Shown here piece after piece: positions 1 through 64,000 of a stretch of DNA of 64,000 bases. The stretch's first letter is position 1. Each line of letters opens with the position of its first letter. Position numbers and translations under genes: made by a program. The notes under the pieces are model-generated. The model did not search any database. It was not told where the DNA came from and worked only from the letters and a program-made list of their open reading frames with translations. The stretch lies in IMG/VR virus record IMGVR_UViG_3300024239_000011, positions 310,001-374,000 of that record. The stretch is one strand, 5' to 3'.

Positions 1-2
1 CA

Positions 3-1874
3 GCGGACTACTATGGCTATAATACTTTATATGCGTCATCTGCTGCTAGTGGATATCAGGAAAGCTCAAAGGTCACCTTGCACTTGTACGAGGACATGAC
101 GACTGGAAAATTGAGCTTGCACGTCATAAACGACATGTCCCAGGGATTGGGTGATACCGGTGGTGGTGCTAACTATGTTGTGGTGGATAATCTTCCGACA
201 GGACATCAAGTAATTGCAGCGGATGATCCTGGCGAGGCATGGTCTAATAGTACGACACAGGCTATTGGTAATTTTGGATGGGGTGATTGCTGCACTGATG
301 GTATGGTAATCGATAATATTCAAGATATGACTGCAATTATGATTACCTGTTCTGGGTATAGCGGCGTTGATCAATTCAAGCTTGCGAGCTATGATGGACG
401 CATTCAATATCTCCCTCTGACAACAACACTAACAATCGAGAAGATTGTCGAAGAGATAGACGAAACATTGTTTTTACAAGAAAACCCGGTCGCAGGGCAA
501 TACACAGGTTCTCAAGTTGTATCTTTTACTAAGGCGGCGAATGTTACTGCTAAAATCGCGCTCAATGCCACCCCATCCAATTCAAAAATTATCGCATATG
601 ACGCCAATGAAAATCCATTCATTGCGGTCGTTGATGACGGGCGTGGACGTGTAGTCTTTGATGGCGGGTTCCCTAGATACTACAACTCAAATTGGAACGG
701 GGTTGGGTATTACACTCTGCTCAAAGCAGAGCATATGTTTCTCTATCAATGCATGAACTGGATTGTCAATCCGGTAAAGGTTCGTAATGGTAATAAGTCA
801 ATACTAATATTCAATGACAGCATCACTGGTGAGAATTACCCACTCAGTTCGTTTAATACAACATTGGATGGGGTTGCCGCGATTGCCGGTTATACTCTTG
901 TACACAAGGATCGGTCAAGCTTTGGGGCAGGAGATCAAGTAACAATCCCATTTGTTGAACTTGATCAGTATGCAGCGGTTATTGTGTTTTCAACAAGATA
1001 CTGGGGTTCGCCCAGTATTACGGCAGAAACCGGGGCAAATTTCAAGATATACCGGGAAGCCGGAAACGGTATTATGGTGATCACGGACCATTCCGATGGC
1101 ACAACGTCATTTCAGCATACCGCGAACGTTATTGCAAACCAGTTTGGGGCTAATTTTTACGGGTCTGTGGATAGAACCCCCGTCGCAGTTTCGACGTTGA
1201 AGCAAAATTATGGCGTCCATCCTCTTTGGAATAATATCCCTGGAAGTATTGTTGGGGGAGGTAGTGAAGGTAATATATCCGTCACCAATTTCCCTGATTA
1301 TAATGACACGTCGTGGGTAATTGATCCGGCAGACATTTACACCTTTAATGCTCTTGTCCAAGACGAGATTGGGTTCTTCTATCATTTCTCATTTGGATAT
1401 GCAATTGGCGTTGATGAACCGATACAATTGAATTTTTCACCGGAGACATTGAAGGATGTGGTGAACGTTGATTTCTACGTCGCTCAATATGCCGGTACTA
1501 CGAGTGGGTTTGTGATTGATGCCATCGGAAATGTCCTCGGGTCATTTCGTAATGATGGGACGTTCTCAATGACGTGGTACGATCCAGATTTCGCGACCGT
1601 ACAATTGACGAAAGGTGATGCGCCAATTGTAATCAATATTCGTGTTACGCATCCCTTCTCGTATACCAAGAAAGTTTCTCTGATACGCTATGTGAAGGCG
1701 TGCAATCCTTTAAGTTCATCTTCAATTCTTGATGCACTTCATGGTGCTGAGTTGCGGGATCATCTTGGATCACCAGCAAGGATTATTCGTGACTTCCGCG
1801 ATATTACCAATAATGATCCAAACAAGAAACCATCATTTGCGCTGTCATATCTGTACTACTATTTGCTTCCGTGA
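3..1874 (+). CDS. Virion structural / tail-associated protein, 5'-truncated by window edge
   Basis: Frame is open from base 3 to the stop at 1874. Gly/Thr/Asn/Tyr-rich, with a VVFDGGFPRYYN motif I recall from jumbo-phage virion proteins. Lies upstream of a tail-fibre gene. Confidence 0.6.
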   Translation, partial: ADYYGYNTLYASSAASGYQESSKVTLHLYEDMTTGKLSLHVINDMSQGLGDTGGGANYVVVDNLPTGHQVIAADDPGEAWSNSTTQAIGNFGWGDCCTDGMVIDNIQDMTAIMITCSGYSGVDQFKLASYDGRIQYLPLTTTLTIEKIVEEIDETLFLQENPVAGQYTGSQVVSFTKAANVTAKIALNATPSNSKIIAYDANENPFIAVVDDGRGRVVFDGGFPRYYNSNWNGVGYYTLLKAEHMFLYQCMNWIVNPVKVRNGNKSILIFNDSITGENYPLSSFNTTLDGVAAIAGYTLVHKDRSSFGAGDQVTIPFVELDQYAAVIVFSTRYWGSPSITAETGANFKIYREAGNGIMVITDHSDGTTSFQHTANVIANQFGANFYGSVDRTPVAVSTLKQNYGVHPLWNNIPGSIVGGGSEGNISVTNFPDYNDTSWVIDPADIYTFNALVQDEIGFFYHFSFGYAIGVDEPIQLNFSPETLKDVVNVDFYVAQYAGTTSGFVIDAIGNVLGSFRNDGTFSMTWYDPDFATVQLTKGDAPIVINIRVTHPFSYTKKVSLIRYVKACNPLSSSSILDALHGAELRDHLGSPARIIRDFRDITNNDPNKKPSFALSYLYYYLLP

Positions 1875-1913
1875 TTGTGGTTTGTGGGCGCACGCATTCA
1901 CCATACTCGAAGA

Positions 1914-1920
1914 ATAAATA
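1914..1920 (+). promoter_or_regulatory. Putative T4-like late promoter (ATAAATA)
   Basis: Intergenic ATAAATA about 30 nt before the fibre gene. The same (A/C/G)TAAATA core recurs before many structural and endonuclease genes. Confidence 0.55.
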
Positions 1921-1949
1921 CCAGGAATGTTTGAGTAGAGGGGTTGCGG

Positions 1950-3284
1950 ATGGTCTATTTTATTAACAAATACGATGGCACACAGGTAGCGGCAATTGCC
2001 GAAGGTGCAATGGACACCACCAGCACTTCATTGAAGTTGCTTGGGAGAAATTTTATCAACTATGGTGAGATCATCTCCGAGAACTTCGTTCATCTGATGG
2101 AGAATTTTGCCAGCCCAAACCCGCCTGCTGGGGTGCCATTATCTGGGCAGTTGTGGTTCAACACTACCGACAACAAAATGTATTTGTTTAATGGTACGAC
2201 TTGGGTTGTCGCCACCGCGATCAACGTGGGTAACACCGATGGTGATCCGAATAATAACGGGGATGGACCAAATGCATTACCACCGTCTGGTACAGCGGAA
2301 GGCGACCTCTATTGGGATGCCGATACGCAGCAGCTTTGGGGTTGGACCGAGATTGGCACCCCGCATTGGGTGTTGATTGGTCCGCCCGCACCGGACAGCG
2401 CAAATTCCAAGCTGGAATATCAGCAGATTGATGGTCATGATTGCCTTGTGATTACCATTGGTGGTCAATACATCGCCATCTGGTCAGCGGTATCGTTCAC
2501 TCCAACCACTGCTCCGTGGAATAGCATTTTCCCGGCTGCCGCTACCGGCGTTGAAGGTATTGTTGCCGGATTAACATTCCGCCGCGATGATATGAATAGT
2601 ATCAGAAGTGGTTCGCATTATCCGAGCAAGAACAATAGTTTCAACCTTGGTTCCGCGTCGTTGCGGTGGGATACACTGCATGCGCGTGTTGTAGTTGCTG
2701 ATAATATCCAGCAAACTGGTCAAGGAAGCATTGCTTTTAATAAATTCATGCGTACCGACCAAACCAATGTCCCCGATGTTAATGTGGCTTACGACCTTGG
2801 AAGCACAACGAATCGGTATTCAAAAGTTTACGCAACCGATTTCATGGGTACTTCCACCGCAACGCGCCTTGCCGACTTGGCAGAACGTTTTGCTGCGGAT
2901 GAGCCGATGGACGAAGGTACCGTTGTCAAGCTCGGGGGTTCCGCTGAAATTACCAAGACGACCGAAGCGGCAGATATCGATGTCCTCGGGGTGGTGTCCA
3001 CTCGTGCGGCATTCAAAATGAATGCCGAAGCTGGTGATGATAACTCCCATCCGTTCGTTGCTTTTGCTGGTCGAGTGCCATGCAAAGTTGTTGGTAAGGT
3101 CGAAAAGGGTGAACGTTTGATTACCTCCAATATTCCTGGGGTTGCTATTGGATTCAAAACAGCGTATCCGGAGATTGCTGGTTTTGGTACAAACCGCCAT
3201 GCGCTGGAAATTATTGGCCGTGCGCTTGAATGCAAAAACACTGACGAGGTGGGTTTGGTTATGATCGTGGTTGGTACGAAATAA
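1950..3284 (+). CDS. Tail fibre / baseplate-associated protein with C-terminal intramolecular-chaperone-like domain
   Basis: N-terminal LLGRNFINYGE..ENFVHLMENFA, repeats GQLWFNT..MYLFNGTTW and GDLYWD..LWGW, C-terminal ADLAERF..GTVV..VLGVVST..AGRVPCKV. Confidence 0.75.
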   Translation: MVYFINKYDGTQVAAIAEGAMDTTSTSLKLLGRNFINYGEIISENFVHLMENFASPNPPAGVPLSGQLWFNTTDNKMYLFNGTTWVVATAINVGNTDGDPNNNGDGPNALPPSGTAEGDLYWDADTQQLWGWTEIGTPHWVLIGPPAPDSANSKLEYQQIDGHDCLVITIGGQYIAIWSAVSFTPTTAPWNSIFPAAATGVEGIVAGLTFRRDDMNSIRSGSHYPSKNNSFNLGSASLRWDTLHARVVVADNIQQTGQGSIAFNKFMRTDQTNVPDVNVAYDLGSTTNRYSKVYATDFMGTSTATRLADLAERFAADEPMDEGTVVKLGGSAEITKTTEAADIDVLGVVSTRAAFKMNAEAGDDNSHPFVAFAGRVPCKVVGKVEKGERLITSNIPGVAIGFKTAYPEIAGFGTNRHALEIIGRALECKNTDEVGLVMIVVGTK

Positions 3285-3288
3285 TAAT

Positions 3289-3317
3289 TTGACGCATTCT
3301 AAATTTCACCCCATGAT
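3289..3317 (+). promoter_or_regulatory. Putative sigma70-type promoter of the radical SAM operon
   Basis: TTGACG-17 nt-CATGAT, followed by an AAGGAG RBS before the TTG at 3341. Confidence 0.5.
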
Positions 3318-3340
3318 CATCCACGCAAAGGAGCGAAGCG

Positions 3341-4483
3341 TTGAAGGAAATTGATCTCTATCTCGGTGGCTATTTGCTGTGCTGTGGCGACGTATTCGTT
3401 GACCTCGGTGATAAGCGATATGCTGATGCCGTATCGATACAGCCGCTTGCCGGGCGGTATGGCATCTACAACGTTCATCTGGATTCGAACCAGTTGAGCC
3501 TTATCCCCGAGCTTGAGCAGACCTTCCAGGGCGCTACGGTTCGGTTCTACGTCCGCCTGATTGATGGGAACGTCAATTACGCCCCGGCGCCGAACGTCAC
3601 GTTCTTCACCGATGATCAAGCGATCCTTGAACAGATGAATGCCGCAAACAGTGGACTTAATGTGACGTTCTTGCTCACCCCGGATGTTGCAATACAGCCA
3701 GTTGTTTCCCTGATTGAAACTTCGCAAAACACGATTCGCCTCCAACTGCTAGTGGTGAAGAATGGTACGGCTGTGAAGTGGAACCCAGGTACCCTGGATG
3801 AGGTGTTCTTTCACGTCTTTGATCATGTGGTTCGCACGGGTAATCCGCGTATCGTATTCGATTATCCGAGTATGCGTGGCGCAGAATACCATTGCTGGTT
3901 GGATCAGTATTATTTTGTCAATGGTGATACTGAGATTCAATGTCCACTAGTTGGGCATCTTCGCCCCTATGATTTAAATTATGAGCCACTAACCACCGAA
4001 TGCGCGTTATGTGCATTTAATAGTAAGTGCTTCAACTGTCGATGGGCGAACTATCATAATACCGCATCTTTTGTGAATACTGGATGTCGTGATGTGTCTG
4101 AGTTTTACGACAAATCATTGACTACCGTACACAACGTGCAATTATTTCAAGTGTTCAGTCAGATGTATGATAAATTCCGCGAGCAACCGGAAGAAATGCT
4201 CAAGGTTTATACGTTTCTGATATCGGAGAACCGCCCTGATCAATGGATTTCGGTGCGGGAGGTATTTGGTGAATTGCTCAAGGAAGCAACCACCAAGGAT
4301 TATGCATTTGATTTTATGGTTTCTGTGATCTCGGCATATACCGATCCGCTTGCGGTATTTTCCACGGAAACTGTGCATACCATTGGGCGAAATATGTTTG
4401 AGATTGCCGAACCAAATCTCAATCAGCTTTTAGGATACCTATTCCTTATCGAATACGCGAAGATTTACCACGGGGAAGGTTAA
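3341..4483 (+). CDS. Degenerate radical SAM/SPASM-like protein (no CxxxCxxC)
   Basis: Has a SPASM-like CALCAFNSKCFNC..GC cluster but no N-terminal CxxxCxxC. First gene of the translationally coupled rSAM run. Confidence 0.5.
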   Translation: MKEIDLYLGGYLLCCGDVFVDLGDKRYADAVSIQPLAGRYGIYNVHLDSNQLSLIPELEQTFQGATVRFYVRLIDGNVNYAPAPNVTFFTDDQAILEQMNAANSGLNVTFLLTPDVAIQPVVSLIETSQNTIRLQLLVVKNGTAVKWNPGTLDEVFFHVFDHVVRTGNPRIVFDYPSMRGAEYHCWLDQYYFVNGDTEIQCPLVGHLRPYDLNYEPLTTECALCAFNSKCFNCRWANYHNTASFVNTGCRDVSEFYDKSLTTVHNVQLFQVFSQMYDKFREQPEEMLKVYTFLISENRPDQWISVREVFGELLKEATTKDYAFDFMVSVISAYTDPLAVFSTETVHTIGRNMFEIAEPNLNQLLGYLFLIEYAKIYHGEG

Positions 4484-5703
4484 TGCATAAGATCACCGGG
4501 AAGGTTAAGGGGACGGTCCTGTTCTATGATGAAAGGACCGCGATTCTCTACGACCATGACATGGTTCCGATCACCCAGACCCGTGACTATCAACGGTCTA
4601 AGTTTGGTGGTGCTATTGGTTTGTATAACATCGCCAGCGTGCAGTTTGGGCAATTCTGTAATCTCCGATGCACATACTGCCTGCAACGCACTATAGGAAG
4701 TGTTGATAGCGTTCATACCCCGGAGCGTGGTACGAAAATCCAACAGACGGTTGAGTATATTAGACGTACACTTGATCCGTGTATTCCAACCAAGGTTGAT
4801 TTGTGGGGCGGCGAACCGCTGTTCTATTGGGATGATCTGAAGGAGGTTGTCACCAGCCTGGAACCGCATGGGCAGATGCACTTCACGGTGTTTACCAATG
4901 GTATGGCACTCAAGGAAGAACATCTGGCGTGGTTCGCCAGCCGTCCATCCAAATTCACGGTGTCATTAAGCCATGATGGGTTTGGACAAGCCGCGCGTGG
5001 TAAAGACGTTCTGGACAAAGTGCTTGATTTGTTTGCTCACATAATTGCACCGAATATTGATTATTCAATTGCAACTACTGTGTCAAATACCAACCACGAC
5101 CTTCTTGCGCTGAATGATTTGTTCATGGTAGCACTGGATCGTCATGGGCTGCGGGATAGGGCGAAGTGGATCATTGAAATCCCACTGGTGTTCAGCGCAA
5201 AGGATGCTTTTGACCCCAAGCAGTTGCATAAGTTTACCGAGAACCTTAGGGCGTTCTTAACAGAAAATGAGCGCGGAAACCCACGCATTCTTAACAACAC
5301 CTTATGGTCTACTTTCGATCTGTTCGGTATATTTGCCCTGCTGAATCGTTTCAACAGCAAACATATACCAGGGTTCTACCGGTGCCATTTGTCCTATGAT
5401 AATGCCGTGGTTGTCAACACCAATGGTGAAGTGCTTCTCTGTCCTCATTCAACTTCTCCGACGCATGTGTTGGGGTCGGTTGACGGCGGTCAGGTCAAAC
5501 ACAAATCCGAGGTGATTCGCACCGGATATGATCCGCGTTGCGACGGTTGCCTCGTTCGTGATTTTTGTCGAAGCAGTTGCCCAATCATTGGTGGTACTTT
5601 TGAAGATAATCACAAAGTAATGTGGGCGTACTTCTCGACGTTGTACGAGTTCGCCTTTAAGCGTCTTCTTATGGAAGATGAAGTCGTAATCGAGCGAGTG
5701 TGA
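4483..5703 (+). CDS. Radical SAM / SPASM-domain protein
   Basis: CNLRCTYC, WGGEP, FTNG, SHDG, and C-terminal CDGCLVRDFCRSSCP. Confidence 0.92.
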   Translation: MHKITGKVKGTVLFYDERTAILYDHDMVPITQTRDYQRSKFGGAIGLYNIASVQFGQFCNLRCTYCLQRTIGSVDSVHTPERGTKIQQTVEYIRRTLDPCIPTKVDLWGGEPLFYWDDLKEVVTSLEPHGQMHFTVFTNGMALKEEHLAWFASRPSKFTVSLSHDGFGQAARGKDVLDKVLDLFAHIIAPNIDYSIATTVSNTNHDLLALNDLFMVALDRHGLRDRAKWIIEIPLVFSAKDAFDPKQLHKFTENLRAFLTENERGNPRILNNTLWSTFDLFGIFALLNRFNSKHIPGFYRCHLSYDNAVVVNTNGEVLLCPHSTSPTHVLGSVDGGQVKHKSEVIRTGYDPRCDGCLVRDFCRSSCPIIGGTFEDNHKVMWAYFSTLYEFAFKRLLMEDEVVIERV

Positions 5704-5704
5704 T

Positions 5705-6976
5705 ATGAAATTCAAGATCAGCGCCTTGGATACCCAAGCAACCATCATCTATGACAACGAAGCTAACATCTTTTTTGACGACACGGGAGTGCCGCTCACA
5801 CAAACCGCGAATTACATTCGTAGACGCGCGGCCAATTGGGACAAAACGCCGACGTGGCAAACATCCACTAATATTCGGCAAATCAAAATTTCTCTTGGGC
5901 AGTTCTGCAACTATTCCTGTACCTACTGTATGCAGAGCCAAATCGGTGAAGTGGGTAAGGAAGGTTTTGCGAAGAACGTCAACACCGACCGCATCATCGA
6001 AATCCTCAAGACCAATTACACGGTCCCCGACAACGTTCGCATCGAACTGTGGGGTGGTGAACCATTCTTCTATTGGGAAGATATGGTCAAGCTCATGGAG
6101 GCGTTCGATCATGAAACTGCTGAATTCCAGATTTTCACCAACGGATCAACTTTGCGACGCAAGCACCTTGATTTTTTCAAGGGTTTGAAGAGCCGTAAGA
6201 TCGATCTGGGGCTGTCGCACGACGCAGCCAAACAGGAAACCACCCGTGGTAAAAACTATCTCGCTGAAAACCTTGAACTGCTTCGCGAGTATCGTGAATT
6301 TACGAATATCCAACCTTTCTTGAGTGCCACGTTGACCAACGTGAATTATGATTTGTTGGAAATCAATGACTACTTTCGTGCTATGTTGGAGGCGCACTAC
6401 GGGGATACGAACCTGTGGATCAACTTCGACGTGCCGATGATTCACGAAAAGCAGAGTCTCAAGTTCTCACAAGACCAGCTTGATGGTTATAGCGCCAACT
6501 TGCGCAAGTACCTTCAAGCGTGTTGGGAGGATAAGAATCACGAGCGTATGATCCGTGGTTCGTTTTTTGAAGGCGGACAGCCAAGCTTCAAGCGCATCAT
6601 GGAATCCTTCCATTCCAAGGATATTGAGTCATTCATCAAATGTGCAGTGGGTTCGCCTAATTCGTTGACCCTCGATCTGGAAGGCAATGTTAAAACCTGC
6701 CCACACGCCGGGGATGCACATATATTTGGGAACGTCCTTGAGAGCGAAGACCACATTTTCAAGAATGATCCCACCTATGTGCGCACGGTAGAATACGACC
6801 AGTGTCAAAAGTGCTTGGTGCGCCGCTTCTGCCAAGGCGGTTGCCCTATCGTGATTGATAAAAACACGTGGTACTCGTATCACCATGTTTTGTGGACCCA
6901 CTACAGCACCATGTTCCAACTGGCTATGGAATTGTTGCTAGGTAGCAAAAAAGTGATGATCACAAATGTTGACTGA
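5705..6976 (+). CDS. Radical SAM / SPASM-domain protein
   Basis: CNYSCTYC, WGGEP, FTNG, CQKCLVRRFCQGGCP. Paralog of the preceding gene (shared N-terminal YD..I.D..VP.TQT). Confidence 0.92.
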   Translation: MKFKISALDTQATIIYDNEANIFFDDTGVPLTQTANYIRRRAANWDKTPTWQTSTNIRQIKISLGQFCNYSCTYCMQSQIGEVGKEGFAKNVNTDRIIEILKTNYTVPDNVRIELWGGEPFFYWEDMVKLMEAFDHETAEFQIFTNGSTLRRKHLDFFKGLKSRKIDLGLSHDAAKQETTRGKNYLAENLELLREYREFTNIQPFLSATLTNVNYDLLEINDYFRAMLEAHYGDTNLWINFDVPMIHEKQSLKFSQDQLDGYSANLRKYLQACWEDKNHERMIRGSFFEGGQPSFKRIMESFHSKDIESFIKCAVGSPNSLTLDLEGNVKTCPHAGDAHIFGNVLESEDHIFKNDPTYVRTVEYDQCQKCLVRRFCQGGCPIVIDKNTWYSYHHVLWTHYSTMFQLAMELLLGSKKVMITNVD

Positions 6977-8009
6977 TCTGTGCCGCAACGTCTCTATCAT
7001 CAATTTGTTGCTGACCAAAAAGTGCAACTACTCTTGCTCATATTGTCACCAGCTTCACAAAGACGATGTGCGACTTGCGGTATCACCACCCGAGCGTATC
7101 CACGAAATTGTGGAAAAGCTTGCTACGATCAATGATATCCCGAAGAACGTGCGATTTTTCGGCGGGGAAACGCTACTGCGTTTCCCCGATATCAAAGCCT
7201 ATTTTGAGGCATACCAACCGAACTATCCGGCACTGGGGTTTAGTGTTTATTCGAACGGATCACTCCTAACTCCTGACATGGGCGAATTCCTCGCCAAGAA
7301 CGGCGTAGACCTCACATTATCCATCGATGGGTATACAGAGGACGGTCAGCTTGAAAAGGACTATAAACGCCTAGAAACCGTCTTCCCGGCGATCTATCGC
7401 ATCTACGCCACTCACGGACGTATGATATCGGTGTCGGTGACCATCGACATTGCCAAAGTTCAGGCAGCGAAGAACCTGATGGTGTTGTTTACTCGGCGTT
7501 TTCCACGCACCAAACTTTTCATTTCTCCCGTTTTCCATTCGAAGGGTGATGGGAATACCCCATGGAGCATGGATGCGATTGATGACCTTCTGGGGTTTGT
7601 GGAGACCATCAACCAACAACGGGCAACACCGATCCTACAGGGATTGAATGTGATCTCATCGCCTCAGAAATGTATTAGCGTGGATTGGACATTGGCAGTG
7701 GACCTGTCGGGCGATCTGTCCAGTTGCTTCTTCACGATCACCGACAAGCTGACCTTCCCCGAGTACGTCTATGGGAACCTGTTGGACGACCGATTTGACG
7801 CGCCCCAATATGCTGCGATCTTGGAGCGGAAGCGTCAGATGTTCGACAACCCGTATTGCGCGGCATGCAGGTTCAAAGAAACCTGCATATCTTGCTCGAC
7901 GTGCGGGATGCTGTTCAACGAGAACCGGTGGTTCGAAAACGGCGAATGCAAGCCCTTGGTACATTTCTTGTCTGGGATGCATCACATGACCAGGGATGAA
8001 CCACTATGA
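6966..8009 (+). CDS. Radical SAM / SPASM-domain protein
   Basis: CNYSCSYC, FGGET, SNG, SIDG, CAACRFKETCISCSTC. Confidence 0.9.
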   Translation: MLTDLCRNVSIINLLLTKKCNYSCSYCHQLHKDDVRLAVSPPERIHEIVEKLATINDIPKNVRFFGGETLLRFPDIKAYFEAYQPNYPALGFSVYSNGSLLTPDMGEFLAKNGVDLTLSIDGYTEDGQLEKDYKRLETVFPAIYRIYATHGRMISVSVTIDIAKVQAAKNLMVLFTRRFPRTKLFISPVFHSKGDGNTPWSMDAIDDLLGFVETINQQRATPILQGLNVISSPQKCISVDWTLAVDLSGDLSSCFFTITDKLTFPEYVYGNLLDDRFDAPQYAAILERKRQMFDNPYCAACRFKETCISCSTCGMLFNENRWFENGECKPLVHFLSGMHHMTRDEPL

Positions 8010-9511
8010 ATGAAATTACCACTCTGCTGCGTAGCCGTGGGGTCTTTCAAGTGGTACTCACCAATCGCTGCAACTACAATTGCAACTACTGCTATCAGGA
8101 ACGCAATTTTAAGAAGTTCCCGAACGAGTTCGATAGCGCCGAGCAACTTGATCGTGTTTGCGGTAAATTGGTCGAACACCGCAAGGACGACACCCACTTC
8201 GAGTTCCAATTTCTCGGCGGCGAACCGCTGTTGAAGAAAAATGTTTTAATGAATTTTATGCGGGATTATGCATGGAAATATCCCAAGGTAGTATTCAACG
8301 TAATCACCAATGGTAAACTTCTCGATCACGAAACGGCAGTAGAGTATATCACGAGTCACCCTCTGGCGAAAATCTATTTTTCCTGTGACGGTATTGACCT
8401 GAATACCAATACGCATCCCAAGACCTGGGAACGTATTGCGATACTGTATGACCGGCTCTATCAACGCTTCCCAGAGCGCATTGGCATCATCCCGGTACTA
8501 ACCAGCAGTACCATCCCTAATTACGTTGCCCTATTGGATTTGATGGCGGAAAAATATCCACTCAGTCATGTTCATGCATTGGCCGCAATCAGCGACCATT
8601 TCGATACCAACTTCGAATGGTCGCCCGAGCATATTCGCAGCGTCGGGGAACAAATCCGTCCGTTCTTCCTGAAACACCCAGGTTGGACCATTGACTATTA
8701 CATGTGGGATTATCCGCTCGATTCCTTCCTCGATTCGGCGGACGACCCGGCGGTGATGCCAAACGGTGACATACATCTGATGCCATCGTATTTTATGGGT
8801 GAAGCAGCAGACCTAAGCAATAAACCAGACTTCAATGTAATCACCGGGGAAGTATACCCGTACCTTGCCCAGAAACAGATCAAAGAGCGGTTGATTCAAG
8901 CGGCGAAAACTGCCAACTCGCGCTGTCAGACATGCCCGATTTCGGGGCATTGTCTTCCGATGAAATTCTTCACATTGGTACACTTACCGGACGAGCAAAT
9001 TACCGCAGAGACCGTGGTTGATGCAGAATGTAACACCATGCTTGATTTCTTCTGGAATATGCCGGTGTTCGCACATTTTCCCACCGGCATATTTCAGAAC
9101 CTTCAACAGCAAGTCCAACTGTTCCAGAAGTATCGGACACGATATGTTCGGGCGCTTTATGTTTTAGACCGTTTGGCTATTCCAGTTCTGCAACTTCTAA
9201 ATGACGATTTTGTTGAGAATATCGAAAAACTTGGCGTTGGAAAATATTTCTATCTAGATATGTATGGGGTTTCCCGCCATACCGAAGAAGTGCGCTCCGC
9301 ATATAATACTCCATTGCGGGATATTTTTTGTCATTTCAAGCATCATCCGAAACGTCGTCCACTTCACCCGGCATTGGTATGTAAAGTTGTTCGTGAATTG
9401 TTGGATAAACCGACCGACCATTTGTTTGAGTTAATTATTCCGAACCTTTACCACAAGGTCTATTATGGTCCAACGTGGCATTGGTCGTTTGACGACACTT
9501 ATAGGTGGTAA
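8006..9511 (+). CDS. Radical SAM protein with partial SPASM and C-terminal extension
   Basis: CNYNCNYC, LGGEP, ITNG, SCDG, CQTCPISGHC. Confidence 0.9.
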   Translation: MNEITTLLRSRGVFQVVLTNRCNYNCNYCYQERNFKKFPNEFDSAEQLDRVCGKLVEHRKDDTHFEFQFLGGEPLLKKNVLMNFMRDYAWKYPKVVFNVITNGKLLDHETAVEYITSHPLAKIYFSCDGIDLNTNTHPKTWERIAILYDRLYQRFPERIGIIPVLTSSTIPNYVALLDLMAEKYPLSHVHALAAISDHFDTNFEWSPEHIRSVGEQIRPFFLKHPGWTIDYYMWDYPLDSFLDSADDPAVMPNGDIHLMPSYFMGEAADLSNKPDFNVITGEVYPYLAQKQIKERLIQAAKTANSRCQTCPISGHCLPMKFFTLVHLPDEQITAETVVDAECNTMLDFFWNMPVFAHFPTGIFQNLQQQVQLFQKYRTRYVRALYVLDRLAIPVLQLLNDDFVENIEKLGVGKYFYLDMYGVSRHTEEVRSAYNTPLRDIFCHFKHHPKRRPLHPALVCKVVRELLDKPTDHLFELIIPNLYHKVYYGPTWHWSFDDTYRW

Positions 9512-10890
9512 TCATGGACAACCCTTTCAGTCAGGTCTATTGGATCAATCTGCTCCTGACTAATAAATGTAACAAGCAGTGTTCGTACTGCTATGAGCAG
9601 CATAAAGCCGAGTTTGAACGGTCGTACATCAATGCACATCGTGTGGATGAAATCTGCGCGAAGATGGACACCATGAACTCGCTTCAGAAAACCCTCCATT
9701 TTTTTGGCGGCGAACCCATGCTGAAGTTCGACACCATCATGGAGTACATGCGGGCATCGTCCCATAAATACCCCACATTGTCTTACGTGATTATCACCAA
9801 CGGCACGCTACTGACTCCTCAGAAATTCGAGGATTTCGTTTCGCACGGCGGCTCATTCTACATTTCCTGCGACGGCTGGGGGATCGATAACACTGACATC
9901 ACAACCAAGGATTTCAGTGCTATCAAGGATGTGGTTGAGGCATGCTTCCCGGTGGTCGCAGCCTATGATAAACGCATTACGTTCGACGTAGTTGTGCATC
10001 CCCGTGAGGTCGCGTCGTTCGGGCGGTTTATGCAGTACCTCGCCGGAAGTCCGCATTTCGAGCAAATCAATATCCACATCAAGCCATTGCTATACAGCAT
10101 GACCGATGGGTTGGTGCGCTGGGATGACGCAGCGATTAATCAATTCTTACAGGAATGTATGAATGCCATTGTGAAATCAAAGGGCATCAATTTCGAGATA
10201 GAAGGGTTCTACGAGAAGTCATGGGGCACGTGCATGACCATGGCAAACAACCTGAATGTTGATGTTGAGGGTAATTTTTCAGGGTGTTATTTTCTACTGA
10301 ACCAACATAAAGCCACCTCGGCATTCGATGATGCCATTTTTGGCAACATTCTAACCGGCGAGATTGATACTGCCAAAATCGCCAACTTTAAACGCCTGGA
10401 ACAGGAACTCTACCAGTCCTCTAAATGCCAATCTTGCGTATTGAACCCAAAATGCTTCCAGTGCAGTGCTGGACTGTACACAACCCTTGGAAAGTGGTAC
10501 GACAACGACAAGCATTGCGAAATCGTTATCCCATTCATCCAACGGTTGAATTCCTTCCAAGCCATGAAAGAGGATGCATATATCATTGGCTGCCTGAAGG
10601 AGAAAATCCAGGAACATGGGTCTGAGTGGTTTGTGACTCGCCTTAAGTATTGGACGACAGTTCACATGCAAGCGACGTTGCTGGAAATTTGTAATGCACA
10701 TATCCCAGCACAAAACATTATGGCGGGAAATGCGCCACTTGATTTGGGTCAGTGGCTCAGTGATGCGGGGGCAAAGCAAGTAGCAGAGCTTCATCACATT
10801 TTCACGCCTGCATTGGCTGATCTTTCTGCTCAAGATCAGTTTACGCTTTGCGTTGCGCGTGTGATTGAGAAAGAACATCCCAAAACCTAA
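9505..10890 (+). CDS. Radical SAM / SPASM-domain protein with C-terminal extension
   Basis: CNKQCSYC, FGGEP, ITNG, SCDG, CQSCVLNPKCFQC. Confidence 0.92.
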   Translation: MVIMDNPFSQVYWINLLLTNKCNKQCSYCYEQHKAEFERSYINAHRVDEICAKMDTMNSLQKTLHFFGGEPMLKFDTIMEYMRASSHKYPTLSYVIITNGTLLTPQKFEDFVSHGGSFYISCDGWGIDNTDITTKDFSAIKDVVEACFPVVAAYDKRITFDVVVHPREVASFGRFMQYLAGSPHFEQINIHIKPLLYSMTDGLVRWDDAAINQFLQECMNAIVKSKGINFEIEGFYEKSWGTCMTMANNLNVDVEGNFSGCYFLLNQHKATSAFDDAIFGNILTGEIDTAKIANFKRLEQELYQSSKCQSCVLNPKCFQCSAGLYTTLGKWYDNDKHCEIVIPFIQRLNSFQAMKEDAYIIGCLKEKIQEHGSEWFVTRLKYWTTVHMQATLLEICNAHIPAQNIMAGNAPLDLGQWLSDAGAKQVAELHHIFTPALADLSAQDQFTLCVARVIEKEHPKT

Positions 10891-10898
10891 TAGAAAAC

Positions 10899-10935
10899 CC
10901 TCCATGGACTGCTAAATACGTGCAGTCCATGGAGG
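10899..10935 (+). promoter_or_regulatory. Late promoter inside an RBS-sequestering hairpin
   Basis: Perfect 14-bp inverted repeat cctccatggactgc / gcagtccatggagg. TAAATA is in the loop and the GGAGG RBS is in the 3' arm. Confidence 0.75.
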
Positions 10936-10941
10936 TGCTTG

Positions 10942-11805
10942 ATGGTGGTAACGGTAATCAGCGGCGGTGATAATTCATCCAGCTATGCAAAAGACAAAGC
11001 TTTTGATAATTCGATAACGACATCCTGGCGAAGCTTACAGACCGGCGTTGATGTTGTAAATGCCGCATGGCTCGGTCAAGATTTCGGTATTCCAGTTTAC
11101 GTGATTTCTGCGAGCTACCGTAAAGGGTCATACGATCCGGCATCGGTTGCGATACAGTACAGTGATGATGGATTGTCATGGACGAATACTGGTGTAACGT
11201 TTACCAGTTTTAGCAACGCGGTGGAAAAGAAAAGTATAGCAGTGGGTACACCGCATCGTTACTGGCGTGCAATTGCCACAGGTGCCACGGCAGGTACCAA
11301 CCCATGGGAAATTGTAGAATTGACTTTCGGCATCGCCACAACAGGATTACCCAAGTACATAACGAAGGTAGTGTCTCTTGGCGCAATAACCAATTTGAAC
11401 GCAACGGCATTGAAGGCACGGGTGAATACGTTGAAGACAAAGTTTGTTCAGAACGGCATTCTCACGGCAGTAGATATGCAGGAATTTTGGAGCATTCTTC
11501 GGGATTTCAGCCAACACTACCACCCATACACGGAAACGAAGCAGGCGATTGATAATATTCAGGCTGGTATTGATGCTATTACCGATTCAACAACAAAGAC
11601 CAATGCCCAGAACGCCGCAAACCCTCATAAGGTAACCGTTTTGAGTAACACCGGTCCTATATTATTTGACAATCCGATCACATCTGGGTTTTCTGTGGGG
11701 TTTGTATTGGATAAAGTGACAATGAATACGTTTATTGAAATGATAAATGCATCCCAACGTCATAAACATAGTGTAACTGATCGTTTTTTTGACACAGCAG
11801 TCTAA
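10942..11805 (+). CDS. Discoidin (F5/8 type C)-like domain protein with two HxH fibre-like modules; probable virion protein
   Basis: KAFD..TSW..WLGQDFG..IQYSDDG..W..HRYWR..WEIVEL, then QHYHPYTE and RHKHSVTD. Preceded by a late promoter. Confidence 0.65.
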   Translation: MVVTVISGGDNSSSYAKDKAFDNSITTSWRSLQTGVDVVNAAWLGQDFGIPVYVISASYRKGSYDPASVAIQYSDDGLSWTNTGVTFTSFSNAVEKKSIAVGTPHRYWRAIATGATAGTNPWEIVELTFGIATTGLPKYITKVVSLGAITNLNATALKARVNTLKTKFVQNGILTAVDMQEFWSILRDFSQHYHPYTETKQAIDNIQAGIDAITDSTTKTNAQNAANPHKVTVLSNTGPILFDNPITSGFSVGFVLDKVTMNTFIEMINASQRHKHSVTDRFFDTAV

Positions 11806-11816
11806 GGAAGTCCGAT

Positions 11817-12200
11817 ATGGCTGAACAAAATGTTCCTTCGAATACCGATGCAGCAACGTATTCGACCACAGCAGCGGAAACCCCGCAAATCACCGCACCG
11901 CAAATACTGACGGCCAACATGTTCCAAAACATGTTGAATGTGCTGGAAAATGCTCTCGGTAGCCATACCCATACGCATCAAGATACCGCATTGAATGCGT
12001 GTACGTGTTGGAACTATACACCGTGTGACCGTTTAGTGACCAACCTTACCTGTGTTGATTGTTCGCCTGGAAATTGTGCTGGGCAGTGCCGCACGTGTGG
12101 TACCGCGCAATGTGGGACTTATGAGTGTGCCTGTGCTGATGTTCAGGGATGGGTTGATAATACTCCTGGGGGTAACGGGACACCCTGCACACTGCCTTGA
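11817..12200 (+). CDS. Cys-rich protein, putative radical SAM substrate (HxH leader plus 12-Cys core)
   Basis: Cys-free N-terminal half ending SHTHTHQD, then 12 Cys in about 66 aa. Adjacent to six rSAM-like genes. Confidence 0.65.
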   Translation: MAEQNVPSNTDAATYSTTAAETPQITAPQILTANMFQNMLNVLENALGSHTHTHQDTALNACTCWNYTPCDRLVTNLTCVDCSPGNCAGQCRTCGTAQCGTYECACADVQGWVDNTPGGNGTPCTLP

Positions 12201-12278
12201 ATAATTACCTAAACAAATTGACCAGAAACCTCGAACCATGCGATTTTGGACGAGGTTCTGGTTAATGAAGGTATTAGG

Positions 12279-12749
12279 ATGATCGAGTGTAAATCGGGTG
12301 AGAGCAATCCACGTTTTCAATTTGATATTACTCGCGGTGAGCGCGAGTATTTTGATGCTTTTGCTGCGGAATGCGAACTGTTGTTCAACTTTGAGCGACA
12401 ACTTGCCCTTGTAATGCAAACACCCGTACCCGACCCCGCCTTGCATTACCACGATACATTGTCGGTGCTGTTTCGGGTTGATAAAGCACCGACGCTTGAT
12501 CTTGACCATGCACGCGCATGGCTCGAAGAAAACAAACCTGATTTGCCGCCACAACTTATTTTTCGCCGAGTGTTCCCTGATGATGCGGAGGGTGAAGCGT
12601 GGTTGGCGGAATTGACAATCCCCGAAACGGTGTCGGTGTCGAAGCTTGGGTATGTTGATCCCATGACGTTTGATATTTGGACCATGTACCAGTTCGAATG
12701 CCCCACGGTTGATGATGCCGCTGTGGTTGGTCCACTGGTGGAGGTTTAA
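12279..12749 (+). CDS. Hypothetical protein
   Basis: ORF tiling at the start of the accessory run. Confidence 0.6.
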   Translation: MIECKSGESNPRFQFDITRGEREYFDAFAAECELLFNFERQLALVMQTPVPDPALHYHDTLSVLFRVDKAPTLDLDHARAWLEENKPDLPPQLIFRRVFPDDAEGEAWLAELTIPETVSVSKLGYVDPMTFDIWTMYQFECPTVDDAAVVGPLVEV

Positions 12750-12752
12750 TCC

Positions 12753-13037
12753 ATGACGGCAGTATCGCAAAGAGAATTCGAGCGTATGGCGCAAGCAGTT
12801 TACCAACAGGAATTGAAAACTCCATGGTTTGCGCCAGTGGGGTTGATGCGCAGCATCAACCCCACGGACTACAATCCGTGTGCGGAGATTGCGTCGGTAC
12901 CTTATATAAGCCTTCAAACCCGACTGAAGATGGCGGGGCTTGATACGTTCGAGGTCGTATGTGACGAGCGGAACAACACCACCGAAACAAAGTCCAAGGT
13001 TGATTACTTGGCAGCTATTCGAGAGGTAGTGGGATAA
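12753..13037 (+). CDS. Mini-protein of tail-sheath-like motifs with C-terminal DYL tag
   Basis: PWFAPVGLMR and FEVVCDERNNT resemble conserved T4 gp18-family motifs. Ends KVDYLAAIREVVG. Confidence 0.6.
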   Translation: MTAVSQREFERMAQAVYQQELKTPWFAPVGLMRSINPTDYNPCAEIASVPYISLQTRLKMAGLDTFEVVCDERNNTTETKSKVDYLAAIREVVG

Positions 13038-13351
13038 TGACGACCGTAGGCGCACTTATCACGGAGAAGGCATACTTGATTCTGTCCGAGCATCATAAGG
13101 ATTTATGGGATCGGCTTGGTATCGAGGTTATTGGGATTGAAGAACTTGACGGCGATGAAGTAGGTGACGAGGGTCCAAACCTACTTCTTGATTTGAAGGT
13201 AAAACGCGATCTCCCGGATGGCACTTTACTGTTCGTGCGGGTCGGGCGTGTGGTTGAAGGTGAAAACGGTCCCGTAATGGACAAGAGTGCCTATGGGGCA
13301 ACGCCACTCATTGATGGGGAGCGTCGGGACGATCTGACGTGGTGGGGATGA
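13037..13351 (+). CDS. Hypothetical protein
   Basis: TAATG-coupled ORF. Confidence 0.6.
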   Translation: MTTVGALITEKAYLILSEHHKDLWDRLGIEVIGIEELDGDEVGDEGPNLLLDLKVKRDLPDGTLLFVRVGRVVEGENGPVMDKSAYGATPLIDGERRDDLTWWG

Positions 13352-13560
13352 GTTGGACGAAGCATGTTGTTTTCTTCACGCCATTGTATCCAGCACTTCC
13401 TTGTGTTCCGGTGAACCAAACAAAAATTCTCCTTACCCAGGAAATAATTGACCGGATGCGTCAGGCATATATACAACACAAAAAACAAGAACTACTAGAC
13501 GATTCTATCGTCTACCAGCACTCATCCCCACGAGGAAAGATCGAATATTATGAGCAATAA
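13348..13560 (+). CDS. Hypothetical protein, weak resemblance to a portal (gp20-family) segment
   Basis: ATGA-coupled ORF. KKQELLDDSIVY recalls the portal ELLEDxxxIYR motif. Confidence 0.45.
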   Translation: MSWTKHVVFFTPLYPALPCVPVNQTKILLTQEIIDRMRQAYIQHKKQELLDDSIVYQHSSPRGKIEYYEQ

Positions 13561-13762
13561 AATAATATGCCTGGAAATCCAGGCAGTGGGGCGTGGACTT
13601 CGTGAGGTTTCAGGGTATATCGAATTCGTTAATTTTACACCGTCATGTGACGACGATGTGGAACTGGAACGTCTCGCAAACGATATTGAATCCTTGGAAA
13701 CCATTGAAACCGAACAGGTTGATTATCTTGGTATTATCCGACAAGTCATTGGGTCTAAATAA
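13550..13762 (+). CDS. Small protein with C-terminal DYL tag
   Basis: Ends QVDYLGIIRQVIGSK. Confidence 0.6.
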   Translation: MSNKIICLEIQAVGRGLREVSGYIEFVNFTPSCDDDVELERLANDIESLETIETEQVDYLGIIRQVIGSK

Positions 13763-13788
13763 GTCAAACTGTCAATCAGAGGTGGTAA

Positions 13789-14172
13789 ATGGTCAATTTT
13801 GATATGCGCATTCTGGTAGTCGATGACTATGCTACGATGCAGAAGATTGAGCGCAATTTGCTCAAGCAGATTGGTTTCGGGAATGTTGATACCGCAAATG
13901 ACGGCTCCCAGGCACTTCAAATGCTTCGGTTGCAGCACTATGATCTTATCCTGTCCGATTGGAACATGGAGCCGATGACCGGTCTGATGTTGTTGCGCGA
14001 AGTGCGCAATGACCCTGCCCTGAAGCATATCCCATTCATCATGGTAACTGCGGAAACTAAACAGGAAAATGTGATCGCTGCTCGGGAAGCAGGGGTGTCC
14101 AACTATATAATTAAACCCTTTACGGCGGATACATTAAAGAAGAAACTACAGTCGGTTATCGGGGATTTCTAA
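13789..14172 (+). CDS. cheY: Chemotaxis response regulator CheY
   Basis: Single receiver domain: ILVVDD, phosphoacceptor in SDWNMEPM, MVTAE, YIIKPF. GAGG RBS. Confidence 0.92.
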   Translation: MVNFDMRILVVDDYATMQKIERNLLKQIGFGNVDTANDGSQALQMLRLQHYDLILSDWNMEPMTGLMLLREVRNDPALKHIPFIMVTAETKQENVIAAREAGVSNYIIKPFTADTLKKKLQSVIGDF

Positions 14173-14624
14173 TGTTCTCTCGAAAGCGCGATGCGCTTGA
14201 ACTCCTATGCACGTTGTACGTCATTTTTAAACTGGCAAAAACCAAAGGCGACCTCGCCCTTGAGTCGCATTGCGAGCAACCAGAACACAGCCCGATATTT
14301 GTTAATTCCAGCTTGTCAAAAGCAGAAAAGGTCGTACTTGCGGATTCGATGCGACTCTTAACACTCGGGTTAGATAGTCCTGATGATGTGGAACGTTTTA
14401 TGGTCGGTATGTTTGTCATATCCGTCAAACATACCGACAGGATGGATGTGATTATTGAAGCATTTGTGGCACATTGCAAAGGCTATGCACCGCAAATTTC
14501 CATTGAATTTGCTCGTGCCGCGTTCGGTATTAAAAACCGCCCGACTTTTCAGGAAACTGAGGAAGCAATCACTAACCTCCTTCTTGATGATTATCAGTAT
14601 AAATGGCAACATCACGGGAAATAA
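14172..14624 (+). CDS. Soluble MotA-like protein (two cytoplasmic segments fused, no TM helices)
   Basis: LELLCTLY..LALESHCEQPEHSPIF..DSMRLLTLG and GYAPQISIEFAR..RPTFQETEE match the MotA cytoplasmic loop and C-tail. Coupled to cheY. Confidence 0.75.
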   Translation: MFSRKRDALELLCTLYVIFKLAKTKGDLALESHCEQPEHSPIFVNSSLSKAEKVVLADSMRLLTLGLDSPDDVERFMVGMFVISVKHTDRMDVIIEAFVAHCKGYAPQISIEFARAAFGIKNRPTFQETEEAITNLLLDDYQYKWQHHGK

Positions 14625-14701
14625 TCACGCGCATATGTTTCGTCTTTGCGATCTTCACAAACCCGTGCTAAAAATGGCCAAAATGGTTTTGTGAGGTCGA
14701 A

Positions 14702-15268
14702 ATGTTTAAGTGGCTGGGTAGACTGCGATGTGATGTTTCGGCTCAAGAGATTGAGCCGCCCTCGGTGGTAGTATCACCAACCCCAGAGGAATACCTGAAT
14801 CGGGATTTCCCGCCATTGTGTTCGGAATTCAATTCCAGTGGGGAAGTTGAGACGGCACGCACTGCGTGGGTACAATACCAGAATGAAAAACGGCGATCCG
14901 AGCAGCAGCCCGAATTAGACAAACTGATTACTCAAGACAATATCGACCGGGAAGCGGCACAAACCTTCAAACCGAACGTGAAGATCGTTCGGTACGCGGC
15001 TGGTGATTTTCTAGTTTACGAAGGGCAGGAATACCCTCGTAATTTCATTGAGTCCATTGTTATTACCAATCCTGGCGTCGAACCGCAAGTGGTGCAACTT
15101 CACTGGACGATGCGTTTTCCGGGAACATTTGCCGCTGTATTAGTTCCGGCATCAATAACGATGCGTTTGTGTTCGGGGACGGAAATCGTCATTACCTGTA
15201 ACCGGTGGAACGTGGATATTCTTCATAAAGCATTGATTCATGCATGGAAACATGGAGAGCCGGATTGA
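14702..15268 (+). CDS. Hypothetical protein
   Basis: GAGG RBS, ORF tiling. Confidence 0.6.
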   Translation: MFKWLGRLRCDVSAQEIEPPSVVVSPTPEEYLNRDFPPLCSEFNSSGEVETARTAWVQYQNEKRRSEQQPELDKLITQDNIDREAAQTFKPNVKIVRYAAGDFLVYEGQEYPRNFIESIVITNPGVEPQVVQLHWTMRFPGTFAAVLVPASITMRLCSGTEIVITCNRWNVDILHKALIHAWKHGEPD

Positions 15269-15570
15269 ACATTGTGCTGGTTTCATCGGATATGTGGGCA
15301 CGACTGCATGAGGTATTACCATCTCGCGATGCCATCATTATGATAGTGCGCGAGACAATGCAAACTGTTATGAATACCTATTTGTTCGAAATGGTTGATG
15401 AAAACACTCGGCAATCCCTTTCCTTACATATGAGGCGTCAATTGTCCGTTTTACCACTCGAAGATTTCGCAGTGTTTGCTAAATTTCAGGGCAATGGTAT
15501 TACGGTTGATGTCATGGTCAAACACAATGGGGAATGGATTTCGTTCCCCGGTAAGATGGGTACTTGCTGA
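15244..15570 (+). CDS. Small protein resembling the tail sheath C-terminal domain
   Basis: YLFEMVDENTRQSL..LEDFAV..ITVDVMVK resembles gp18-family LFExNDxxTR..DF.V..D(I/V)YVK. Confidence 0.5.
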   Translation: METWRAGLNIVLVSSDMWARLHEVLPSRDAIIMIVRETMQTVMNTYLFEMVDENTRQSLSLHMRRQLSVLPLEDFAVFAKFQGNGITVDVMVKHNGEWISFPGKMGTC

Positions 15571-16013
15571 TGTTTCTTGACCCAACCCCTGAAATTCGGA
15601 AGAAGCATCGATTTGCTTCAAACGAATATTTGTACGATGACAATGTTGTCGTGATTCATGCGGATTGGTTTGGGAACCGTACCATCGAGGTTGTGCGTCC
15701 ACATCACATTCCGACCAGCGATCTTACCGGCTCTGTTGTCGGTTTGTATCAGTGTTTTGCTGTATTACCACCCACCACGGCAACCATTATCGACACGCCA
15801 TTTGGGTTCTGTGTCGAAGACGGGAATCGGTACTACGCATCGGATTTTTACGACAGCAAAACTGATCCCTTGCTGGTGGTCGAGCAAGTTGCCGTGCATG
15901 TGATGGATCAAGCTCGTTGGCACATTACCGAGCGAATTCACGAGGCAGTCCAGTGTATCCTTGCGTTGGTTCCGGAACAATGCGATACTCGGCCAACCGA
16001 ATCTTCCATATGA
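15564..16013 (+). CDS. Hypothetical protein
   Basis: ORF tiling. Confidence 0.55.
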   Translation: MLMFLDPTPEIRKKHRFASNEYLYDDNVVVIHADWFGNRTIEVVRPHHIPTSDLTGSVVGLYQCFAVLPPTTATIIDTPFGFCVEDGNRYYASDFYDSKTDPLLVVEQVAVHVMDQARWHITERIHEAVQCILALVPEQCDTRPTESSI

Positions 16014-16192
16014 GTTTTGGTCAATGACTGAAATATGGGACTACAAACAACCAGAACCGTTTCGGTGTCCCCTCAATAGTAGCTGCCAAAGCTGTGACGA
16101 GGCATGTGTACCGTTAGTTCCGGAGGATTTTGAACAACAAATCAAGGCTTACAAAGACTTGATGGACGGCAGCAGCAACGATTGAGGCGAAC

Positions 16193-16366
16193 ATGACGAT
16201 AAGCGGTGGGTTGATGATTTTTGTGGCGGCTATGGCTATTGCCATTGTGATGTTTGGGCTGAAAGCGGCGGTGTTCTTGGCAATCGGTGCAACCGTCGTC
16301 TTGGTATTCTTGCGTCCAGAGGTGGGACGGACATGTATTACCAAGATTCGTGAGCATTTGAAATGA
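16193..16366 (+). CDS. Small membrane protein (57 aa, below ORF-track cutoff)
   Basis: GAGG RBS; translation MTISGGLMIFVAAMAIAIVMFGLKAAVFLAIGATVVLVFLRP...; stop overlaps the next ATG. Confidence 0.55.
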   Translation: MTISGGLMIFVAAMAIAIVMFGLKAAVFLAIGATVVLVFLRPEVGRTCITKIREHLK

Positions 16367-16632
16367 AGAAACTCACGTTCCTACTGGTGCTAATAGCACC
16401 GACCATCGCTCACGCCGATTACGCTTTGCTATACCCTGCGGGGCACTCTCGACCTGGGGTGCAATTGGAAACGATTGAGGCATGTCGTCGTGGCGCAGCA
16501 GAGATATACCATTTCTGGGATACGTCCGGTAGATATAGCTTCCTCTGCATGAACACTAAAACCGGGGTGATTGAGGAAGAAGTAAAATGCGACGACCGCA
16601 AATGCACCGCGTATCAGAAAGCCGACAAATGA
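16363..16632 (+). CDS. Secreted 4-Cys small protein (paralog 1)
   Basis: Signal peptide ending IAHA; pattern EAC..C..TG..C...C. Confidence 0.65.
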   Translation: MKKLTFLLVLIAPTIAHADYALLYPAGHSRPGVQLETIEACRRGAAEIYHFWDTSGRYSFLCMNTKTGVIEEEVKCDDRKCTAYQKADK

Positions 16633-16967
16633 TTCGATCCCTGCTTGCGCTTATGCTTATCAGTGTGCCGTCACTGGTGCATGCCGGTGAATACATACTG
16701 ACGATGGGTATTGGGTACAACACTGCAACAACAGCAACACTCAATAATATCGAAGCCTGCATCACAATGGCGGCTGAGTTACACGGGCGATGGCGCGGTG
16801 GTGAACGGTATCAGTGCTTCGACAAGGATACCGGGAAAATGGTTGTAAAAATCGGATGTAACGACAATCGCGAGTGTAAAGCCTGGGATCGCACCGAGCG
16901 GTTGGTTGCCATTGTAGATATCACCAACGATGGTAAGGAAACCTCATTGCGGGCGGTGATGCCGTAA
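16629..16967 (+). CDS. Secreted 4-Cys small protein (paralog 2)
   Basis: Signal peptide MIRSLLAL..VHA; same Cys pattern. Confidence 0.65.
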   Translation: MIRSLLALMLISVPSLVHAGEYILTMGIGYNTATTATLNNIEACITMAAELHGRWRGGERYQCFDKDTGKMVVKIGCNDNRECKAWDRTERLVAIVDITNDGKETSLRAVMP

Positions 16968-16988
16968 CTGTTTCAACAGGAGAAGATT

Positions 16989-17210
16989 GTGATCTATCCG
17001 ATTACCAAAGAACTGGAAGCGCAATTGAATAGCGACCAGCTTCATGCTTTGCGCGAGAAAATCGCTTCGACCAAAGTCCTTGCTCATTCGAGTAAAATGG
17101 ATATTTGGTTGAGTGACCCGCGCCCGTGTTATGCAAGCAAGCACATTGCCTATTTCACCATGGCGGTGATCGTGTCTGCATTCGCTGTATTCATTATCAG
17201 CTTCGCCTAA
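16989..17210 (+). CDS. Small protein with C-terminal TM helix
   Basis: GGAG RBS; hydrophobic C-terminus. Confidence 0.55.
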   Translation: MIYPITKELEAQLNSDQLHALREKIASTKVLAHSSKMDIWLSDPRPCYASKHIAYFTMAVIVSAFAVFIISFA

Positions 17211-17219
17211 GAGGGTGCT

Positions 17220-17579
17220 ATGAAGAAATTCTTGCTCGCAACCGTTTTGTTCTTCCCGTTGTTTGCCAACGCGGCAGATTTGGAACATACGCTGATTGTT
17301 GAAATGGGCTTTCAACATGCGGTCTCGGTGCCTGTTAGCGGATCGGAGGCGTGCAAGAATTTGGCGTTCGACATCTACGCGAAGAAGAATGGTAATAATG
17401 GCGCACCACGCGGGGCACAAACTCTTCGGGTTGGGTCTGCTAATGTTGATATTGGACAGCGTATCATCGACCCTTGGTTCTTCGATTGCGTCAACTCAAA
17501 ACTCGGTAAAATCACGCATAGCATTATGTGTGAAAAAGGCGAGTGCAGCGTCATTGAGTACAAGGGAGACATAAAATGA
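17220..17579 (+). CDS. Secreted 4-Cys small protein (paralog 3)
   Basis: Signal peptide ending FANA; EAC..DCVNSKLG..C...C. Confidence 0.65.
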   Translation: MKKFLLATVLFFPLFANAADLEHTLIVEMGFQHAVSVPVSGSEACKNLAFDIYAKKNGNNGAPRGAQTLRVGSANVDIGQRIIDPWFFDCVNSKLGKITHSIMCEKGECSVIEYKGDIK

Positions 17580-18169
17580 ACATTACCGGAGACACATTCA
17601 CTGCCGACGCCGAAGTTATCGAGTACGATTGTTTTCAAATTCCGATTTTCATTCATACCATCAAATCAGTGGCAGACCTTCGTGGTGGTTGGATGTTCGA
17701 AGATGGTATTCATTATGCGGTCAACGAGGTTCGGGATGAGAAGGCGCTTCGCAGCGTCCTCATTGAGAAACTGCACGAATCCTTGAATGATTTCAATGCT
17801 CCACCGGCTGGACATGTGCGGGGTGTGATTAACTCGGCGTTGTGCCATAGTAATCGGCTGACCCCGCATGATATTGACGAAATCTACGCCATGGGAATCA
17901 ATCCCATTCGATTTATCAATGGGGCATTGGTGATCTGGGGACAACGCATCGTCAACCGGGGTAGCCCCCAGAACATGTATTGGGACCGGGGTAGGGGGAA
18001 ATTTGACCTCAATCCATGGTTTGAGCAGTTCAGCACGACCACAAAGATACGTTGGGAGTTTCCCATGATTTGGGATATGTCGAAACTTTTGGCGTCCGCA
18101 CCCGCACCAGAAGCCCTGAAAACCGATTACCTTGCCGCCATCCATGACATCTGCAAGGCGGAACAATGA
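17576..18169 (+). CDS. Tail-sheath-fragment protein with C-terminal DYL tag
   Basis: PPAGHVRGVI..DEIYAMGINPIRFING..VIWGQR matches gp18-family PAG..RG..LY..GINP..V(I/L)WG. Ends KTDYLAAIHDICKAEQ. Confidence 0.7.
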   Translation: MNITGDTFTADAEVIEYDCFQIPIFIHTIKSVADLRGGWMFEDGIHYAVNEVRDEKALRSVLIEKLHESLNDFNAPPAGHVRGVINSALCHSNRLTPHDIDEIYAMGINPIRFINGALVIWGQRIVNRGSPQNMYWDRGRGKFDLNPWFEQFSTTTKIRWEFPMIWDMSKLLASAPAPEALKTDYLAAIHDICKAEQ

Positions 18170-18348
18170 GCCAGTATGGTTTTTATACGGCGATCACCTC
18201 GTCAGTAGTTGCATTGGTCAACACCGTGATCATGCAATTACTGCGACTGTGGTACGGGTTCGAAGCCATGATCGCTTACGGTGCAATTATCTTGCTGATC
18301 TGTATGACAATCATTTGGCAGATGTTCCGTAAAAAGGACAAGTCATGA
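18166..18348 (+). CDS. Small two-TM membrane protein
   Basis: Two hydrophobic segments and a basic tail. Confidence 0.55.
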   Translation: MSQYGFYTAITSSVVALVNTVIMQLLRLWYGFEAMIAYGAIILLICMTIIWQMFRKKDKS

Positions 18349-18707
18349 CCGAGAAACCGTTAGAAGTCCGGTTCACGGATTGGAGAGGGCATTACCGGGG
18401 CAACCCCGGTGATATCGCGATCACGGTGACGTATCCACGTTCTTTTACCAAACGACGCCAGAAAAACCTTATTAAGTTCTTTACGTTCATTGGACCATTG
18501 GCTGAATTTACCGAACCATATGTTGCTGATGGGCGCGTCGAGGTGTTCTTTTTGGACCAAAATCAATGGCAAAACCGGTTGGCGACTTTGACCTTTGTAT
18601 TCAAGGAACATCAACTGGCGACGTTGTTCCGGCTAAAATTTGACGGCGCGCTGGGTATCACGTTCAAAAACATTGAGAATCTGTCTCAAATTGTCCGGGT
18701 GGCATAG
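18345..18707 (+). CDS. Hypothetical protein (F..A..F.L.F/W family)
   Basis: FVFKEHQLATLFRLKF; motif shared with 19414 and 43848. Confidence 0.6.
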   Translation: MTEKPLEVRFTDWRGHYRGNPGDIAITVTYPRSFTKRRQKNLIKFFTFIGPLAEFTEPYVADGRVEVFFLDQNQWQNRLATLTFVFKEHQLATLFRLKFDGALGITFKNIENLSQIVRVA

Positions 18708-18715
18708 GAAATACC

Positions 18716-19063
18716 ATGACGTATCTCGGTGAAATCTTCGAACTACGCGAAGAGCATTTTGCTCTTCTTGCCGGGATGGCGGGCGCGTTGGAGTGGTGTG
18801 AGGAACCCTACGAAGGTATTCCTCTGTTCGACATCAAACGCCCCTACGGTAATTCCGGTCGTGTGGCTATTGCCGCAGATGTAGCGGTACAAGTCGGACA
18901 CGACCGGGAATACGTTGAGGATAACGAAGAGCGCATTGAAGAAATGTTGGCACTGCATCGGGAAACCGCCGATGCACTTCACATCATCCTCACGGTGCGC
19001 AACGCAACCCCCGGAAAATATCGGCGGATATTCCGGAATGAATGGCTACGGGTGGAAGGGTAA
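18716..19063 (+). CDS. Hypothetical protein
   Basis: ORF tiling; DIKRPYGNS motif. Confidence 0.6.
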   Translation: MTYLGEIFELREEHFALLAGMAGALEWCEEPYEGIPLFDIKRPYGNSGRVAIAADVAVQVGHDREYVEDNEERIEEMLALHRETADALHIILTVRNATPGKYRRIFRNEWLRVEG

Positions 19064-19069
19064 TTGGCG

Positions 19070-19417
19070 ATGAGTGACCAGTTCGAGAAGAAAGCCAGTG
19101 ATGTCCTGGCACGGTTCCCCGCTCCGTCCAATTGGGCGGCTGGCGTCAAAGCCCAGCGTCTTGAACTGGCGTTGACCAATGCTCTGCGTGAAACATTTGA
19201 GCAAGGTCGCGCCTCGGTCGGCGGAAACACGGACGGGCTGGTGGCAATTGCCAAAGCAACGAAAAAATTCTTGTTGGCGTTGCATGACTATCGCGAGCGC
19301 CCGCTTGATGAATACAATGTGGCAACCGATGACCGTATTTCCTGTGTTGAAGACCTCGAAGACGAACTGATCGATGTTGTGAATGCCAATAAGCATGTGT
19401 TCGGGGATCACCAATGA
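19070..19417 (+). CDS. Hypothetical protein
   Basis: ORF tiling. Confidence 0.6.
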   Translation: MSDQFEKKASDVLARFPAPSNWAAGVKAQRLELALTNALRETFEQGRASVGGNTDGLVAIAKATKKFLLALHDYRERPLDEYNVATDDRISCVEDLEDELIDVVNANKHVFGDHQ

Positions 19418-19962
19418 TTACGTTCTATACCTCCAAGCCTATTGGAATCTTGAAAAAAGAACGTCCATGGGTACGTTTGACGGTTGATCCTGATCTGGTT
19501 AGTAATCTCGCGACAACATTGAATAACGAGCGAAATATTTCGGCGGATGATCTTATTGCGCGTGCCCGGACATGGCAACGTGACCGCAACTGGGATACTT
19601 TCTTTACTGCGTTTGAATGGCTTGCTTCGTGTGGTGATGATGTTGCTGTTAAACGCGGCGGGTTTCCCAAAAGCTCTCTGTTGTTTTTCTTTCAAGACCC
19701 AAATATCGCCATCAAATTTCGTTTTAAATTTCAAAGCGAATTTGCGGTCGATGGTATTAGTGTGTTGGGCACGGGTAAATTGCGTATCCATGATACCAGC
19801 GAACTAAATTGGGAGCAAACCCAACAGTTTTTTGAGCGTTTTGCGCAAATGTATCCGCAGATGCTTGAACAATGTATTATCGAAGCTATGGGGTCGTCCC
19901 CAAATGATGCCGGTGGGATGAACCCATACGACGCAATCCATGCTGTGGTAGGGGCACGTTAA
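19414..19962 (+). CDS. Hypothetical protein (F..A..F.F family) with degenerate C-terminal tag
   Basis: FFFQDPNIAIKFRFKF; ends NPYDAIHAVVGAR. Confidence 0.6.
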   Translation: MITFYTSKPIGILKKERPWVRLTVDPDLVSNLATTLNNERNISADDLIARARTWQRDRNWDTFFTAFEWLASCGDDVAVKRGGFPKSSLLFFFQDPNIAIKFRFKFQSEFAVDGISVLGTGKLRIHDTSELNWEQTQQFFERFAQMYPQMLEQCIIEAMGSSPNDAGGMNPYDAIHAVVGAR

Positions 19963-19963
19963 T

Positions 19964-20791
19964 ATGAAGTTCAGTTTTAAATGGGAAATGGAGTACCAAG
20001 CCTATAATAGCTGGGCTGGTGGTAACGTGACCTACAACCGGTGGTATGACAAGGACATTGACGCTGAGAATATTACCGAAGCCTATGATATGTTTATGGA
20101 AAAGCGCACCCGCGCTGTCTCTGCCTGGATTTCAATTAAGGATGAAAATGGCATAGAATACTACAACTGCACGGTGAAGGTTATCCGGGGTTACCTGCGC
20201 CCGCGAATTACCGACATGATGGTGATGACCAAGCGTGCCGGGTTTGATGTTCAGCACAGCCCTGATGGGCTTTATAACGCCCTTTCGGGGCGCAAGATTA
20301 AACGGTACGTGGACATTGGCAACGGCTATGTCGTGTCTCCCGCTGACATGAAAGACGTAGTGTTGGAGCGGGTGGCTGCGTATCGGTACGGTAAGGACCG
20401 GGGTACGACAATTCCCTACATGACGTTCGAAGAGATTGTCGCGTATTTCCGCAGCAACCCCAAGGCTGGTATTTGGCGGTCGTCGCGTGATTACACGGTG
20501 ATCTCGGATCAATCCAATGGTCAGTCGGAGATTGGTTTTACCGACCGCACAACCAAGACCGCGTTGCAAGAACTTGGTCATTTGAGCGCCAACACTTACG
20601 GCGGTTTCAAAAATTATTATTCGTGCTACCACTGCATTCCTGAAGGTGAAACGGCGCCCGATGAAGTCGTACCGATGTGGTTGCAGTGCAATCGGGTCGC
20701 ACATAGCATGGCAGCGGCGACGGGGTTGCCCGCCGATATGTTCTCGTCTGAGGCGCTTACGGTAGTCCAGCATCAGAATGGGATGAAGTAA
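19964..20791 (+). CDS. Hypothetical protein
   Basis: 275-aa ORF in the operon direction. Confidence 0.65.
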   Translation: MKFSFKWEMEYQAYNSWAGGNVTYNRWYDKDIDAENITEAYDMFMEKRTRAVSAWISIKDENGIEYYNCTVKVIRGYLRPRITDMMVMTKRAGFDVQHSPDGLYNALSGRKIKRYVDIGNGYVVSPADMKDVVLERVAAYRYGKDRGTTIPYMTFEEIVAYFRSNPKAGIWRSSRDYTVISDQSNGQSEIGFTDRTTKTALQELGHLSANTYGGFKNYYSCYHCIPEGETAPDEVVPMWLQCNRVAHSMAAATGLPADMFSSEALTVVQHQNGMK

Positions 20792-20935
20792 TGACCGATA
20801 AACCCGCCACACAAGCTGCCCATGAGGCGGGAAGTTCGCAATCGGTGGTGACCATTGACAACTTGATGAGGGTCGGGACTTCGGTTCCTGGGTGGTCACC
20901 ATCGAGCGCCGAACACGAACCCAATAGAGGAACAT

Positions 20936-21286
20936 ATGTCTGAAAAACGCAACGTAACGGTGACCGTTTCATCTCAAGCGGGATGTGGCAAGACTGAGGT
21001 CATTTTTCGCATTGCCGATGCATTGCATCACCTCGGCTACGAAGTCGATATGGGCAATGCGCTGGATGAATTGTGCCCGGTTGGGGTCTACGAGCGCATG
21101 CGATATCCACGTGATCTTTCGGAGAAAATTCGGATCATCATGCGTGAGCAGTATAATCGTATTCCCTCGGATAATGCTCGTCTTCAAGCGGAAATCGCGA
21201 CGTTGACCGCGCAACTTCGCGTTGCCAAAGAAGAAGCGGATCATTGGCGATCCAAATACTACGAACCCAATCCCTGCCATTTGTGA
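20936..21286 (+). CDS. Hypothetical protein with P-loop-like N-terminus and coiled coil
   Basis: SQAGCGKT; GAGGA RBS. Confidence 0.55.
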   Translation: MSEKRNVTVTVSSQAGCGKTEVIFRIADALHHLGYEVDMGNALDELCPVGVYERMRYPRDLSEKIRIIMREQYNRIPSDNARLQAEIATLTAQLRVAKEEADHWRSKYYEPNPCHL

Positions 21287-21293
21287 GGGCATC

Positions 21294-21503
21294 ATGGACA
21301 ACAAAACACGACACAGCTTCAAGAAAGCCGAAGAGGGTATGGACCTCACGGAAGATGAGTTGACCAATTTGTATTGTGAGGCACCGATAGTGCTGCGCGA
21401 GCGTGACGGACTGGAAGAAATGCTGTGGAAGATCGCCACCATGCCCGAGCATATCGGCGCTGCCGAACTTCGTCACCTCGCTGGTCGGGCTATCGGTCTG
21501 TAG
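21294..21503 (+). CDS. Hypothetical protein
   Basis: GAGGG RBS before MDNKT. Confidence 0.55.
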   Translation: MDNKTRHSFKKAEEGMDLTEDELTNLYCEAPIVLRERDGLEEMLWKIATMPEHIGAAELRHLAGRAIGL

Positions 21504-21596
21504 TTTTGTGGCAAGAAATACTACGACCATCCACCTGTTATTGGCGCCCTATGGCTGACGAAATGTGATGGTCTGTTGGTAAAATTGTGAGGAACC

Positions 21597-21884
21597 ATGG
21601 GTGTGATTAAAGAAGTAATTATGTATGAAGTTGCAGGCGAAACATTTGCGGATAAAAAACAAGCACTGCGTCATGCTGCTGAATTAAAAATAGCTATTAT
21701 GATACATGACCATACTTTTGGGAATGATCCTTTATTTCGTGGTCGGATCAGCACTGCGGCGCGTGAAATCGCGTCCCATATTGTAGAGATATTCAACTTT
21801 TACAGTGAATCGGGCGAAGCCCTGCCGTTAGTTTCTGATGCATGGGTGATCTGGCAGAAAATTCACAAGGAGTCAAACCAATGA
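21597..21884 (+). CDS. Hypothetical protein
   Basis: GAGGA RBS. Confidence 0.55.
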   Translation: MGVIKEVIMYEVAGETFADKKQALRHAAELKIAIMIHDHTFGNDPLFRGRISTAAREIASHIVEIFNFYSESGEALPLVSDAWVIWQKIHKESNQ

Positions 21885-22123
21885 GCGACAATGTTTCTAC
21901 CGTCCTGGCGCGTGGATATTATCACGTTTGTAATGGCGGGGTAATGGTTGATGTGACTTTGGAGAATGGCATGGTTTCGGTGAATATTGACACCAGCACT
22001 CACGGGTTTGGTGGTCAGTTTAGTTTCAATCTTCCGAACCCCACGGAAGGGCTTGCTATGCTCGCGAAGGTATTCACTGACGCAGCAACAAATTATGAAA
22101 CTCGGAAACCTGACGATGAATAA
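21881..22123 (+). CDS. Hypothetical protein
   Basis: AAGGAG RBS, ATGA overlap. Confidence 0.55.
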   Translation: MSDNVSTVLARGYYHVCNGGVMVDVTLENGMVSVNIDTSTHGFGGQFSFNLPNPTEGLAMLAKVFTDAATNYETRKPDDE

Positions 22124-22328
22124 TTATCAGCGATACGTTATTGTACAACAAGGAGACGCATACCAGTTCTTTTACAATGCAAAAACGTTTCGTTGGACTA
22201 AAGGGATTGACAATGCGTCGTTCCACTCGTTGGAAGCTGCTAAAAAACAGGTAGATTTCTGGAAAGAGCATCGTATTGCTGATCTTTGTGACGCGGTGGT
22301 GATGAAGGTTGAATGCCATGACTTATAA
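22116..22328 (+). CDS. Hypothetical protein
   Basis: Overlap-coupled ORF. Confidence 0.5.
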   Translation: MNNYQRYVIVQQGDAYQFFYNAKTFRWTKGIDNASFHSLEAAKKQVDFWKEHRIADLCDAVVMKVECHDL

Positions 22329-22542
22329 GATCGACGGTGAACGCCCCAAATGGGGAACTCACCCTATCCGGTGTGGAAAACCCCGTTGCACATGGCGTGG
22401 TCATGAAACCGATCTTCTGTTGGTTACCGATGACGAAATCGGTGGCGAAGTGTATACGTGTCCAAAGTGCGGCAACAACGATTACATGTTCATGACCGAG
22501 CGCGAAATTGCCGCGTGGAACCGTAAAAAGGGTACAGTATGA
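22318..22542 (+). CDS. Small zinc-ribbon protein
   Basis: CGKPRC and CPKCG. Confidence 0.6.
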   Translation: MTYKIDGERPKWGTHPIRCGKPRCTWRGHETDLLLVTDDEIGGEVYTCPKCGNNDYMFMTEREIAAWNRKKGTV

Positions 22543-22919
22543 GCGGGCATCTTCTTGAAATCCAGGCGCGTCGTCTCTTAAAAATGCCGGAAGATTGGCT
22601 GGCGCACAAATGGGAGAAGGTCGGGAACGGCTTTCTGGTGTCCGGGTGCGTATGCACCGAGGTATACAAGCGCGGTCCCCGTAAAGGACAGCCGAACTTC
22701 TCAAAGCGCGACAAGACCACCGACATGGTGGCGGTAATCTCGTATGAGGCTGCTGATGCGTTCAGGCTCGAATGGGAACAGGAAACCGAGCTGTGCAGCC
22801 GGTGCATGGGTAAGAAGCAAATCGTCAACGCATGGCATCATATCAACGGCACAACCTATCGCGATTGCCCGCGTTGCAAAGGCACCGGACAGGCGCCCGT
22901 ATCGGAGGAAGCGGCATAA
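22539..22919 (+). CDS. Hypothetical protein with DnaJ-type CxxCxGxG zinc finger
   Basis: CSRCMGKK..CPRCKGTG. Confidence 0.65.
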   Translation: MSGHLLEIQARRLLKMPEDWLAHKWEKVGNGFLVSGCVCTEVYKRGPRKGQPNFSKRDKTTDMVAVISYEAADAFRLEWEQETELCSRCMGKKQIVNAWHHINGTTYRDCPRCKGTGQAPVSEEAA

Positions 22920-23119
22920 TGGTTGAAGTCGTAGGTAAAGATACGCGGAACATGAAGGAGATTACCTGCTCCCATTGTTCCTCCGTCCTCCGCTATAACC
23001 CGGTTGATATCAAGACCGGGAAAGTATCCGATCCGTGGGATCATCGGATGTGTGCTGAAACCGTTGAATATCGGTTCATCATCTGCCCATCTTGTACAAA
23101 TCAAGTTGGTATCAAATGA
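22919..23119 (+). CDS. Small zinc-ribbon protein
   Basis: CSHC..CPSC. Confidence 0.6.
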   Translation: MVEVVGKDTRNMKEITCSHCSSVLRYNPVDIKTGKVSDPWDHRMCAETVEYRFIICPSCTNQVGIK

Positions 23120-23349
23120 CCAATGATATATGGCAATCCATGGATACCGCCCCGAAAACCCTTCATGGGTTTCGGGCGCTGATGGCAGATGACACGATTC
23201 ACGAGGACGTGCATTGGGCAGAAGACATGAGCGGATCGGATCAGCCGCCGTTTCGGGGATGGTTTATTCCCGTGGTTCAGGACGGGAAGGTGGTTCGCTT
23301 TCAAGAGATTGAAACCCCGGCTAAGTGGATGCCCCGGAAGGATACGTAA
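23116..23349 (+). CDS. Hypothetical phage protein (WQSMDTAPK..WMP type)
   Basis: Common phage WQxxxTAPK start and WMP end. Confidence 0.6.
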   Translation: MTNDIWQSMDTAPKTLHGFRALMADDTIHEDVHWAEDMSGSDQPPFRGWFIPVVQDGKVVRFQEIETPAKWMPRKDT

Positions 23350-23685
23350 ATGTACACGGTCACCATCAAGGTAAAACACCGGGAAATCATTGGTCGGGAA
23401 TACTTCTTCGCGTCTCGGACCACGGTGATTCAAACCGAGGTTCCGATTATTAAGGGGTCAACGATTCTGTATCAGGGCAACCGTTACCGGATACCAGAGG
23501 ACGCCAATATAGAAATTGATGGGTCTGCTTACTTGGTTGAGTATGACCTGTACAAATTGGAAATGTCCGGGTGGTCCGCCGAGATGATCGCATCCAACTT
23601 CCCGGAACCCCAGTGGGTAGTTGCTCGATCCAAAATCTGCGATGTCCCGGACAAAAAACCAAAAAAAAGCTGGCTATTCTTCTAG
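23350..23685 (+). CDS. Hypothetical protein
   Basis: ORF tiling. Confidence 0.55.
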   Translation: MYTVTIKVKHREIIGREYFFASRTTVIQTEVPIIKGSTILYQGNRYRIPEDANIEIDGSAYLVEYDLYKLEMSGWSAEMIASNFPEPQWVVARSKICDVPDKKPKKSWLFF

Positions 23686-23695
23686 GAGATTACGG

Positions 23696-24010
23696 ATGTT
23701 TTCTAAAGCCCAAATCCAAGCCCTCGAAGATTTCATTGAGGCGAAAATCCGCGATCAAAATTCTCGTGATGTGGAAGATTCCATCTATCTGTCACGGTGC
23801 CGCGATGACCTCATGGAAGCCCTTGGGATTACGGAACCTGATATAACGCTCGAACAGATTGAACGGATTGACGAACTACGGCGTATTGTGTCAGGTATGG
23901 AAATCCCCATCAAGGTACCGACCGAACATGCTGCTGCCGGGGCTTATCTGATGGCATTGGTGTCCGCCGCGCCGGAACTGTTGAGCGCGGCCAAACGCGG
24001 TCTTTCGTAA
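23696..24010 (+). CDS. Hypothetical protein
   Basis: AGGAG RBS; C-terminal SAAPELL motif common in phage proteins. Confidence 0.55.
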   Translation: MFSKAQIQALEDFIEAKIRDQNSRDVEDSIYLSRCRDDLMEALGITEPDITLEQIERIDELRRIVSGMEIPIKVPTEHAAAGAYLMALVSAAPELLSAAKRGLS

Positions 24011-24035
24011 TGTTCATTCAGAAGGAAAGTTACAA

Positions 24036-24875
24036 ATGACCTCAATTTTTACCATTGATGTTGAGCGCATACAAATACAAAAGTACAGATTAACACAACA
24101 TCCGTTACTCCATGGTAATTATTACCTACGGACGATTGATGATTTGCGACTGTTCATGGAACACCATGTATGGTGTGTGTGGGACTTTATGAGCTTGTTA
24201 AAGACATTACAGGTAAATGTTGCACCTTCCTGTAATATATGGACACCAAAACGCAATATACCAAGTGAAGCTGTTCGGTTAATAAACGAAATCGTTTTGT
24301 GTGAAGAAAGTGACATTACTCCGGTTGAAAACCAGTACATGAGCCATTTCGATTTGTATTTGACTGCCATGCGTGAAATTGGTGCTAATTATACTCACGT
24401 ATTGACTTTTACTAAACGGCTCCACGAGCATCTGGAAAATAATAATTTTGATGAAAATACATGGAAGACTTTTCACGAATCTAATCCAGATATAATTTCA
24501 ACAATCCCGCCTGCTGCGTTGCGCTTTGTGACAAATACCATGAAGTGGTGTTTAGTGCCACATCACGCAGCCGCAGCTTTTTGCTATGGACGCGAAACAA
24601 TTATTCCAGCCATGTTTCAGAATTTGCTTCGGCAATTGAATATTGGGAGTCACAAGGCTCCATTTTTTCATTTTTATCTTGAGCGTCATATTCAAGTAGA
24701 TGGTGAAGAACACGGAAATGCCGCCGAACGACTTATTACAATTTTGTGCGGTAATGATCCTCACAAAATACTTGAAGCAGAGAAAATTGCATTAGATGCA
24801 ATAGAAACTCGTTTTCAATTATGGTCAGATGTAGAAAAATTATTGATAAAAAATATTCGTCAAACCGTACTATGA
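24036..24875 (+). CDS. DUF3050-family heme-oxygenase-like protein
   Basis: FMEHHVWCVWDFMSLLK, INEIVLCEESD, SHFDLY, GRETIIP, YLERHIQVDGEEHG. Confidence 0.85.
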   Translation: MTSIFTIDVERIQIQKYRLTQHPLLHGNYYLRTIDDLRLFMEHHVWCVWDFMSLLKTLQVNVAPSCNIWTPKRNIPSEAVRLINEIVLCEESDITPVENQYMSHFDLYLTAMREIGANYTHVLTFTKRLHEHLENNNFDENTWKTFHESNPDIISTIPPAALRFVTNTMKWCLVPHHAAAAFCYGRETIIPAMFQNLLRQLNIGSHKAPFFHFYLERHIQVDGEEHGNAAERLITILCGNDPHKILEAEKIALDAIETRFQLWSDVEKLLIKNIRQTVL

Positions 24876-24882
24876 GGTTCCT

Positions 24883-25197
24883 ATGATAACAGTTCGCATT
24901 CCCGGTGTAAGAACCGAGGAAGAATGGCGTACAGTTGCCATTTCCGATAATATTGAAATATTGTCGAATGTTTCGTGGGAGCAAGAAGAAGGGCGACGCC
25001 AATTTTTGCGTCTTTGGCAGTATCTTCTAAAAGGATGCCTCTTTGACTTTTATAGCATTACATCTTCAAGTGGTAAAGTAATTATTACTGCCATCAATCC
25101 TAATTGGTTTGATTTTGTAATTGAGACTGTACCGGATAAACATATGGTTGATTTTTTTGAAGATCAACGCGAAGCAGCAAATCGCTGTCTCGATTAA
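24883..25197 (+). CDS. Hypothetical protein (paralog of next gene)
   Basis: Shared ILSN..W..G..FV..PD..MVDFFE.QR. Confidence 0.6.
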   Translation: MITVRIPGVRTEEEWRTVAISDNIEILSNVSWEQEEGRRQFLRLWQYLLKGCLFDFYSITSSSGKVIITAINPNWFDFVIETVPDKHMVDFFEDQREAANRCLD

Positions 25198-25215
25198 TAT
25201 CAAACGGTTGGTGCT

Positions 25216-25497
25216 ATGGAAAATGATCTAAATTCCTATGAGGGGAAGGTAGACTTCCTTTCTAACGACCCCGATGAGCTTGCTTGTGCAAAGAAAGAAT
25301 GGGACATCTTCTGGCAATCTCTGATTGCTGGAACGGTACATGATAACTATAATTTTCATAATGATGCCCATGGACGTATTCTGATAATCCCGCGTAACGG
25401 CGACTTGATGACGTTCGTGGTCGATAAACGCCCAGACGAAAACATGGTTGATTTCTTTGAAGCGCAACGCCAAGAGGCGATCCGCGATCTCGACTAA
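25216..25497 (+). CDS. Hypothetical protein (paralog of previous gene)
   Basis: Same motifs as the previous gene. Confidence 0.6.
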   Translation: MENDLNSYEGKVDFLSNDPDELACAKKEWDIFWQSLIAGTVHDNYNFHNDAHGRILIIPRNGDLMTFVVDKRPDENMVDFFEAQRQEAIRDLD

Positions 25498-25503
25498 AGG
25501 CAT

Positions 25504-25531
25504 CCTTCGCTAAATATTCGGTTAGCGAGGG
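25504..25531 (+). promoter_or_regulatory. Late promoter with RBS-sequestering hairpin
   Basis: ccttcgctaa / ttagcgaggg inverted repeat overlapping CTAAATA and the RBS. Confidence 0.6.
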
Positions 25532-25539
25532 AAATTGTC

Positions 25540-26079
25540 ATGTCAAATGATTTTCGTAAATGGATGAGCATTATTTCCGAGGGTGAGGTCGTCCCATTCG
25601 GGAAGAAACCCCCATTATCACCCCTCATGCAGGCGATGCGAGAAGACCCGCCTATCGAACATGAGAGTATTGAGGTTGTTGAGCGCCATTGGCATCAACC
25701 GACCATCCAAATTGTATGGAACGATCATGGGTTTGTCGCCAACATCACCAAAGAAACCGTGCTTGCACTGATGCGGTTGGCTGATAACCAGTCGGTTGTA
25801 GTAGAAGACTTACTCACTACGTCATACAAACGCGAAAAGAAAACCCACAACGACTACAAATACAAAATTACGCGCAAGGGTGCGACGTTCGTATTTCAGC
25901 CAAGCTATTGGTCAACCGAAATGGGTGGAGAACGCACGCAGAAATTCGTAGCAAGTGAATATTCGGTTCCGCGCTACGACTTGGCCACTAGTACACAAAA
26001 ACTAAAAACGTACAGGTCTAGCTACAAAATTAAGGATTTACCACTTAAGCAACCAGTTATACCATTTACATCAGAATAA
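25540..26079 (+). CDS. Late protein, possible internal head protein
   Basis: Late promoter; N-terminus MSNDFRKWMSIISE resembles capsid-targeting leaders ending in E. Confidence 0.5.
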   Translation: MSNDFRKWMSIISEGEVVPFGKKPPLSPLMQAMREDPPIEHESIEVVERHWHQPTIQIVWNDHGFVANITKETVLALMRLADNQSVVVEDLLTTSYKREKKTHNDYKYKITRKGATFVFQPSYWSTEMGGERTQKFVASEYSVPRYDLATSTQKLKTYRSSYKIKDLPLKQPVIPFTSE

Positions 26080-26168
26080 AGAAAGGGGGCATTAAGCCCC
26101 CTTTCGTGTAGATGCGGCGCAAATGTTTATCACCTCCTAAAGGAATTATCCGGCACCGCCATCTGAGG
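26075..26168 (-). ncRNA. Candidate sRNA displaying a perfect Shine-Dalgarno sequence
   Basis: Minus-strand TTGACC-17-TAACTT promoter (26202-26174); stem 26153-26164 with 26110-26120 enclosing AGGAGGTGAT; terminator 26081-26105 with U tail. Confidence 0.5.
26081..26105. terminator. Bidirectional intrinsic terminator
   Basis: gaaagggggc-attaa-gccccctttc. Confidence 0.8.
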
Positions 26169-26290
26169 ATTCAAAGTTACTGTACCATTACTATCCGGTC
26201 AATTTAAAAGTATTTTACGTCGAAACTAAATACATTAAGCACGACCATCCACGTAGTGGGGCGTGCTTTTGTTTTTTTTGGGGAAGTGTT

Positions 26291-26632
26291 ATGTACGATC
26301 AGAACGAAGTAAATCATCAGCAGGTTCTTGATGACCTCACGGTACTCTCTCAAATCAGCGGTAATATTCGACCGGAAATACGCCTACATGCGATAAGCCA
26401 TATCGATTACGATTCCAATGTATATGCGAATATGGGTAATGTTCACCTAGGTTCCCAAATGGAAACAGAAAGCAACCACAATTGGCATAATTGGGTTGAC
26501 CATCTTGATGGGAAAAATGACACCCATCGTAGTATGGAAGGTTGGATTGCGAGTGATCTTACGGGCGCGTCCACCCATCGAATTGATTTCGATGATTCTG
26601 ACGCGGGACGTGTTGAGAAATTGACGTGGTAA
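26291..26632 (+). CDS. Hypothetical protein
   Basis: ORF after CTAAATA and a hairpin/poly-T leader. Confidence 0.45.
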   Translation: MYDQNEVNHQQVLDDLTVLSQISGNIRPEIRLHAISHIDYDSNVYANMGNVHLGSQMETESNHNWHNWVDHLDGKNDTHRSMEGWIASDLTGASTHRIDFDDSDAGRVEKLTW

Positions 26633-26655
26633 TAGGAATAAAACGCCCACTACTC

Positions 26656-26684
26656 TTGACAATTTAGACATGTATTGGTACATT
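26656..26684 (+). promoter_or_regulatory. Sigma70-type promoter
   Basis: TTGACA-17-TACATT. Confidence 0.65.
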
Positions 26685-26709
26685 GGGCATCGCAGCAAGG
26701 AAACCAACC

Positions 26710-26964
26710 ATGTTCACGACCAGCATGTTCCACTACGATGCCAATCGCAAAGTTCTGTCGTGCTATGCGAGCGAACTGGGCATGATCCGGTTCCCGGAAA
26801 CGATCACCATTACCAGCGACCAAACCGGTCAGAAGGTGACGTTCACTGCGGACAAGGAAGCTGCTATCGCCGCCGAGTTCTGGGATGGCGAGTTGATGGA
26901 GTACGTGCCGGTTCAGGACGGTACTCCGATCAACGCCGAACGTCTGGTGATTATGGCGGGGTAA
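26710..26964 (+). CDS. Hypothetical protein
   Basis: AAGGA RBS downstream of the promoter. Confidence 0.6.
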   Translation: MFTTSMFHYDANRKVLSCYASELGMIRFPETITITSDQTGQKVTFTADKEAAIAAEFWDGELMEYVPVQDGTPINAERLVIMAG

Positions 26965-26967
26965 CGC

Positions 26968-27732
26968 TCACCATTGAAAATGGTATGTTTTGAAAAACGC
27001 CCGCCAATGTGTGCATTCATTGGCGGCGAAAGTTTCGCGCATGAACAAGTAGTTTCCGGTGGATGTTGATAGGTAATGCGCCGGGGCGTCGAACTGGATG
27101 CCCATGGCGATATCCTCCATTCCTTTGTACAAGACTGAGACGATATTCGTGGGTACACGCTCGTCTTCAATGACATACATACTGTCGTTGATGATAAAGG
27201 AAACCGGTTTCCCACCGAACGAGACATCAGACACGGCACACATAGCACTCGTGGTTCTGCGTTCGAATAAGTCGAGTGCGGTAGCATGATTCATCATGAC
27301 CACATTACCACGACCTCGGCGCGTTTTTGCGGCGCACAAGTTTCCGCCTCGATTTATGATGATGAACGGTGAAACACCATCGCCCCCGCAAAAGGTAAAT
27401 TTTCGCGGTGAATAATAGGCTGTCAGGTCAACTGCCTCTGGGTCAGCCGTGATAAGGCTGATAAAGTATTTCTCTGCTTCAGCTAGATCGGTTACTTTGA
27501 CCCACGTGCCTTTTCCATCAAACGGGCGACACACATCCATGCGCAGTTTGATCGTTGGGCGAGGCGCATCCGGTGCATATGCTTTGGTAATGAACCAAGC
27601 TGTATACTGACGCTCGAATTCGGTTGTCGGATTTGTTGGTGGTTGTGGGTATTCCCGTGGCGTTTGATCTACCATGGTCACCAATGCCGATACCGTGTCT
27701 CCGGTATGGATACCAAGAAATGGATGCTGCAT
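26968..27732 (-). CDS. Truncated, divergent major-capsid (gp23-family)-like protein
   Basis: INRGGNLCAAKTRRGRGNVVMM and VSVLYKG..DA resemble gp23 ANxIAxxTRRGKGN and VGYKG..DAG. Confidence 0.6.
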   Translation of the reverse strand: MQHPFLGIHTGDTVSALVTMVDQTPREYPQPPTNPTTEFERQYTAWFITKAYAPDAPRPTIKLRMDVCRPFDGKGTWVKVTDLAEAEKYFISLITADPEAVDLTAYYSPRKFTFCGGDGVSPFIIINRGGNLCAAKTRRGRGNVVMMNHATALDLFERRTTSAMCAVSDVSFGGKPVSFIINDSMYVIEDERVPTNIVSVLYKGMEDIAMGIQFDAPAHYLSTSTGNYLFMRETFAANECTHWRAFFKTYHFQW

Positions 27733-28628
27733 TAGAACTTTCCCACTATTTCTTTGATCTGGTCGATGGCTGACGCAAAGCGGGTTTTCTGCTTATAATG
27801 CGATGAATGATGCGGTAGATCGTACTCTGGTCGATCCAAGCGAAACCGCAATGCGCGTGTCATGTTATGCCAATATGGACGCTCGTTTTTGTACAACAGG
27901 TTCTCCACGGGCAAGCAAAGCCACAGATCGTTGTCATGCCCCGTACAGACGTATCCGACCGCATCAATCTCGCCCGGTCCCTTATAGAATTGATGAACCA
28001 CGTCAGGCTTAACGTCGTCGGAGGTAACAAAATGACATCCACCTACCTGTCCTATAACCGGGTATCCTGCCATTTCATCAAGCCATGGATATCCCTTGTA
28101 GTCGGCAAGAGAACTCACATCCGGTTTGGTAAACAGAGACTTGACCATATGCGGTCGCGGATCACCGCCCAGAACCCGATGGTACGTCTCAGCCTGGGCG
28201 AACCATGTCCCGGCGAACCCGCGTCGGTTTTCTTGCCCCAGAGTGTTGGCCCGGCTAATCATCCAATGAATATGGGCTTCGGTGGGGTTACGCCGTTCAT
28301 ATCGGAACGCAAAATCAGCGAGACTATCCCAGTCCTGTAGCCGTTCTTCTGCGCTCCGCTGAAGAACGATTTGTTCGGCATGCTTAATCGAATTGACCTT
28401 GTGCCATTCTGCACGCGGATCGCCAATCTCAAGTGTTACGACTTTGATATTGAGGCGGGGATCAGGGCTAAGATACCCCTTGGCAATAGACCATGGATTG
28501 ATGGGATCGGTCGGTGGTTCTATTTCAGGATAAATCAATTCCATTATCAACGCATGTACTTTACCCACACTTCCTTTTGTGGTCTGTATACCCAAAAATG
28601 GGTGTAGAAATTCTGATCGGTTGGTCAT
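27732..28628 (-). CDS. Truncated, divergent major-capsid (gp23-family)-like protein
   Basis: GIQTTKGSVGKVHAL (cf. GVQPMTGPTGxxFAL), ANTLGQENRRG, FYKGPGEIDAVGYVC. Ends AIDQIKEIVGKF. Confidence 0.6.
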   Translation of the reverse strand: MTNRSEFLHPFLGIQTTKGSVGKVHALIMELIYPEIEPPTDPINPWSIAKGYLSPDPRLNIKVVTLEIGDPRAEWHKVNSIKHAEQIVLQRSAEERLQDWDSLADFAFRYERRNPTEAHIHWMISRANTLGQENRRGFAGTWFAQAETYHRVLGGDPRPHMVKSLFTKPDVSSLADYKGYPWLDEMAGYPVIGQVGGCHFVTSDDVKPDVVHQFYKGPGEIDAVGYVCTGHDNDLWLCLPVENLLYKNERPYWHNMTRALRFRLDRPEYDLPHHSSHYKQKTRFASAIDQIKEIVGKF

Positions 28629-29350
28629 GATATCATCCCCTGGAACATGCTAATGTCTACAGCACAGGCATAGTTGCGCCAATCATCGCGAATGTATAAC
28701 GCGAGATCATCGTTTTTCCGAAATATATTGGTAACCAAAAATGCGGGAGCAATATGTTGACCGGTGCCGCGCCATAATACAATGCAACGATCAGGTGGTA
28801 TTCGTTCATCCAGATACCCGAAGAAATAAGAGCGGAAAAAATCGCCGCCATGCCCGCGTTCTTCGTTCCAGCAAACGTTCTCGATTTTCTCTCGCCAAAC
28901 CGGATTCAACATACGTGTATTGGCGCCTTGCCGATTTAGCCGTATTAGATAATTCGCAGCACGATTCCACGTTTTTTCGATGTGGTCGCTGGTCGTGTCA
29001 GGTTCGAGAACGTTTGTAAGCACTTTCTCAATAAAAATGCTTTCCGCTTCATCAATACTTGAAACTCGTACCCATTCGCCTTTCTGATCCCACCATGCTT
29101 TATCCATGATTGGAGCATAGTCACATGTCGTTTGACACCGCTCAACGACCCCATTCTGTTGCTTGTCCCATTCCATGGCGCGTTCGTAGGGCACGATCTT
29201 CAATACATGTACCGAACCAGTCTGAATACCGAACAGGTGGTGTTGTTGCTTAATTGTCCCTGATCGGTCTGCCACAAGATTGGAGATAGTCAAACTGTCT
29301 CGGAGGACATCAATCCATGCACGGAACCCATTGTCGTTTTCGGAAGTCAT
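28625..29350 (-). CDS. Third gp23-like paralog
   Basis: FGIQTGSVHVL, RAANYLIRLNRQGAN, DERIPP..VLWRG align with the two downstream paralogs. Confidence 0.5.
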   Translation of the reverse strand: MTSENDNGFRAWIDVLRDSLTISNLVADRSGTIKQQHHLFGIQTGSVHVLKIVPYERAMEWDKQQNGVVERCQTTCDYAPIMDKAWWDQKGEWVRVSSIDEAESIFIEKVLTNVLEPDTTSDHIEKTWNRAANYLIRLNRQGANTRMLNPVWREKIENVCWNEERGHGGDFFRSYFFGYLDERIPPDRCIVLWRGTGQHIAPAFLVTNIFRKNDDLALYIRDDWRNYACAVDISMFQGMIS

Positions 29351-29359
29351 GATTGATCC

Positions 29360-29405
29360 TATGTTAAACGGAAATCCCACAATGATAAATATTGAAGGGA
29401 AGTCC
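29360..29405 (+). promoter_or_regulatory. Late promoter flanked by two thyA-like 18-mers
   Basis: ATAAATA at 29385-29391. 29360-29377 and 29388-29405 each match thyA 30644-30661 at 15/18 positions. Confidence 0.6.
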
Positions 29406-29422
29406 AACGATTAGGTGAAGCA

Positions 29423-30364
29423 ATGTCTAGTGGTATATATCGTATTCGCAATGTAATCAATAATAAATCTTACTACGGTAGTTCGAAAGATATCGAAAAA
29501 AGATGGTGTCAGCATCAAAGTAATCTCAATTGCGAACGACATATCAACCCACATCTACAACGTGCTTGGAAAAAATACGGAGCAGACAATTTCGTGTTCG
29601 AGATAGTTGAACTCGTGGAGGTCGATTTATTACTTGATGTTGAGCAGCAATACTTGGATGAAAACGTAGGTGGGTATAACATCGCACCGGCTGGTGGTGG
29701 CGATACAACCTCTAAACATCCAGATCGTGAGGCGATTATTGCTAAGCGCGTTGAAAGTGTTATCAATCGAAATGCTAAGTTATGCCCCGAGGAATATGCA
29801 AGGATTTATTGTGGGAAAATTGGTGAAAAGAACGGGATGTATGGAAAAACACACACGGAAGATGTAATAAGAAAAATCAAAGAAAAACTTCACAGTTGGT
29901 ATTCAGAAAATGATGGATACCGTAAAGGTAAGACGTTCGAAGAAGTGCATGGTGCCGAGATTGCTGAACACTTAAAACGAAAATTAAGTGAGTTTGCGTC
30001 TACCAGAACCGGTGCCAAAAATCCATTCTACGGTAAACATCATTCGGACGAAGCCAAACAAAAAATACGAGAAAAACACCTTGGCAAACCGCTATCTCAA
30101 TCAGCTAAACTGGCTATTACCGGAGAAAATTCTGCAAAATTTCAAGGATACTACCACACCCCATGGGGTGTGTTTCCTTCCACCCCACAAGCACAAAAGG
30201 CTCACCCATATCTATTATCCAACACCATTAACACTTGGTGCAAGAAATGTGATGTGGTAATTTCAAGAACTGGAAGATCGCGATACCTTCAGGAAATCGG
30301 GGAAAGTGTCGTGGGAAAAACCTACCGCGAAATTGGGTTTTGGTTTGAAGAAAAGGGCGCGTGA
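29423..30364 (+). mobile_element. Free-standing GIY-YIG homing endonuclease with NUMOD3 repeats
   Basis: SGIYRIRN..SYYGSS..RWCQH; repeats KNGMYGKTHT and KNPFYGKHHS. Convergent on thyA. Confidence 0.9.
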
Positions 30365-30385
30365 TGTACGCGCCCTTTCTTTTTA
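30351..30385. terminator. Bidirectional terminator
   Basis: aaagggcgcgt-gatgt-acgcgcccttt. Confidence 0.75.
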
Positions 30386-31216
30386 TACCGAAATCGGCAT
30401 GTCAATTTTGGGGTAACATTGGTAATTTTCGAGTTTGAAATCTTCGTATTTGAAATCGAAGATGTTCTTGACCTCGGGATTAATCCACATACGCGGCAAC
30501 GGATATGGTTCTCGGGTTAATTGAAGGTCGATCTGCTCGATGTGGTTGGTGTAGATATGTGCATTCATAATCGAGTGTACAAATTCACCCGGTTCAAGGT
30601 CGCATACTTGCGCCACCATCATGGTCAATAATGCATAGCTGGCTATATTAAAGGGAATTCCGAGTCCTACGTCCCCTGAACGTTGAAACAGTTGGCATGA
30701 CAATCTACCATTAGTTACAGCAAACCCAAAAGTTGTATGGCACGGGGGGAGCGCCTGAAGCCCGACAGCAGCGTTCTCATGTGGTTTCTTCTTGGGATCG
30801 GGTAGCAGAGCCGGATTCCACCCAGACACAATCAGACGGCGGCTGTCGGGGTTGCTCTTGATCTCTTTGATCAGGTCCGCGATCTGGTCGATGGTCTGTC
30901 CACAATTTCCGGGCCAAGACCGCCACATCTTGCCATAGACGGGACCAAGGTCACCCTCGGGTGTTGCCCATTCGTTCCATATATTAACGCCGTTGTCGGT
31001 CAGGTATTTGATGTTCGTGTCGCCCGCCAGGAACCACAGCAGTTCATGGATGATCCCCTTGGTGAAGACCTTTTTGGTTGTCACCAGCGGGAAACCCTCG
31101 GACAGATCAAAGCGCATCTGGTACCCGAACACCGAATAGGTACCGGTACCGGTGCGGTCCTGCTTGTACACGCCGTTTTCACGGATGTGTTTCAAAAGTT
31201 GAAGATACTGTTTCAT
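30383..31216 (-). CDS. thyA: Thymidylate synthase
   Basis: [37 protein letters not shown]. Confidence 0.97.
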
Positions 31217-31458
31217 TATAGCATATCCTCGATAATCTGCGATAACACGGTTTCATAATCCATTGCTGGCTGTCCAACCAACGCAAGTTGACGATTCAAC
31301 TCATCGAGGTTACGCCCAACCAATGACGCAAGAAAACGTGCGTAAAGATCACGTTCGTCGTCGGTGAATTTGGTGGGGTTGTCACGGCAATCTTTGATAA
31401 ACATTCTAACAAGAACGCGCATCATATCAGCACGGGTATGCACTACATTAGTCGTCAT
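31216..31458 (-). CDS. Hypothetical protein
   Basis: Fills the dhfr-thyA gap, coupled to thyA. Confidence 0.5.
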
Positions 31459-31462
31459 ATTT

Positions 31463-31948
31463 TCACACTCGCACCATTTTGTTGAATACAAATGCCGGGT
31501 GGGTGTCGGTGGCTTGGTAATAGCCAGCATCGACGGTGCGCCATACGGCTTTGTCTATTTCAGGGAAGAACGCATCTGCATCGGGAACGTCTACTTCGAC
31601 TTGTGTGACGTAGAGTTTGTTCGCACGATGTATGGACTGTGCGTAAATCTGGGCACCACCAATGACCATAATCTCGTCGCTGGTAGCCGCCTCAAACGCA
31701 GAGTCAAGGGACCGGACGACGGTTGCACCGGGGATCGCCAATTCTGGATTGGTAGAAACCACGATGTTGTGCCTATTGGGAAGAACTCGCCCGATTGATT
31801 CGAACGTCTTCCGACCCATGATGATCGACTTGTTCTGGGTGACTTGCTTGAAGTACCGAAGATCGGTGGGGATATGCCAAAGAAGCTTGTTATCCTTGCC
31901 GATTGCCATGTTGCGAGACACCGCAACTATCAGAGATACCGTTCCCAC
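31463..31948 (-). CDS. folA: Dihydrofolate reductase
   Basis: AIGKDNKLLWHIPTDL..IMGRKTFESI..LPNR..VIGGAQIY..DAFFP. Confidence 0.96.
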   Translation of the reverse strand: MGTVSLIVAVSRNMAIGKDNKLLWHIPTDLRYFKQVTQNKSIIMGRKTFESIGRVLPNRHNIVVSTNPELAIPGATVVRSLDSAFEAATSDEIMVIGGAQIYAQSIHRANKLYVTQVEVDVPDADAFFPEIDKAVWRTVDAGYYQATDTHPAFVFNKMVRV

Positions 31949-32225
31949 TTACCACGTCCCTATGCAGATTTTTCAACGTCCTAACAAGTATCTTTTCAAT
32001 CAATGTGTAATCCAGATCGGCAGTGATCCCGACCAACATTTCTGCGTTGTCCACCCCCGGCTCTTCTAACAACTCCAAGAAACCCGAGAGGTTATGATTT
32101 ACGACCTTACCTGATTCGTAAGTGATCTGTACATTTTTAACGAAACGTGGATTTACTTTTGCAAAATCGATAACAATCCCAGTAAACGCATAGTCTAAAT
32201 GTGATGGGGGCTTCATGATAACCAC
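31890..32225 (-). CDS. Hypothetical protein
   Basis: ORF upstream of dhfr. Confidence 0.5.
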   Translation of the reverse strand: MVIMKPPSHLDYAFTGIVIDFAKVNPRFVKNVQITYESGKVVNHNLSGFLELLEEPGVDNAEMLVGITADLDYTLIEKILVRTLKNLHRDVVSGNGISDSCGVSQHGNRQG

Positions 32226-32300
32226 TCATAAAATACACACATAATAATTGGGAATATACCAGTAAATATTACCGGTCGCATTCCAATCAGTAGGTCTAAT

Positions 32301-33242
32301 ATGGCTAAACTAACGAGAGAAGAATTCATTGATCGTAGCATTGCAATTCATGGCGACAAATATGATTATTCACTGTGTGAATATCATAACTGTGATACCC
32401 CTGTCATTATTTTGTGCAGGGAGCATGGTACGTTTTCACAAACTCCATACCTTCATATGAAAGGGAGGGGCTGCCGCAAATGTGGTTATTTGAAAGTATC
32501 CAAATTTACATCAGAGAATAATAAGAAGAGGATAGTTCCGATTGAGCAAATTAGACTGCGACTTGCTGAAAAATACCCGTTATATAATTACGATAAAGCT
32601 GAACTATTCGGGAATACGCTTCAAGATATTTGGTGCCCAAAACACGGTTATTTTGAATTAAACTATCGATTACATGCTCATACCAATCGCCAATCAAAAT
32701 GCCCGAAATGCGCCCTCGAAATCAGAACTGGTAAACTCCGTCATACCCTTGATGATTTTATTCGCAAATCACAAGATGTGCATGGTAACAAGTATAATTA
32801 TTCAGCATCAACATATCTGGGGGATAGTTATAAAATTGAGATTGAATGCCCAGAACATGGTGTGTTTGCTCAAAAAGCAAATAACCATTTAAACGGGCAT
32901 GGGTGTCCAAAATGCGCCAACCGCTGGAAAATGCAAGATTTGTGGCTTGACCATCTTGGTCTTCCGCGATCATCCACACACCGACAAATACATCTTACAA
33001 TCGGTGATTATAAATTCATAGCAGATGGGTTTGATCCGGTTCAAAACACCGTCTATGAATTTTGGGGTGATTATTGGCACGGCAATCCAAGAAAATATAA
33101 TGCAGCAGCGACAAATCACTTCGGTAAAACCTTTGGAGATTTGTACACTGCTACATTAGAAAAACGCCGTGTCATCTTGACCAAATTTCAGTTGATTGAA
33201 ATTTGGGAGGATGAATACTTACTTCAACAACCCACGCTCTGA
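32301..33242 (+). mobile_element. Putative homing endonuclease (DUF723-like zinc repeats plus C-terminal nuclease)
   Basis: Repeats HGxKYxYS..CxxHGxF..GCxxC; C-terminal ADGF..YEFWGDYWHG. Opposite strand to its neighbours. Confidence 0.8.
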
Positions 33243-33488
33243 CATCATATCAAGATGTTCGTATGCTGCCAGTAAAATTGCAGAAGATTTTGTAATAATC
33301 TCTGCAAATTCGTCAGCATCTAATGGAACCGCATGATTGGCGTTTGATGCCAGTTGAAAAAGGTATTTCCCAACAATAGCACACCAATCATTTGGGGTAT
33401 TTGTGCGGTCCCACTCGCTCCCAAAACGATCAAGCTGATGCTCACGCTCAAGCAAAACCCGATCCAAGAATTCAGTTCGCTTGCTCAT
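33219..33488 (-). CDS. MazG-like small helical protein
   Basis: ERxxQ..WD..NTPNDW..AILLAA pattern. Confidence 0.45.
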   Translation of the reverse strand: MSKRTEFLDRVLLEREHQLDRFGSEWDRTNTPNDWCAIVGKYLFQLASNANHAVPLDADEFAEIITKSSAILLAAYEHLDMMSERGLLK

Positions 33489-33498
33489 GGTTTGACCT

Positions 33499-34287
33499 TT
33501 ACGCAGCAGCCTGCTTACGAGCAGGTTTCTTTGCAACGGTCTTCTTAGCCGTAGTGGGCTTCCGCGCTGGTTTTGTCACCGTAGCAGTATCCGAACTAAC
33601 CGACTGAGCAGCAGGGGCGGATACCGGGGCAGCAACCTGGGCAACAACTTCACGCGGACGAAGGCTAGGGGCGATCTTGTACGCCTGCTCGCGCTTACGA
33701 GCAGCTTCACCTTCGAGCATTTCGGCTTCAAGGATGATGTTGTGTGCAATCGCAATGTTCTCTTCAACACGACCGGCCACGGTGTTGTGGGCATGGGGGT
33801 TGAAGGTGTCAATAACCGCATTGCTCATCGGCTCCGGGGCTTCCATCGGCGGGCGGATGCTCTGGTTTGACTGTGCCTGAACGAGGTTCTGTTCATGCTG
33901 AGCAGCTTCCATCATCTGTTGGATGGTAGGCTGTGCTGAAGACCGACCCAAGGCAACTGCCAGCGGGATCGGCATATTCGGACGTGGGAACAGGGTGACG
34001 TTCTCAATCGGCTGTGCCTGAAGCGCACTAATGGCGAACAGGGTATTCATCAGGTCTACACCGGTATCGGTGAATACACGACGCTGAAGTACATTCGCGA
34101 GAACGTTGGTAGTCTGCCCTTCCTTCTGAACTACGTCCATCAGGGCGTCATGCAAACGGGGCGGAAGGGCATCGGTATCAACCACCAAAGCCATATTCGG
34201 GTTATGGGGATTGGTCGGGTAGACAACCACGCAGCGCCGATCAGTGTTATTCAGCTTACCAACGTGGTGGACAATATCGTTACTCAT
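33499..34287 (-). CDS. Conserved-looking jumbo-phage hypothetical protein with basic tail
   Basis: Strong coding bias; HVGKL..CVVV..LVVDTDALP; K/A-rich C-terminus. Confidence 0.7.
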   Translation of the reverse strand: MSNDIVHHVGKLNNTDRRCVVVYPTNPHNPNMALVVDTDALPPRLHDALMDVVQKEGQTTNVLANVLQRRVFTDTGVDLMNTLFAISALQAQPIENVTLFPRPNMPIPLAVALGRSSAQPTIQQMMEAAQHEQNLVQAQSNQSIRPPMEAPEPMSNAVIDTFNPHAHNTVAGRVEENIAIAHNIILEAEMLEGEAARKREQAYKIAPSLRPREVVAQVAAPVSAPAAQSVSSDTATVTKPARKPTTAKKTVAKKPARKQAAA

Positions 34288-34576
34288 GTTCGTTCCTCTC
34301 AAATACCTTGGTGTTATCTACTGCGAGAGTTAATATACGCTGTGCAACTTCAAGTTCATCCGGTTCGACTAACGCAAGATCAGTAACGTGGGGGCATATT
34401 GCCCCCACGTTTTCGATAACATCAACAGATGCGTTGATCAAATAAAGGGGACCACCCTCTACATCGTGCTTACCCAGCACCGTGCAGAAGCCCCGAACCG
34501 AACGACCCTCGGCGTCAATGTAATTAACCAACGCTTTATCACCGGGAGAGAAGTGGGGGTCGTATATGGCGTTCAT
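34280..34576 (-). CDS. Hypothetical protein
   Basis: ORF tiling. Confidence 0.55.
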   Translation of the reverse strand: MNAIYDPHFSPGDKALVNYIDAEGRSVRGFCTVLGKHDVEGGPLYLINASVDVIENVGAICPHVTDLALVEPDELEVAQRILTLAVDNTKVFERNEHE

Positions 34577-34585
34577 GGGACGCCT

Positions 34586-34885
34586 TTACTTCTTTGCCGA
34601 CTTCTTGGCAGGAGCCTTCTTCTTCGGCTCTTCGGCTGCTGCGGGAACTTCATCAGTACCAGCCGCAACCGCTTCGCCCTCAACCTGCGTATCATAATGT
34701 GCGACAAAAGCCCGCAGACGGTCATAAACATAACCAATACTGGACAGTTCAGCCGCCTTCACAGTGGAGCGTTCCGTAAGAAACTCGATCACCTTGATTG
34801 CGTTCTTGATATCGACAAGTTTCAAATCAGGTCCAGCAGCCTGCTCGACGGGGTTTTCACCTTCAACAACAGTAGTCTCAGTCAT
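34586..34885 (-). CDS. Hypothetical protein
   Basis: GAGGG RBS; CTAAATA upstream on the minus strand. Confidence 0.65.
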   Translation of the reverse strand: MTETTVVEGENPVEQAAGPDLKLVDIKNAIKVIEFLTERSTVKAAELSSIGYVYDRLRAFVAHYDTQVEGEAVAAGTDEVPAAAEEPKKKAPAKKSAKK

Positions 34886-35010
34886 CTGTTTTCCCTCAAA
34901 AAATCACAGATCGTGATTGAAATTATGAGCGCATTTTATCCGCGCTATCCAATGCTCCGCAATATTTTTGTTCACGGTGCATTCCCGGTATGTTCCTATT
35001 TAGGAAAAAT

Positions 35011-35041
35011 AAAAACCGGCTATTTGAAATAGCCGGTTTTT
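35011..35041. terminator. Intrinsic terminator
   Basis: aaaaaccggctatt-tga-aatagccggttttt. Confidence 0.8.
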
Positions 35042-35054
35042 AACGGTCTGGTGA

Positions 35055-35630
35055 TCATATTATACGCTGAAACTCGCGACGAGCTTCTTCATATCGGGGT
35101 ATGATCAAGCTCGGTTCCCAACCCAGGTATTCGTTCCACGAGGGGTGAAACGAAATGATGGGCAGTTTCTTCCGCTTGTTAACCATTTCCCAATAGTCCG
35201 GACGGCGCGGCTTGGAACGTGGTAGGCGATCAAGAAAGTGTGCCTTATCGCGATTGCATTCCATACAACACGCCACGACGTTCGACCAATTGGTTTTGCC
35301 GCCGTGGTATCGGGGCTTAACGTGGTCGAGGGTCAGTTCATCCTTTGGAAATTTCTTCCGACAATACTGGCACGTAAACTCGTCACGCAGATACACATTG
35401 TACCTGCTGAACTTCACATGTAGTTCTGGCTTAATAAATTTGCGCAGCATCACGACCGCCGGTACGGTAATCGTCATCCGGGGTGAGTGAACCTGCCAAT
35501 CGTCATAGAACGCCAAAGCATCAGCCCGTTCTTCGAAAACGGAAATAATAGCTTCTTTCCATGTCGTTACCGACAGGGGCATGATCTTTAGAGGGCTGGC
35601 ATCAGCGTTAAGAACGAGGCAGGCACACAT
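35055..35630 (-). CDS. HNH endonuclease (McrA-like)
   Basis: LVLNAD..NVYLRDEFTCQYC..LTLDHVKPRYHGG..WSNVVACCMECNRDK. Confidence 0.9.
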   Translation of the reverse strand: MCACLVLNADASPLKIMPLSVTTWKEAIISVFEERADALAFYDDWQVHSPRMTITVPAVVMLRKFIKPELHVKFSRYNVYLRDEFTCQYCRKKFPKDELTLDHVKPRYHGGKTNWSNVVACCMECNRDKAHFLDRLPRSKPRRPDYWEMVNKRKKLPIISFHPSWNEYLGWEPSLIIPRYEEARREFQRII

Positions 35631-35800
35631 TTACTAAACCTTTACAAAAGCATTTCCATGAGGTTTGAGGTTTGAGGTTGTCGTGGATAACAAGATACTT
35701 TGTCATAATCACCCGCGCAATGACAAGAAAATTTAATAGCCGTTTCATCAGATGACACATTCCGTCACACCTAGGGGGTGATTTGTCACCAATGTATTTC

Positions 35801-35829
35801 TTGACCTTGTACTCTAAATACGGTACGTT
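35801..35829 (+). promoter_or_regulatory. Overlapping sigma70-type and late promoters of the diguanylate cyclase
   Basis: TTGACC-17-TACGTT with CTAAATA (35814-35820) inside the spacer. Confidence 0.5.
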
Positions 35830-35849
35830 GCACAATAATTTTTACCCTG

Positions 35850-37175
35850 GTGTGTAATGTGAATACGCCCGAACTTCTAGCCAAAGCACTTGAATCGCTA
35901 CAGGATGGTGTGATCGTCACCGACGCTTCGCAAACCATAGTGTTCGTCAACGATTCGGTGTTGGCACAGACTGGGTACACCAGGGAGGAAGTGGTTGGAC
36001 AAACCCCCAAACTCTTCCAGTGTCATCAAACAACGGATACCTTTAAAAATTCAATACGCGCTACCCTTGCGCGTGGCGATTCCTTTATTGGGACGACGGT
36101 GAACCGTCGTAAAGACGGTACCACGTATCATGTTGAATTATATGTTGCTCCGATCCACGGGGAGGGTGGGATAACTCATTACGTTGGTACTCAACGCGAT
36201 ATTATCCGCCGAGGCGGAAGACATTTTGAATCATTTTTTGATGTATCCACCCACCTTCTAATTATCCTTGATGTGGATGGTACTCGTATCCGCATAAACA
36301 CCATTAATGCATTGGCAGAGAAATACCTTAATCCAGAATGGTGTACCTGCCGTGGTTTGGATATTTCGTTTCAATGCGCTGGGTTGGAGGAATTCGTCAT
36401 CCATGCCAAATTATGCACGGAGACGTGTGAGGTAACTCGCTTTGAGCAGGTTATCAATACCAATCAGGGTGAGCGCGTTGTTGAGTTCACGTTAGTCCCG
36501 GTAGTTGATGGTAATGGTGTATGTGTCGGTTTGAATTGCGTTGGTGAGGATATCACCAGCGAAAAAGAGGCTTTGGAACATATTCATTTCTTGGCCTACC
36601 ATGACAGCCTTACCGAACTTCCAAACCGCGTCCTCATGACGCAACGCATGAATGCTGAGATTGAACGTTCTCGGCGTTTTGGGCACCCGTTTGCGTTGCT
36701 GTTTCTTGATCTTGATAATTTCAAACAGGTCAACGACACGATGGGTCATGGGGTTGGTGATAAACTTCTCAAAAAGGTTGCGAAGCGTCTTTCTAGTGCT
36801 GTACGCAAGAATGATCTGGTGGCACGATTAGGTGGTGATGAATTCGCTGTCATCATGACAACGGACGGAGATGCTTTAGCTGATGCGGAAACGTTGGCGA
36901 CCCGAATCATTGCCGCATTATCACTACCGTTCGAGGTTGATGAACACCGGATCGATAATATCGGCGTGAGTGTTGGGGTTGCACTATTCCCCAATCATGC
37001 AACTTCGAGAGACGAGTTATTTCGCAACGCCGACATAGCGATGTATCACGCTAAACGCACACACGGAAATTGTCATACCGTTTTTGTAGATGTATTTGGT
37101 GGGTGTAAAAAAGATTGCGAACACTGTGATCTAAAAGTTCGATGCTTCGGAGATAGCTTCGTTCTCACCCCGTAA
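35850..37175 (+). CDS. PAS-PAS-GGDEF diguanylate cyclase
   Basis: PAS motifs (TGYTREEVVGQTP, NRRKDG); HDSLTELPNR, DLDNFKQVNDTMGH, RKND I-site, RLGGDEF. Confidence 0.95.
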   Translation: MCNVNTPELLAKALESLQDGVIVTDASQTIVFVNDSVLAQTGYTREEVVGQTPKLFQCHQTTDTFKNSIRATLARGDSFIGTTVNRRKDGTTYHVELYVAPIHGEGGITHYVGTQRDIIRRGGRHFESFFDVSTHLLIILDVDGTRIRINTINALAEKYLNPEWCTCRGLDISFQCAGLEEFVIHAKLCTETCEVTRFEQVINTNQGERVVEFTLVPVVDGNGVCVGLNCVGEDITSEKEALEHIHFLAYHDSLTELPNRVLMTQRMNAEIERSRRFGHPFALLFLDLDNFKQVNDTMGHGVGDKLLKKVAKRLSSAVRKNDLVARLGGDEFAVIMTTDGDALADAETLATRIIAALSLPFEVDEHRIDNIGVSVGVALFPNHATSRDELFRNADIAMYHAKRTHGNCHTVFVDVFGGCKKDCEHCDLKVRCFGDSFVLTP

Positions 37176-37221
37176 AAGCGGTGATATGGAAACTGGTGGG
37201 AGTTACCTCCCACCAGCAACT

Positions 37222-38559
37222 TTAGAACCGCATGATCTCATTCATTTTAAGAAGATCGTTACCGGTGAACTTCACCGTTACCATGGTCAGTGGTCCACCC
37301 TTCCCGCATCCAGTATCCGCGAACACAACCTTCCCGCCATTGGGGTTGGTGTAGATGTCCGGGTTTCCATCCACCGCACGGCTGTAATCGTGCCCGACAA
37401 TGGCGATCTGGTGTGCCGGAATGTTGTCCATCCAGTCATAAAGACGGGTAGGAAACTCTTTACCGGTCGCCGGATCGACAGTCTTGGTCCCATCCGTTTG
37501 ACCAAACATTGCCATGTTTTCCAACATGCCGTGTAACCGATGGGCATAACTGTTCAACATACCGGGATGAATGGCACCGTGGACGAAAGTCAGGTTACCG
37601 ATCCGCAGATGATGGCGTGCAAGACTGTACAACGCCATGAACTTACGTTCCCAGGATTGGCGCTGTTCCATCGGCAAAGCTTCGATCACGTTGAAAGTTT
37701 CACGGGTACCATGGGTGAACATGACCGTGATGTTGTCTTCAGTGCGCTCGTAACCTTCGACTTCGGCTTTCCCAAGCTGCTCGATGACCTTCTTGTATTT
37801 CCGCTCGTGATTACCCAGGATCATCATGCCGCGTCCGGTAGTCACCAAATCGTACATAAAGTCAACGGTACCCACCGGGTCGGGTCCATAGTCCACCACA
37901 TCACCCAACTGAACCACGAACAGGTTGTTCTCCTTGGCGTATTCCAAGGCATCCATCAACTGCTCAGACATATTGTGGACATCACCGATCACCGCGATAC
38001 CGGCAAACCCCTTCTCCTTGATCCACGTCAGTAAATCATAGTGATTGGGCTTTTGTACGACCACGAATTCATCGGTGCGCGCATCAACGACCAAGCGGTT
38101 CGGGGCATTATCGCCTCGAAGGATCGCCTGCTCATTTGCCTTGAATGTCTCGTGATGTGCTTCCACGAGCGTCTTGTCCTTGATAATCACACCATGACGC
38201 CACCCTTGTGTCTTCATTTTCTCGGGCAACGGGCGGTCATATACCAGATAAACCACAGGTACACCAGCATCAACGCCAATTTTAGCCGAGGATTCGCGGT
38301 CGCGCGTCTTCAGGTGCGTTGCATCAATAACGACACGTTCACCAACAGAAAGTTTCAACGCGGCACGGTGGCGCACTTCGTCAAAGACGATTTCGTTGAT
38401 ATCCTGGCGCATGTGGTCATTGACCAATTCGGCACGGATTGCGTCAGTCGAGATTACTTCATATGGACGAAAATGCTGCTCACAAAGGGTGGATTTCCCC
38501 GCACCTGATGGACCTACTAACAATACAAGTGCGTGAAGTGGAATAGATTTTACAGACAC
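37222..38559 (-). CDS. Polynucleotide kinase-phosphatase (P-loop kinase plus metallophosphoesterase)
   Basis: GPSGAGKS, STDAIR; GDVH, GDVVDYGP, GNHE, VHG, DTGCGKGG. The GTG start is a judgement call. Confidence 0.88.
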   Translation of the reverse strand: MSVKSIPLHALVLLVGPSGAGKSTLCEQHFRPYEVISTDAIRAELVNDHMRQDINEIVFDEVRHRAALKLSVGERVVIDATHLKTRDRESSAKIGVDAGVPVVYLVYDRPLPEKMKTQGWRHGVIIKDKTLVEAHHETFKANEQAILRGDNAPNRLVVDARTDEFVVVQKPNHYDLLTWIKEKGFAGIAVIGDVHNMSEQLMDALEYAKENNLFVVQLGDVVDYGPDPVGTVDFMYDLVTTGRGMMILGNHERKYKKVIEQLGKAEVEGYERTEDNITVMFTHGTRETFNVIEALPMEQRQSWERKFMALYSLARHHLRIGNLTFVHGAIHPGMLNSYAHRLHGMLENMAMFGQTDGTKTVDPATGKEFPTRLYDWMDNIPAHQIAIVGHDYSRAVDGNPDIYTNPNGGKVVFADTGCGKGGPLTMVTVKFTGNDLLKMNEIMRF

Positions 38560-38622
38560 GATACAAAACCTTTTTCTTTTCTTGGCCCTCCTTATACCGT
38601 GAACAATTTTCAAAGATCAATT

Positions 38623-38874
38623 TTAAAACTTTGTCTCATTAGCAACCCGTAGTCCCGTAGCAAGATGTTCGACTACACCGATTACCTGTCCTTTACGCAA
38701 AATTTTGTATTTTTTTTGTGCAGACATGATATTATCTAAAGTAATCCGATCACCGTTGGTGAGATAATAAACTCGTCCACCATCAGGCAATTGATCAACT
38801 TTCTCAATACCGTTAGGATACAACTTGGGCATGCATCTCGTCCGTTCTTGGTTAAGTTGATCGTACAATAACAC
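38623..38874 (-). CDS. Hypothetical protein
   Basis: ORF with RBS. Confidence 0.5.
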   Translation of the reverse strand: MLLYDQLNQERTRCMPKLYPNGIEKVDQLPDGGRVYYLTNGDRITLDNIMSAQKKYKILRKGQVIGVVEHLATGLRVANETKF

Positions 38875-38923
38875 ATTTATTCCCCTTCATAAATACTGTC
38901 GTTCTACGACAATTGAGCCGCAC

Positions 38924-39370
38924 ATGTCGAAATTCATTCCATCATTGATTGTTACGTTGTTAGTGTCGTCACCGTCCTACGGTCTGGACATTTCGGGGAA
39001 AATTACAGTTTTGGGGGAATGCCAAGCGACATATGCGCAATTGGTCATGATTTCCAATCTAACTGCCGGTTTCTTAACCATGTCTAATGCACCATCCGAA
39101 CAGGTACTCGGTTTTGCGCGTATTGGGCAGCACGCATTGGATGGGTTTGATCAAGCCGACGCAGAAGCCGAACGAATCATTGGAAATGCATCACCAAAGG
39201 ATCGAATTCGGCTTGATGTGATTAATAATCAAACTTTTCAAGAAACCACCAAGACGTGGGAAGAATTAAAAGTGTCGCTTACCACCGGGGCGTCCACCGC
39301 AACAATGTTCATGAAAAATTTGGTGGAAAAATCAAATCAGTGTGATGGTATATTGTCACAGATCGACTAA
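38924..39370 (+). CDS. Putative secreted protein
   Basis: Signal-peptide-like N-terminus; ATAAATA upstream. Confidence 0.55.
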   Translation: MSKFIPSLIVTLLVSSPSYGLDISGKITVLGECQATYAQLVMISNLTAGFLTMSNAPSEQVLGFARIGQHALDGFDQADAEAERIIGNASPKDRIRLDVINNQTFQETTKTWEELKVSLTTGASTATMFMKNLVEKSNQCDGILSQID

Positions 39371-40308
39371 GCGATATTCGCTCTGAGGCAATCATGAATA
39401 TGAATTACACCCATCACCTGATCGGCATCTACCACAATCAAGCTCGTAATGGTACGATCTGTCATCAGCTTCAGAGCATCCACCGCAAATGTATCAGGGG
39501 ACACCGTTTTAGGGTTCCGGGTCATGAAAACATCCACAGGCGTAGTCAACGGAACATGATCGATATTTCGACGGATATCCCCATCCGTGACTAGCCCTAA
39601 TAGCGTATTATCGTCATCCACCACAACCGCACACCCAAGTGCTTTTTTTCCAATGACGAGAATGGCGTCCTTCATCGTCGCGTGAATACACACTAAAGGC
39701 ATTGCTGGTCCTTGATGCATGATCTGCTTGACCAACAGCAATTCCCGCCCAAGCTTTCCACCGGGATGATAATGACCAAATTCTCGTTCGGTCAGTGTCT
39801 CGCTGTAAAGTGCCACTGCCAGCGCATCACCCAATGCTAACGACATCGTGGTTGAGGTCGTTGGTACCAATCCAAGTGGACATGCTTCGCGTTTTGGGAG
39901 GGTTAAAACGACCGTAGCTGCTGCGCCGATGGTGCTACTGGGGTTGGAAGTGATTACTACCACGGGTATCGCCCGGCGCCGACAGTAGTGCATTAGGTTG
40001 AACATTTCCCCGGTTTCGCCGGAATTCGAAATCCCAATGACCGCATCGCCCGGTTGGATCATCCCCATATCACCGTGGTTCGCCTCGGCGGGATGAACGA
40101 AGACCGCCGGTTTCCCTACTGATGATAATGTGGCCGCAATCTTACGGGCAATATGCCCGCTTTTGCCCATACCGGTAACGATTATTCGCCCACTCACTCC
40201 GGTAAGAACTTCACAGGCAGAAGTAAACCTTCCATCAAGGGTATTCGCCAGTTCTTGAATACCATCAGCTTCTTCTTTTAGTGTACGCTTTGCAATGTCG
40301 ATATACAT
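39367..40308 (-). CDS. kpsF: KpsF/GutQ arabinose-5-phosphate isomerase (SIS plus 2 CBS)
   Basis: VTGMGKSGHIARK, HPAEANHGDMG, SNSGET, PTTSTT, HPGGKLG, CBS pair. GAGGTG RBS before MYIDI. Confidence 0.93.
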   Translation of the reverse strand: MYIDIAKRTLKEEADGIQELANTLDGRFTSACEVLTGVSGRIIVTGMGKSGHIARKIAATLSSVGKPAVFVHPAEANHGDMGMIQPGDAVIGISNSGETGEMFNLMHYCRRRAIPVVVITSNPSSTIGAAATVVLTLPKREACPLGLVPTTSTTMSLALGDALAVALYSETLTEREFGHYHPGGKLGRELLLVKQIMHQGPAMPLVCIHATMKDAILVIGKKALGCAVVVDDDNTLLGLVTDGDIRRNIDHVPLTTPVDVFMTRNPKTVSPDTFAVDALKLMTDRTITSLIVVDADQVMGVIHIHDCLRANIA

Positions 40309-40348
40309 ATATTTCACCTCAATACATGAACATATACATACTGCTGAC

Positions 40349-40377
40349 TTGACATGCGGACAATTATTTTCTATACT
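40349..40377 (+). promoter_or_regulatory. Sigma70-type promoter
   Basis: TTGACA-17-TATACT. Confidence 0.7.
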
Positions 40378-40402
40378 GGTTAAAGTCAAGGAGAAAATCC
40401 CC

Positions 40403-40621
40403 ATGCGTTCAATTACCAAAGCCGACGTGGAACACTATTACGGCGGGATGGTTATGACGATGGCACGTTCGTTGGCAACCAAACCGTGGGATGATTTGAC
40501 TTTTAGATCGCGTCAGCGGCTTTTGAACAAAGCAGTAAAAGCACTTCATGCCATGCTCAATAACAAAGAGTGCGTGAGTGCATTGTTCACGTTTACCAGG
40601 GATCGTCTTACCAATAAGTAG
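40403..40621 (+). CDS. Hypothetical protein
   Basis: Has a promoter, AAGGAG RBS and downstream hairpin. Confidence 0.6.
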   Translation: MRSITKADVEHYYGGMVMTMARSLATKPWDDLTFRSRQRLLNKAVKALHAMLNNKECVSALFTFTRDRLTNK

Positions 40622-40661
40622 AAGGGAGCTTACGCCCCCTTCTGCCTACGGAAACCCTAGT

Positions 40662-41057
40662 TTATTCAGCAGCCGCCCCAAGGCGAGCCGCCTCCCGTTG
40701 TTCGTGTGCCATTTCCTTAGCGAAGAAGCGCAGGAACATCAGGTTGCGGGCACGATCCCGAAGGTTCTGACGTTCGATAGCAGCCCAAGAATCGTAGTCC
40801 GGATTAATCCCGATGTTCTTCTTGGTGGTCTGCGCCCGTTCACCCATGATAGTCTTGATCACTTCCCACAGGCACTTCTTGCGCTTACCCTTACAGGCGC
40901 GGATTTCCTGATTGATCTCAGCCAAATCCGCCTTCCAAGCCTTCAGCCACGCAAGGTACTGATCCTTGTTGGTAAAATCGAGCGCCTTACGTGCAGCTTC
41001 ACGCTCATAGGTTTCGTTGAAAGCGGTACCGAAAATCTGAGTGAAAGTCTTTAACAT
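40662..41057 (-). CDS. Hypothetical protein
   Basis: GGAG RBS; FTNKDQYLAW..WK motif. Confidence 0.65.
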   Translation of the reverse strand: MLKTFTQIFGTAFNETYEREAARKALDFTNKDQYLAWLKAWKADLAEINQEIRACKGKRKKCLWEVIKTIMGERAQTTKKNIGINPDYDSWAAIERQNLRDRARNLMFLRFFAKEMAHEQREAARLGAAAE

Positions 41058-41114
41058 GATACTTCTCCATTCTGTGCGGCATCTTGCCGCGATTGATTAA
41101 CCCACCATTGGGTT

Positions 41115-41495
41115 TTACTGGGTGAACTCTTTCGTGAGTTCTTCAAACTGACGACGGCGCTCTTCTTTTTTACGAGCTTCTTCCGCCGACCGCTTGTTTT
41201 CTTCTTCAAGTTGAAGCTGGAATTCAGCTTCTTCGCACTCTCCGAAGTATTCCTTCCGGGCATCCTCATTCCATAACAGGTCAGCATTGATGTATTCGTA
41301 GTCAATGTCGTTGCAGCATCCGCACCGCGCACTGTTGTAACTGAATTCAATCATCCCATTGTTGAATTTGATGCCTTCAAGCTTCCATTTGTGGTAGCCC
41401 ATGGCTGCAAGACGACGTTCCGCAAGTTGTTCGGCCAACATGTAGATGTCGTCCAGAATTTCAGCCGCAGCCTTAATCTGTTCATTAGTCGCCAT
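41115..41495 (-). CDS. Hypothetical protein
   Basis: CGCC motif and coiled-coil tail. Confidence 0.6.
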   Translation of the reverse strand: MATNEQIKAAAEILDDIYMLAEQLAERRLAAMGYHKWKLEGIKFNNGMIEFSYNSARCGCCNDIDYEYINADLLWNEDARKEYFGECEEAEFQLQLEEENKRSAEEARKKEERRRQFEELTKEFTQ

Positions 41496-41496
41496 G

Positions 41497-42021
41497 TTAG
41501 ATGCTCCCCGCCAGACGCGCCGCGTCTTCCAACCGACGCGCCACTTCATCGTTGATGTACTGGTTGATCCCACTAACCATTTTCTTGTCGATAATGTCCT
41601 TGATCTGCGATTCAATGTGACGTTGAACCATGCTGGCACGCTCTTCGATCTTACCAGCCGCCTCATTCACATTCCGGTGGACTTCCTGGCGGGCGAGGTT
41701 GATCAGGTCGTGTTCATCAACCGCCGCTTTCGCCATCGCTTTGATCTCAGCCTGAATTTCCGGGTTGAGGACAAACTTCTTCTGGTTCGAATATCCACCC
41801 TTGATCTGTTCCCAACGACCGAACAACCCGAGGACTTCTTCTTCGAACTGCTTGCGAACGGTTTCATCAATCAGACGCTTGGTATCGTCATTGAGGAAAA
41901 TCTTATGGCTCGCAGCAGCAGCCGAGATTACGGCTCGGCGCATTTCCAGCTTGAATTCCTCGCCTTCAGAAGCGATGAAGTGGTTGAGAGCTTTGGTATC
42001 CAGAGTGATTTGAATGGTCAT
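41497..42021 (-). CDS. Hypothetical helical protein
   Basis: GAGGA RBS, coding bias. Confidence 0.65.
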   Translation of the reverse strand: MTIQITLDTKALNHFIASEGEEFKLEMRRAVISAAAASHKIFLNDDTKRLIDETVRKQFEEEVLGLFGRWEQIKGGYSNQKKFVLNPEIQAEIKAMAKAAVDEHDLINLARQEVHRNVNEAAGKIEERASMVQRHIESQIKDIIDKKMVSGINQYINDEVARRLEDAARLAGSI

Positions 42022-42036
42022 GATGCGATCCTCTTT

Positions 42037-42480
42037 TTACTTGGCAGTGAAACGGATGTTGCGAGAGCGATACTTGTCAACGACGCCGCTAAGGCTGTTC
42101 GGGTTCGGTTGGTTGGCATCGAGCCACCCGTCCCAATCGAGAACCACCGGCAGAGCCTCGGCGTTGCGAGCGTCGTAGATGCGGAAGGCGAGGTCGGGGC
42201 GGGATTTCGACCAGCTTTCCAAGTCGCGCTGCGCCATCGCCAAACCGTCCACCTTAAACTTGCCACCGAAATTCGACGTGGCATTGTCGGACGACCAGTT
42301 GAACTGGACGAACGCGGGGGACAGACCGAGCGAGAACGAGTTCTCAACCGTACCGTAGAACCGCTGTTCTTCCGCCGACCACCCGAGAACGACGTAGCCG
42401 GGCAGTGCCATCAGGCGTTCGTCACGCTCATTGAACGAGCGAAGCGGGGGAAGACCCTTGATGGTGATGTGTTCGGACAT
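42037..42480 (-). CDS. Hypothetical protein
   Basis: GGAGG RBS. Confidence 0.65.
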   Translation of the reverse strand: MSEHITIKGLPPLRSFNERDERLMALPGYVVLGWSAEEQRFYGTVENSFSLGLSPAFVQFNWSSDNATSNFGGKFKVDGLAMAQRDLESWSKSRPDLAFRIYDARNAEALPVVLDWDGWLDANQPNPNSLSGVVDKYRSRNIRFTAK

Positions 42481-42497
42481 GACTGATCCTCCCCGGC

Positions 42498-42884
42498 TTA
42501 CAGCGAGCTAAAACGCTTGGTGATGTGATGTATGTCAGACCGGCGTGCGGGACCGATACCCAGCGCGGTGATGATGGGGTTGCCATCAAAATGCGGGGGT
42601 AGGATATGACCGCTATCGGTGATGAGGGCGCAGGGCAGCCCAGCCCGTTCCGCTTCTTCCTTGGCGCGGAGAAGCTGGTTCAGGTTCTTGGCTTTCAAAA
42701 CACATTTCGTTCCGTGCCGATCCCCCAAATATTCAGTCGCATGACTTGGGGTTTCCGCGTGGGCTTTGAGGAACGTATCAAGAAAAGCATGTCCGCATTG
42801 CGCAGCAGCTTTGCCCGGCGGCATATCAAGATCGCCGCGAATAATGGCATACAATCGAAGGGTGGGATCAGGAATCTACGACAT
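42498..42884 (-). CDS. Peptidyl-tRNA hydrolase, PTH2 type, with in-frame TAG at codon 3
   Basis: LYAIIRGDLDMPPGKAAAQCGHA..KCVLKA..ITDSG..TALGIGP. GGAG RBS then ATG TCG TAG ATT CCT GAT. Confidence 0.85.
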
Positions 42885-42965
42885 GGTACATACTCCAAGT
42901 TCTTAGGGTTTAGACATAAGTTCTTTGCTTTTAGATAAATAATTTATCAGGCAAGGAACTACTCA

Positions 42966-43646
42966 ATGTACGATACGTCAGAACACTATTTTGTGTATAT
43001 TTTGCTTAATCCGTTAAAAGACTATCTTCCATTTTACGTTGGTAAAGGGTCGCGGAACCGCATAAAAGAACATCTTTGGGAGACAGCAGAAACAACGTCG
43101 AATCGCCACAAATTCAATACTGTAAAGAAAATCCTCGCTTCCGGATTTGATGAAATACCATTCGTTAAATGGATCGACGGTATTGACGAAGAAACTGCAT
43201 ATAGAATTGAAGAAGTTTTAATTCGATGGTATGGGCGACGGGTAGACGGGGGGATTTTAACGAACTTGTCATTATCGCAACGCCCGCCGTCACGTTTTGG
43301 TATGACACACTCAGATGAAACTAAATGTCTTATATCCAAAAACCGCAAGGGGAAAGGACGAGGTTCCCCGTCAGCAGAACACCGTCGTAAAATTGCAGTC
43401 GCTTTGAAGGGGAAACCTAAATCGCCCGAAACAATCGAAAAACGACGCGAGACGATGAAGGCAAAATCAGAGGAAGAGATTGAAAACATGCGCACCAAAA
43501 TGCGACATGCTCGTTCCGAACAAATTTTCACAGCCGAATCCAACCGCAAACGCGCATTGGCGAATACGGGGAAAAAACGGTCTGAAGAAACAAAACGGAA
43601 AATTTCGGAAGCACTAAAACGGCGACATGCGGAAATGCCAACCTGA
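42966..43646 (+). mobile_element. Free-standing GIY-YIG-like homing endonuclease with NUMOD3 repeats
   Basis: YFVYILL..PFYVGKG..RIKEH; repeats HSDETK, KSPET, RSEETKRKISEAL. Preceded by late promoter ATAAATA in hairpin 42919-42960. Confidence 0.85.
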
Positions 43647-43654
43647 ATTGTGCA

Positions 43655-43795
43655 GTGCCCGGCTTGTGATGCTGTCTTTCCACTACTCATGTCAAGGTCG
43701 CCACGAGCAATGGCGTAGAGACGCAGGGTGGGATCGCCACCCAGATTAGGGATCGAAGTAGAAATCTACGTGTCAGCGGCACTGATATGGGTCAT
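43655..43795 (-). pseudogene. Orphaned 5' fragment of pth
   Basis: GGAGG RBS, then MTHISAADT*ISTSIPNLGGDPTLRLYAIARGDLDMSSGKTASQAGH, which breaks off at the endonuclease 3' end. Confidence 0.8.
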
Positions 43796-43847
43796 AGGAA
43801 CCTCCGGTTTTCGATAATCCTATTTATAAACACCTGAGTTATGGGTG

Positions 43848-44213
43848 TCAATAGATTTTTTCTTCTTTCCGGTACCATTCCAGTTTAAAGCGGGCAGCCT
43901 CAAGTTTTTTCTCGAAACGAAAAGTCAATGTAATGCTTCGGTCCTTGTTTTCATCGACCGACACATAGGACCGCCCTCGGGTGTTCTTCCGCAGCCAGTC
44001 CTTCATGATTGAAATGTCTTCGCGGTAGCCAATTCCGGCTTTAATTCGGACGACGTACTTGCACGTCTTGTATATTTCTTCCGTTATCTCGTGTGGAGTT
44101 TTCTGTTCCGCAAGGATATTCCCTTTGGTTTTGACAACCAACACGATGAAAGAGAACAGAATAATCACATAACCAATTGCGAACAAAGGTCCGGTAAACG
44201 AATCCAGCCACAT
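43848..44213 (-). CDS. Membrane-anchored hypothetical protein (F..A..FKL.W family)
   Basis: N-terminal TM helix; FRFEKKLEAARFKLEW. Confidence 0.6.
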   Translation of the reverse strand: MWLDSFTGPLFAIGYVIILFSFIVLVVKTKGNILAEQKTPHEITEEIYKTCKYVVRIKAGIGYREDISIMKDWLRKNTRGRSYVSVDENKDRSITLTFRFEKKLEAARFKLEWYRKEEKIY

Positions 44214-44263
44214 ATGTAGTTCTCACAAAGGGTTGGGGTGGGCGAACCCACCCCGTCCCGTAT

Positions 44264-46681
44264 TTACGCCTCTGCCATCTTCTGGATGGTCGCATAGTCG
44301 GTCTTGCCGGTGCCCAGCAACGGGATGGCATCGACCACCTTGATCACCGCCGGAACCGACAGGGCACTGATGCCCTTACTCTTGGCATCTTCCGCCAAGG
44401 CAGCGCGGTTCGCATCCGGATTGGTCGTGAAGAGGACCAACTGTTCGCCCTTCTTCTCGTCCTTGATAGCGACCACGGCGTGCTGGTGTTGTACCCACAG
44501 CGCCGATACCTGGGTTTCGACGGCGGTCAACGACACCATTTCGCCCGCGATCTTGGCGAACCGCTTGGCACGCCCGCGAATGGTGATGAAACCCTGATCG
44601 TCCAGGCTCACCATGTCGCCGGTATCATACCAGCCATCCTCGGGCTGCTGGATGACGCCGGGGTTGTCCGCCTTGAGATAACCCAGCATGACGTTCGGAC
44701 CCCGGACGATCAGGCGGAAAGCATCCTCGACGCCGGGCACCGTGACCAACTTGTAGTCGATCAGGGGCATCAGGCGCCCAACAGTCCCGGAGCGATAGTG
44801 CATCGGGGTGTTGGTGGCGATGACAGGGGCGCATTCGGTCGCGCCGTAGCCCTCGTAGATCGCCCGCTGGAACTTCTCCATGTAGAGCGCGCGAGTGCTG
44901 TCCTTGACCTTCTCAGCGCCCGCAAAGATGTAGCGGATGCTGCGGAAATCATAGGGGTGCGCTTGCTTGGCGTAGCCGTTCAGGAACGTGTCCGTACCAA
45001 ACATGATGGTCACGTTGCGGTCATAGACCAGTTCCGGGATGACTTTGTAGTTCAAAGGGTTCGGGAACAGGAACACCTTGATGCCATTCAGGAACGGCAA
45101 TAGCGTGCCCGCCGTCAGACCAAAGCTGTGGAACATGGGCAGAGCGTTCAGTACGATGTCCTGCGGCGAGAAATCGACCGAGGCAGCCAACTGGTACATG
45201 TTGGATAGCAGGTTCTTGTGCGACAGTACGACGCCCTTCGGGACGCCCTCCGACCCACTGGTGAAAATCACAACCGCCGGGGTATGCGCGGTCAGGTCTT
45301 CGCTGTCATGCAGACTATACGGGGGACGTGTTGCATCATAGTGAATCGCACGGGCATCGGTATAGTCCAAGAATTTACCACGCAACTTGGCGATCAGCCC
45401 GATATTAGCACCGATATCTTCGAGGTAGACCACGTTGACGCCATTCAGTGAATCGTTCTCACCGTTTTCCAACCCCTTGATCACGTCCTGAAGCTTCGCC
45501 TGTTCAACGAAGAACCGGCTGGTGATCACGGTCTTGATCTCCGCTGCTCGGATTGACGCCTGAATATTGCGCAACCCGGTACTGAAATTCAACATGGCGG
45601 GCACACGACCGAACGCCTGAAGGGCAAAGAACGTTACGGCAGTCTTGATGCTGTTGGGCAGCAAAACACCGATAAATTCACCCTGGTTGGTAAACTGGCT
45701 CAATTGACGACCTAGAACCAGTGTCCCCACAATGAAATTCTTGTAGGTTATCGCGGTGATTTCCTTGGTCGTAGGGTCGATGTTTTCCGCAATCACGGTC
45801 TTTTCGCCGTAGGATGCCGATGCATCAAGCAAACCTTCATACAACGTTTGATCAGCACGATCAGTGGCAGCCATCATGGCAACCATTTCATCGTACAGCC
45901 AATTACCAATGGCAATGCGGCGGGTTTTGCCACGCATCGGTACATGACCCGTACCATCACACCGCTCGCATAGGCGACGGTTGTCACCCGGATACAAACC
46001 AGATGCAAAAATGATATCACCGTCGCCATCGCATACAGGGCATTGCTGCTGCCCGATATTGACCTTACGGGGCGGAAGCATGGTCATTTCGAACGGATGC
46101 CCATAATGTACTGGGTTCCGCCCGCGCAGCCGCGACAATGGCGTGAAATGGACACCTTCCAGACGGATGGGGACAATGTTGGCATCCGCTTTATCCGCGA
46201 TCATACCGGGACCGTCGTAAACCTTCATCAGACCATTGGTGACAGTCAATCGTCCCTCTGGAAAAATCACAACCGGCTTGCCGTCCTTAACCAGATTGAC
46301 GAGCGCCTTGATCGCCATTGGGTTGCGTGTGTCGAGGGTCACACAGTTGAAAAACGGCATAACCAATTGCATCCACCACCACTTCGACGCACCAAGATTA
46401 ACGGCGAACGTCGGGTTCCCCGGAATGTAGGTGGCGAGGATGGCAGCATCCACGAAGCTGACATGATTGGCGATATAGATGACGCGATCCCCGGCGAGTT
46501 TGGCGTTTTCCAGCCCCTTCACCGTGATGTTGTTGTGCAGAGCAAAGACAATACGCAAACCCAGACGAACAAAAGGACCGCCGATTTTCTTCAGCACGGC
46601 AAACCACATGTCGATCATACACCGCAACATGTGGTCGATCATCCAGTTATAGACAGTGTTTTTAATCTCACGATCAGTCAT
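44264..46681 (-). CDS. aas: Bifunctional acyltransferase / acyl-ACP synthetase (Aas-like)
   Basis: PlsC motifs ANHVSFVD and IFPEGR; AMP-binding FTSGSEGVPKG, YEGYGATE, WYDTGD, GKTDY. Confidence 0.92.
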   Translation of the reverse strand: MTDREIKNTVYNWMIDHMLRCMIDMWFAVLKKIGGPFVRLGLRIVFALHNNITVKGLENAKLAGDRVIYIANHVSFVDAAILATYIPGNPTFAVNLGASKWWWMQLVMPFFNCVTLDTRNPMAIKALVNLVKDGKPVVIFPEGRLTVTNGLMKVYDGPGMIADKADANIVPIRLEGVHFTPLSRLRGRNPVHYGHPFEMTMLPPRKVNIGQQQCPVCDGDGDIIFASGLYPGDNRRLCERCDGTGHVPMRGKTRRIAIGNWLYDEMVAMMAATDRADQTLYEGLLDASASYGEKTVIAENIDPTTKEITAITYKNFIVGTLVLGRQLSQFTNQGEFIGVLLPNSIKTAVTFFALQAFGRVPAMLNFSTGLRNIQASIRAAEIKTVITSRFFVEQAKLQDVIKGLENGENDSLNGVNVVYLEDIGANIGLIAKLRGKFLDYTDARAIHYDATRPPYSLHDSEDLTAHTPAVVIFTSGSEGVPKGVVLSHKNLLSNMYQLAASVDFSPQDIVLNALPMFHSFGLTAGTLLPFLNGIKVFLFPNPLNYKVIPELVYDRNVTIMFGTDTFLNGYAKQAHPYDFRSIRYIFAGAEKVKDSTRALYMEKFQRAIYEGYGATECAPVIATNTPMHYRSGTVGRLMPLIDYKLVTVPGVEDAFRLIVRGPNVMLGYLKADNPGVIQQPEDGWYDTGDMVSLDDQGFITIRGRAKRFAKIAGEMVSLTAVETQVSALWVQHQHAVVAIKDEKKGEQLVLFTTNPDANRAALAEDAKSKGISALSVPAVIKVVDAIPLLGTGKTDYATIQKMAEA

Positions 46682-46871
46682 GAAGGCAATCCTGCGGCAG
46701 GTTAAGAGGTGAGTTTTAACGAACACCATCCCAACTAGCAAGACCTTAAATATGGCTTTTGCACTTGTTCCTATGGTAAATAAGGTTCGCCGCTGATGCT
46801 CAAACCACACCATAGGCAGGGCATGGTGGCACCCTCACAACCTCCAAACTACACCAAGCAGGAGAGAGTTT

Positions 46872-47948
46872 ATGTCTGATTTGTTTACAGCGGAAACGCT
46901 GGCAAAATTTGTCAGCAATCAATCGTTTCTCATCATGCTCATTTCGATCATGGTGATTTCCGGGATCATGAAGACCAAGGGTATTCTTGAACCCATCTAT
47001 AGCATTCTCGTGAAGTACATACCGAATCGTCGCGTGCTGTTGAGCATCCTCACGACGATCTATGGTGTCCTTCCGGTCCCGTCCCGTGTTACTGTCACAG
47101 CCGCGTTGCTAGACACCATGGTGGACAAAACCAAGGACAACCGCAAAATGGGTCTGCTGTCGTACATCGCGACCCACCATTACTATCTGTGGAGTCCGCT
47201 TGAAAAAAGCGTGCTGATCTGTATGGCGGGTCTCGGTCTGACATATTCGGCGTTTATCGGCTACATGATCATACCGGTTATCCTTAGCTTCGCAGTCATC
47301 TTTGGCTATATTTTCTGGTGCATCAAGGATGAGGATATCATTGGTTTTCACGTCGATGAAAATGCTCAGATGTCATGGAGCAAGCGCGTCGATTTTCTGC
47401 TATTGACGTTTTTCCTCATTCTTAACGCATGTAGCGTTTTCGCTGATATCAAGCTAGGATCGATAAAAATTAGCGGAATGGCGTGGAGCGCCGCTTTCTT
47501 TGCGATCTATCTGGTGTTCAAACATATCCCGTCGCGTGCTGAACTGGCGTCGTTTGTAAATTGGAAATTGGTCAGCTTCACTGCCCTCGTAATCACAGCC
47601 GGTTGGTTGGTTGGGTTCTATGCCAATTCAATTCAAGATTTTATCAAAGCAAATGCCCAAGGTTATGGGGTATTTGGCGCGTTGATTATCGGCTTTGCTG
47701 CTGCCTTCGCGTTGGGGTCGAGCAGCCGCTATGCCGCGATTGCGGTCATCCTGACCAAGATATTCGGGATGCCTTTCTTCCTGCTGTTCTTCATCGTTGA
47801 ATATGCGGGATACCTACTTAGCCCCACCCATAAGTGCATGGCAATCGGGCAGTTGTACTTCAATACCCGCCTGCGGGATACCTATGCGGTTGTCGGATTT
47901 CTTGTGGTGGTTCTCATCACGTTTGCCACCGTATACACGCTCGTCTAA
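46872..47948 (+). CDS. Multi-TM membrane protein (DUF401 / ion-transporter superfamily-like)
   Basis: About 10 hydrophobic segments; GYLLSPTHKC motif. Confidence 0.65.
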   Translation: MSDLFTAETLAKFVSNQSFLIMLISIMVISGIMKTKGILEPIYSILVKYIPNRRVLLSILTTIYGVLPVPSRVTVTAALLDTMVDKTKDNRKMGLLSYIATHHYYLWSPLEKSVLICMAGLGLTYSAFIGYMIIPVILSFAVIFGYIFWCIKDEDIIGFHVDENAQMSWSKRVDFLLLTFFLILNACSVFADIKLGSIKISGMAWSAAFFAIYLVFKHIPSRAELASFVNWKLVSFTALVITAGWLVGFYANSIQDFIKANAQGYGVFGALIIGFAAAFALGSSSRYAAIAVILTKIFGMPFFLLFFIVEYAGYLLSPTHKCMAIGQLYFNTRLRDTYAVVGFLVVVLITFATVYTLV

Positions 47949-47954
47949 ACGCGA

Positions 47955-47983
47955 AAATGGGTGGGGTTATCCCCACCCATTTT
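47955..47983 (+). terminator. Intrinsic terminator
   Basis: aaaatgggtgggg-ttat-ccccacccatttt. Confidence 0.75.
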
Positions 47984-48032
47984 CCATTGCAACCCACTAT
48001 AGCAAACCCTATAATAGGGTACGAGGTGGGTG

Positions 48033-48464
48033 ATGAAATACGTAGATTGTCATTTAGCTGATCAAATTTACACACATATCGATCCAACTGATGGAACGGT
48101 ACGTCATTTCAATGCGTCCGCAATGATTGATGCATGCAAAACCGGTCACTGTCCGTTCAAACGTCTAATAATTCCCATTGAACCATTATTTGTCCAACTT
48201 TGTCTTGAACAGCGCGGAATTGAACCACATCGGTTGGTTCGACTTACTACAGAACAACTTGATGACCCAATTCTTGGCGCACGGTTTCCCGATGGAACAA
48301 CGCTGACAGTTGATGGTCATCATCGTTATGTTCGGCGGTACCAACTAAATCATAAAACCATCACCATGTGGGTCATGTTTCCACTTCATTGGAAACGATT
48401 TTTGATTGATGATTTACCAACGACCAATAGTGCCGATCTTCTTTCTGAATACTCGGGGTTGTAA
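48033..48464 (+). CDS. ParB/Srx-like domain protein
   Basis: PIL..TLTVDGHHR. Confidence 0.55.
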   Translation: MKYVDCHLADQIYTHIDPTDGTVRHFNASAMIDACKTGHCPFKRLIIPIEPLFVQLCLEQRGIEPHRLVRLTTEQLDDPILGARFPDGTTLTVDGHHRYVRRYQLNHKTITMWVMFPLHWKRFLIDDLPTTNSADLLSEYSGL

Positions 48465-48465
48465 A

Positions 48466-48891
48466 ATGTCCATACTTGAAATCAATGACGTTGTTCGGGT
48501 GCAAATGCGCGAGATCATCACCCGTGCGTCAGTGAACCCATATACACAGGCGCAAATTGAGGCATTGATGCGCCTCGGGTCGGCTTCCGGTACTGCCGCC
48601 GACCCTGCGGAAAGAAACAAACTTTTCACTATGACGGTTCCTCACGGGTTTAATGTAACATACACCCATGAGCATCAACCATTTGGTCTTGCACGGCATT
48701 TGTCAGTGAGCGTGCTACGCAAAGGTCGTGTGCCGAATGTTCCCGCTATGGAAATGATCATGCAGGAATTCGGTTTCACATCCGATTTTCAATTGTGTAT
48801 AAACAACGGAACTGTATGGAACGAGAAAATTCCCAACGGAAATTATGCTATCAATGTCATCGAACCAGTTGAAGGATGGGGTGCGGTTTAG
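48466..48891 (+). CDS. Hypothetical protein
   Basis: RHLSVS..GRVP motif; ORF tiling. Confidence 0.6.
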   Translation: MSILEINDVVRVQMREIITRASVNPYTQAQIEALMRLGSASGTAADPAERNKLFTMTVPHGFNVTYTHEHQPFGLARHLSVSVLRKGRVPNVPAMEMIMQEFGFTSDFQLCINNGTVWNEKIPNGNYAINVIEPVEGWGAV

Positions 48892-49241
48892 CTTTCTAGC
48901 CCTTCGGCACATGAAATATTGATCGCGATGAGCGTATCGAGTTTTTCTGGTGTTGGGTTCTCGTAGATTTCCAAGGTTCTACGATCCACGAATGCCGATA
49001 ACCGCAGCAAGTTGGTTCGAAGGTCCGCCGGAAGTGGGCAGTCGTCGGACATCGCATCAGCCTGTACAACCGTCCAGAAACGCTGATTGTACTTTAACGC
49101 ATCGTTGAGGTTGTCGGGGTTCCAGTTATTACGAAGGTCTTGTAATCGCCCAATAGCCGTGCGCAATACACGTGCTTGCACTAGGCGATCACTAGCAAGT
49201 ACCCGATTTGCTTTTTGATATGCGCCGATCCCATTAGACAT
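48888..49241 (-). CDS. flaF: Flagellar biosynthesis regulator FlaF
   Basis: AYQ..ALKYNQRFWT..PLPADLRTNLLRLSAFV..LIAINISCAEGL. Confidence 0.9.
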   Translation of the reverse strand: MSNGIGAYQKANRVLASDRLVQARVLRTAIGRLQDLRNNWNPDNLNDALKYNQRFWTVVQADAMSDDCPLPADLRTNLLRLSAFVDRRTLEIYENPTPEKLDTLIAINISCAEGLES

Positions 49242-49617
49242 TTAGAAGCTCTCCTTCGTACTCGATCAGTTTTTGGCATTCGCGTAGGGCTTTGTAATAC
49301 TGCCCAGCAACAAGATGTTGTTGGATTGCGATAATGAAGGGGTACATAGATGGTGCCGCTTTCATGAGTTCGCCAACGTGATCAAAGAAATCTGTTTGGT
49401 ATTTTTCGATATTGTCCGTGTCTACGTACATCATCTGAATGAACAGGTACGCGACTTTCGATGGGGTGTCGGCGGTTTCAACCGTCAGCACATCTTTCTG
49501 ACGAAGAATTGGCACATCATTGTGGATAGTAATTTCCGTTTTACCGGTTTCAGCACCGGTAATCACGGCGGTACCGACAATGATTTTCTCATTGGGTTTG
49601 AGAACAAGTTTTAGCAT
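49234..49617 (-). CDS. flbT: Flagellin translational regulator FlbT
   Basis: LKLVLKPNEKIIVG..ILRQKDVL..ADTP..YLFIQMMY..YYKALRECQKLIEYE. Confidence 0.92.
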   Translation of the reverse strand: MLKLVLKPNEKIIVGTAVITGAETGKTEITIHNDVPILRQKDVLTVETADTPSKVAYLFIQMMYVDTDNIEKYQTDFFDHVGELMKAAPSMYPFIIAIQQHLVAGQYYKALRECQKLIEYEGELLNV

Positions 49618-49664
49618 TTCATTTGCTCCGCAAGGTCGGGGGTGCCAAAGCACCCCCTATCCTA

Positions 49665-50504
49665 TTAACCGAAAAGACGCAGAACGCCTTGAGCGGACTG
49701 ATTCGCCATGCTCAGCGAGTTAAGAGCAAGCTGGCTACGGGTCTGAAGGGCGAGCAGCTTGGCGCTTTCGTCATTCATGTCCGCATTGGTCAGATCATCG
49801 GCACCAGCACGGTGAGTGGTGATCATGTTCTTGGTGAAATCCGAGCGAATCTTCAGCAAGCTATTGGAGCTACCCAGTGTTGCTGCCGTTGAACGGACGG
49901 TGGACATCGCAGTAGACAAAAGCGCAATGTCGGCATCGATTGCAGCAGTACCAGTTGCCAGGGTCGCATTACCCCAGTCCCCAGCCGCAGTCACCGCCAA
50001 TCCGGTTGCATCACTAGCCGTACCGGTGACAGACATTGATGCGGAACCATCACGATTGAAAGTGACCGTGAGACTGTCCGGGGTACCCTTGATGAGGTTC
50101 ACACCGTCATAGGTAGAGTCCGATGCAATCTTGTCCAACTGAGTACGAAGTGCATCGTACTGAGTTTTGAAAGCAGTGCGGTCAGCCGCAACCGAAGATG
50201 CCTTAGCTTGCTCAGCAAGACCCTTCATTTGTTTCAAAACACCTTCAATGGCGGTTAGACCATCGGTTGCAGTCTTAACGGTATTCATGGCATTGGTAAT
50301 GCCATCCTTTAGAGAAAACAAGTCGTCGGCAGTATCATAGAGATTTTTGGCCCGGAAATAGTTCACCGGGTCATCAATTGCACTGGCAACTCGCTTACCA
50401 GATGCTAAGCGTCCTTGTACGACGCTCATATCACTGTCCGTCCGTTGAAGAGACAGCAGAACATTGCGAACACTTGCATTGAGGGAAATGTTGTCCGTAG
50501 ACAT
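49665..50504 (-). CDS. Flagellin (short alphaproteobacterial type)
   Basis: SVRNVLLSLQ..RLASGKRVASAIDDP, YDGVNL, ADMNDESAKLLALQTRSQL..SMANQSAQGVLRLF. Confidence 0.95.
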   Translation of the reverse strand: MSTDNISLNASVRNVLLSLQRTDSDMSVVQGRLASGKRVASAIDDPVNYFRAKNLYDTADDLFSLKDGITNAMNTVKTATDGLTAIEGVLKQMKGLAEQAKASSVAADRTAFKTQYDALRTQLDKIASDSTYDGVNLIKGTPDSLTVTFNRDGSASMSVTGTASDATGLAVTAAGDWGNATLATGTAAIDADIALLSTAMSTVRSTAATLGSSNSLLKIRSDFTKNMITTHRAGADDLTNADMNDESAKLLALQTRSQLALNSLSMANQSAQGVLRLFG

Positions 50505-50513
50505 GATAGACCT

Positions 50514-50565
50514 CCTCCTGAGGGTATGTTAGTGGATTACTTCCACCACAAATATTTACAGGAGG
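50514..50565 (-). promoter_or_regulatory. Late promoter with RBS-sequestering inverted repeat upstream of flagellin
   Basis: Minus strand reads cctcctG-TAAATA ... caggagg (RBS). Confidence 0.6.
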
Positions 50566-50609
50566 GGGTACTACTTTTACGTAGGTTTTAATTATTCCAT
50601 ACACGCCAC

Positions 50610-50840
50610 GTGATGTTGACCGTCGAACGACTCACCAACCCACGGTTCCCCAGTAAAATTACGGACGAGTACGGGTTTGACCCAACAATCTGGTACCACG
50701 GCACGCGGAGACGATTTGAACAATTCCGTGATCCCGAGAAAGAAACTCACAAATCACAAATTGAGGAACTTGGACCGGTACCAGACCAACTGGTGGTGTT
50801 CAAACCCGAGGATGTTCGAATCCTCGCACGCCACAAATGA
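50610..50840 (+). CDS. Internally deleted ADP-ribosyltransferase-like mini-protein or relic
   Basis: WYHGT..FEQF and VVFKPEDVR, the two ends of an ART-like domain, within 76 aa. Confidence 0.4.
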   Translation: MMLTVERLTNPRFPSKITDEYGFDPTIWYHGTRRRFEQFRDPEKETHKSQIEELGPVPDQLVVFKPEDVRILARHK

Positions 50841-50851
50841 AAAAGGGAGGC

Positions 50852-51211
50852 TTAAGCCTCCCCGTCCTCTTCAAGGTCTGACAACTGAGTATTGGCGCTA
50901 TCAAGAGCGCGAAGTTCCTGCATGGTCAGGATATTATATCCACCCGCACCAAGACGGTTGCGCGGATTACCGCACATATAACAGGAACAAACCTTCAGGT
51001 GATCGTGATTACGCCGAGCGAAGTAATCGCGCTTTTCGAAAACCTCATCCCAGGTTTCCTGACGCACGATAAAGCGGCGTTTAACACGATCAATCCAATC
51101 ATAATGATGCTCTGGCTGACGATGCCAACGAGAGGCAACACGGCGCCCACGAGCAATCATACGTTCGCGGTCGCGAATACGACGTGCGCGTTTTGGTTCT
51201 TTAAAAGACAT
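50852..51211 (-). CDS. Small basic protein with CSCxMCGNPR motif
   Basis: Arg-rich; GGAGG RBS inside a long hairpin; downstream terminator. Confidence 0.7.
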   Translation of the reverse strand: MSFKEPKRARRIRDRERMIARGRRVASRWHRQPEHHYDWIDRVKRRFIVRQETWDEVFEKRDYFARRNHDHLKVCSCYMCGNPRNRLGAGGYNILTMQELRALDSANTQLSDLEEDGEA

Positions 51212-51366
51212 TCTTCTTCCTCCGAGTTCGCTCTAGAGCGAGCCGCCGGAAGAAATAACCGACCGCCCTAGAGCATGTTTCGGAGGAAGAAGGGATTTTG
51301 TATGTTCTGATCCATGCTGCTATTTACGCTAAATAGGTCTAGAATGTCAACCGGGAGATTTGATAA

Positions 51367-53349
51367 ATGGGAATTTCTTTTGGCGGTGGGGTGAACCCAT
51401 TTGGTACGTTTAAAATACGCACTAACATCCCACCTTCATGGGGCACCAATAGTGGTACAATTGGTTCGGCTAATGGTGGAATTCCCTACAATTTCACATT
51501 TGTTGCCACTGACATCGATCACGGACCTATTCCTCTATCGATTCACTTGGCTTCTGGAACGCTTCCTGCTGGGTTGAATATATCGGATATGAGCATAGTC
51601 GGAACACCAGTTAATATCCCAGGAACCTATGTGTTTACCTTACGGCTGACCGATGGATTGGCGGAAGCATTTCGAACTTTTAGTCTTGATGTCACCAACC
51701 AGAATCCAATATGGCAAACCAACGCCGGTTCTCTCGGGACGTTTTATACAAATACTGCGGTAAACCAAACATTATTGGCAACCGACCCTAATAACGATTC
51801 GATCACGTTTGGTGTTGTTGAGGGGGCACTCCCGCCAGGAATTACATTATCAAGTGCAGGAAACCTTAGCGGTACTCCAACCATGACTGGTATTACCAAT
51901 TTCACAGTACGCGCGTCCGATAATCACGGCGGTGCCGTTGATCGTGTTTTTACAATGACCGTTTCCGAAAACATCCCAATGACTGGTTTGGTTGGTTGGT
52001 GGGACACATCTACGGTGACGGCATCTACGGGACAAACTGTCACAACCCTGACCGATCTCAGCGGTGCTGGTAATCACATGACCGGTAATGGAACATGCTC
52101 CATCGGACCAAATAGTATGAAAGTCGCAAGTGGGTCATTTACGGCTCCACATAGTACGACATTTAATCATAATGGCGAATACACCACGTTTACGGTATAC
52201 AAATCCACCGTTCCGAATAACACATGGAGTTCTATTGGGTTTAACAAAGACGCTTATCCATCTGGGGCAACTCAATACCAGAACTATGTTTACACCAATG
52301 GCAGTGTTCCAACGGTATATGCATCTATAGCAACAGTCCCCGGCACTGCAAGTTACGCACAGAATTATGCCCATACAAATAATGAATGGACTATTGGGTG
52401 TTTCCGTGTGAACTACAATGGAACCCAGTCATGGTTGAATTATTACAAAAATGGTATTAATCATGGTGATGGTGCTAAAATTACCGGGAAGACGGAAAAC
52501 AATACTTCGAACGCAGTATTGAATATTGGTTCTGGCACCCTTGCCGAATGCTTGGTGTACACTCGTAAACTTACAGATACCGAACGAATTCAGGTCGAGA
52601 ACTACCTATCATCAAAATGGGGATTGTGGGTTGCTTCGAACAACACCATGATGAAAACAGATGGTCTACTCTTTGATTTTGATGCCACCGCCATTTCCGC
52701 GACAGATGGGCAAACAATTACTGCATGGAATGATCGGTCTCAGTACGGGCATCATTTGACCGGAAGCGGAAAATATTTAACCAATCAAGTTGGCGGCAAA
52801 CCGGTGCTGGAAATCAGCAGTGGTCAAAGTTTTTATCGCGCCAATCAAGCAACTCTTCACCACAACGGTGAATACTCCGGATTTTATGTATATAAACAGA
52901 ATGGCTGGGATCAATATACCCCTCTCATCATAAAATCGGATTGGAGTAATAACGGACCAACCGAATTTCAATTTGCGCAGACCCAAAATGACAATTCAAC
53001 ATGGTACGGGTACTGCGGTGGAAATGGTGGTCGTGGCGGGAATGTTATTTCGGTAAGCACTCTTCAGCCTCAAAATACGTTTAGCATCGTTGCACAAACG
53101 GTCACCTACAATGGTTCTACCAGCTTGATGTCGTTCTTTCGTAATGGCGTTTCTAAAGGGTCCGGGTCACAAACAGGTAAAACAAATCAAGCAGCAGCAG
53201 GGCTATCAGTTGGTGGTGTAAATGCGACCACCACAAAACAATACATTGCTCAAATTATTATGTTTACTCGTCGCCTATCTAATGCGGAGCAGAATTGGGT
53301 TCAAGGCTATTTGTCCTCCAAATACGATATCGCAGTGACACAATCATAA
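51367..53349 (+). CDS. Virion fibre/decoration protein: two Ig-like repeats plus two LamG/concanavalin-like domains
   Basis: SGTLPAGL..GTP and GALPPGITLS..GTP; duplicated (G/F)WD..W.D.S..G.H..VE.YLSSK(W/Y). CTAAATA at 51329-51335. Confidence 0.75.
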   Translation: MGISFGGGVNPFGTFKIRTNIPPSWGTNSGTIGSANGGIPYNFTFVATDIDHGPIPLSIHLASGTLPAGLNISDMSIVGTPVNIPGTYVFTLRLTDGLAEAFRTFSLDVTNQNPIWQTNAGSLGTFYTNTAVNQTLLATDPNNDSITFGVVEGALPPGITLSSAGNLSGTPTMTGITNFTVRASDNHGGAVDRVFTMTVSENIPMTGLVGWWDTSTVTASTGQTVTTLTDLSGAGNHMTGNGTCSIGPNSMKVASGSFTAPHSTTFNHNGEYTTFTVYKSTVPNNTWSSIGFNKDAYPSGATQYQNYVYTNGSVPTVYASIATVPGTASYAQNYAHTNNEWTIGCFRVNYNGTQSWLNYYKNGINHGDGAKITGKTENNTSNAVLNIGSGTLAECLVYTRKLTDTERIQVENYLSSKWGLWVASNNTMMKTDGLLFDFDATAISATDGQTITAWNDRSQYGHHLTGSGKYLTNQVGGKPVLEISSGQSFYRANQATLHHNGEYSGFYVYKQNGWDQYTPLIIKSDWSNNGPTEFQFAQTQNDNSTWYGYCGGNGGRGGNVISVSTLQPQNTFSIVAQTVTYNGSTSLMSFFRNGVSKGSGSQTGKTNQAAAGLSVGGVNATTTKQYIAQIIMFTRRLSNAEQNWVQGYLSSKYDIAVTQS

Positions 53350-53378
53350 GAAAAGGGCGGGATTTCTCCCGCCCTTTT
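53350..53378. terminator. Bidirectional terminator
   Basis: aaaagggcggga-tttc-tcccgccctttt. Confidence 0.8.
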
Positions 53379-53790
53379 ACACTACGTCCCGAATGCATTG
53401 GAGGTAATCAACCGGTGCAAATACCGCATCAGATTCAATCTCGGTCGCCGCCAGTTTCATAAACTGACCATGGCGATCCTTGAGAACCTTGTAGCCATCA
53501 GGGCAGTCTTCGAGAATAAGATCGGGAATTGCAGACATTTCCCGTGGACCACGAATGGTACGTACTTCTTTGTCAGCGTGTCGTAAGAAATCAGTGGAAC
53601 GCACCATCAAGCACAGAGATTTCCGGTCTATTTGTGATTGAGTATGTGCGTTAAGAATGGTTTCCGCCATAGTATTGAAGGAGCGAACCCCAAAAAATCC
53701 AGCCGCACGAATTTCCCCTGCGGTAATCACCCTATAACGATCACCAAGCAGCCCCGTAACTTCTATTTGAGACAATAACCGCTGTGTCAT
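53377..53790 (-). CDS. Small protein with C-terminal DYL tag (paralog of 54097)
   Basis: Ends PVDYLQCIRDVV; IPDLIL..YKVLKDRHG. Confidence 0.6.
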   Translation of the reverse strand: MTQRLLSQIEVTGLLGDRYRVITAGEIRAAGFFGVRSFNTMAETILNAHTQSQIDRKSLCLMVRSTDFLRHADKEVRTIRGPREMSAIPDLILEDCPDGYKVLKDRHGQFMKLAATEIESDAVFAPVDYLQCIRDVV

Positions 53791-54113
53791 TCTACAACTT
53801 CCTTCGTGATTTGTAAAAAATCAACCCCATCCGCGATGGCTTCGTTAACCAGCTTTGCCCAGCGGTCGTCGTAATCGTGATCCGACCACCCGGCACACTC
53901 AGGCTGCCCACGGAGCCAATTCCGAACCTGCATACCTTCCCGGAAATGAACCGGGTGTGGAATGTAGGGACCGGACGGATTCATGGGATGGGTGGTCGAA
54001 ATGACCGGTGAAACCGTACCAAATTCCTTCTTGTAATCGCGGAAGAGGGAAATCCCATCATTCCCCAACCATTCTTTCAAACGTTGAATAAGCATCTTAG
54101 CCACCTTGTACAC
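53787..54113 (-). CDS. Small protein with C-terminal DFL tag
   Basis: HFREGMQVRNWLR; ends GVDFLQITKEVVE. Confidence 0.6.
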   Translation of the reverse strand: MYKVAKMLIQRLKEWLGNDGISLFRDYKKEFGTVSPVISTTHPMNPSGPYIPHPVHFREGMQVRNWLRGQPECAGWSDHDYDDRWAKLVNEAIADGVDFLQITKEVVE

Positions 54114-54480
54114 ATTGTTTGATACAATCTAAGTAGTCAACCGGAGGACGTAGGGCGGATTCCCATAATGTCCCCTCAACATCTCTCAATATTTTGTATC
54201 CAGTATATCCCCGCTGGATGACCAAATCCGGAATTTTTAATAATGGGACTATGAAAACCGGCACCACAAAGAGATCATCCGGGGCGCCGAAGTATGGGAT
54301 ATGAAGGCACAGTTTCTTACCCGATGTATGAGCCTCGTCATAATGCTCTTCAAGTGCCGGAACGGTATCGTGAGCCGTATGAATAAGTTCTCGGTATGAT
54401 ACCGTCAGGTACCGTTTCCCCATTAGACGATCTAATTCTGGTTGCGTTAGTATCCGGCGCATAACGTAGAATTCAAGCAT
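54097..54480 (-). CDS. Small protein with C-terminal DYL tag (paralog of 53377)
   Basis: Ends PVDYLDCIKQCVQGG; IPDLVI..YKILRD. Confidence 0.6.
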   Translation of the reverse strand: MLEFYVMRRILTQPELDRLMGKRYLTVSYRELIHTAHDTVPALEEHYDEAHTSGKKLCLHIPYFGAPDDLFVVPVFIVPLLKIPDLVIQRGYTGYKILRDVEGTLWESALRPPVDYLDCIKQCVQGG

Positions 54481-55438
54481 GAACGTTCTCGAACAGAGGG
54501 TTGAGATACCGTGCCACCTTGTCCTCATGCATGAACATGAGATCATATTCTTCGACCGGCTTCCCAAAGTAATATTTGATCACCTGAGGAAGGACGAAGA
54601 CTGGCACGTTACGGAATTTCGGGGTGGCACCATCCCATTCCTTGACGAAGAAATCATGGTCGGGATGGATACGACGCAACCAGAACGGCTCCACCCGTAA
54701 ATTGAATGCCCCCTCAACTTTATCACGGTACCGGCGGAACAACGATCCAGTGTGATTAGTGGAAGTAAGCTCCCAATCGCTGACAAAATCCTTCTCGCTG
54801 GACACAACAATCAGTTCATCAGACCCTAGCAGGCGTAAACGCTCTTCGGGGATTCCGGCTTCGATGACCGACTGCAACACATGGTTCAGCATCCACCGAT
54901 TGATGTGCTGCTGACGGGTAGGTGATAGTTTCCCGAAGATGGACTGCCGCAGGTTCTTTGACTTCGCGAAGTACGCCGGGTGGTCGGTGAATCTGCCTAC
55001 AAAATCCTCGTATGACGCACACCCATCCACAAAATCCGCATCAAAATACCGAAGCGACTGGAAATTTGCGGTTTTGATGTCGATGCTGATAAACAGCGTG
55101 TCCGCGTTCCCGGCATGATAAATGCCTTCCTGGCGCACCCCGAGGTCACGGACCTTCATCTTACCAATGAAGTCATCTTCATTCTTCGCGAAGGCTTGGT
55201 ACCGAGGCTTGTTTTCGACGTGGCTGATGATGCGATCTCGAAGATCAGCACCAGCCACGAAGAATTGTTCCTCACCGCCGTAGTGGTTCACCGCATCCAC
55301 CAGCAACTTGTAATACCCCTCCGTCGAATACAAGGGGTCATACAGTTCTAGATAGTATTCAAAGTACGGGTCGGTAAGAACCGGGATTTGAAGCGAAAAA
55401 TCCTTAACGAATCTACGCCGAGTCTGATCGGTTAGCAC
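54473..55438 (-). CDS. Hypothetical protein with polymerase-palm-like motifs
   Basis: FISIDIKTANF, SKNLRQSIFGKL, LGSDELIV. Confidence 0.55.
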   Translation of the reverse strand: MLTDQTRRRFVKDFSLQIPVLTDPYFEYYLELYDPLYSTEGYYKLLVDAVNHYGGEEQFFVAGADLRDRIISHVENKPRYQAFAKNEDDFIGKMKVRDLGVRQEGIYHAGNADTLFISIDIKTANFQSLRYFDADFVDGCASYEDFVGRFTDHPAYFAKSKNLRQSIFGKLSPTRQQHINRWMLNHVLQSVIEAGIPEERLRLLGSDELIVVSSEKDFVSDWELTSTNHTGSLFRRYRDKVEGAFNLRVEPFWLRRIHPDHDFFVKEWDGATPKFRNVPVFVLPQVIKYYFGKPVEEYDLMFMHEDKVARYLNPLFENVHA

Positions 55439-55528
55439 GACTTTGGTCCTTTTGCCTTTTCGGTCTTATATGACAGAGGGGGCCAAACTGCAAGGAAAAT
55501 GCGCCCCTCCGAAGAAGGGCGCCCTCAG

Positions 55529-56743
55529 TTAGAAAGTATACCAATTCAACGGAATCAGATCGCGGATGCTCTCGATCTTGGTTGAGGTGCCTGTGTTCTT
55601 CAGCACGAAGTCACGGACCATAGCGAAGGCGTTCTTGCCATCCCAAACTTGGAACGACAACGGACGAAGGCGGCTGTCCAACTTCTGCGAAGCCCCCAGT
55701 GCGTATTCCTTCTTCGCCTGCTTTTCATCGCCGCCCACTGCCTTCAGAATCTCTTCTTTGGCGGTCGCGACGTAGGTTTCCAACTGCTTGGCTTGTTTGG
55801 CGATTTCATGGTTCAACGCATCGGTGAATGCACTCAGTCGGTTGCGATCAGCTTCCTCCATGAATGCCATGGCGTCATCCATACTCTCGCTGAGAACGAG
55901 TTCCCACACGTTCTTCTCAATGGCGATAAGTTCTTTCGCCTTGTGAATACGGCAGTAATGTTCGTTCTTGACCTTGTACATCCGCCCATCAGCAAAGCGG
56001 ATCACATAACCTTCGCCTTCAGTTTCCCCCTTTGTTCTCTCCAAGAAAGCCTGGATATCTGCAATACTCGACCCGAACACCTCGACTACCGGAATACCAA
56101 ACGGCTGTGCCATCTGCACCATGTCTTCATAGGGCACGTAGTAGCCCTTGATCATATGTCGAATAGCGGTCAACACCAGCATGTCTTCCGGGTAATCTAC
56201 GACAATTCTTTGTTTACGCGAACACCACTCAAAGATAGGGGTAAAGCCGTTCTCCAACATGGATGCCATGAAATTTACGTAGCCAATTTCATCATGCCCG
56301 AACGCAAATTCCTGCGCAGGGATAGCAACGTCAGTCGGACCCATCTTGGTGCAGAGGATCATCTTTCCGCCCAGAATCATGGGATGGATCATGCTGCCAT
56401 CCATCTTCGCCATGATGCGGAGATCAGACGACCAATTGACCTGATGCGGTTGAGTTTCCTCGCGTTCACCCACATTGAAGAATTTGTGATAAACACGTGC
56501 CAAAATCTTCCCCGTGGCAGAGCAGAACTTGATGCCACGAGCTTCCCGACGAACAATCGCCTTTAGACGATCACGGGGATCATCTATAGAAATCAAATCA
56601 GGGAAAGTATGGGCGAAGTTGACCGCGTAATTCACAACGGTAAAGCCGTCGCGCTCGCCTACAATCCACTCTTCACCACGGACGCCATTCTCGTCGGTCA
56701 ACGCCCACAACAGGTCGTCTATATGCTGTATTTGCGGAAACAC
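55529..56743 (-). CDS. T4 Rnl1-type RNA ligase
   Basis: REARGIKF, YHKFFNVGE, KMDGSMI, TPIFEW, EGYVI, YKVK. Confidence 0.9.
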   Translation of the reverse strand: MFPQIQHIDDLLWALTDENGVRGEEWIVGERDGFTVVNYAVNFAHTFPDLISIDDPRDRLKAIVRREARGIKFCSATGKILARVYHKFFNVGEREETQPHQVNWSSDLRIMAKMDGSMIHPMILGGKMILCTKMGPTDVAIPAQEFAFGHDEIGYVNFMASMLENGFTPIFEWCSRKQRIVVDYPEDMLVLTAIRHMIKGYYVPYEDMVQMAQPFGIPVVEVFGSSIADIQAFLERTKGETEGEGYVIRFADGRMYKVKNEHYCRIHKAKELIAIEKNVWELVLSESMDDAMAFMEEADRNRLSAFTDALNHEIAKQAKQLETYVATAKEEILKAVGGDEKQAKKEYALGASQKLDSRLRPLSFQVWDGKNAFAMVRDFVLKNTGTSTKIESIRDLIPLNWYTF

Positions 56744-56835
56744 CGAATCTCTCCTTATCAGATTCGGACAAATATATTGGAGAGCGTTCTTTGACTGTTA
56801 TTTCTTTCTTACGAAGTCAAAGTACCGGGTTTGGG

Positions 56836-56864
56836 TTGACCAAAATGCGTTCGATTGATATAAA
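56836..56864 (+). promoter_or_regulatory. Sigma70-type promoter
   Basis: TTGACC-17-TATAAA. Confidence 0.6.
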
Positions 56865-56893
56865 GACCCAAATTCTCACAATGGGCATGGACG

Positions 56894-58156
56894 ATGGAAT
56901 TCACCCCTCTTGAAATTCTCACCATTCTGCTTGGTATTTCGACCGCTTGTTATTCTGCGGTTCGAAAATTCACCAAGCTACCGCTGACCATCGGTATGGT
57001 CATGGCGTCGCTGGCTGCGTCTTACGGGATGATTGGGCTGGAAATGCTATTCCCCGGCTCGGGTATTCGCGCCATGGTCGAGGGCATCATCGGCAGCGGG
57101 AACTTCTCGAAGATCGTACTGGAATTCGCGCTGACCCCGTTGGTCTTTGCTACCGCGATGGAAGTGGACATCGACCAACTCAAGAGCCGGTGGAAATCCG
57201 TGCTGGTGCTTTCCACGGTCAGCGTGCTGATTTCCACCGCACTGTTCGGGATGCTGTTGCCTTCGGCTGCACTGATCGTGGGTAGCTCGATGACCGTGAT
57301 GGGCGCCTTGCTGCTTGGGTCGATGCAGTCGGCAACCGACCCGGTGGCGGTCAACGCGCTGCTGAAGGAACTCCCGTTCGTCCCCGACAGCCTCAAGATC
57401 AAAATTTCTGGTGAAAGCTTGGTCAATGATGGCGTTGCCGTTGTGGTCTACCTCGTCATGCTCTCGATGGCACAAGCTGCGGGAAATGCCGATCTGAGCT
57501 ACAGCCAAGCCGGGTGGTTGTTTGTTCAAGAAGCTGGCGGGGGGCTGGTCATCGGTGGGTTGGTCGCCGCCTTTATTTACCGTTGGACAAAAGCGCATGA
57601 CGAAGGTGAACTGGAATTCCTAATCACGCTGTTCGGTGTTCTGATCCTGATCGTGGTCGGTATCCGTTTGCACGTCAGCGCGCCGCTTGCTGCCCTGGTG
57701 GTGGGGATCGTGATTGGAAATTGGGGTGTTCGTTTCGCCATGAGCGATACCACTCATCAAGTCGTCCACACAGTCTGGCGGGTGATTGACGTAACTCTGA
57801 ATGCGATCCTGTTCACGCTGATCGGCACCGTCGTGATCATCATCAACCATGACGCCAAACATGTGTTGTTCTCAGTTGCCGCAATCGCCGTGTCGCTGGT
57901 GGCGCGGTTTGTATCGGTGGCAATACCGCTCAAACTGCTTGGATGGTTTACCAATGAAAAACCCACCAAAGGTGCGACCCGTGTGTTGACTTGGGGCGGT
58001 TTACGAGGTGGTATTCTGGTGGCGTTGGCGCTGTCATTACCCGACACCATCCCCGGCAAGAGCTACATTCTCGCGGGTGCTTACGGTATCGTTCTATGGA
58101 CCATCATCGTCCAAGGGCTAACCGTGAAATGGCTAATCCTGCGAGTGGTCAAGTAG
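56894..58156 (+). CDS. CPA1-family Na+/H+ antiporter (NhaP-like)
   Basis: SATDPVAV, GESLVNDG, WGGLRG; about 12 TM segments. Confidence 0.92.
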   Translation: MEFTPLEILTILLGISTACYSAVRKFTKLPLTIGMVMASLAASYGMIGLEMLFPGSGIRAMVEGIIGSGNFSKIVLEFALTPLVFATAMEVDIDQLKSRWKSVLVLSTVSVLISTALFGMLLPSAALIVGSSMTVMGALLLGSMQSATDPVAVNALLKELPFVPDSLKIKISGESLVNDGVAVVVYLVMLSMAQAAGNADLSYSQAGWLFVQEAGGGLVIGGLVAAFIYRWTKAHDEGELEFLITLFGVLILIVVGIRLHVSAPLAALVVGIVIGNWGVRFAMSDTTHQVVHTVWRVIDVTLNAILFTLIGTVVIIINHDAKHVLFSVAAIAVSLVARFVSVAIPLKLLGWFTNEKPTKGATRVLTWGGLRGGILVALALSLPDTIPGKSYILAGAYGIVLWTIIVQGLTVKWLILRVVK

Positions 58157-58307
58157 AATCGTCCAACGTTTCCTTGACCTTGGCAAGCTCGTCAGGTGCC
58201 ACCCAGCTTTCAAACAGGCGGGGTGGCGTTTCTTTTGCGGTTTTAAGCTTGCCTGGGCACCCGGAAGACCATCCAGTACAACATCAGCGGGAAAACTGGG
58301 CACAGGG

Positions 58308-58667
58308 TCATAAAATCGGGTACAGGATGGGTATATCAGGGAAGAGTTCCATCTGACGGTCATCGGGGATCACCCCGGTATACGGGTGGATGGAATCGCC
58401 GTATCCCCACCGCGCCCGATGCCGAACGACATCGGGCGCGGTGGACATCACATAGACCAAGAATTCGCTTTTGTTGTCCTCACACACCTCGTCCCAATGG
58501 ACTTCGGTGATGGGGTCGCGCTCTTCCTCGGTTACACCGGTACTGACCACATAGACGTAGGCGACCTTCTCGATACCAGTCAAGACAGCGGGAACCCAAC
58601 GTTCCCGCTCCGTGATATCGGGGTGCTTAAACAGCACCCAATCACCTATGCGAAGGTAGTCAGACAT
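58308..58667 (-). CDS. Hypothetical protein
   Basis: Follows clpP closely. Confidence 0.55.
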   Translation of the reverse strand: MSDYLRIGDWVLFKHPDITERERWVPAVLTGIEKVAYVYVVSTGVTEEERDPITEVHWDEVCEDNKSEFLVYVMSTAPDVVRHRARWGYGDSIHPYTGVIPDDRQMELFPDIPILYPIL

Positions 58668-58670
58668 TGG

Positions 58671-59258
58671 TTACGGACGCTTCGAGATCACGTCGTCAAC
58701 CAGACCCAGCGCCTTCGCCTCTTCGGCTGACAGAAACGTATCGCGGTCCAACTTGTCTTCCCATACCTCAAGGGCAACGCCGGTATGTTCGGCATACTTC
58801 TTGGTCAGCTTGTCCTTGATGTTCTGAATTTCCTTCGCCTGGATTTGGATGTCACTACACATACCACCAGCACCACCGGACGGCTGGTGTACCATGACGC
58901 GAGCATTTGGCAGGATGAAACGCTTACCCTTAGCACCAGCCATGAGTAAGAACGAACCCATCGATGCTGCCTGACCAATACACACAGTTGAGACATCCGG
59001 CTTGATGAACTGCATCGTGTCGTAAATGGCAAGACCGGAGGTTACTACACCGCCCGGTGAATTGATGTACATATGAATGTCCGCGTTCGGATCATCACTC
59101 TCCAAGAAAAGAAGCTGGGCACAAACCAGTTCAGCAGTGTGGTCATCAATAGCACCATTGATGAACAGCACTCGTTCTTTCATCAATCTGCTGAAAAGAT
59201 CGTAGCTGCGTTCACCGCGACCACTCTGTTCAACAACAATCGGAACAAGATTCGACAT
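58671..59258 (-). CDS. clpP: ATP-dependent Clp protease proteolytic subunit
   Basis: YDLFSRL, YINSPGG, AASMGS, MVHQP, DRD. Confidence 0.97.
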
Positions 59259-59363
59259 TAGACCCTCTCAGGATTATGAATGCCCTGACCGTATCAGAGC
59301 ATGGAAGTTTCGGCCAATTTGTTTTATGGATAGAGCGGTAATCAAGTTGATCTGATCCATGGG

Positions 59364-60656
59364 TTAAGACCCACCGTTCGACGGGATATATGGCACAGTA
59401 GTCCCAAACGGAGCTTCAATCTTGCTTCCCTTGTTATTAATAATGAACAAGGTGTCGCAGAAATAAGGATCACCCCATCCTTTATTTGGCAATCCATCAG
59501 TAAACATGACGAACTGCTCTGGTACCATATCCATTCGACGCATAAATTCCCAATTTGCCTCGAATCGGGTACCACCACCACCTTTCACCCATTGATAATC
59601 GAACATCGTGTCAGCGTTGTCCGGGGTGAAAATGTGATAGCTGTCCTTGTAGACTTTGGTGTCAAACGACCAGATATGGATTTTGTAGTCCGGGAACTGA
59701 TCCATAATTCCTTTCGTTTCCGTCAGAAAATCACGAATCATTTCCTCGGTAATACTAGCAGATGCATCAATACCAACGTGGATTTCAATAGTGTCCTCGT
59801 AGATCATACCGGGAAGAATGATTCCGAGGTGAGCGCACTTACGGCTTGGCTTGGTGTAGCTGTAATCCTCTTTGACAAGGCTCTGTACTGTGCGATTGAG
59901 CATTTGGCGCCAGTCAAGCTGCGGATCAGCGATATCCGCAATTAGGCGTCGTAAAGACGCCGGGACAGCACCAGCCCCGACCACCTGAGCCGCATTGATC
60001 ATGGCGTTCCGTATTTCGTTGCGGACTTGCTGCAACTCTTCCTCGGACATTTCCGGCGGACCATTACCGTCGCCTTGGATACGAACCTTGACTTTCTTCT
60101 GCCCACTTCCGGTATCGGCGCCTAGGTCAAGATGCATGTCCATCGTCATTTCGACTTCAACGCCACGCTTCTTCAGGTCTTCATAAACCTGCTCGGACGA
60201 CCACGGCTCGGGGAACATGAACCGTTCATCGTACAGCCCGACGCGCTGGACCTTACCATCCTTGTCCTTGCTGTCCTTGTCCTTGACCCGCAATTTCTCG
60301 CGAACCGGCATGCTTCCGATGTCTTCCTTCATCAGCATGCCGTTCACAACGTAATCGTTGGCGTTGTTCCACAGCCCCGGATCACGTTCGCCCCGCCGCC
60401 CGAAGTGGTCGAGAATGCAATGCCCGACCTCATGTACCAATACGAACACAAGTTCAGGCTTGGTCAGTGACGCCACAAATTCCGGATTGTAATAGAGTTT
60501 GCGGAAATCGGTTGCCATGGTGGGGCACCAATCACTCGCTTCCTCAAGCTCCATATGGGAAATGATGTTCCCAAAGAACGTGTGCTTGAAAAGCAGATGC
60601 GTCTTGGCAAACACAATCTGTTTTTCAATCTCATCCTTGAACAAATTCGAAGTCAT
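59364..60656 (-). CDS. DUF2201-type metallopeptidase plus VWA-like protein
   Basis: TMATD, HEVGH, WNNANDYVVN; VWA IDASAS, FDT, GGGTRF, FTDG. Confidence 0.88.
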   Translation of the reverse strand: MTSNLFKDEIEKQIVFAKTHLLFKHTFFGNIISHMELEEASDWCPTMATDFRKLYYNPEFVASLTKPELVFVLVHEVGHCILDHFGRRGERDPGLWNNANDYVVNGMLMKEDIGSMPVREKLRVKDKDSKDKDGKVQRVGLYDERFMFPEPWSSEQVYEDLKKRGVEVEMTMDMHLDLGADTGSGQKKVKVRIQGDGNGPPEMSEEELQQVRNEIRNAMINAAQVVGAGAVPASLRRLIADIADPQLDWRQMLNRTVQSLVKEDYSYTKPSRKCAHLGIILPGMIYEDTIEIHVGIDASASITEEMIRDFLTETKGIMDQFPDYKIHIWSFDTKVYKDSYHIFTPDNADTMFDYQWVKGGGGTRFEANWEFMRRMDMVPEQFVMFTDGLPNKGWGDPYFCDTLFIINNKGSKIEAPFGTTVPYIPSNGGS

Positions 60657-60657
60657 A

Positions 60658-60861
60658 TTACCAACCTTCGGAAATTACATCTCTGATCAACGTTAGATAA
60701 TTGATACTGTCGTTTTTAGGCGACGCAAACACTACCCATTTACACCCATCAAACAAATAAAGGTTTCCATCTATTGTGTTGAGGTAAACGTCATTGCGGG
60801 TAGGTGATGGCAAGTGTTCAGCAGACGGCGTGTGATAAGTAATTGTTTCAATGATCATCAA
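60658..60861 (-). CDS. Mini-protein: one tail-fibre repeat plus C-terminal NYL tag
   Basis: NDVYLNTIDGNLYLFDGCKWVV matches GQLWFNTTDNKMYLFNGTTWVV of the fibre at 1950. Ends INYLTLIRDVISEGW. Confidence 0.65.
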   Translation of the reverse strand: MMIIETITYHTPSAEHLPSPTRNDVYLNTIDGNLYLFDGCKWVVFASPKNDSINYLTLIRDVISEGW

Positions 60862-62192
60862 GTTGCTTTCGTGGCTTTGTACCGATTGTACTCTATATGT
60901 GCTTCGTCTTCAGTAAATCTATGCTTATTACTATCATAGATCATGTATTGAAATGCATATCCATTTCCTATAACCGCCTCTCGTTTGGCGTTATTTCGAG
61001 GAAAACTATCCCCAAACGTGAACACACTTTTCACTTCAATGATCAGCTTTTCGGATGGTACATAAATGTCAGGATGATACAAACGTTCACGACCCATATA
61101 ATTGTAGCGGAAAGATGGTACATCTTTTCCAAAATAAAGGAGTTGTTCTTGGTAATGCATTAAGAGATCGTCACATGCCCAATCTTCATACCCCTGAACC
61201 TTGATAACCTTTCCTGAGGGCAACACGTAGTCTTTGTTACGATAGCAACCCTTCCTCGTTGCGTCCCACCATGCATCACTTCGGATCATGGTTCGAAAAG
61301 CATCAGTATGAGCGAAATGTTCGACCCCATAACGGTCGAGCATCGTGCGGCGTGCTTTGATGAATACACTACCACCCGTCCGCATGCAATTTTCACCATA
61401 TACTTGACGCCGAGTTGCCATCATTTTCGTTGAGAATTGTTGCCGAACTCCATCATCCTTGTATTTCTCAATCATTATTTCAGAACGATGTGTTTTTGCA
61501 CTGGGGCATTCTTGGTAATATGGCGAACAACACCATTTCGAGTTGTCGTACCCAGATGTCATGAGTTCATAATGCGCTGCCTGCCCACAGCCGTAATCAC
61601 AAACATGATTGCTATTCTCATGAAATACCCCTTCGCGTTTTTTACCACGTAATGCTTCGCTGATTTTGCGTCCGTAGCCGGGGCAATCCGATATTTGTTC
61701 TACACATCGCCATTGCCACGTTACTTCACTGAAATGCGTCCCGGTTGCCCCACAGTGCGCGCAAATCGGCGGTGGGATTTCACGAGCATTCAACTGTCCA
61801 GGGTTGGTTACGCCATATCGTTCGACCAGCGTCTTTTCAATTTTGTCCCGAACCTCCGGGGTGCGTTGGGCAAATTCATCACCGTACCGATCCCGGTTGG
61901 TTGCTTTTCGCTTCTCAAGAGTTTGTGTATTCGTAGCCGCGCATTTCTCCGAACAATACCGGGAGTACCCTTTATCTCGACCCGGCACTTTCCACTGCGT
62001 GGCGCTTCCACACGTCGGGCAACACGGAATGTCATCACCATGGATCACGTGCCAACATTTTCGCTGCAAACACCAATCATCGGGATACATCACCAAATAG
62101 GTCGCAAGTTCTTCCCAGTGATCCCACTTAGGAAGGTTGTACCATTTCATACGATTTGACGTATTAAGGTAATCAATAAGACGCGATTTCAT
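60858..62192 (-). mobile_element. Putative homing endonuclease (zinc fingers, RYG repeats, PD-(D/E)XK nuclease)
   Basis: Repeats ERYGV/DRYG; VQGYE, YHPDIY..IIEVKS. TATAAATA at 62236-62243 overlaps a 14-bp hairpin at 62203-62238. Confidence 0.75.
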
Positions 62193-62252
62193 GGTGTTCT
62201 CCATAGTCAGGTGGACTTTTAGTTGTCCACCTGACTATTTATACAACTTCCG

Positions 62253-63362
62253 TCAAGCTTCTAATATAAGTTCTTCGTATTTATCAGAAAACCACTCCCA
62301 GTTGCGCATCAAATCCGGCATAAACGGTAGGTTCTCTGACTTCAACGCGATACGTACAGCCAGGATGATCATTTCGCGCTGGAAGTTCTTGTCCACGAAA
62401 GCGAGGAAGTTGTCAGCCATTTCGAACCACGGCGTCAAATCGCTGCGGTCCTGGGCAAGCTTCAACTGCTTCTTCAACTCGTAGCACAGCGAAGTGGTCA
62501 GCGAATACTTCACATCAAGACGGAGATCGGAGGGGATCGTCTTACGTTCACCAGTAAGAATGGTGATGGCGCGCGGTAGCTTGACCGTGTGACGCAGAAC
62601 CGCCATGAAACGCAGGGCGGCGGCATCACCGACGCAACCAGCGATCCACTTCAGAAGGTCTTCGTCCTGCTGGGGCGACATTTCTTCCGTGAATTCTTCG
62701 TCCCACAGCGCCTCGGACACGAACGACCATGTGCGAGGGGTCTGGAAACCACGGCTGGCAGAGCGAGGATTGAACTGGAAAAGATCGTCTTCTTTGGCGC
62801 TCAAATAACCAACCACGTCCGGATGGATGCCGTTTTCATATGCCCACTTCTGCCAATCCGGGAACCAACGCATAAGCTCAAAATGTACCAGACGGTTGGC
62901 AAGGGCGCTCGGCATGCTAACCGCAACAGCGCGGTCAGATTCGCGGTTACCAGCGGCTAGGAGGGCGCAATTCGGCGGGAGGTGGTATTCACCGATCTTG
63001 CGATCCAACACCCACTGTAGCGCCGCGCCCATGACCATCTTCGGGGCAGCGTTGATTTCGTCCAAGAAAATGATTGCGGAGCTATCGGGATCATCCGGCA
63101 ATTCGCTCGGATGTGCGTATTCCATCTTGTTGGTTTTTGGGTTGTAGAACGGAATGCCGCGAAGGTCGCTGGCTTCCTTGAGCAGCAAACGAATATCAAT
63201 GACCGGACGGTTCTGTTCTATTGCAATCTGCTTAACGATATCAGATTTGCCTAGACCCGGCGGACCCCAGATCATAGCAGGACGCTTGAGGCGAATCGAC
63301 TTGCGTAGCTGGCGCTTCAACGCGCTGGGGATAACGCGAAGAGGTTCGTGCGACGTACTCAT
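62253..63362 (-). CDS. MoxR-like AAA+ ATPase
   Basis: WGPPGLGKS, DLRGIP, FLDEIN, AAGNR, ALANR, TPRTW. Typical partner of DUF2201/VWA proteins. Confidence 0.9.
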   Translation of the reverse strand: MSTSHEPLRVIPSALKRQLRKSIRLKRPAMIWGPPGLGKSDIVKQIAIEQNRPVIDIRLLLKEASDLRGIPFYNPKTNKMEYAHPSELPDDPDSSAIIFLDEINAAPKMVMGAALQWVLDRKIGEYHLPPNCALLAAGNRESDRAVAVSMPSALANRLVHFELMRWFPDWQKWAYENGIHPDVVGYLSAKEDDLFQFNPRSASRGFQTPRTWSFVSEALWDEEFTEEMSPQQDEDLLKWIAGCVGDAAALRFMAVLRHTVKLPRAITILTGERKTIPSDLRLDVKYSLTTSLCYELKKQLKLAQDRSDLTPWFEMADNFLAFVDKNFQREMIILAVRIALKSENLPFMPDLMRNWEWFSDKYEELILEA

Positions 63363-63455
63363 TAAAAATCCTTCCACCAAATGCCATGCGGTAAACCCGC
63401 GCAAACAGTTGATGGAGGATCACATAGCCGGTAATCCGGTGTCACTAAACTTTTT

Positions 63456-64000
63456 TTACTTGAATTCGCGCACAAATTCTAAGAAATCATCAGCGGGCAT
63501 CGGGCGTGCAAAGTAATATCCTTGAACAATGCGGACGTTATGCTGACGCATAAAATCAATTTGTGCTTCTGTTTCCACACCTTCTGCAACCATTTCGAGA
63601 TCAAGACTTTTGGCAATGGAAATAATCGCCTCGACTAACTTGGTATTTCCAGAAAGCACTTTATCAACAAACGATTTATCAATCTTCAAAACGTCTAGTG
63701 GAAATTCTGATAGATAGGCAAGGCTAGACCACCCAGTACCAAAATCGTCAATCGCGATGGTAACACCCAACTTACGCAGATGACGCAATACCGTAATGGC
63801 ATTGTGCTGGTTGCTCATAAAACTACTTTCGGTAATTTCCAGTTCAAGATTGGCTGGTGAAATTCCAGTTTCCAACAAGACATCACGAACATTACGTTCA
63901 AGTGAATTATGGACAAACTGTTGCGGTGCAACGTTCACTGCTAATTTAAGATCGATGCCATGTCCAGATAATACTTTGGCAAACTCACACGCTTTCCGCA
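63456..64000 (-). CDS. EAL-domain c-di-GMP phosphodiesterase (5' part outside window)
   Basis: AVNV, LELEITES, IAIDDFGTG, LKIDKSFV, VAEGVET, QGYYFARP. Frame open to the window edge. Confidence 0.93.
   Translation of the reverse strand, partial: RKACEFAKVLSGHGIDLKLAVNVAPQQFVHNSLERNVRDVLLETGISPANLELEITESSFMSNQHNAITVLRHLRKLGVTIAIDDFGTGWSSLAYLSEFPLDVLKIDKSFVDKVLSGNTKLVEAIISIAKSLDLEMVAEGVETEAQIDFMRQHNVRIVQGYYFARPMPADDFLEFVREFK

What the first reader, a model, noticed from the sequence alone, without database searches (positions are those of the whole stretch)
60658..60861. 67-aa gene consisting of one tail-fibre repeat plus the DYL-type tag, inside the MoxR-VWA-ClpP gene run
Seen within the window: NDVYLNTIDGNLYLFDGCKWVV aligns with GQLWFNTTDNKMYLFNGTTWVV of the fibre at 1950-3284 and is followed directly by INYLTLIRDVI. 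This is the cleanest example of the virion-fragment-plus-tag design, and it needs no outside homology. Its position between the AAA+ ATPase and the VWA-metallopeptidase, just upstream of clpP, hints at the tag receptor.
Basis: partly seen in the sequence, partly recalled or inferred. Interest (0 to 1): 0.7.

Follow-up and report, generated by a model that had tools for sequence, protein, structure and literature searches.

The report
Small fibre-hairpin gene with shared C-terminal tag
A 66-residue gene of an uncultured 543-kb T4-like giant phage joins one tail-fibre-type beta-hairpin to a C-terminal helix that at least 12-14 small proteins of this phage share, but it lies beside the AAA+/VWA/ClpP genes only because it rides on an inserted homing-endonuclease cassette, so its position says nothing about what reads the tag.

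Summary
The ORF (window 60658-60858, minus strand; 66 aa from the ATG, 67 from the TTG) has a segment that matches the N-terminal motif of the fibre at 1944-3284. No shuffle out of 2000 reaches the alignment score (p about 1e-5).

The "DYL tag" is real. An HMM of it finds 12-14 ORFs in the 543-kb genome, every hit 0-3 residues from the C-terminus. Reversed ORFs and the closest cultured relative (Sinorhizobium phage Phosso) give none. Synonymous codons differ between copies, so selection acts on the peptide. In an ortholog of one tagged gene that is only 49% identical overall, 13 of 13 tag residues are identical.

The positional reading fails. A 448-aa homing-endonuclease-like gene (DUF7487, phrog_3339) lies between the AAA+ gene and this ORF and overlaps it by ATGA. 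In 32 of 45 relatives the AAA+ and VWA genes are adjacent, and the other 13 carry assorted inserts. The cassette is invariant between strains while its flanks diverge.

The other tagged genes include a catalytically dead paralog of the gp21 prohead protease and two genes directly after the portal gene, where T4 has core genes 67 and 68. My best guess, at moderate confidence, is a C-terminal prohead-core (capsid-targeting) address. No binding evidence was obtained.

The parts
60658..60858 (-). orf67: 66 aa from the ATG at 60858 (the TTG at 60861 gives 67 aa). Stop codon at 60658-60660.
   Evidence: ATGA overlap with the upstream stop and 1 nt before the VWA start. An identical protein is called on 11 metagenome contigs.
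60721..60804 (-). Residues 19-46: fibre-type beta-hairpin motif. The AF2 model gives three strands at 23-27, 32-36 and 41-45.
   Evidence: p about 1e-5 against two fibre-like proteins. (E 2e-5 against a collagen-like fibre of another phage). (secondary structure). (structural look-alikes are Mtd_N / PTL_trimer clusters, leads only).
60661..60705 (-). Residues 52-66: the C-terminal 'DYL' tag (here NYL..IRDVI..GW), predicted as a helix at 52-64.
   Evidence: tag HMM, E 5e-7 for this ORF. (conserved as amino acids, with varied codons)..
60858..62204 (-). Homing-endonuclease-like gene: 448 aa, or 444 aa from the second ATG, which has a GGAG ribosome-binding site. The C-terminal part carries a PD...E-V-K nuclease-type motif.
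   Evidence: DUF7487, E 7e-39. (phrog_3339 'homing endonuclease', E 6e-16). (three paralogs in the genome, one at E 2e-125 to phrog_3339). (gene calls of 444 or 448 aa).
62206..62243 (-). TATAAATA box (62236-62243) followed by an 11-bp-stem hairpin (62206-62235), just upstream of the endonuclease gene. This is a possible T4-type late promoter with a regulatory hairpin.
   Evidence: ATAAATA boxes also precede the portal and fibre genes. A gp55-like late sigma factor is encoded. Function is inferred, not shown.
62253..63404 (-). MoxR-like AAA+ ATPase gene, upstream flank of the insertion.
   Evidence: AAA_5; phrog_1297, E 3e-86.
59364..60656 (-). VWA / putative metallopeptidase gene (DUF2201_N + DUF2201), downstream flank. 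Its 5' part (60192-60544) differs by about 12% between strains.
58671..59258 (-). clpP gene.
   Evidence: CLP_protease, E 7e-80.
2133..2216 (+). The matching motif in the 446-aa fibre (gene 1944-3284).
   Evidence: Pfam DUF7360 hits exactly this stretch, E 5.5e-4, below the cut-off.
12753..13037 (+). Tagged ORF, 94 aa.
   Evidence: E 9e-6; not in the HMM seed.
13550..13762 (+). Tagged ORF, 70 aa.
   Evidence: E 6e-8.
17576..18169 (+). Tagged ORF, 197 aa. Its ortholog in a related strain is 49% identical overall with an identical tag.
53377..53790 (-). Tagged ORF, 137 aa.
   Evidence: E 2.5e-6.
53787..54113 (-). Weakly tagged ORF, 108 aa (DFL variant of the tag).
   Evidence: E 1.6 with the seed HMM. 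It is a row of alignment A1, so its score with the 14-row HMM is not independent.
54097..54567 (-). Weakly tagged ORF, up to 156 aa, a paralog of 53377-53790.
   Evidence: E 0.15; paralogy, E 0.002.

Best explanation
orf67 is a real, lineage-specific small gene of an uncultured T4-like giant phage. Its nearest cultured relatives are Sinorhizobium phage Phosso and Agrobacterium phage Atu_ph07.

Shown:
- It is the second gene of a two-gene cassette and is coupled to a free-standing homing-endonuclease-like gene by an ATGA overlap.
- The cassette sits inside the normally contiguous AAA+/VWA gene pair.
- The protein has two modules. One is a three-stranded beta-hairpin of the type found near the N-terminus of this phage's fibre proteins. 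The other is a C-terminal amphipathic helix of consensus (V/I)DYLxAIRD(I/V)VGG.
- At least 12-14 otherwise unrelated small proteins (46-197 aa) of this phage carry that helix at their extreme C-terminus.

Inferred:
- The helix is an address label that brings these proteins to one common partner. Most likely it works as a C-terminal analogue of the T4 capsid-targeting sequence and directs its bearers into the prohead core or capsid interior.
- Its I-x-(D/E) triplet resembles the L/I-x-E site of gp21-type prohead proteases.
- orf67 would then be made late from the cassette's own promoter. It would possibly trimerise through the hairpin and be carried into, or act at, the assembling head.
- The neighbouring AAA+, VWA and ClpP genes are not implicated.

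The confidence figure applies to the inferred function. The shown points are much firmer.
For: Gene reality and packing.

Fibre motif.

Tag family:
- the motif recurs in C-terminal tails.
- the 8-seed HMM finds 4 more ORFs at E<1e-3, all 0-2 residues from the end.
- 12 or 14 hits at E<1e-3, against 0 in reversed ORFs and 0 in Phosso.
- synonymous codons vary.
- the ortholog pair is 49% identical with the tag 13/13 identical, while 10 neighbouring gene pairs are 80-97% identical.

Cassette:
- endonuclease family and paralogs, found beside the major capsid gene, the late sigma factor and a polymerase fragment.
- 32 of 45 relatives have AAA+ and VWA adjacent.
- the inserts in the other relatives are heterogeneous.
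- 0 differences in 1726 bp of cassette, against 55 in the 1293-bp VWA gene.

Head link:
- the tagged 144-aa ORF is a paralog of the true gp21-type protease (E 4e-16) with the catalytic His and Ser replaced. Its tag aligns with the segment that closes the protease domain.
- tagged 155-aa and 66-aa ORFs directly follow the portal gene.
- T4 has core genes 67 and 68 in that position.

Literature:
- PMC9026906: the T4 core holds gp21, gp22, gp67, gp68 and the internal proteins. The targeting sequence is a 10-residue peptide, with residues 4 and 7 needed for targeting and 8 and 10 for cleavage. Asp at position 10 blocks cleavage but still allows targeting. gp21 and Alt are also processed at the C-terminus.
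- PMC8442874: the peptide is MKTYQEFIAE. The tag core DYLxAIRD matches it at Y4, I8 and the acidic position 10.

Late-promoter-like boxes.
Against: - No experiment or model shows binding. The complex job gave no verdict.
- The T4 targeting sequence is N-terminal, whereas this tag is C-terminal.
- The acidic position is Asp in 8 tags and Glu in only 3.
- The true protease, scaffold and capsid proteins of this phage do not carry the tag.
- T4 gp67, gp68, gp21 and gp22 do not carry the tag.
- Phosso, which shares the head module, has no tag and no homologs of the tagged genes.
- Most tagged genes are not in the head module.
- The match to the T4 peptide covers three positions and could be chance.
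- Expression is unproven.
Confidence: 0.4

Rival explanations
1. The tag is read by the neighbouring machinery: the MoxR-type AAA+/VWA pair handles tagged clients, or the tag is a degron that delivers them to the phage ClpP.
For: - The ORF lies between the AAA+ and VWA genes, about 1.4 kb upstream of clpP.
- The phage also encodes a ClpA/B-type two-ring ATPase at about 433 kb.
- AAA+/VWA followed by ClpP recurs in two distant relatives, L012 and L019.
Against: - The ORF is there through an endonuclease cassette insertion.
- The 13 other tagged genes are scattered from 42 kb to 386 kb.
- 45 relatives with the AAA+/VWA pair have no orf67, and IMG/VR has no exact tag core.
- The last 1-4 residues of the tags vary (GGV, GSK, EGW, VV and others), unlike ssrA-type degrons, which need a fixed terminus.
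Confidence: 0.1
2. The tag docks its bearers onto some other common hub, either a host protein or a phage factor that is neither head nor Clp. The tagged proteins would then be a rapidly evolving set of takeover or defence-related effectors.
For: - The bodies of the tagged proteins are small, diverse and fast-evolving while the tag is fixed.
- Most have no family match.
- The set is lineage-specific.
Against: - Two members are tied to head genes.
- No candidate hub was identified.
- No large replication or transcription protein carries the tag.
Confidence: 0.25
3. orf67 is a hitchhiking remnant: a piece of a fibre gene fused to a tag-bearing tail, carried by the endonuclease cassette without a function of its own.
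For: - No homolog exists outside this phage species.
- It contains only one hairpin of a fibre.
- It sits in a mobile cassette.
- The AF2 model has low confidence, mean pLDDT 61.
Against: - The frame is intact and tightly packed, with start-stop overlap.
- A 66-aa paralog of the same two-module build sits in the portal operon.
- The tag is under purifying selection where that can be measured.
Confidence: 0.15

Closest known systems
T4 capsid-targeting sequence (CTS) of internal proteins IPI-III and Alt
   Same: - A short peptide shared by otherwise unrelated small proteins of a T4-type phage with a gp21-type protease.
- An aromatic residue, then an aliphatic one four residues later, then an acidic one two residues after that: Y4, I8, E10 in the T4 peptide and Y, I, D/E in the tag.
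- The bodies of the carriers evolve fast, as the T4 internal proteins do (PMC9026906).
   Different: - The tag is C-terminal, not N-terminal.
- The acidic residue is mostly Asp.
- There is no sequence homology to T4 proteins.
- Neither targeting nor cleavage has been shown.
C-terminal targeting tails of HK97-type prohead proteases and encapsulin cargo-loading peptides (from my own knowledge, not checked here)
   Same: A short C-terminal peptide carries diverse cargo to the inside of an HK97-fold shell. One bearer here is a protease paralog.
   Different: No sequence likeness. The receptor is unknown. The capsid here is T4-type with a separate scaffold core.
Free-standing homing endonuclease genes of T4-like phages (seg, mob; for example segD beside gene 23 in T4)
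   Same: - An intergenic insertion between conserved genes that are adjacent in relatives.
- Several paralogs beside core genes.
- A late-promoter-like box with a hairpin upstream.
- The cassette is invariant while its flanks are mosaic.
   Different: - The nuclease family is DUF7487 with a PD-(D/E)xK-like motif, not GIY-YIG or HNH.
- The cassette carries a second, translationally coupled small gene.
- Cleavage activity and the target site are unknown.
Fibre N-terminal hairpin motif (Pfam DUF7360; structural look-alikes Mtd_N and PTL_trimer)
   Same: The hairpin of orf67 aligns with the motif at residues 60-90 of three fibre-like proteins of this phage and with a collagen-like fibre of another phage.
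   Different: orf67 lacks the conserved 60-residue N-terminal domain and the whole shaft and tip. No Pfam model reaches it, even at E 10.
Diverged prohead-protease paralogs of giant phages (SPN3US and relatives, PMC5694885)
   Same: The tagged 144-aa ORF is a diverged, catalytically dead paralog of the prohead protease. Short paralogs of this kind are common, with 1554 hits.
   Different: None of the 15 relatives inspected ends in the tag.

Membership tests
T4-type capsid-targeting sequence | An N-terminal propeptide of about 10 residues | tested here: not met
   The motif lies 0-3 residues from the C-terminus in all 14 ORFs.
T4-type capsid-targeting sequence | Ends in the gp21 cleavage motif L/I-x-E | tested here: inconclusive
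   At the position of the L/I-x-E triplet the 14 tags read [I/V/T/A]-x-D in 8, -x-E in 3, -x-Q in 2 and -x-A in 2. In T4, Asp at this position blocks cleavage but still allows targeting (PMC9026906).
T4-type capsid-targeting sequence | The phage has a gp21-type protease and a T4-type head module | tested here: met
   Peptidase_S77 at E 7e-24 and Gp23 at E 5e-81. Portal by phrog_213 at E 2.5e-116.
T4-type capsid-targeting sequence | The peptide suffices to carry a foreign protein into the head | not testable with these tools
   Needs fusion and encapsidation experiments.
Free-standing homing endonuclease cassette | Encodes a nuclease of a homing-endonuclease family | tested here: met
   phrog_3339 'homing endonuclease' at E 6e-16, with a paralog at E 2e-125. 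DUF7487 at E 7e-39. A PD...E-V-K motif in the C-terminal part. This rests on annotation and profiles only.
Free-standing homing endonuclease cassette | Inserted between genes that are contiguous in relatives | tested here: met
   32 of 45 relatives have a gap of 107-188 nt. Here the gap is 1596 nt.
Free-standing homing endonuclease cassette | Cuts the endonuclease-free allele and spreads by repair | not testable with these tools
   No empty-site allele was seen in four runs. An invariant cassette with divergent flanks fits this feature but does not prove it.
Pfam DUF7360 / fibre N-terminal motif | Match to the family profile above its cut-off | tested here: not met
   orf67 has no Pfam hit at E up to 10. 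The parent fibre itself scores 20.1 bits against a cut-off of 27.6. The likeness rests on pairwise and phrog_8309 evidence.
ssrA-type Clp degron | Conserved residues at the very C-terminus | tested here: not met
   The last 1-4 residues differ in nearly every tag. The conserved core ends at the Gly.
Encapsulin-type or HK97-protease-type C-terminal cargo peptide | The C-terminal peptide binds the inner face of the shell protein | not testable with these tools
   The single complex job gave no verdict.

The most novel reading that the evidence does not exclude
This giant T4-like phage has evolved a C-terminal address peptide, derived from the segment that closes its own prohead protease domain. 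The peptide would load a fast-evolving set of about 14 small proteins into the prohead. That set includes decoy-like pieces of the phage's own virion proteins (a dead protease and single fibre hairpins). One such cargo gene, orf67, would be spread between genomes by a homing-endonuclease cassette.
Probability: 0.25. Interest if true: 0.7.

Novelty: new variant of a known kind. Interest (0 to 1): 0.5.

Why it matters
If the tag is a portable head-loading or hub-docking peptide, it marks out a whole set of otherwise unannotatable small proteins in an uncultured 543-kb phage. It would also give a 12-residue handle to test: fuse it to a reporter and ask where the reporter goes.

It would extend the T4 idea of a shared targeting peptide to the other end of the protein and to a distant branch of T4-like giant phages.

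The case is also a caution. A gene's neighbours can be an accident of mobile-element insertion, so a receptor should not be inferred from adjacency alone.

Tried and rejected
- Complex prediction (capsid protein + true protease + orf67): no verdict, score 0.00. This is evidence neither for nor against binding.
- Homolog search for orf67 in 5.8 billion proteins: only itself. The same result for the portal-adjacent 155-aa tagged protein.
- Exact back-translated tag core in IMG/VR: 0 matches.
- Tag profile through the genome search on Phosso: the first look found nothing. I therefore fetched the whole record and ran HMMER myself, and there was still no tag.
- Endonuclease relatives in IMG/VR: one weak locus, no use for synteny.
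- Metagenome scan with the VWA protein: only the genome itself plus relatives mostly around 40% identical (up to about 57% over partial matches). No intermediate relative and no empty site.
- Expression: the only run labelled RNA is probably DNA and does not cover the ORF.
- PDB sequence searches: nothing.
- Megablast against cultured phages: nothing.
- DNA-repeat explanation for the tag: rejected, because codons differ at synonymous sites in every copy.
- Sliding-clamp motif, FtsZ C-terminal peptide mimic and membrane-targeting helix: considered from memory only. Set aside because no large replication protein carries the tag, the conserved parts do not line up, and the tag is acidic rather than basic.
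- TATAAATA as a genome-wide late promoter: only weakly enriched (10 and 23 copies against 10 expected per strand), so the box upstream of the cassette is only suggestive.

Full report
**What the window is.** The window is bases 310001-374000 of a 543,035-bp virus record. The genome has a T4-type head module:
- a Gp23-family capsid gene and a Peptidase_S77 (gp21-type) protease;
- a portal gene;
- a gp55-like late sigma factor.

By protease identity, the nearest cultured phages are Sinorhizobium phage Phosso (69%) and Agrobacterium phage Atu_ph07 (57%). Megablast against cultured phages finds nothing.

**The observation.**
- The probable start is the ATG at 60858, giving 66 aa. It overlaps the stop of the upstream gene as ATGA.
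- The stop lies one base before the ATG of the VWA gene.
- Public gene calls use the 66-aa form, and the identical protein is on 11 metagenome contigs.

Residues 18-43 align with residues 64-89 of the 446-aa fibre at 1944-3284.
- The Smith-Waterman score is 67. None of 2000 shuffles reaches it (maximum 50), and the Gumbel p is about 1e-5.
- A second fibre-like protein (genome 491276-492019) scores the same.
- Against all 6282 ORFs of the genome the E-values are 1e-3 and 3e-3. One jackhmmer round adds a third fibre-like protein just upstream of the window.
- In the fibre the motif is the stretch that Pfam DUF7360 hits, below its cut-off.
- phrog_8309 hits both the fibre and the ORF.
- The same hairpin occurs between collagen repeats in a fibre of an unrelated phage (E 2e-5).
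- A single-sequence AF2 model gives three strands (23-45) and a helix (52-64), at low confidence (pLDDT 61).
- Atlas structural neighbours are Mtd_N and 'phage tail-like trimerisation' clusters, which are leads only.

**The tag.**
- Scanning C-terminal tails for [DN]YL found eight ORFs with an extended common motif.
- An HMM of those eight finds four further ORFs at E<1e-3 and two weaker ones. Every one lies 0-3 residues from the C-terminus.
- Controls are clean, with no hit below E 0.1 in reversed ORFs or in the 5150 ORFs of Phosso.
- The consensus is (V/I)DYLxAIRD(I/V)VGG. The hydrophobic residues fall at i, i+1, i+4, i+7 and i+8, which is one face of a helix.
- Codons differ at synonymous sites in all copies, so the peptide is what is conserved, not a DNA repeat.
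- A related strain provides the one available test of selection. The ortholog of the tagged 197-aa gene (window 17576-18169) is 49% identical overall, and 13 of 13 tag residues are identical. Ten neighbouring gene pairs are 80-97% identical.
- orf67 has a 66-aa paralog with the same hairpin end and the same ..GW terminus (E 0.001).

**Why the ORF is where it is.** Between the AAA+ gene (62253-63404) and orf67 lies a 448-aa gene. It matches DUF7487 (E 7e-39) and phrog_3339 'homing endonuclease', and it has a PD...E-V-K motif.
- Three paralogs sit elsewhere in the genome: beside the capsid gene, beside the late sigma factor and beside a polymerase fragment. T4 likewise has segD beside gene 23.
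- Among 45 IMG/VR relatives with both genes, 32 have the AAA+ and VWA genes 107-188 nt apart.
- The other 13 carry inserts of 0.3-2.5 kb. These include NUMOD3/GIY-YIG-type endonucleases, a radical SAM gene and a collagen-like fibre. None has orf67.
- Between strains, a 1726-bp tract (60545-62270) holding the endonuclease gene and orf67 has no difference at all. The VWA gene has 55 differences in 1293 bp, mostly synonymous and densest at 60192-60544. The end of the AAA+ gene also varies.
- Upstream of the endonuclease gene lie a TATAAATA box and an 11-bp hairpin. ATAAATA boxes also precede the portal and fibre genes.

I read this as a free-standing homing-endonuclease cassette with orf67 as its passenger. 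Its place next to the AAA+, VWA and ClpP genes is therefore incidental.

**What the tag may do.** Two links point to the head.
- First, the tagged 144-aa ORF (genome 133735-134169) is a paralog of the true prohead protease (E 4e-16). The catalytic His and Ser are replaced. Its tag aligns with the segment that closes the protease domain..SAPEAYPRAVYEAL.. in the true enzyme.
- Second, the tagged 155-aa and 66-aa ORFs directly follow the portal gene. T4 has prohead-core genes 67 and 68 in that position.

In T4, unrelated internal proteins share a 10-residue targeting peptide, MKTYQEFIAE.
- Residues 4 and 7 serve targeting, and residues 8 and 10 serve cleavage at L/I-x-E.
- Asp at position 10 still allows targeting.
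- gp21 and Alt are also processed at the C-terminus (PMC9026906, PMC8442874).
- The tag core DYLxAIRD matches the peptide at Y4, I8 and the acidic position 10.

This is a three-position resemblance, not homology. T4 gp67, gp68, gp21 and gp22 have no such tag, and the tag is at the opposite end of the protein. I therefore put 'C-terminal prohead-core address' first, at moderate confidence. The Clp/MoxR idea keeps some weight because the phage also encodes a ClpA/B-type ATPase.

**Limits.**
- No close relative with a diverged orf67 exists in the searched collections, so selection on orf67 itself cannot be measured.
- Expression could not be checked.
- The complex prediction gave no verdict.

**Verdict.** The positional inference is not supported. 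The function remains a hypothesis that simple fusion and pull-down experiments could settle.

Noticed in passing
genome 133735-134169 (outside the window; L062:3735-4169, minus strand): A 144-aa catalytically dead paralog of the gp21-type prohead protease. Short paralogs of this kind (about 120-150 aa) are widespread in metagenomes, with 1554 hits at E<=1e-3. None of the 15 inspected carries the tag.
   Followed up: partly
window 17576-18348, compared with L098: The tagged 197-aa gene and the small gene after it are about 50% identical between two strains, while the surrounding genes are 80-97% identical. This is a local divergence hotspot.
   Followed up: partly
window 59397-60544 and 62271-62295: Patches of dense, mostly synonymous strain differences flank the invariant endonuclease cassette. 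Two alleles coexist within single samples.
   Followed up: partly
L052:3576-5414 (minus strand): In a distant relative, the gap between the AAA+ and VWA genes holds a 612-aa collagen-repeat fibre protein that carries the same hairpin motif as orf67 (11 of 20 identical). This may be coincidence, or fibre-type genes may tend to land at this site.
   Followed up: partly
genome about 433292-434623 (L181): A ClpA/B-type AAA_2 ATPase in a 761-aa open frame, far from clpP. The phage may therefore encode a complete Clp protease system.
   Followed up: no
L004 (ENA contig k141_178484): The same sequence, 100% identical over 9 kb, lies on an 869,618-bp contig. The 543-kb record may be incomplete, or the longer contig may be a concatemer or misassembly.
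   Followed up: no
window 8006-10890: Two adjacent radical SAM genes (501 and 461 aa) sit just downstream of the fibre gene block.
   Followed up: no
window 55529-58156 and 63456-63998: A T4 Rnl1-type RNA ligase, a Na+/H+ exchanger and an EAL (GGDEF-EAL in L004) signalling gene border the AAA+/VWA/ClpP run. These are unusual auxiliary genes for a phage.
   Followed up: no
L184:2412-3974, beside L184:4022-5182: A 520-aa ORF matches only the C-terminal part of a polymerase profile and sits next to an endonuclease paralog. It may be a polymerase gene split by a mobile element.
   Followed up: no
genome 70604-71008: A 134-aa paralog of the tagged ORF at window 53377-53790 (E 3e-9). It ends in ..ELAARRITGAAR, which looks like a decayed tag.
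   Followed up: no
P0007: A strain variant of the dead-protease paralog is 93% identical up to residue 104 and then departs completely. This pattern fits a frameshift that would remove the tag, though it may be an assembly error.
   Followed up: no
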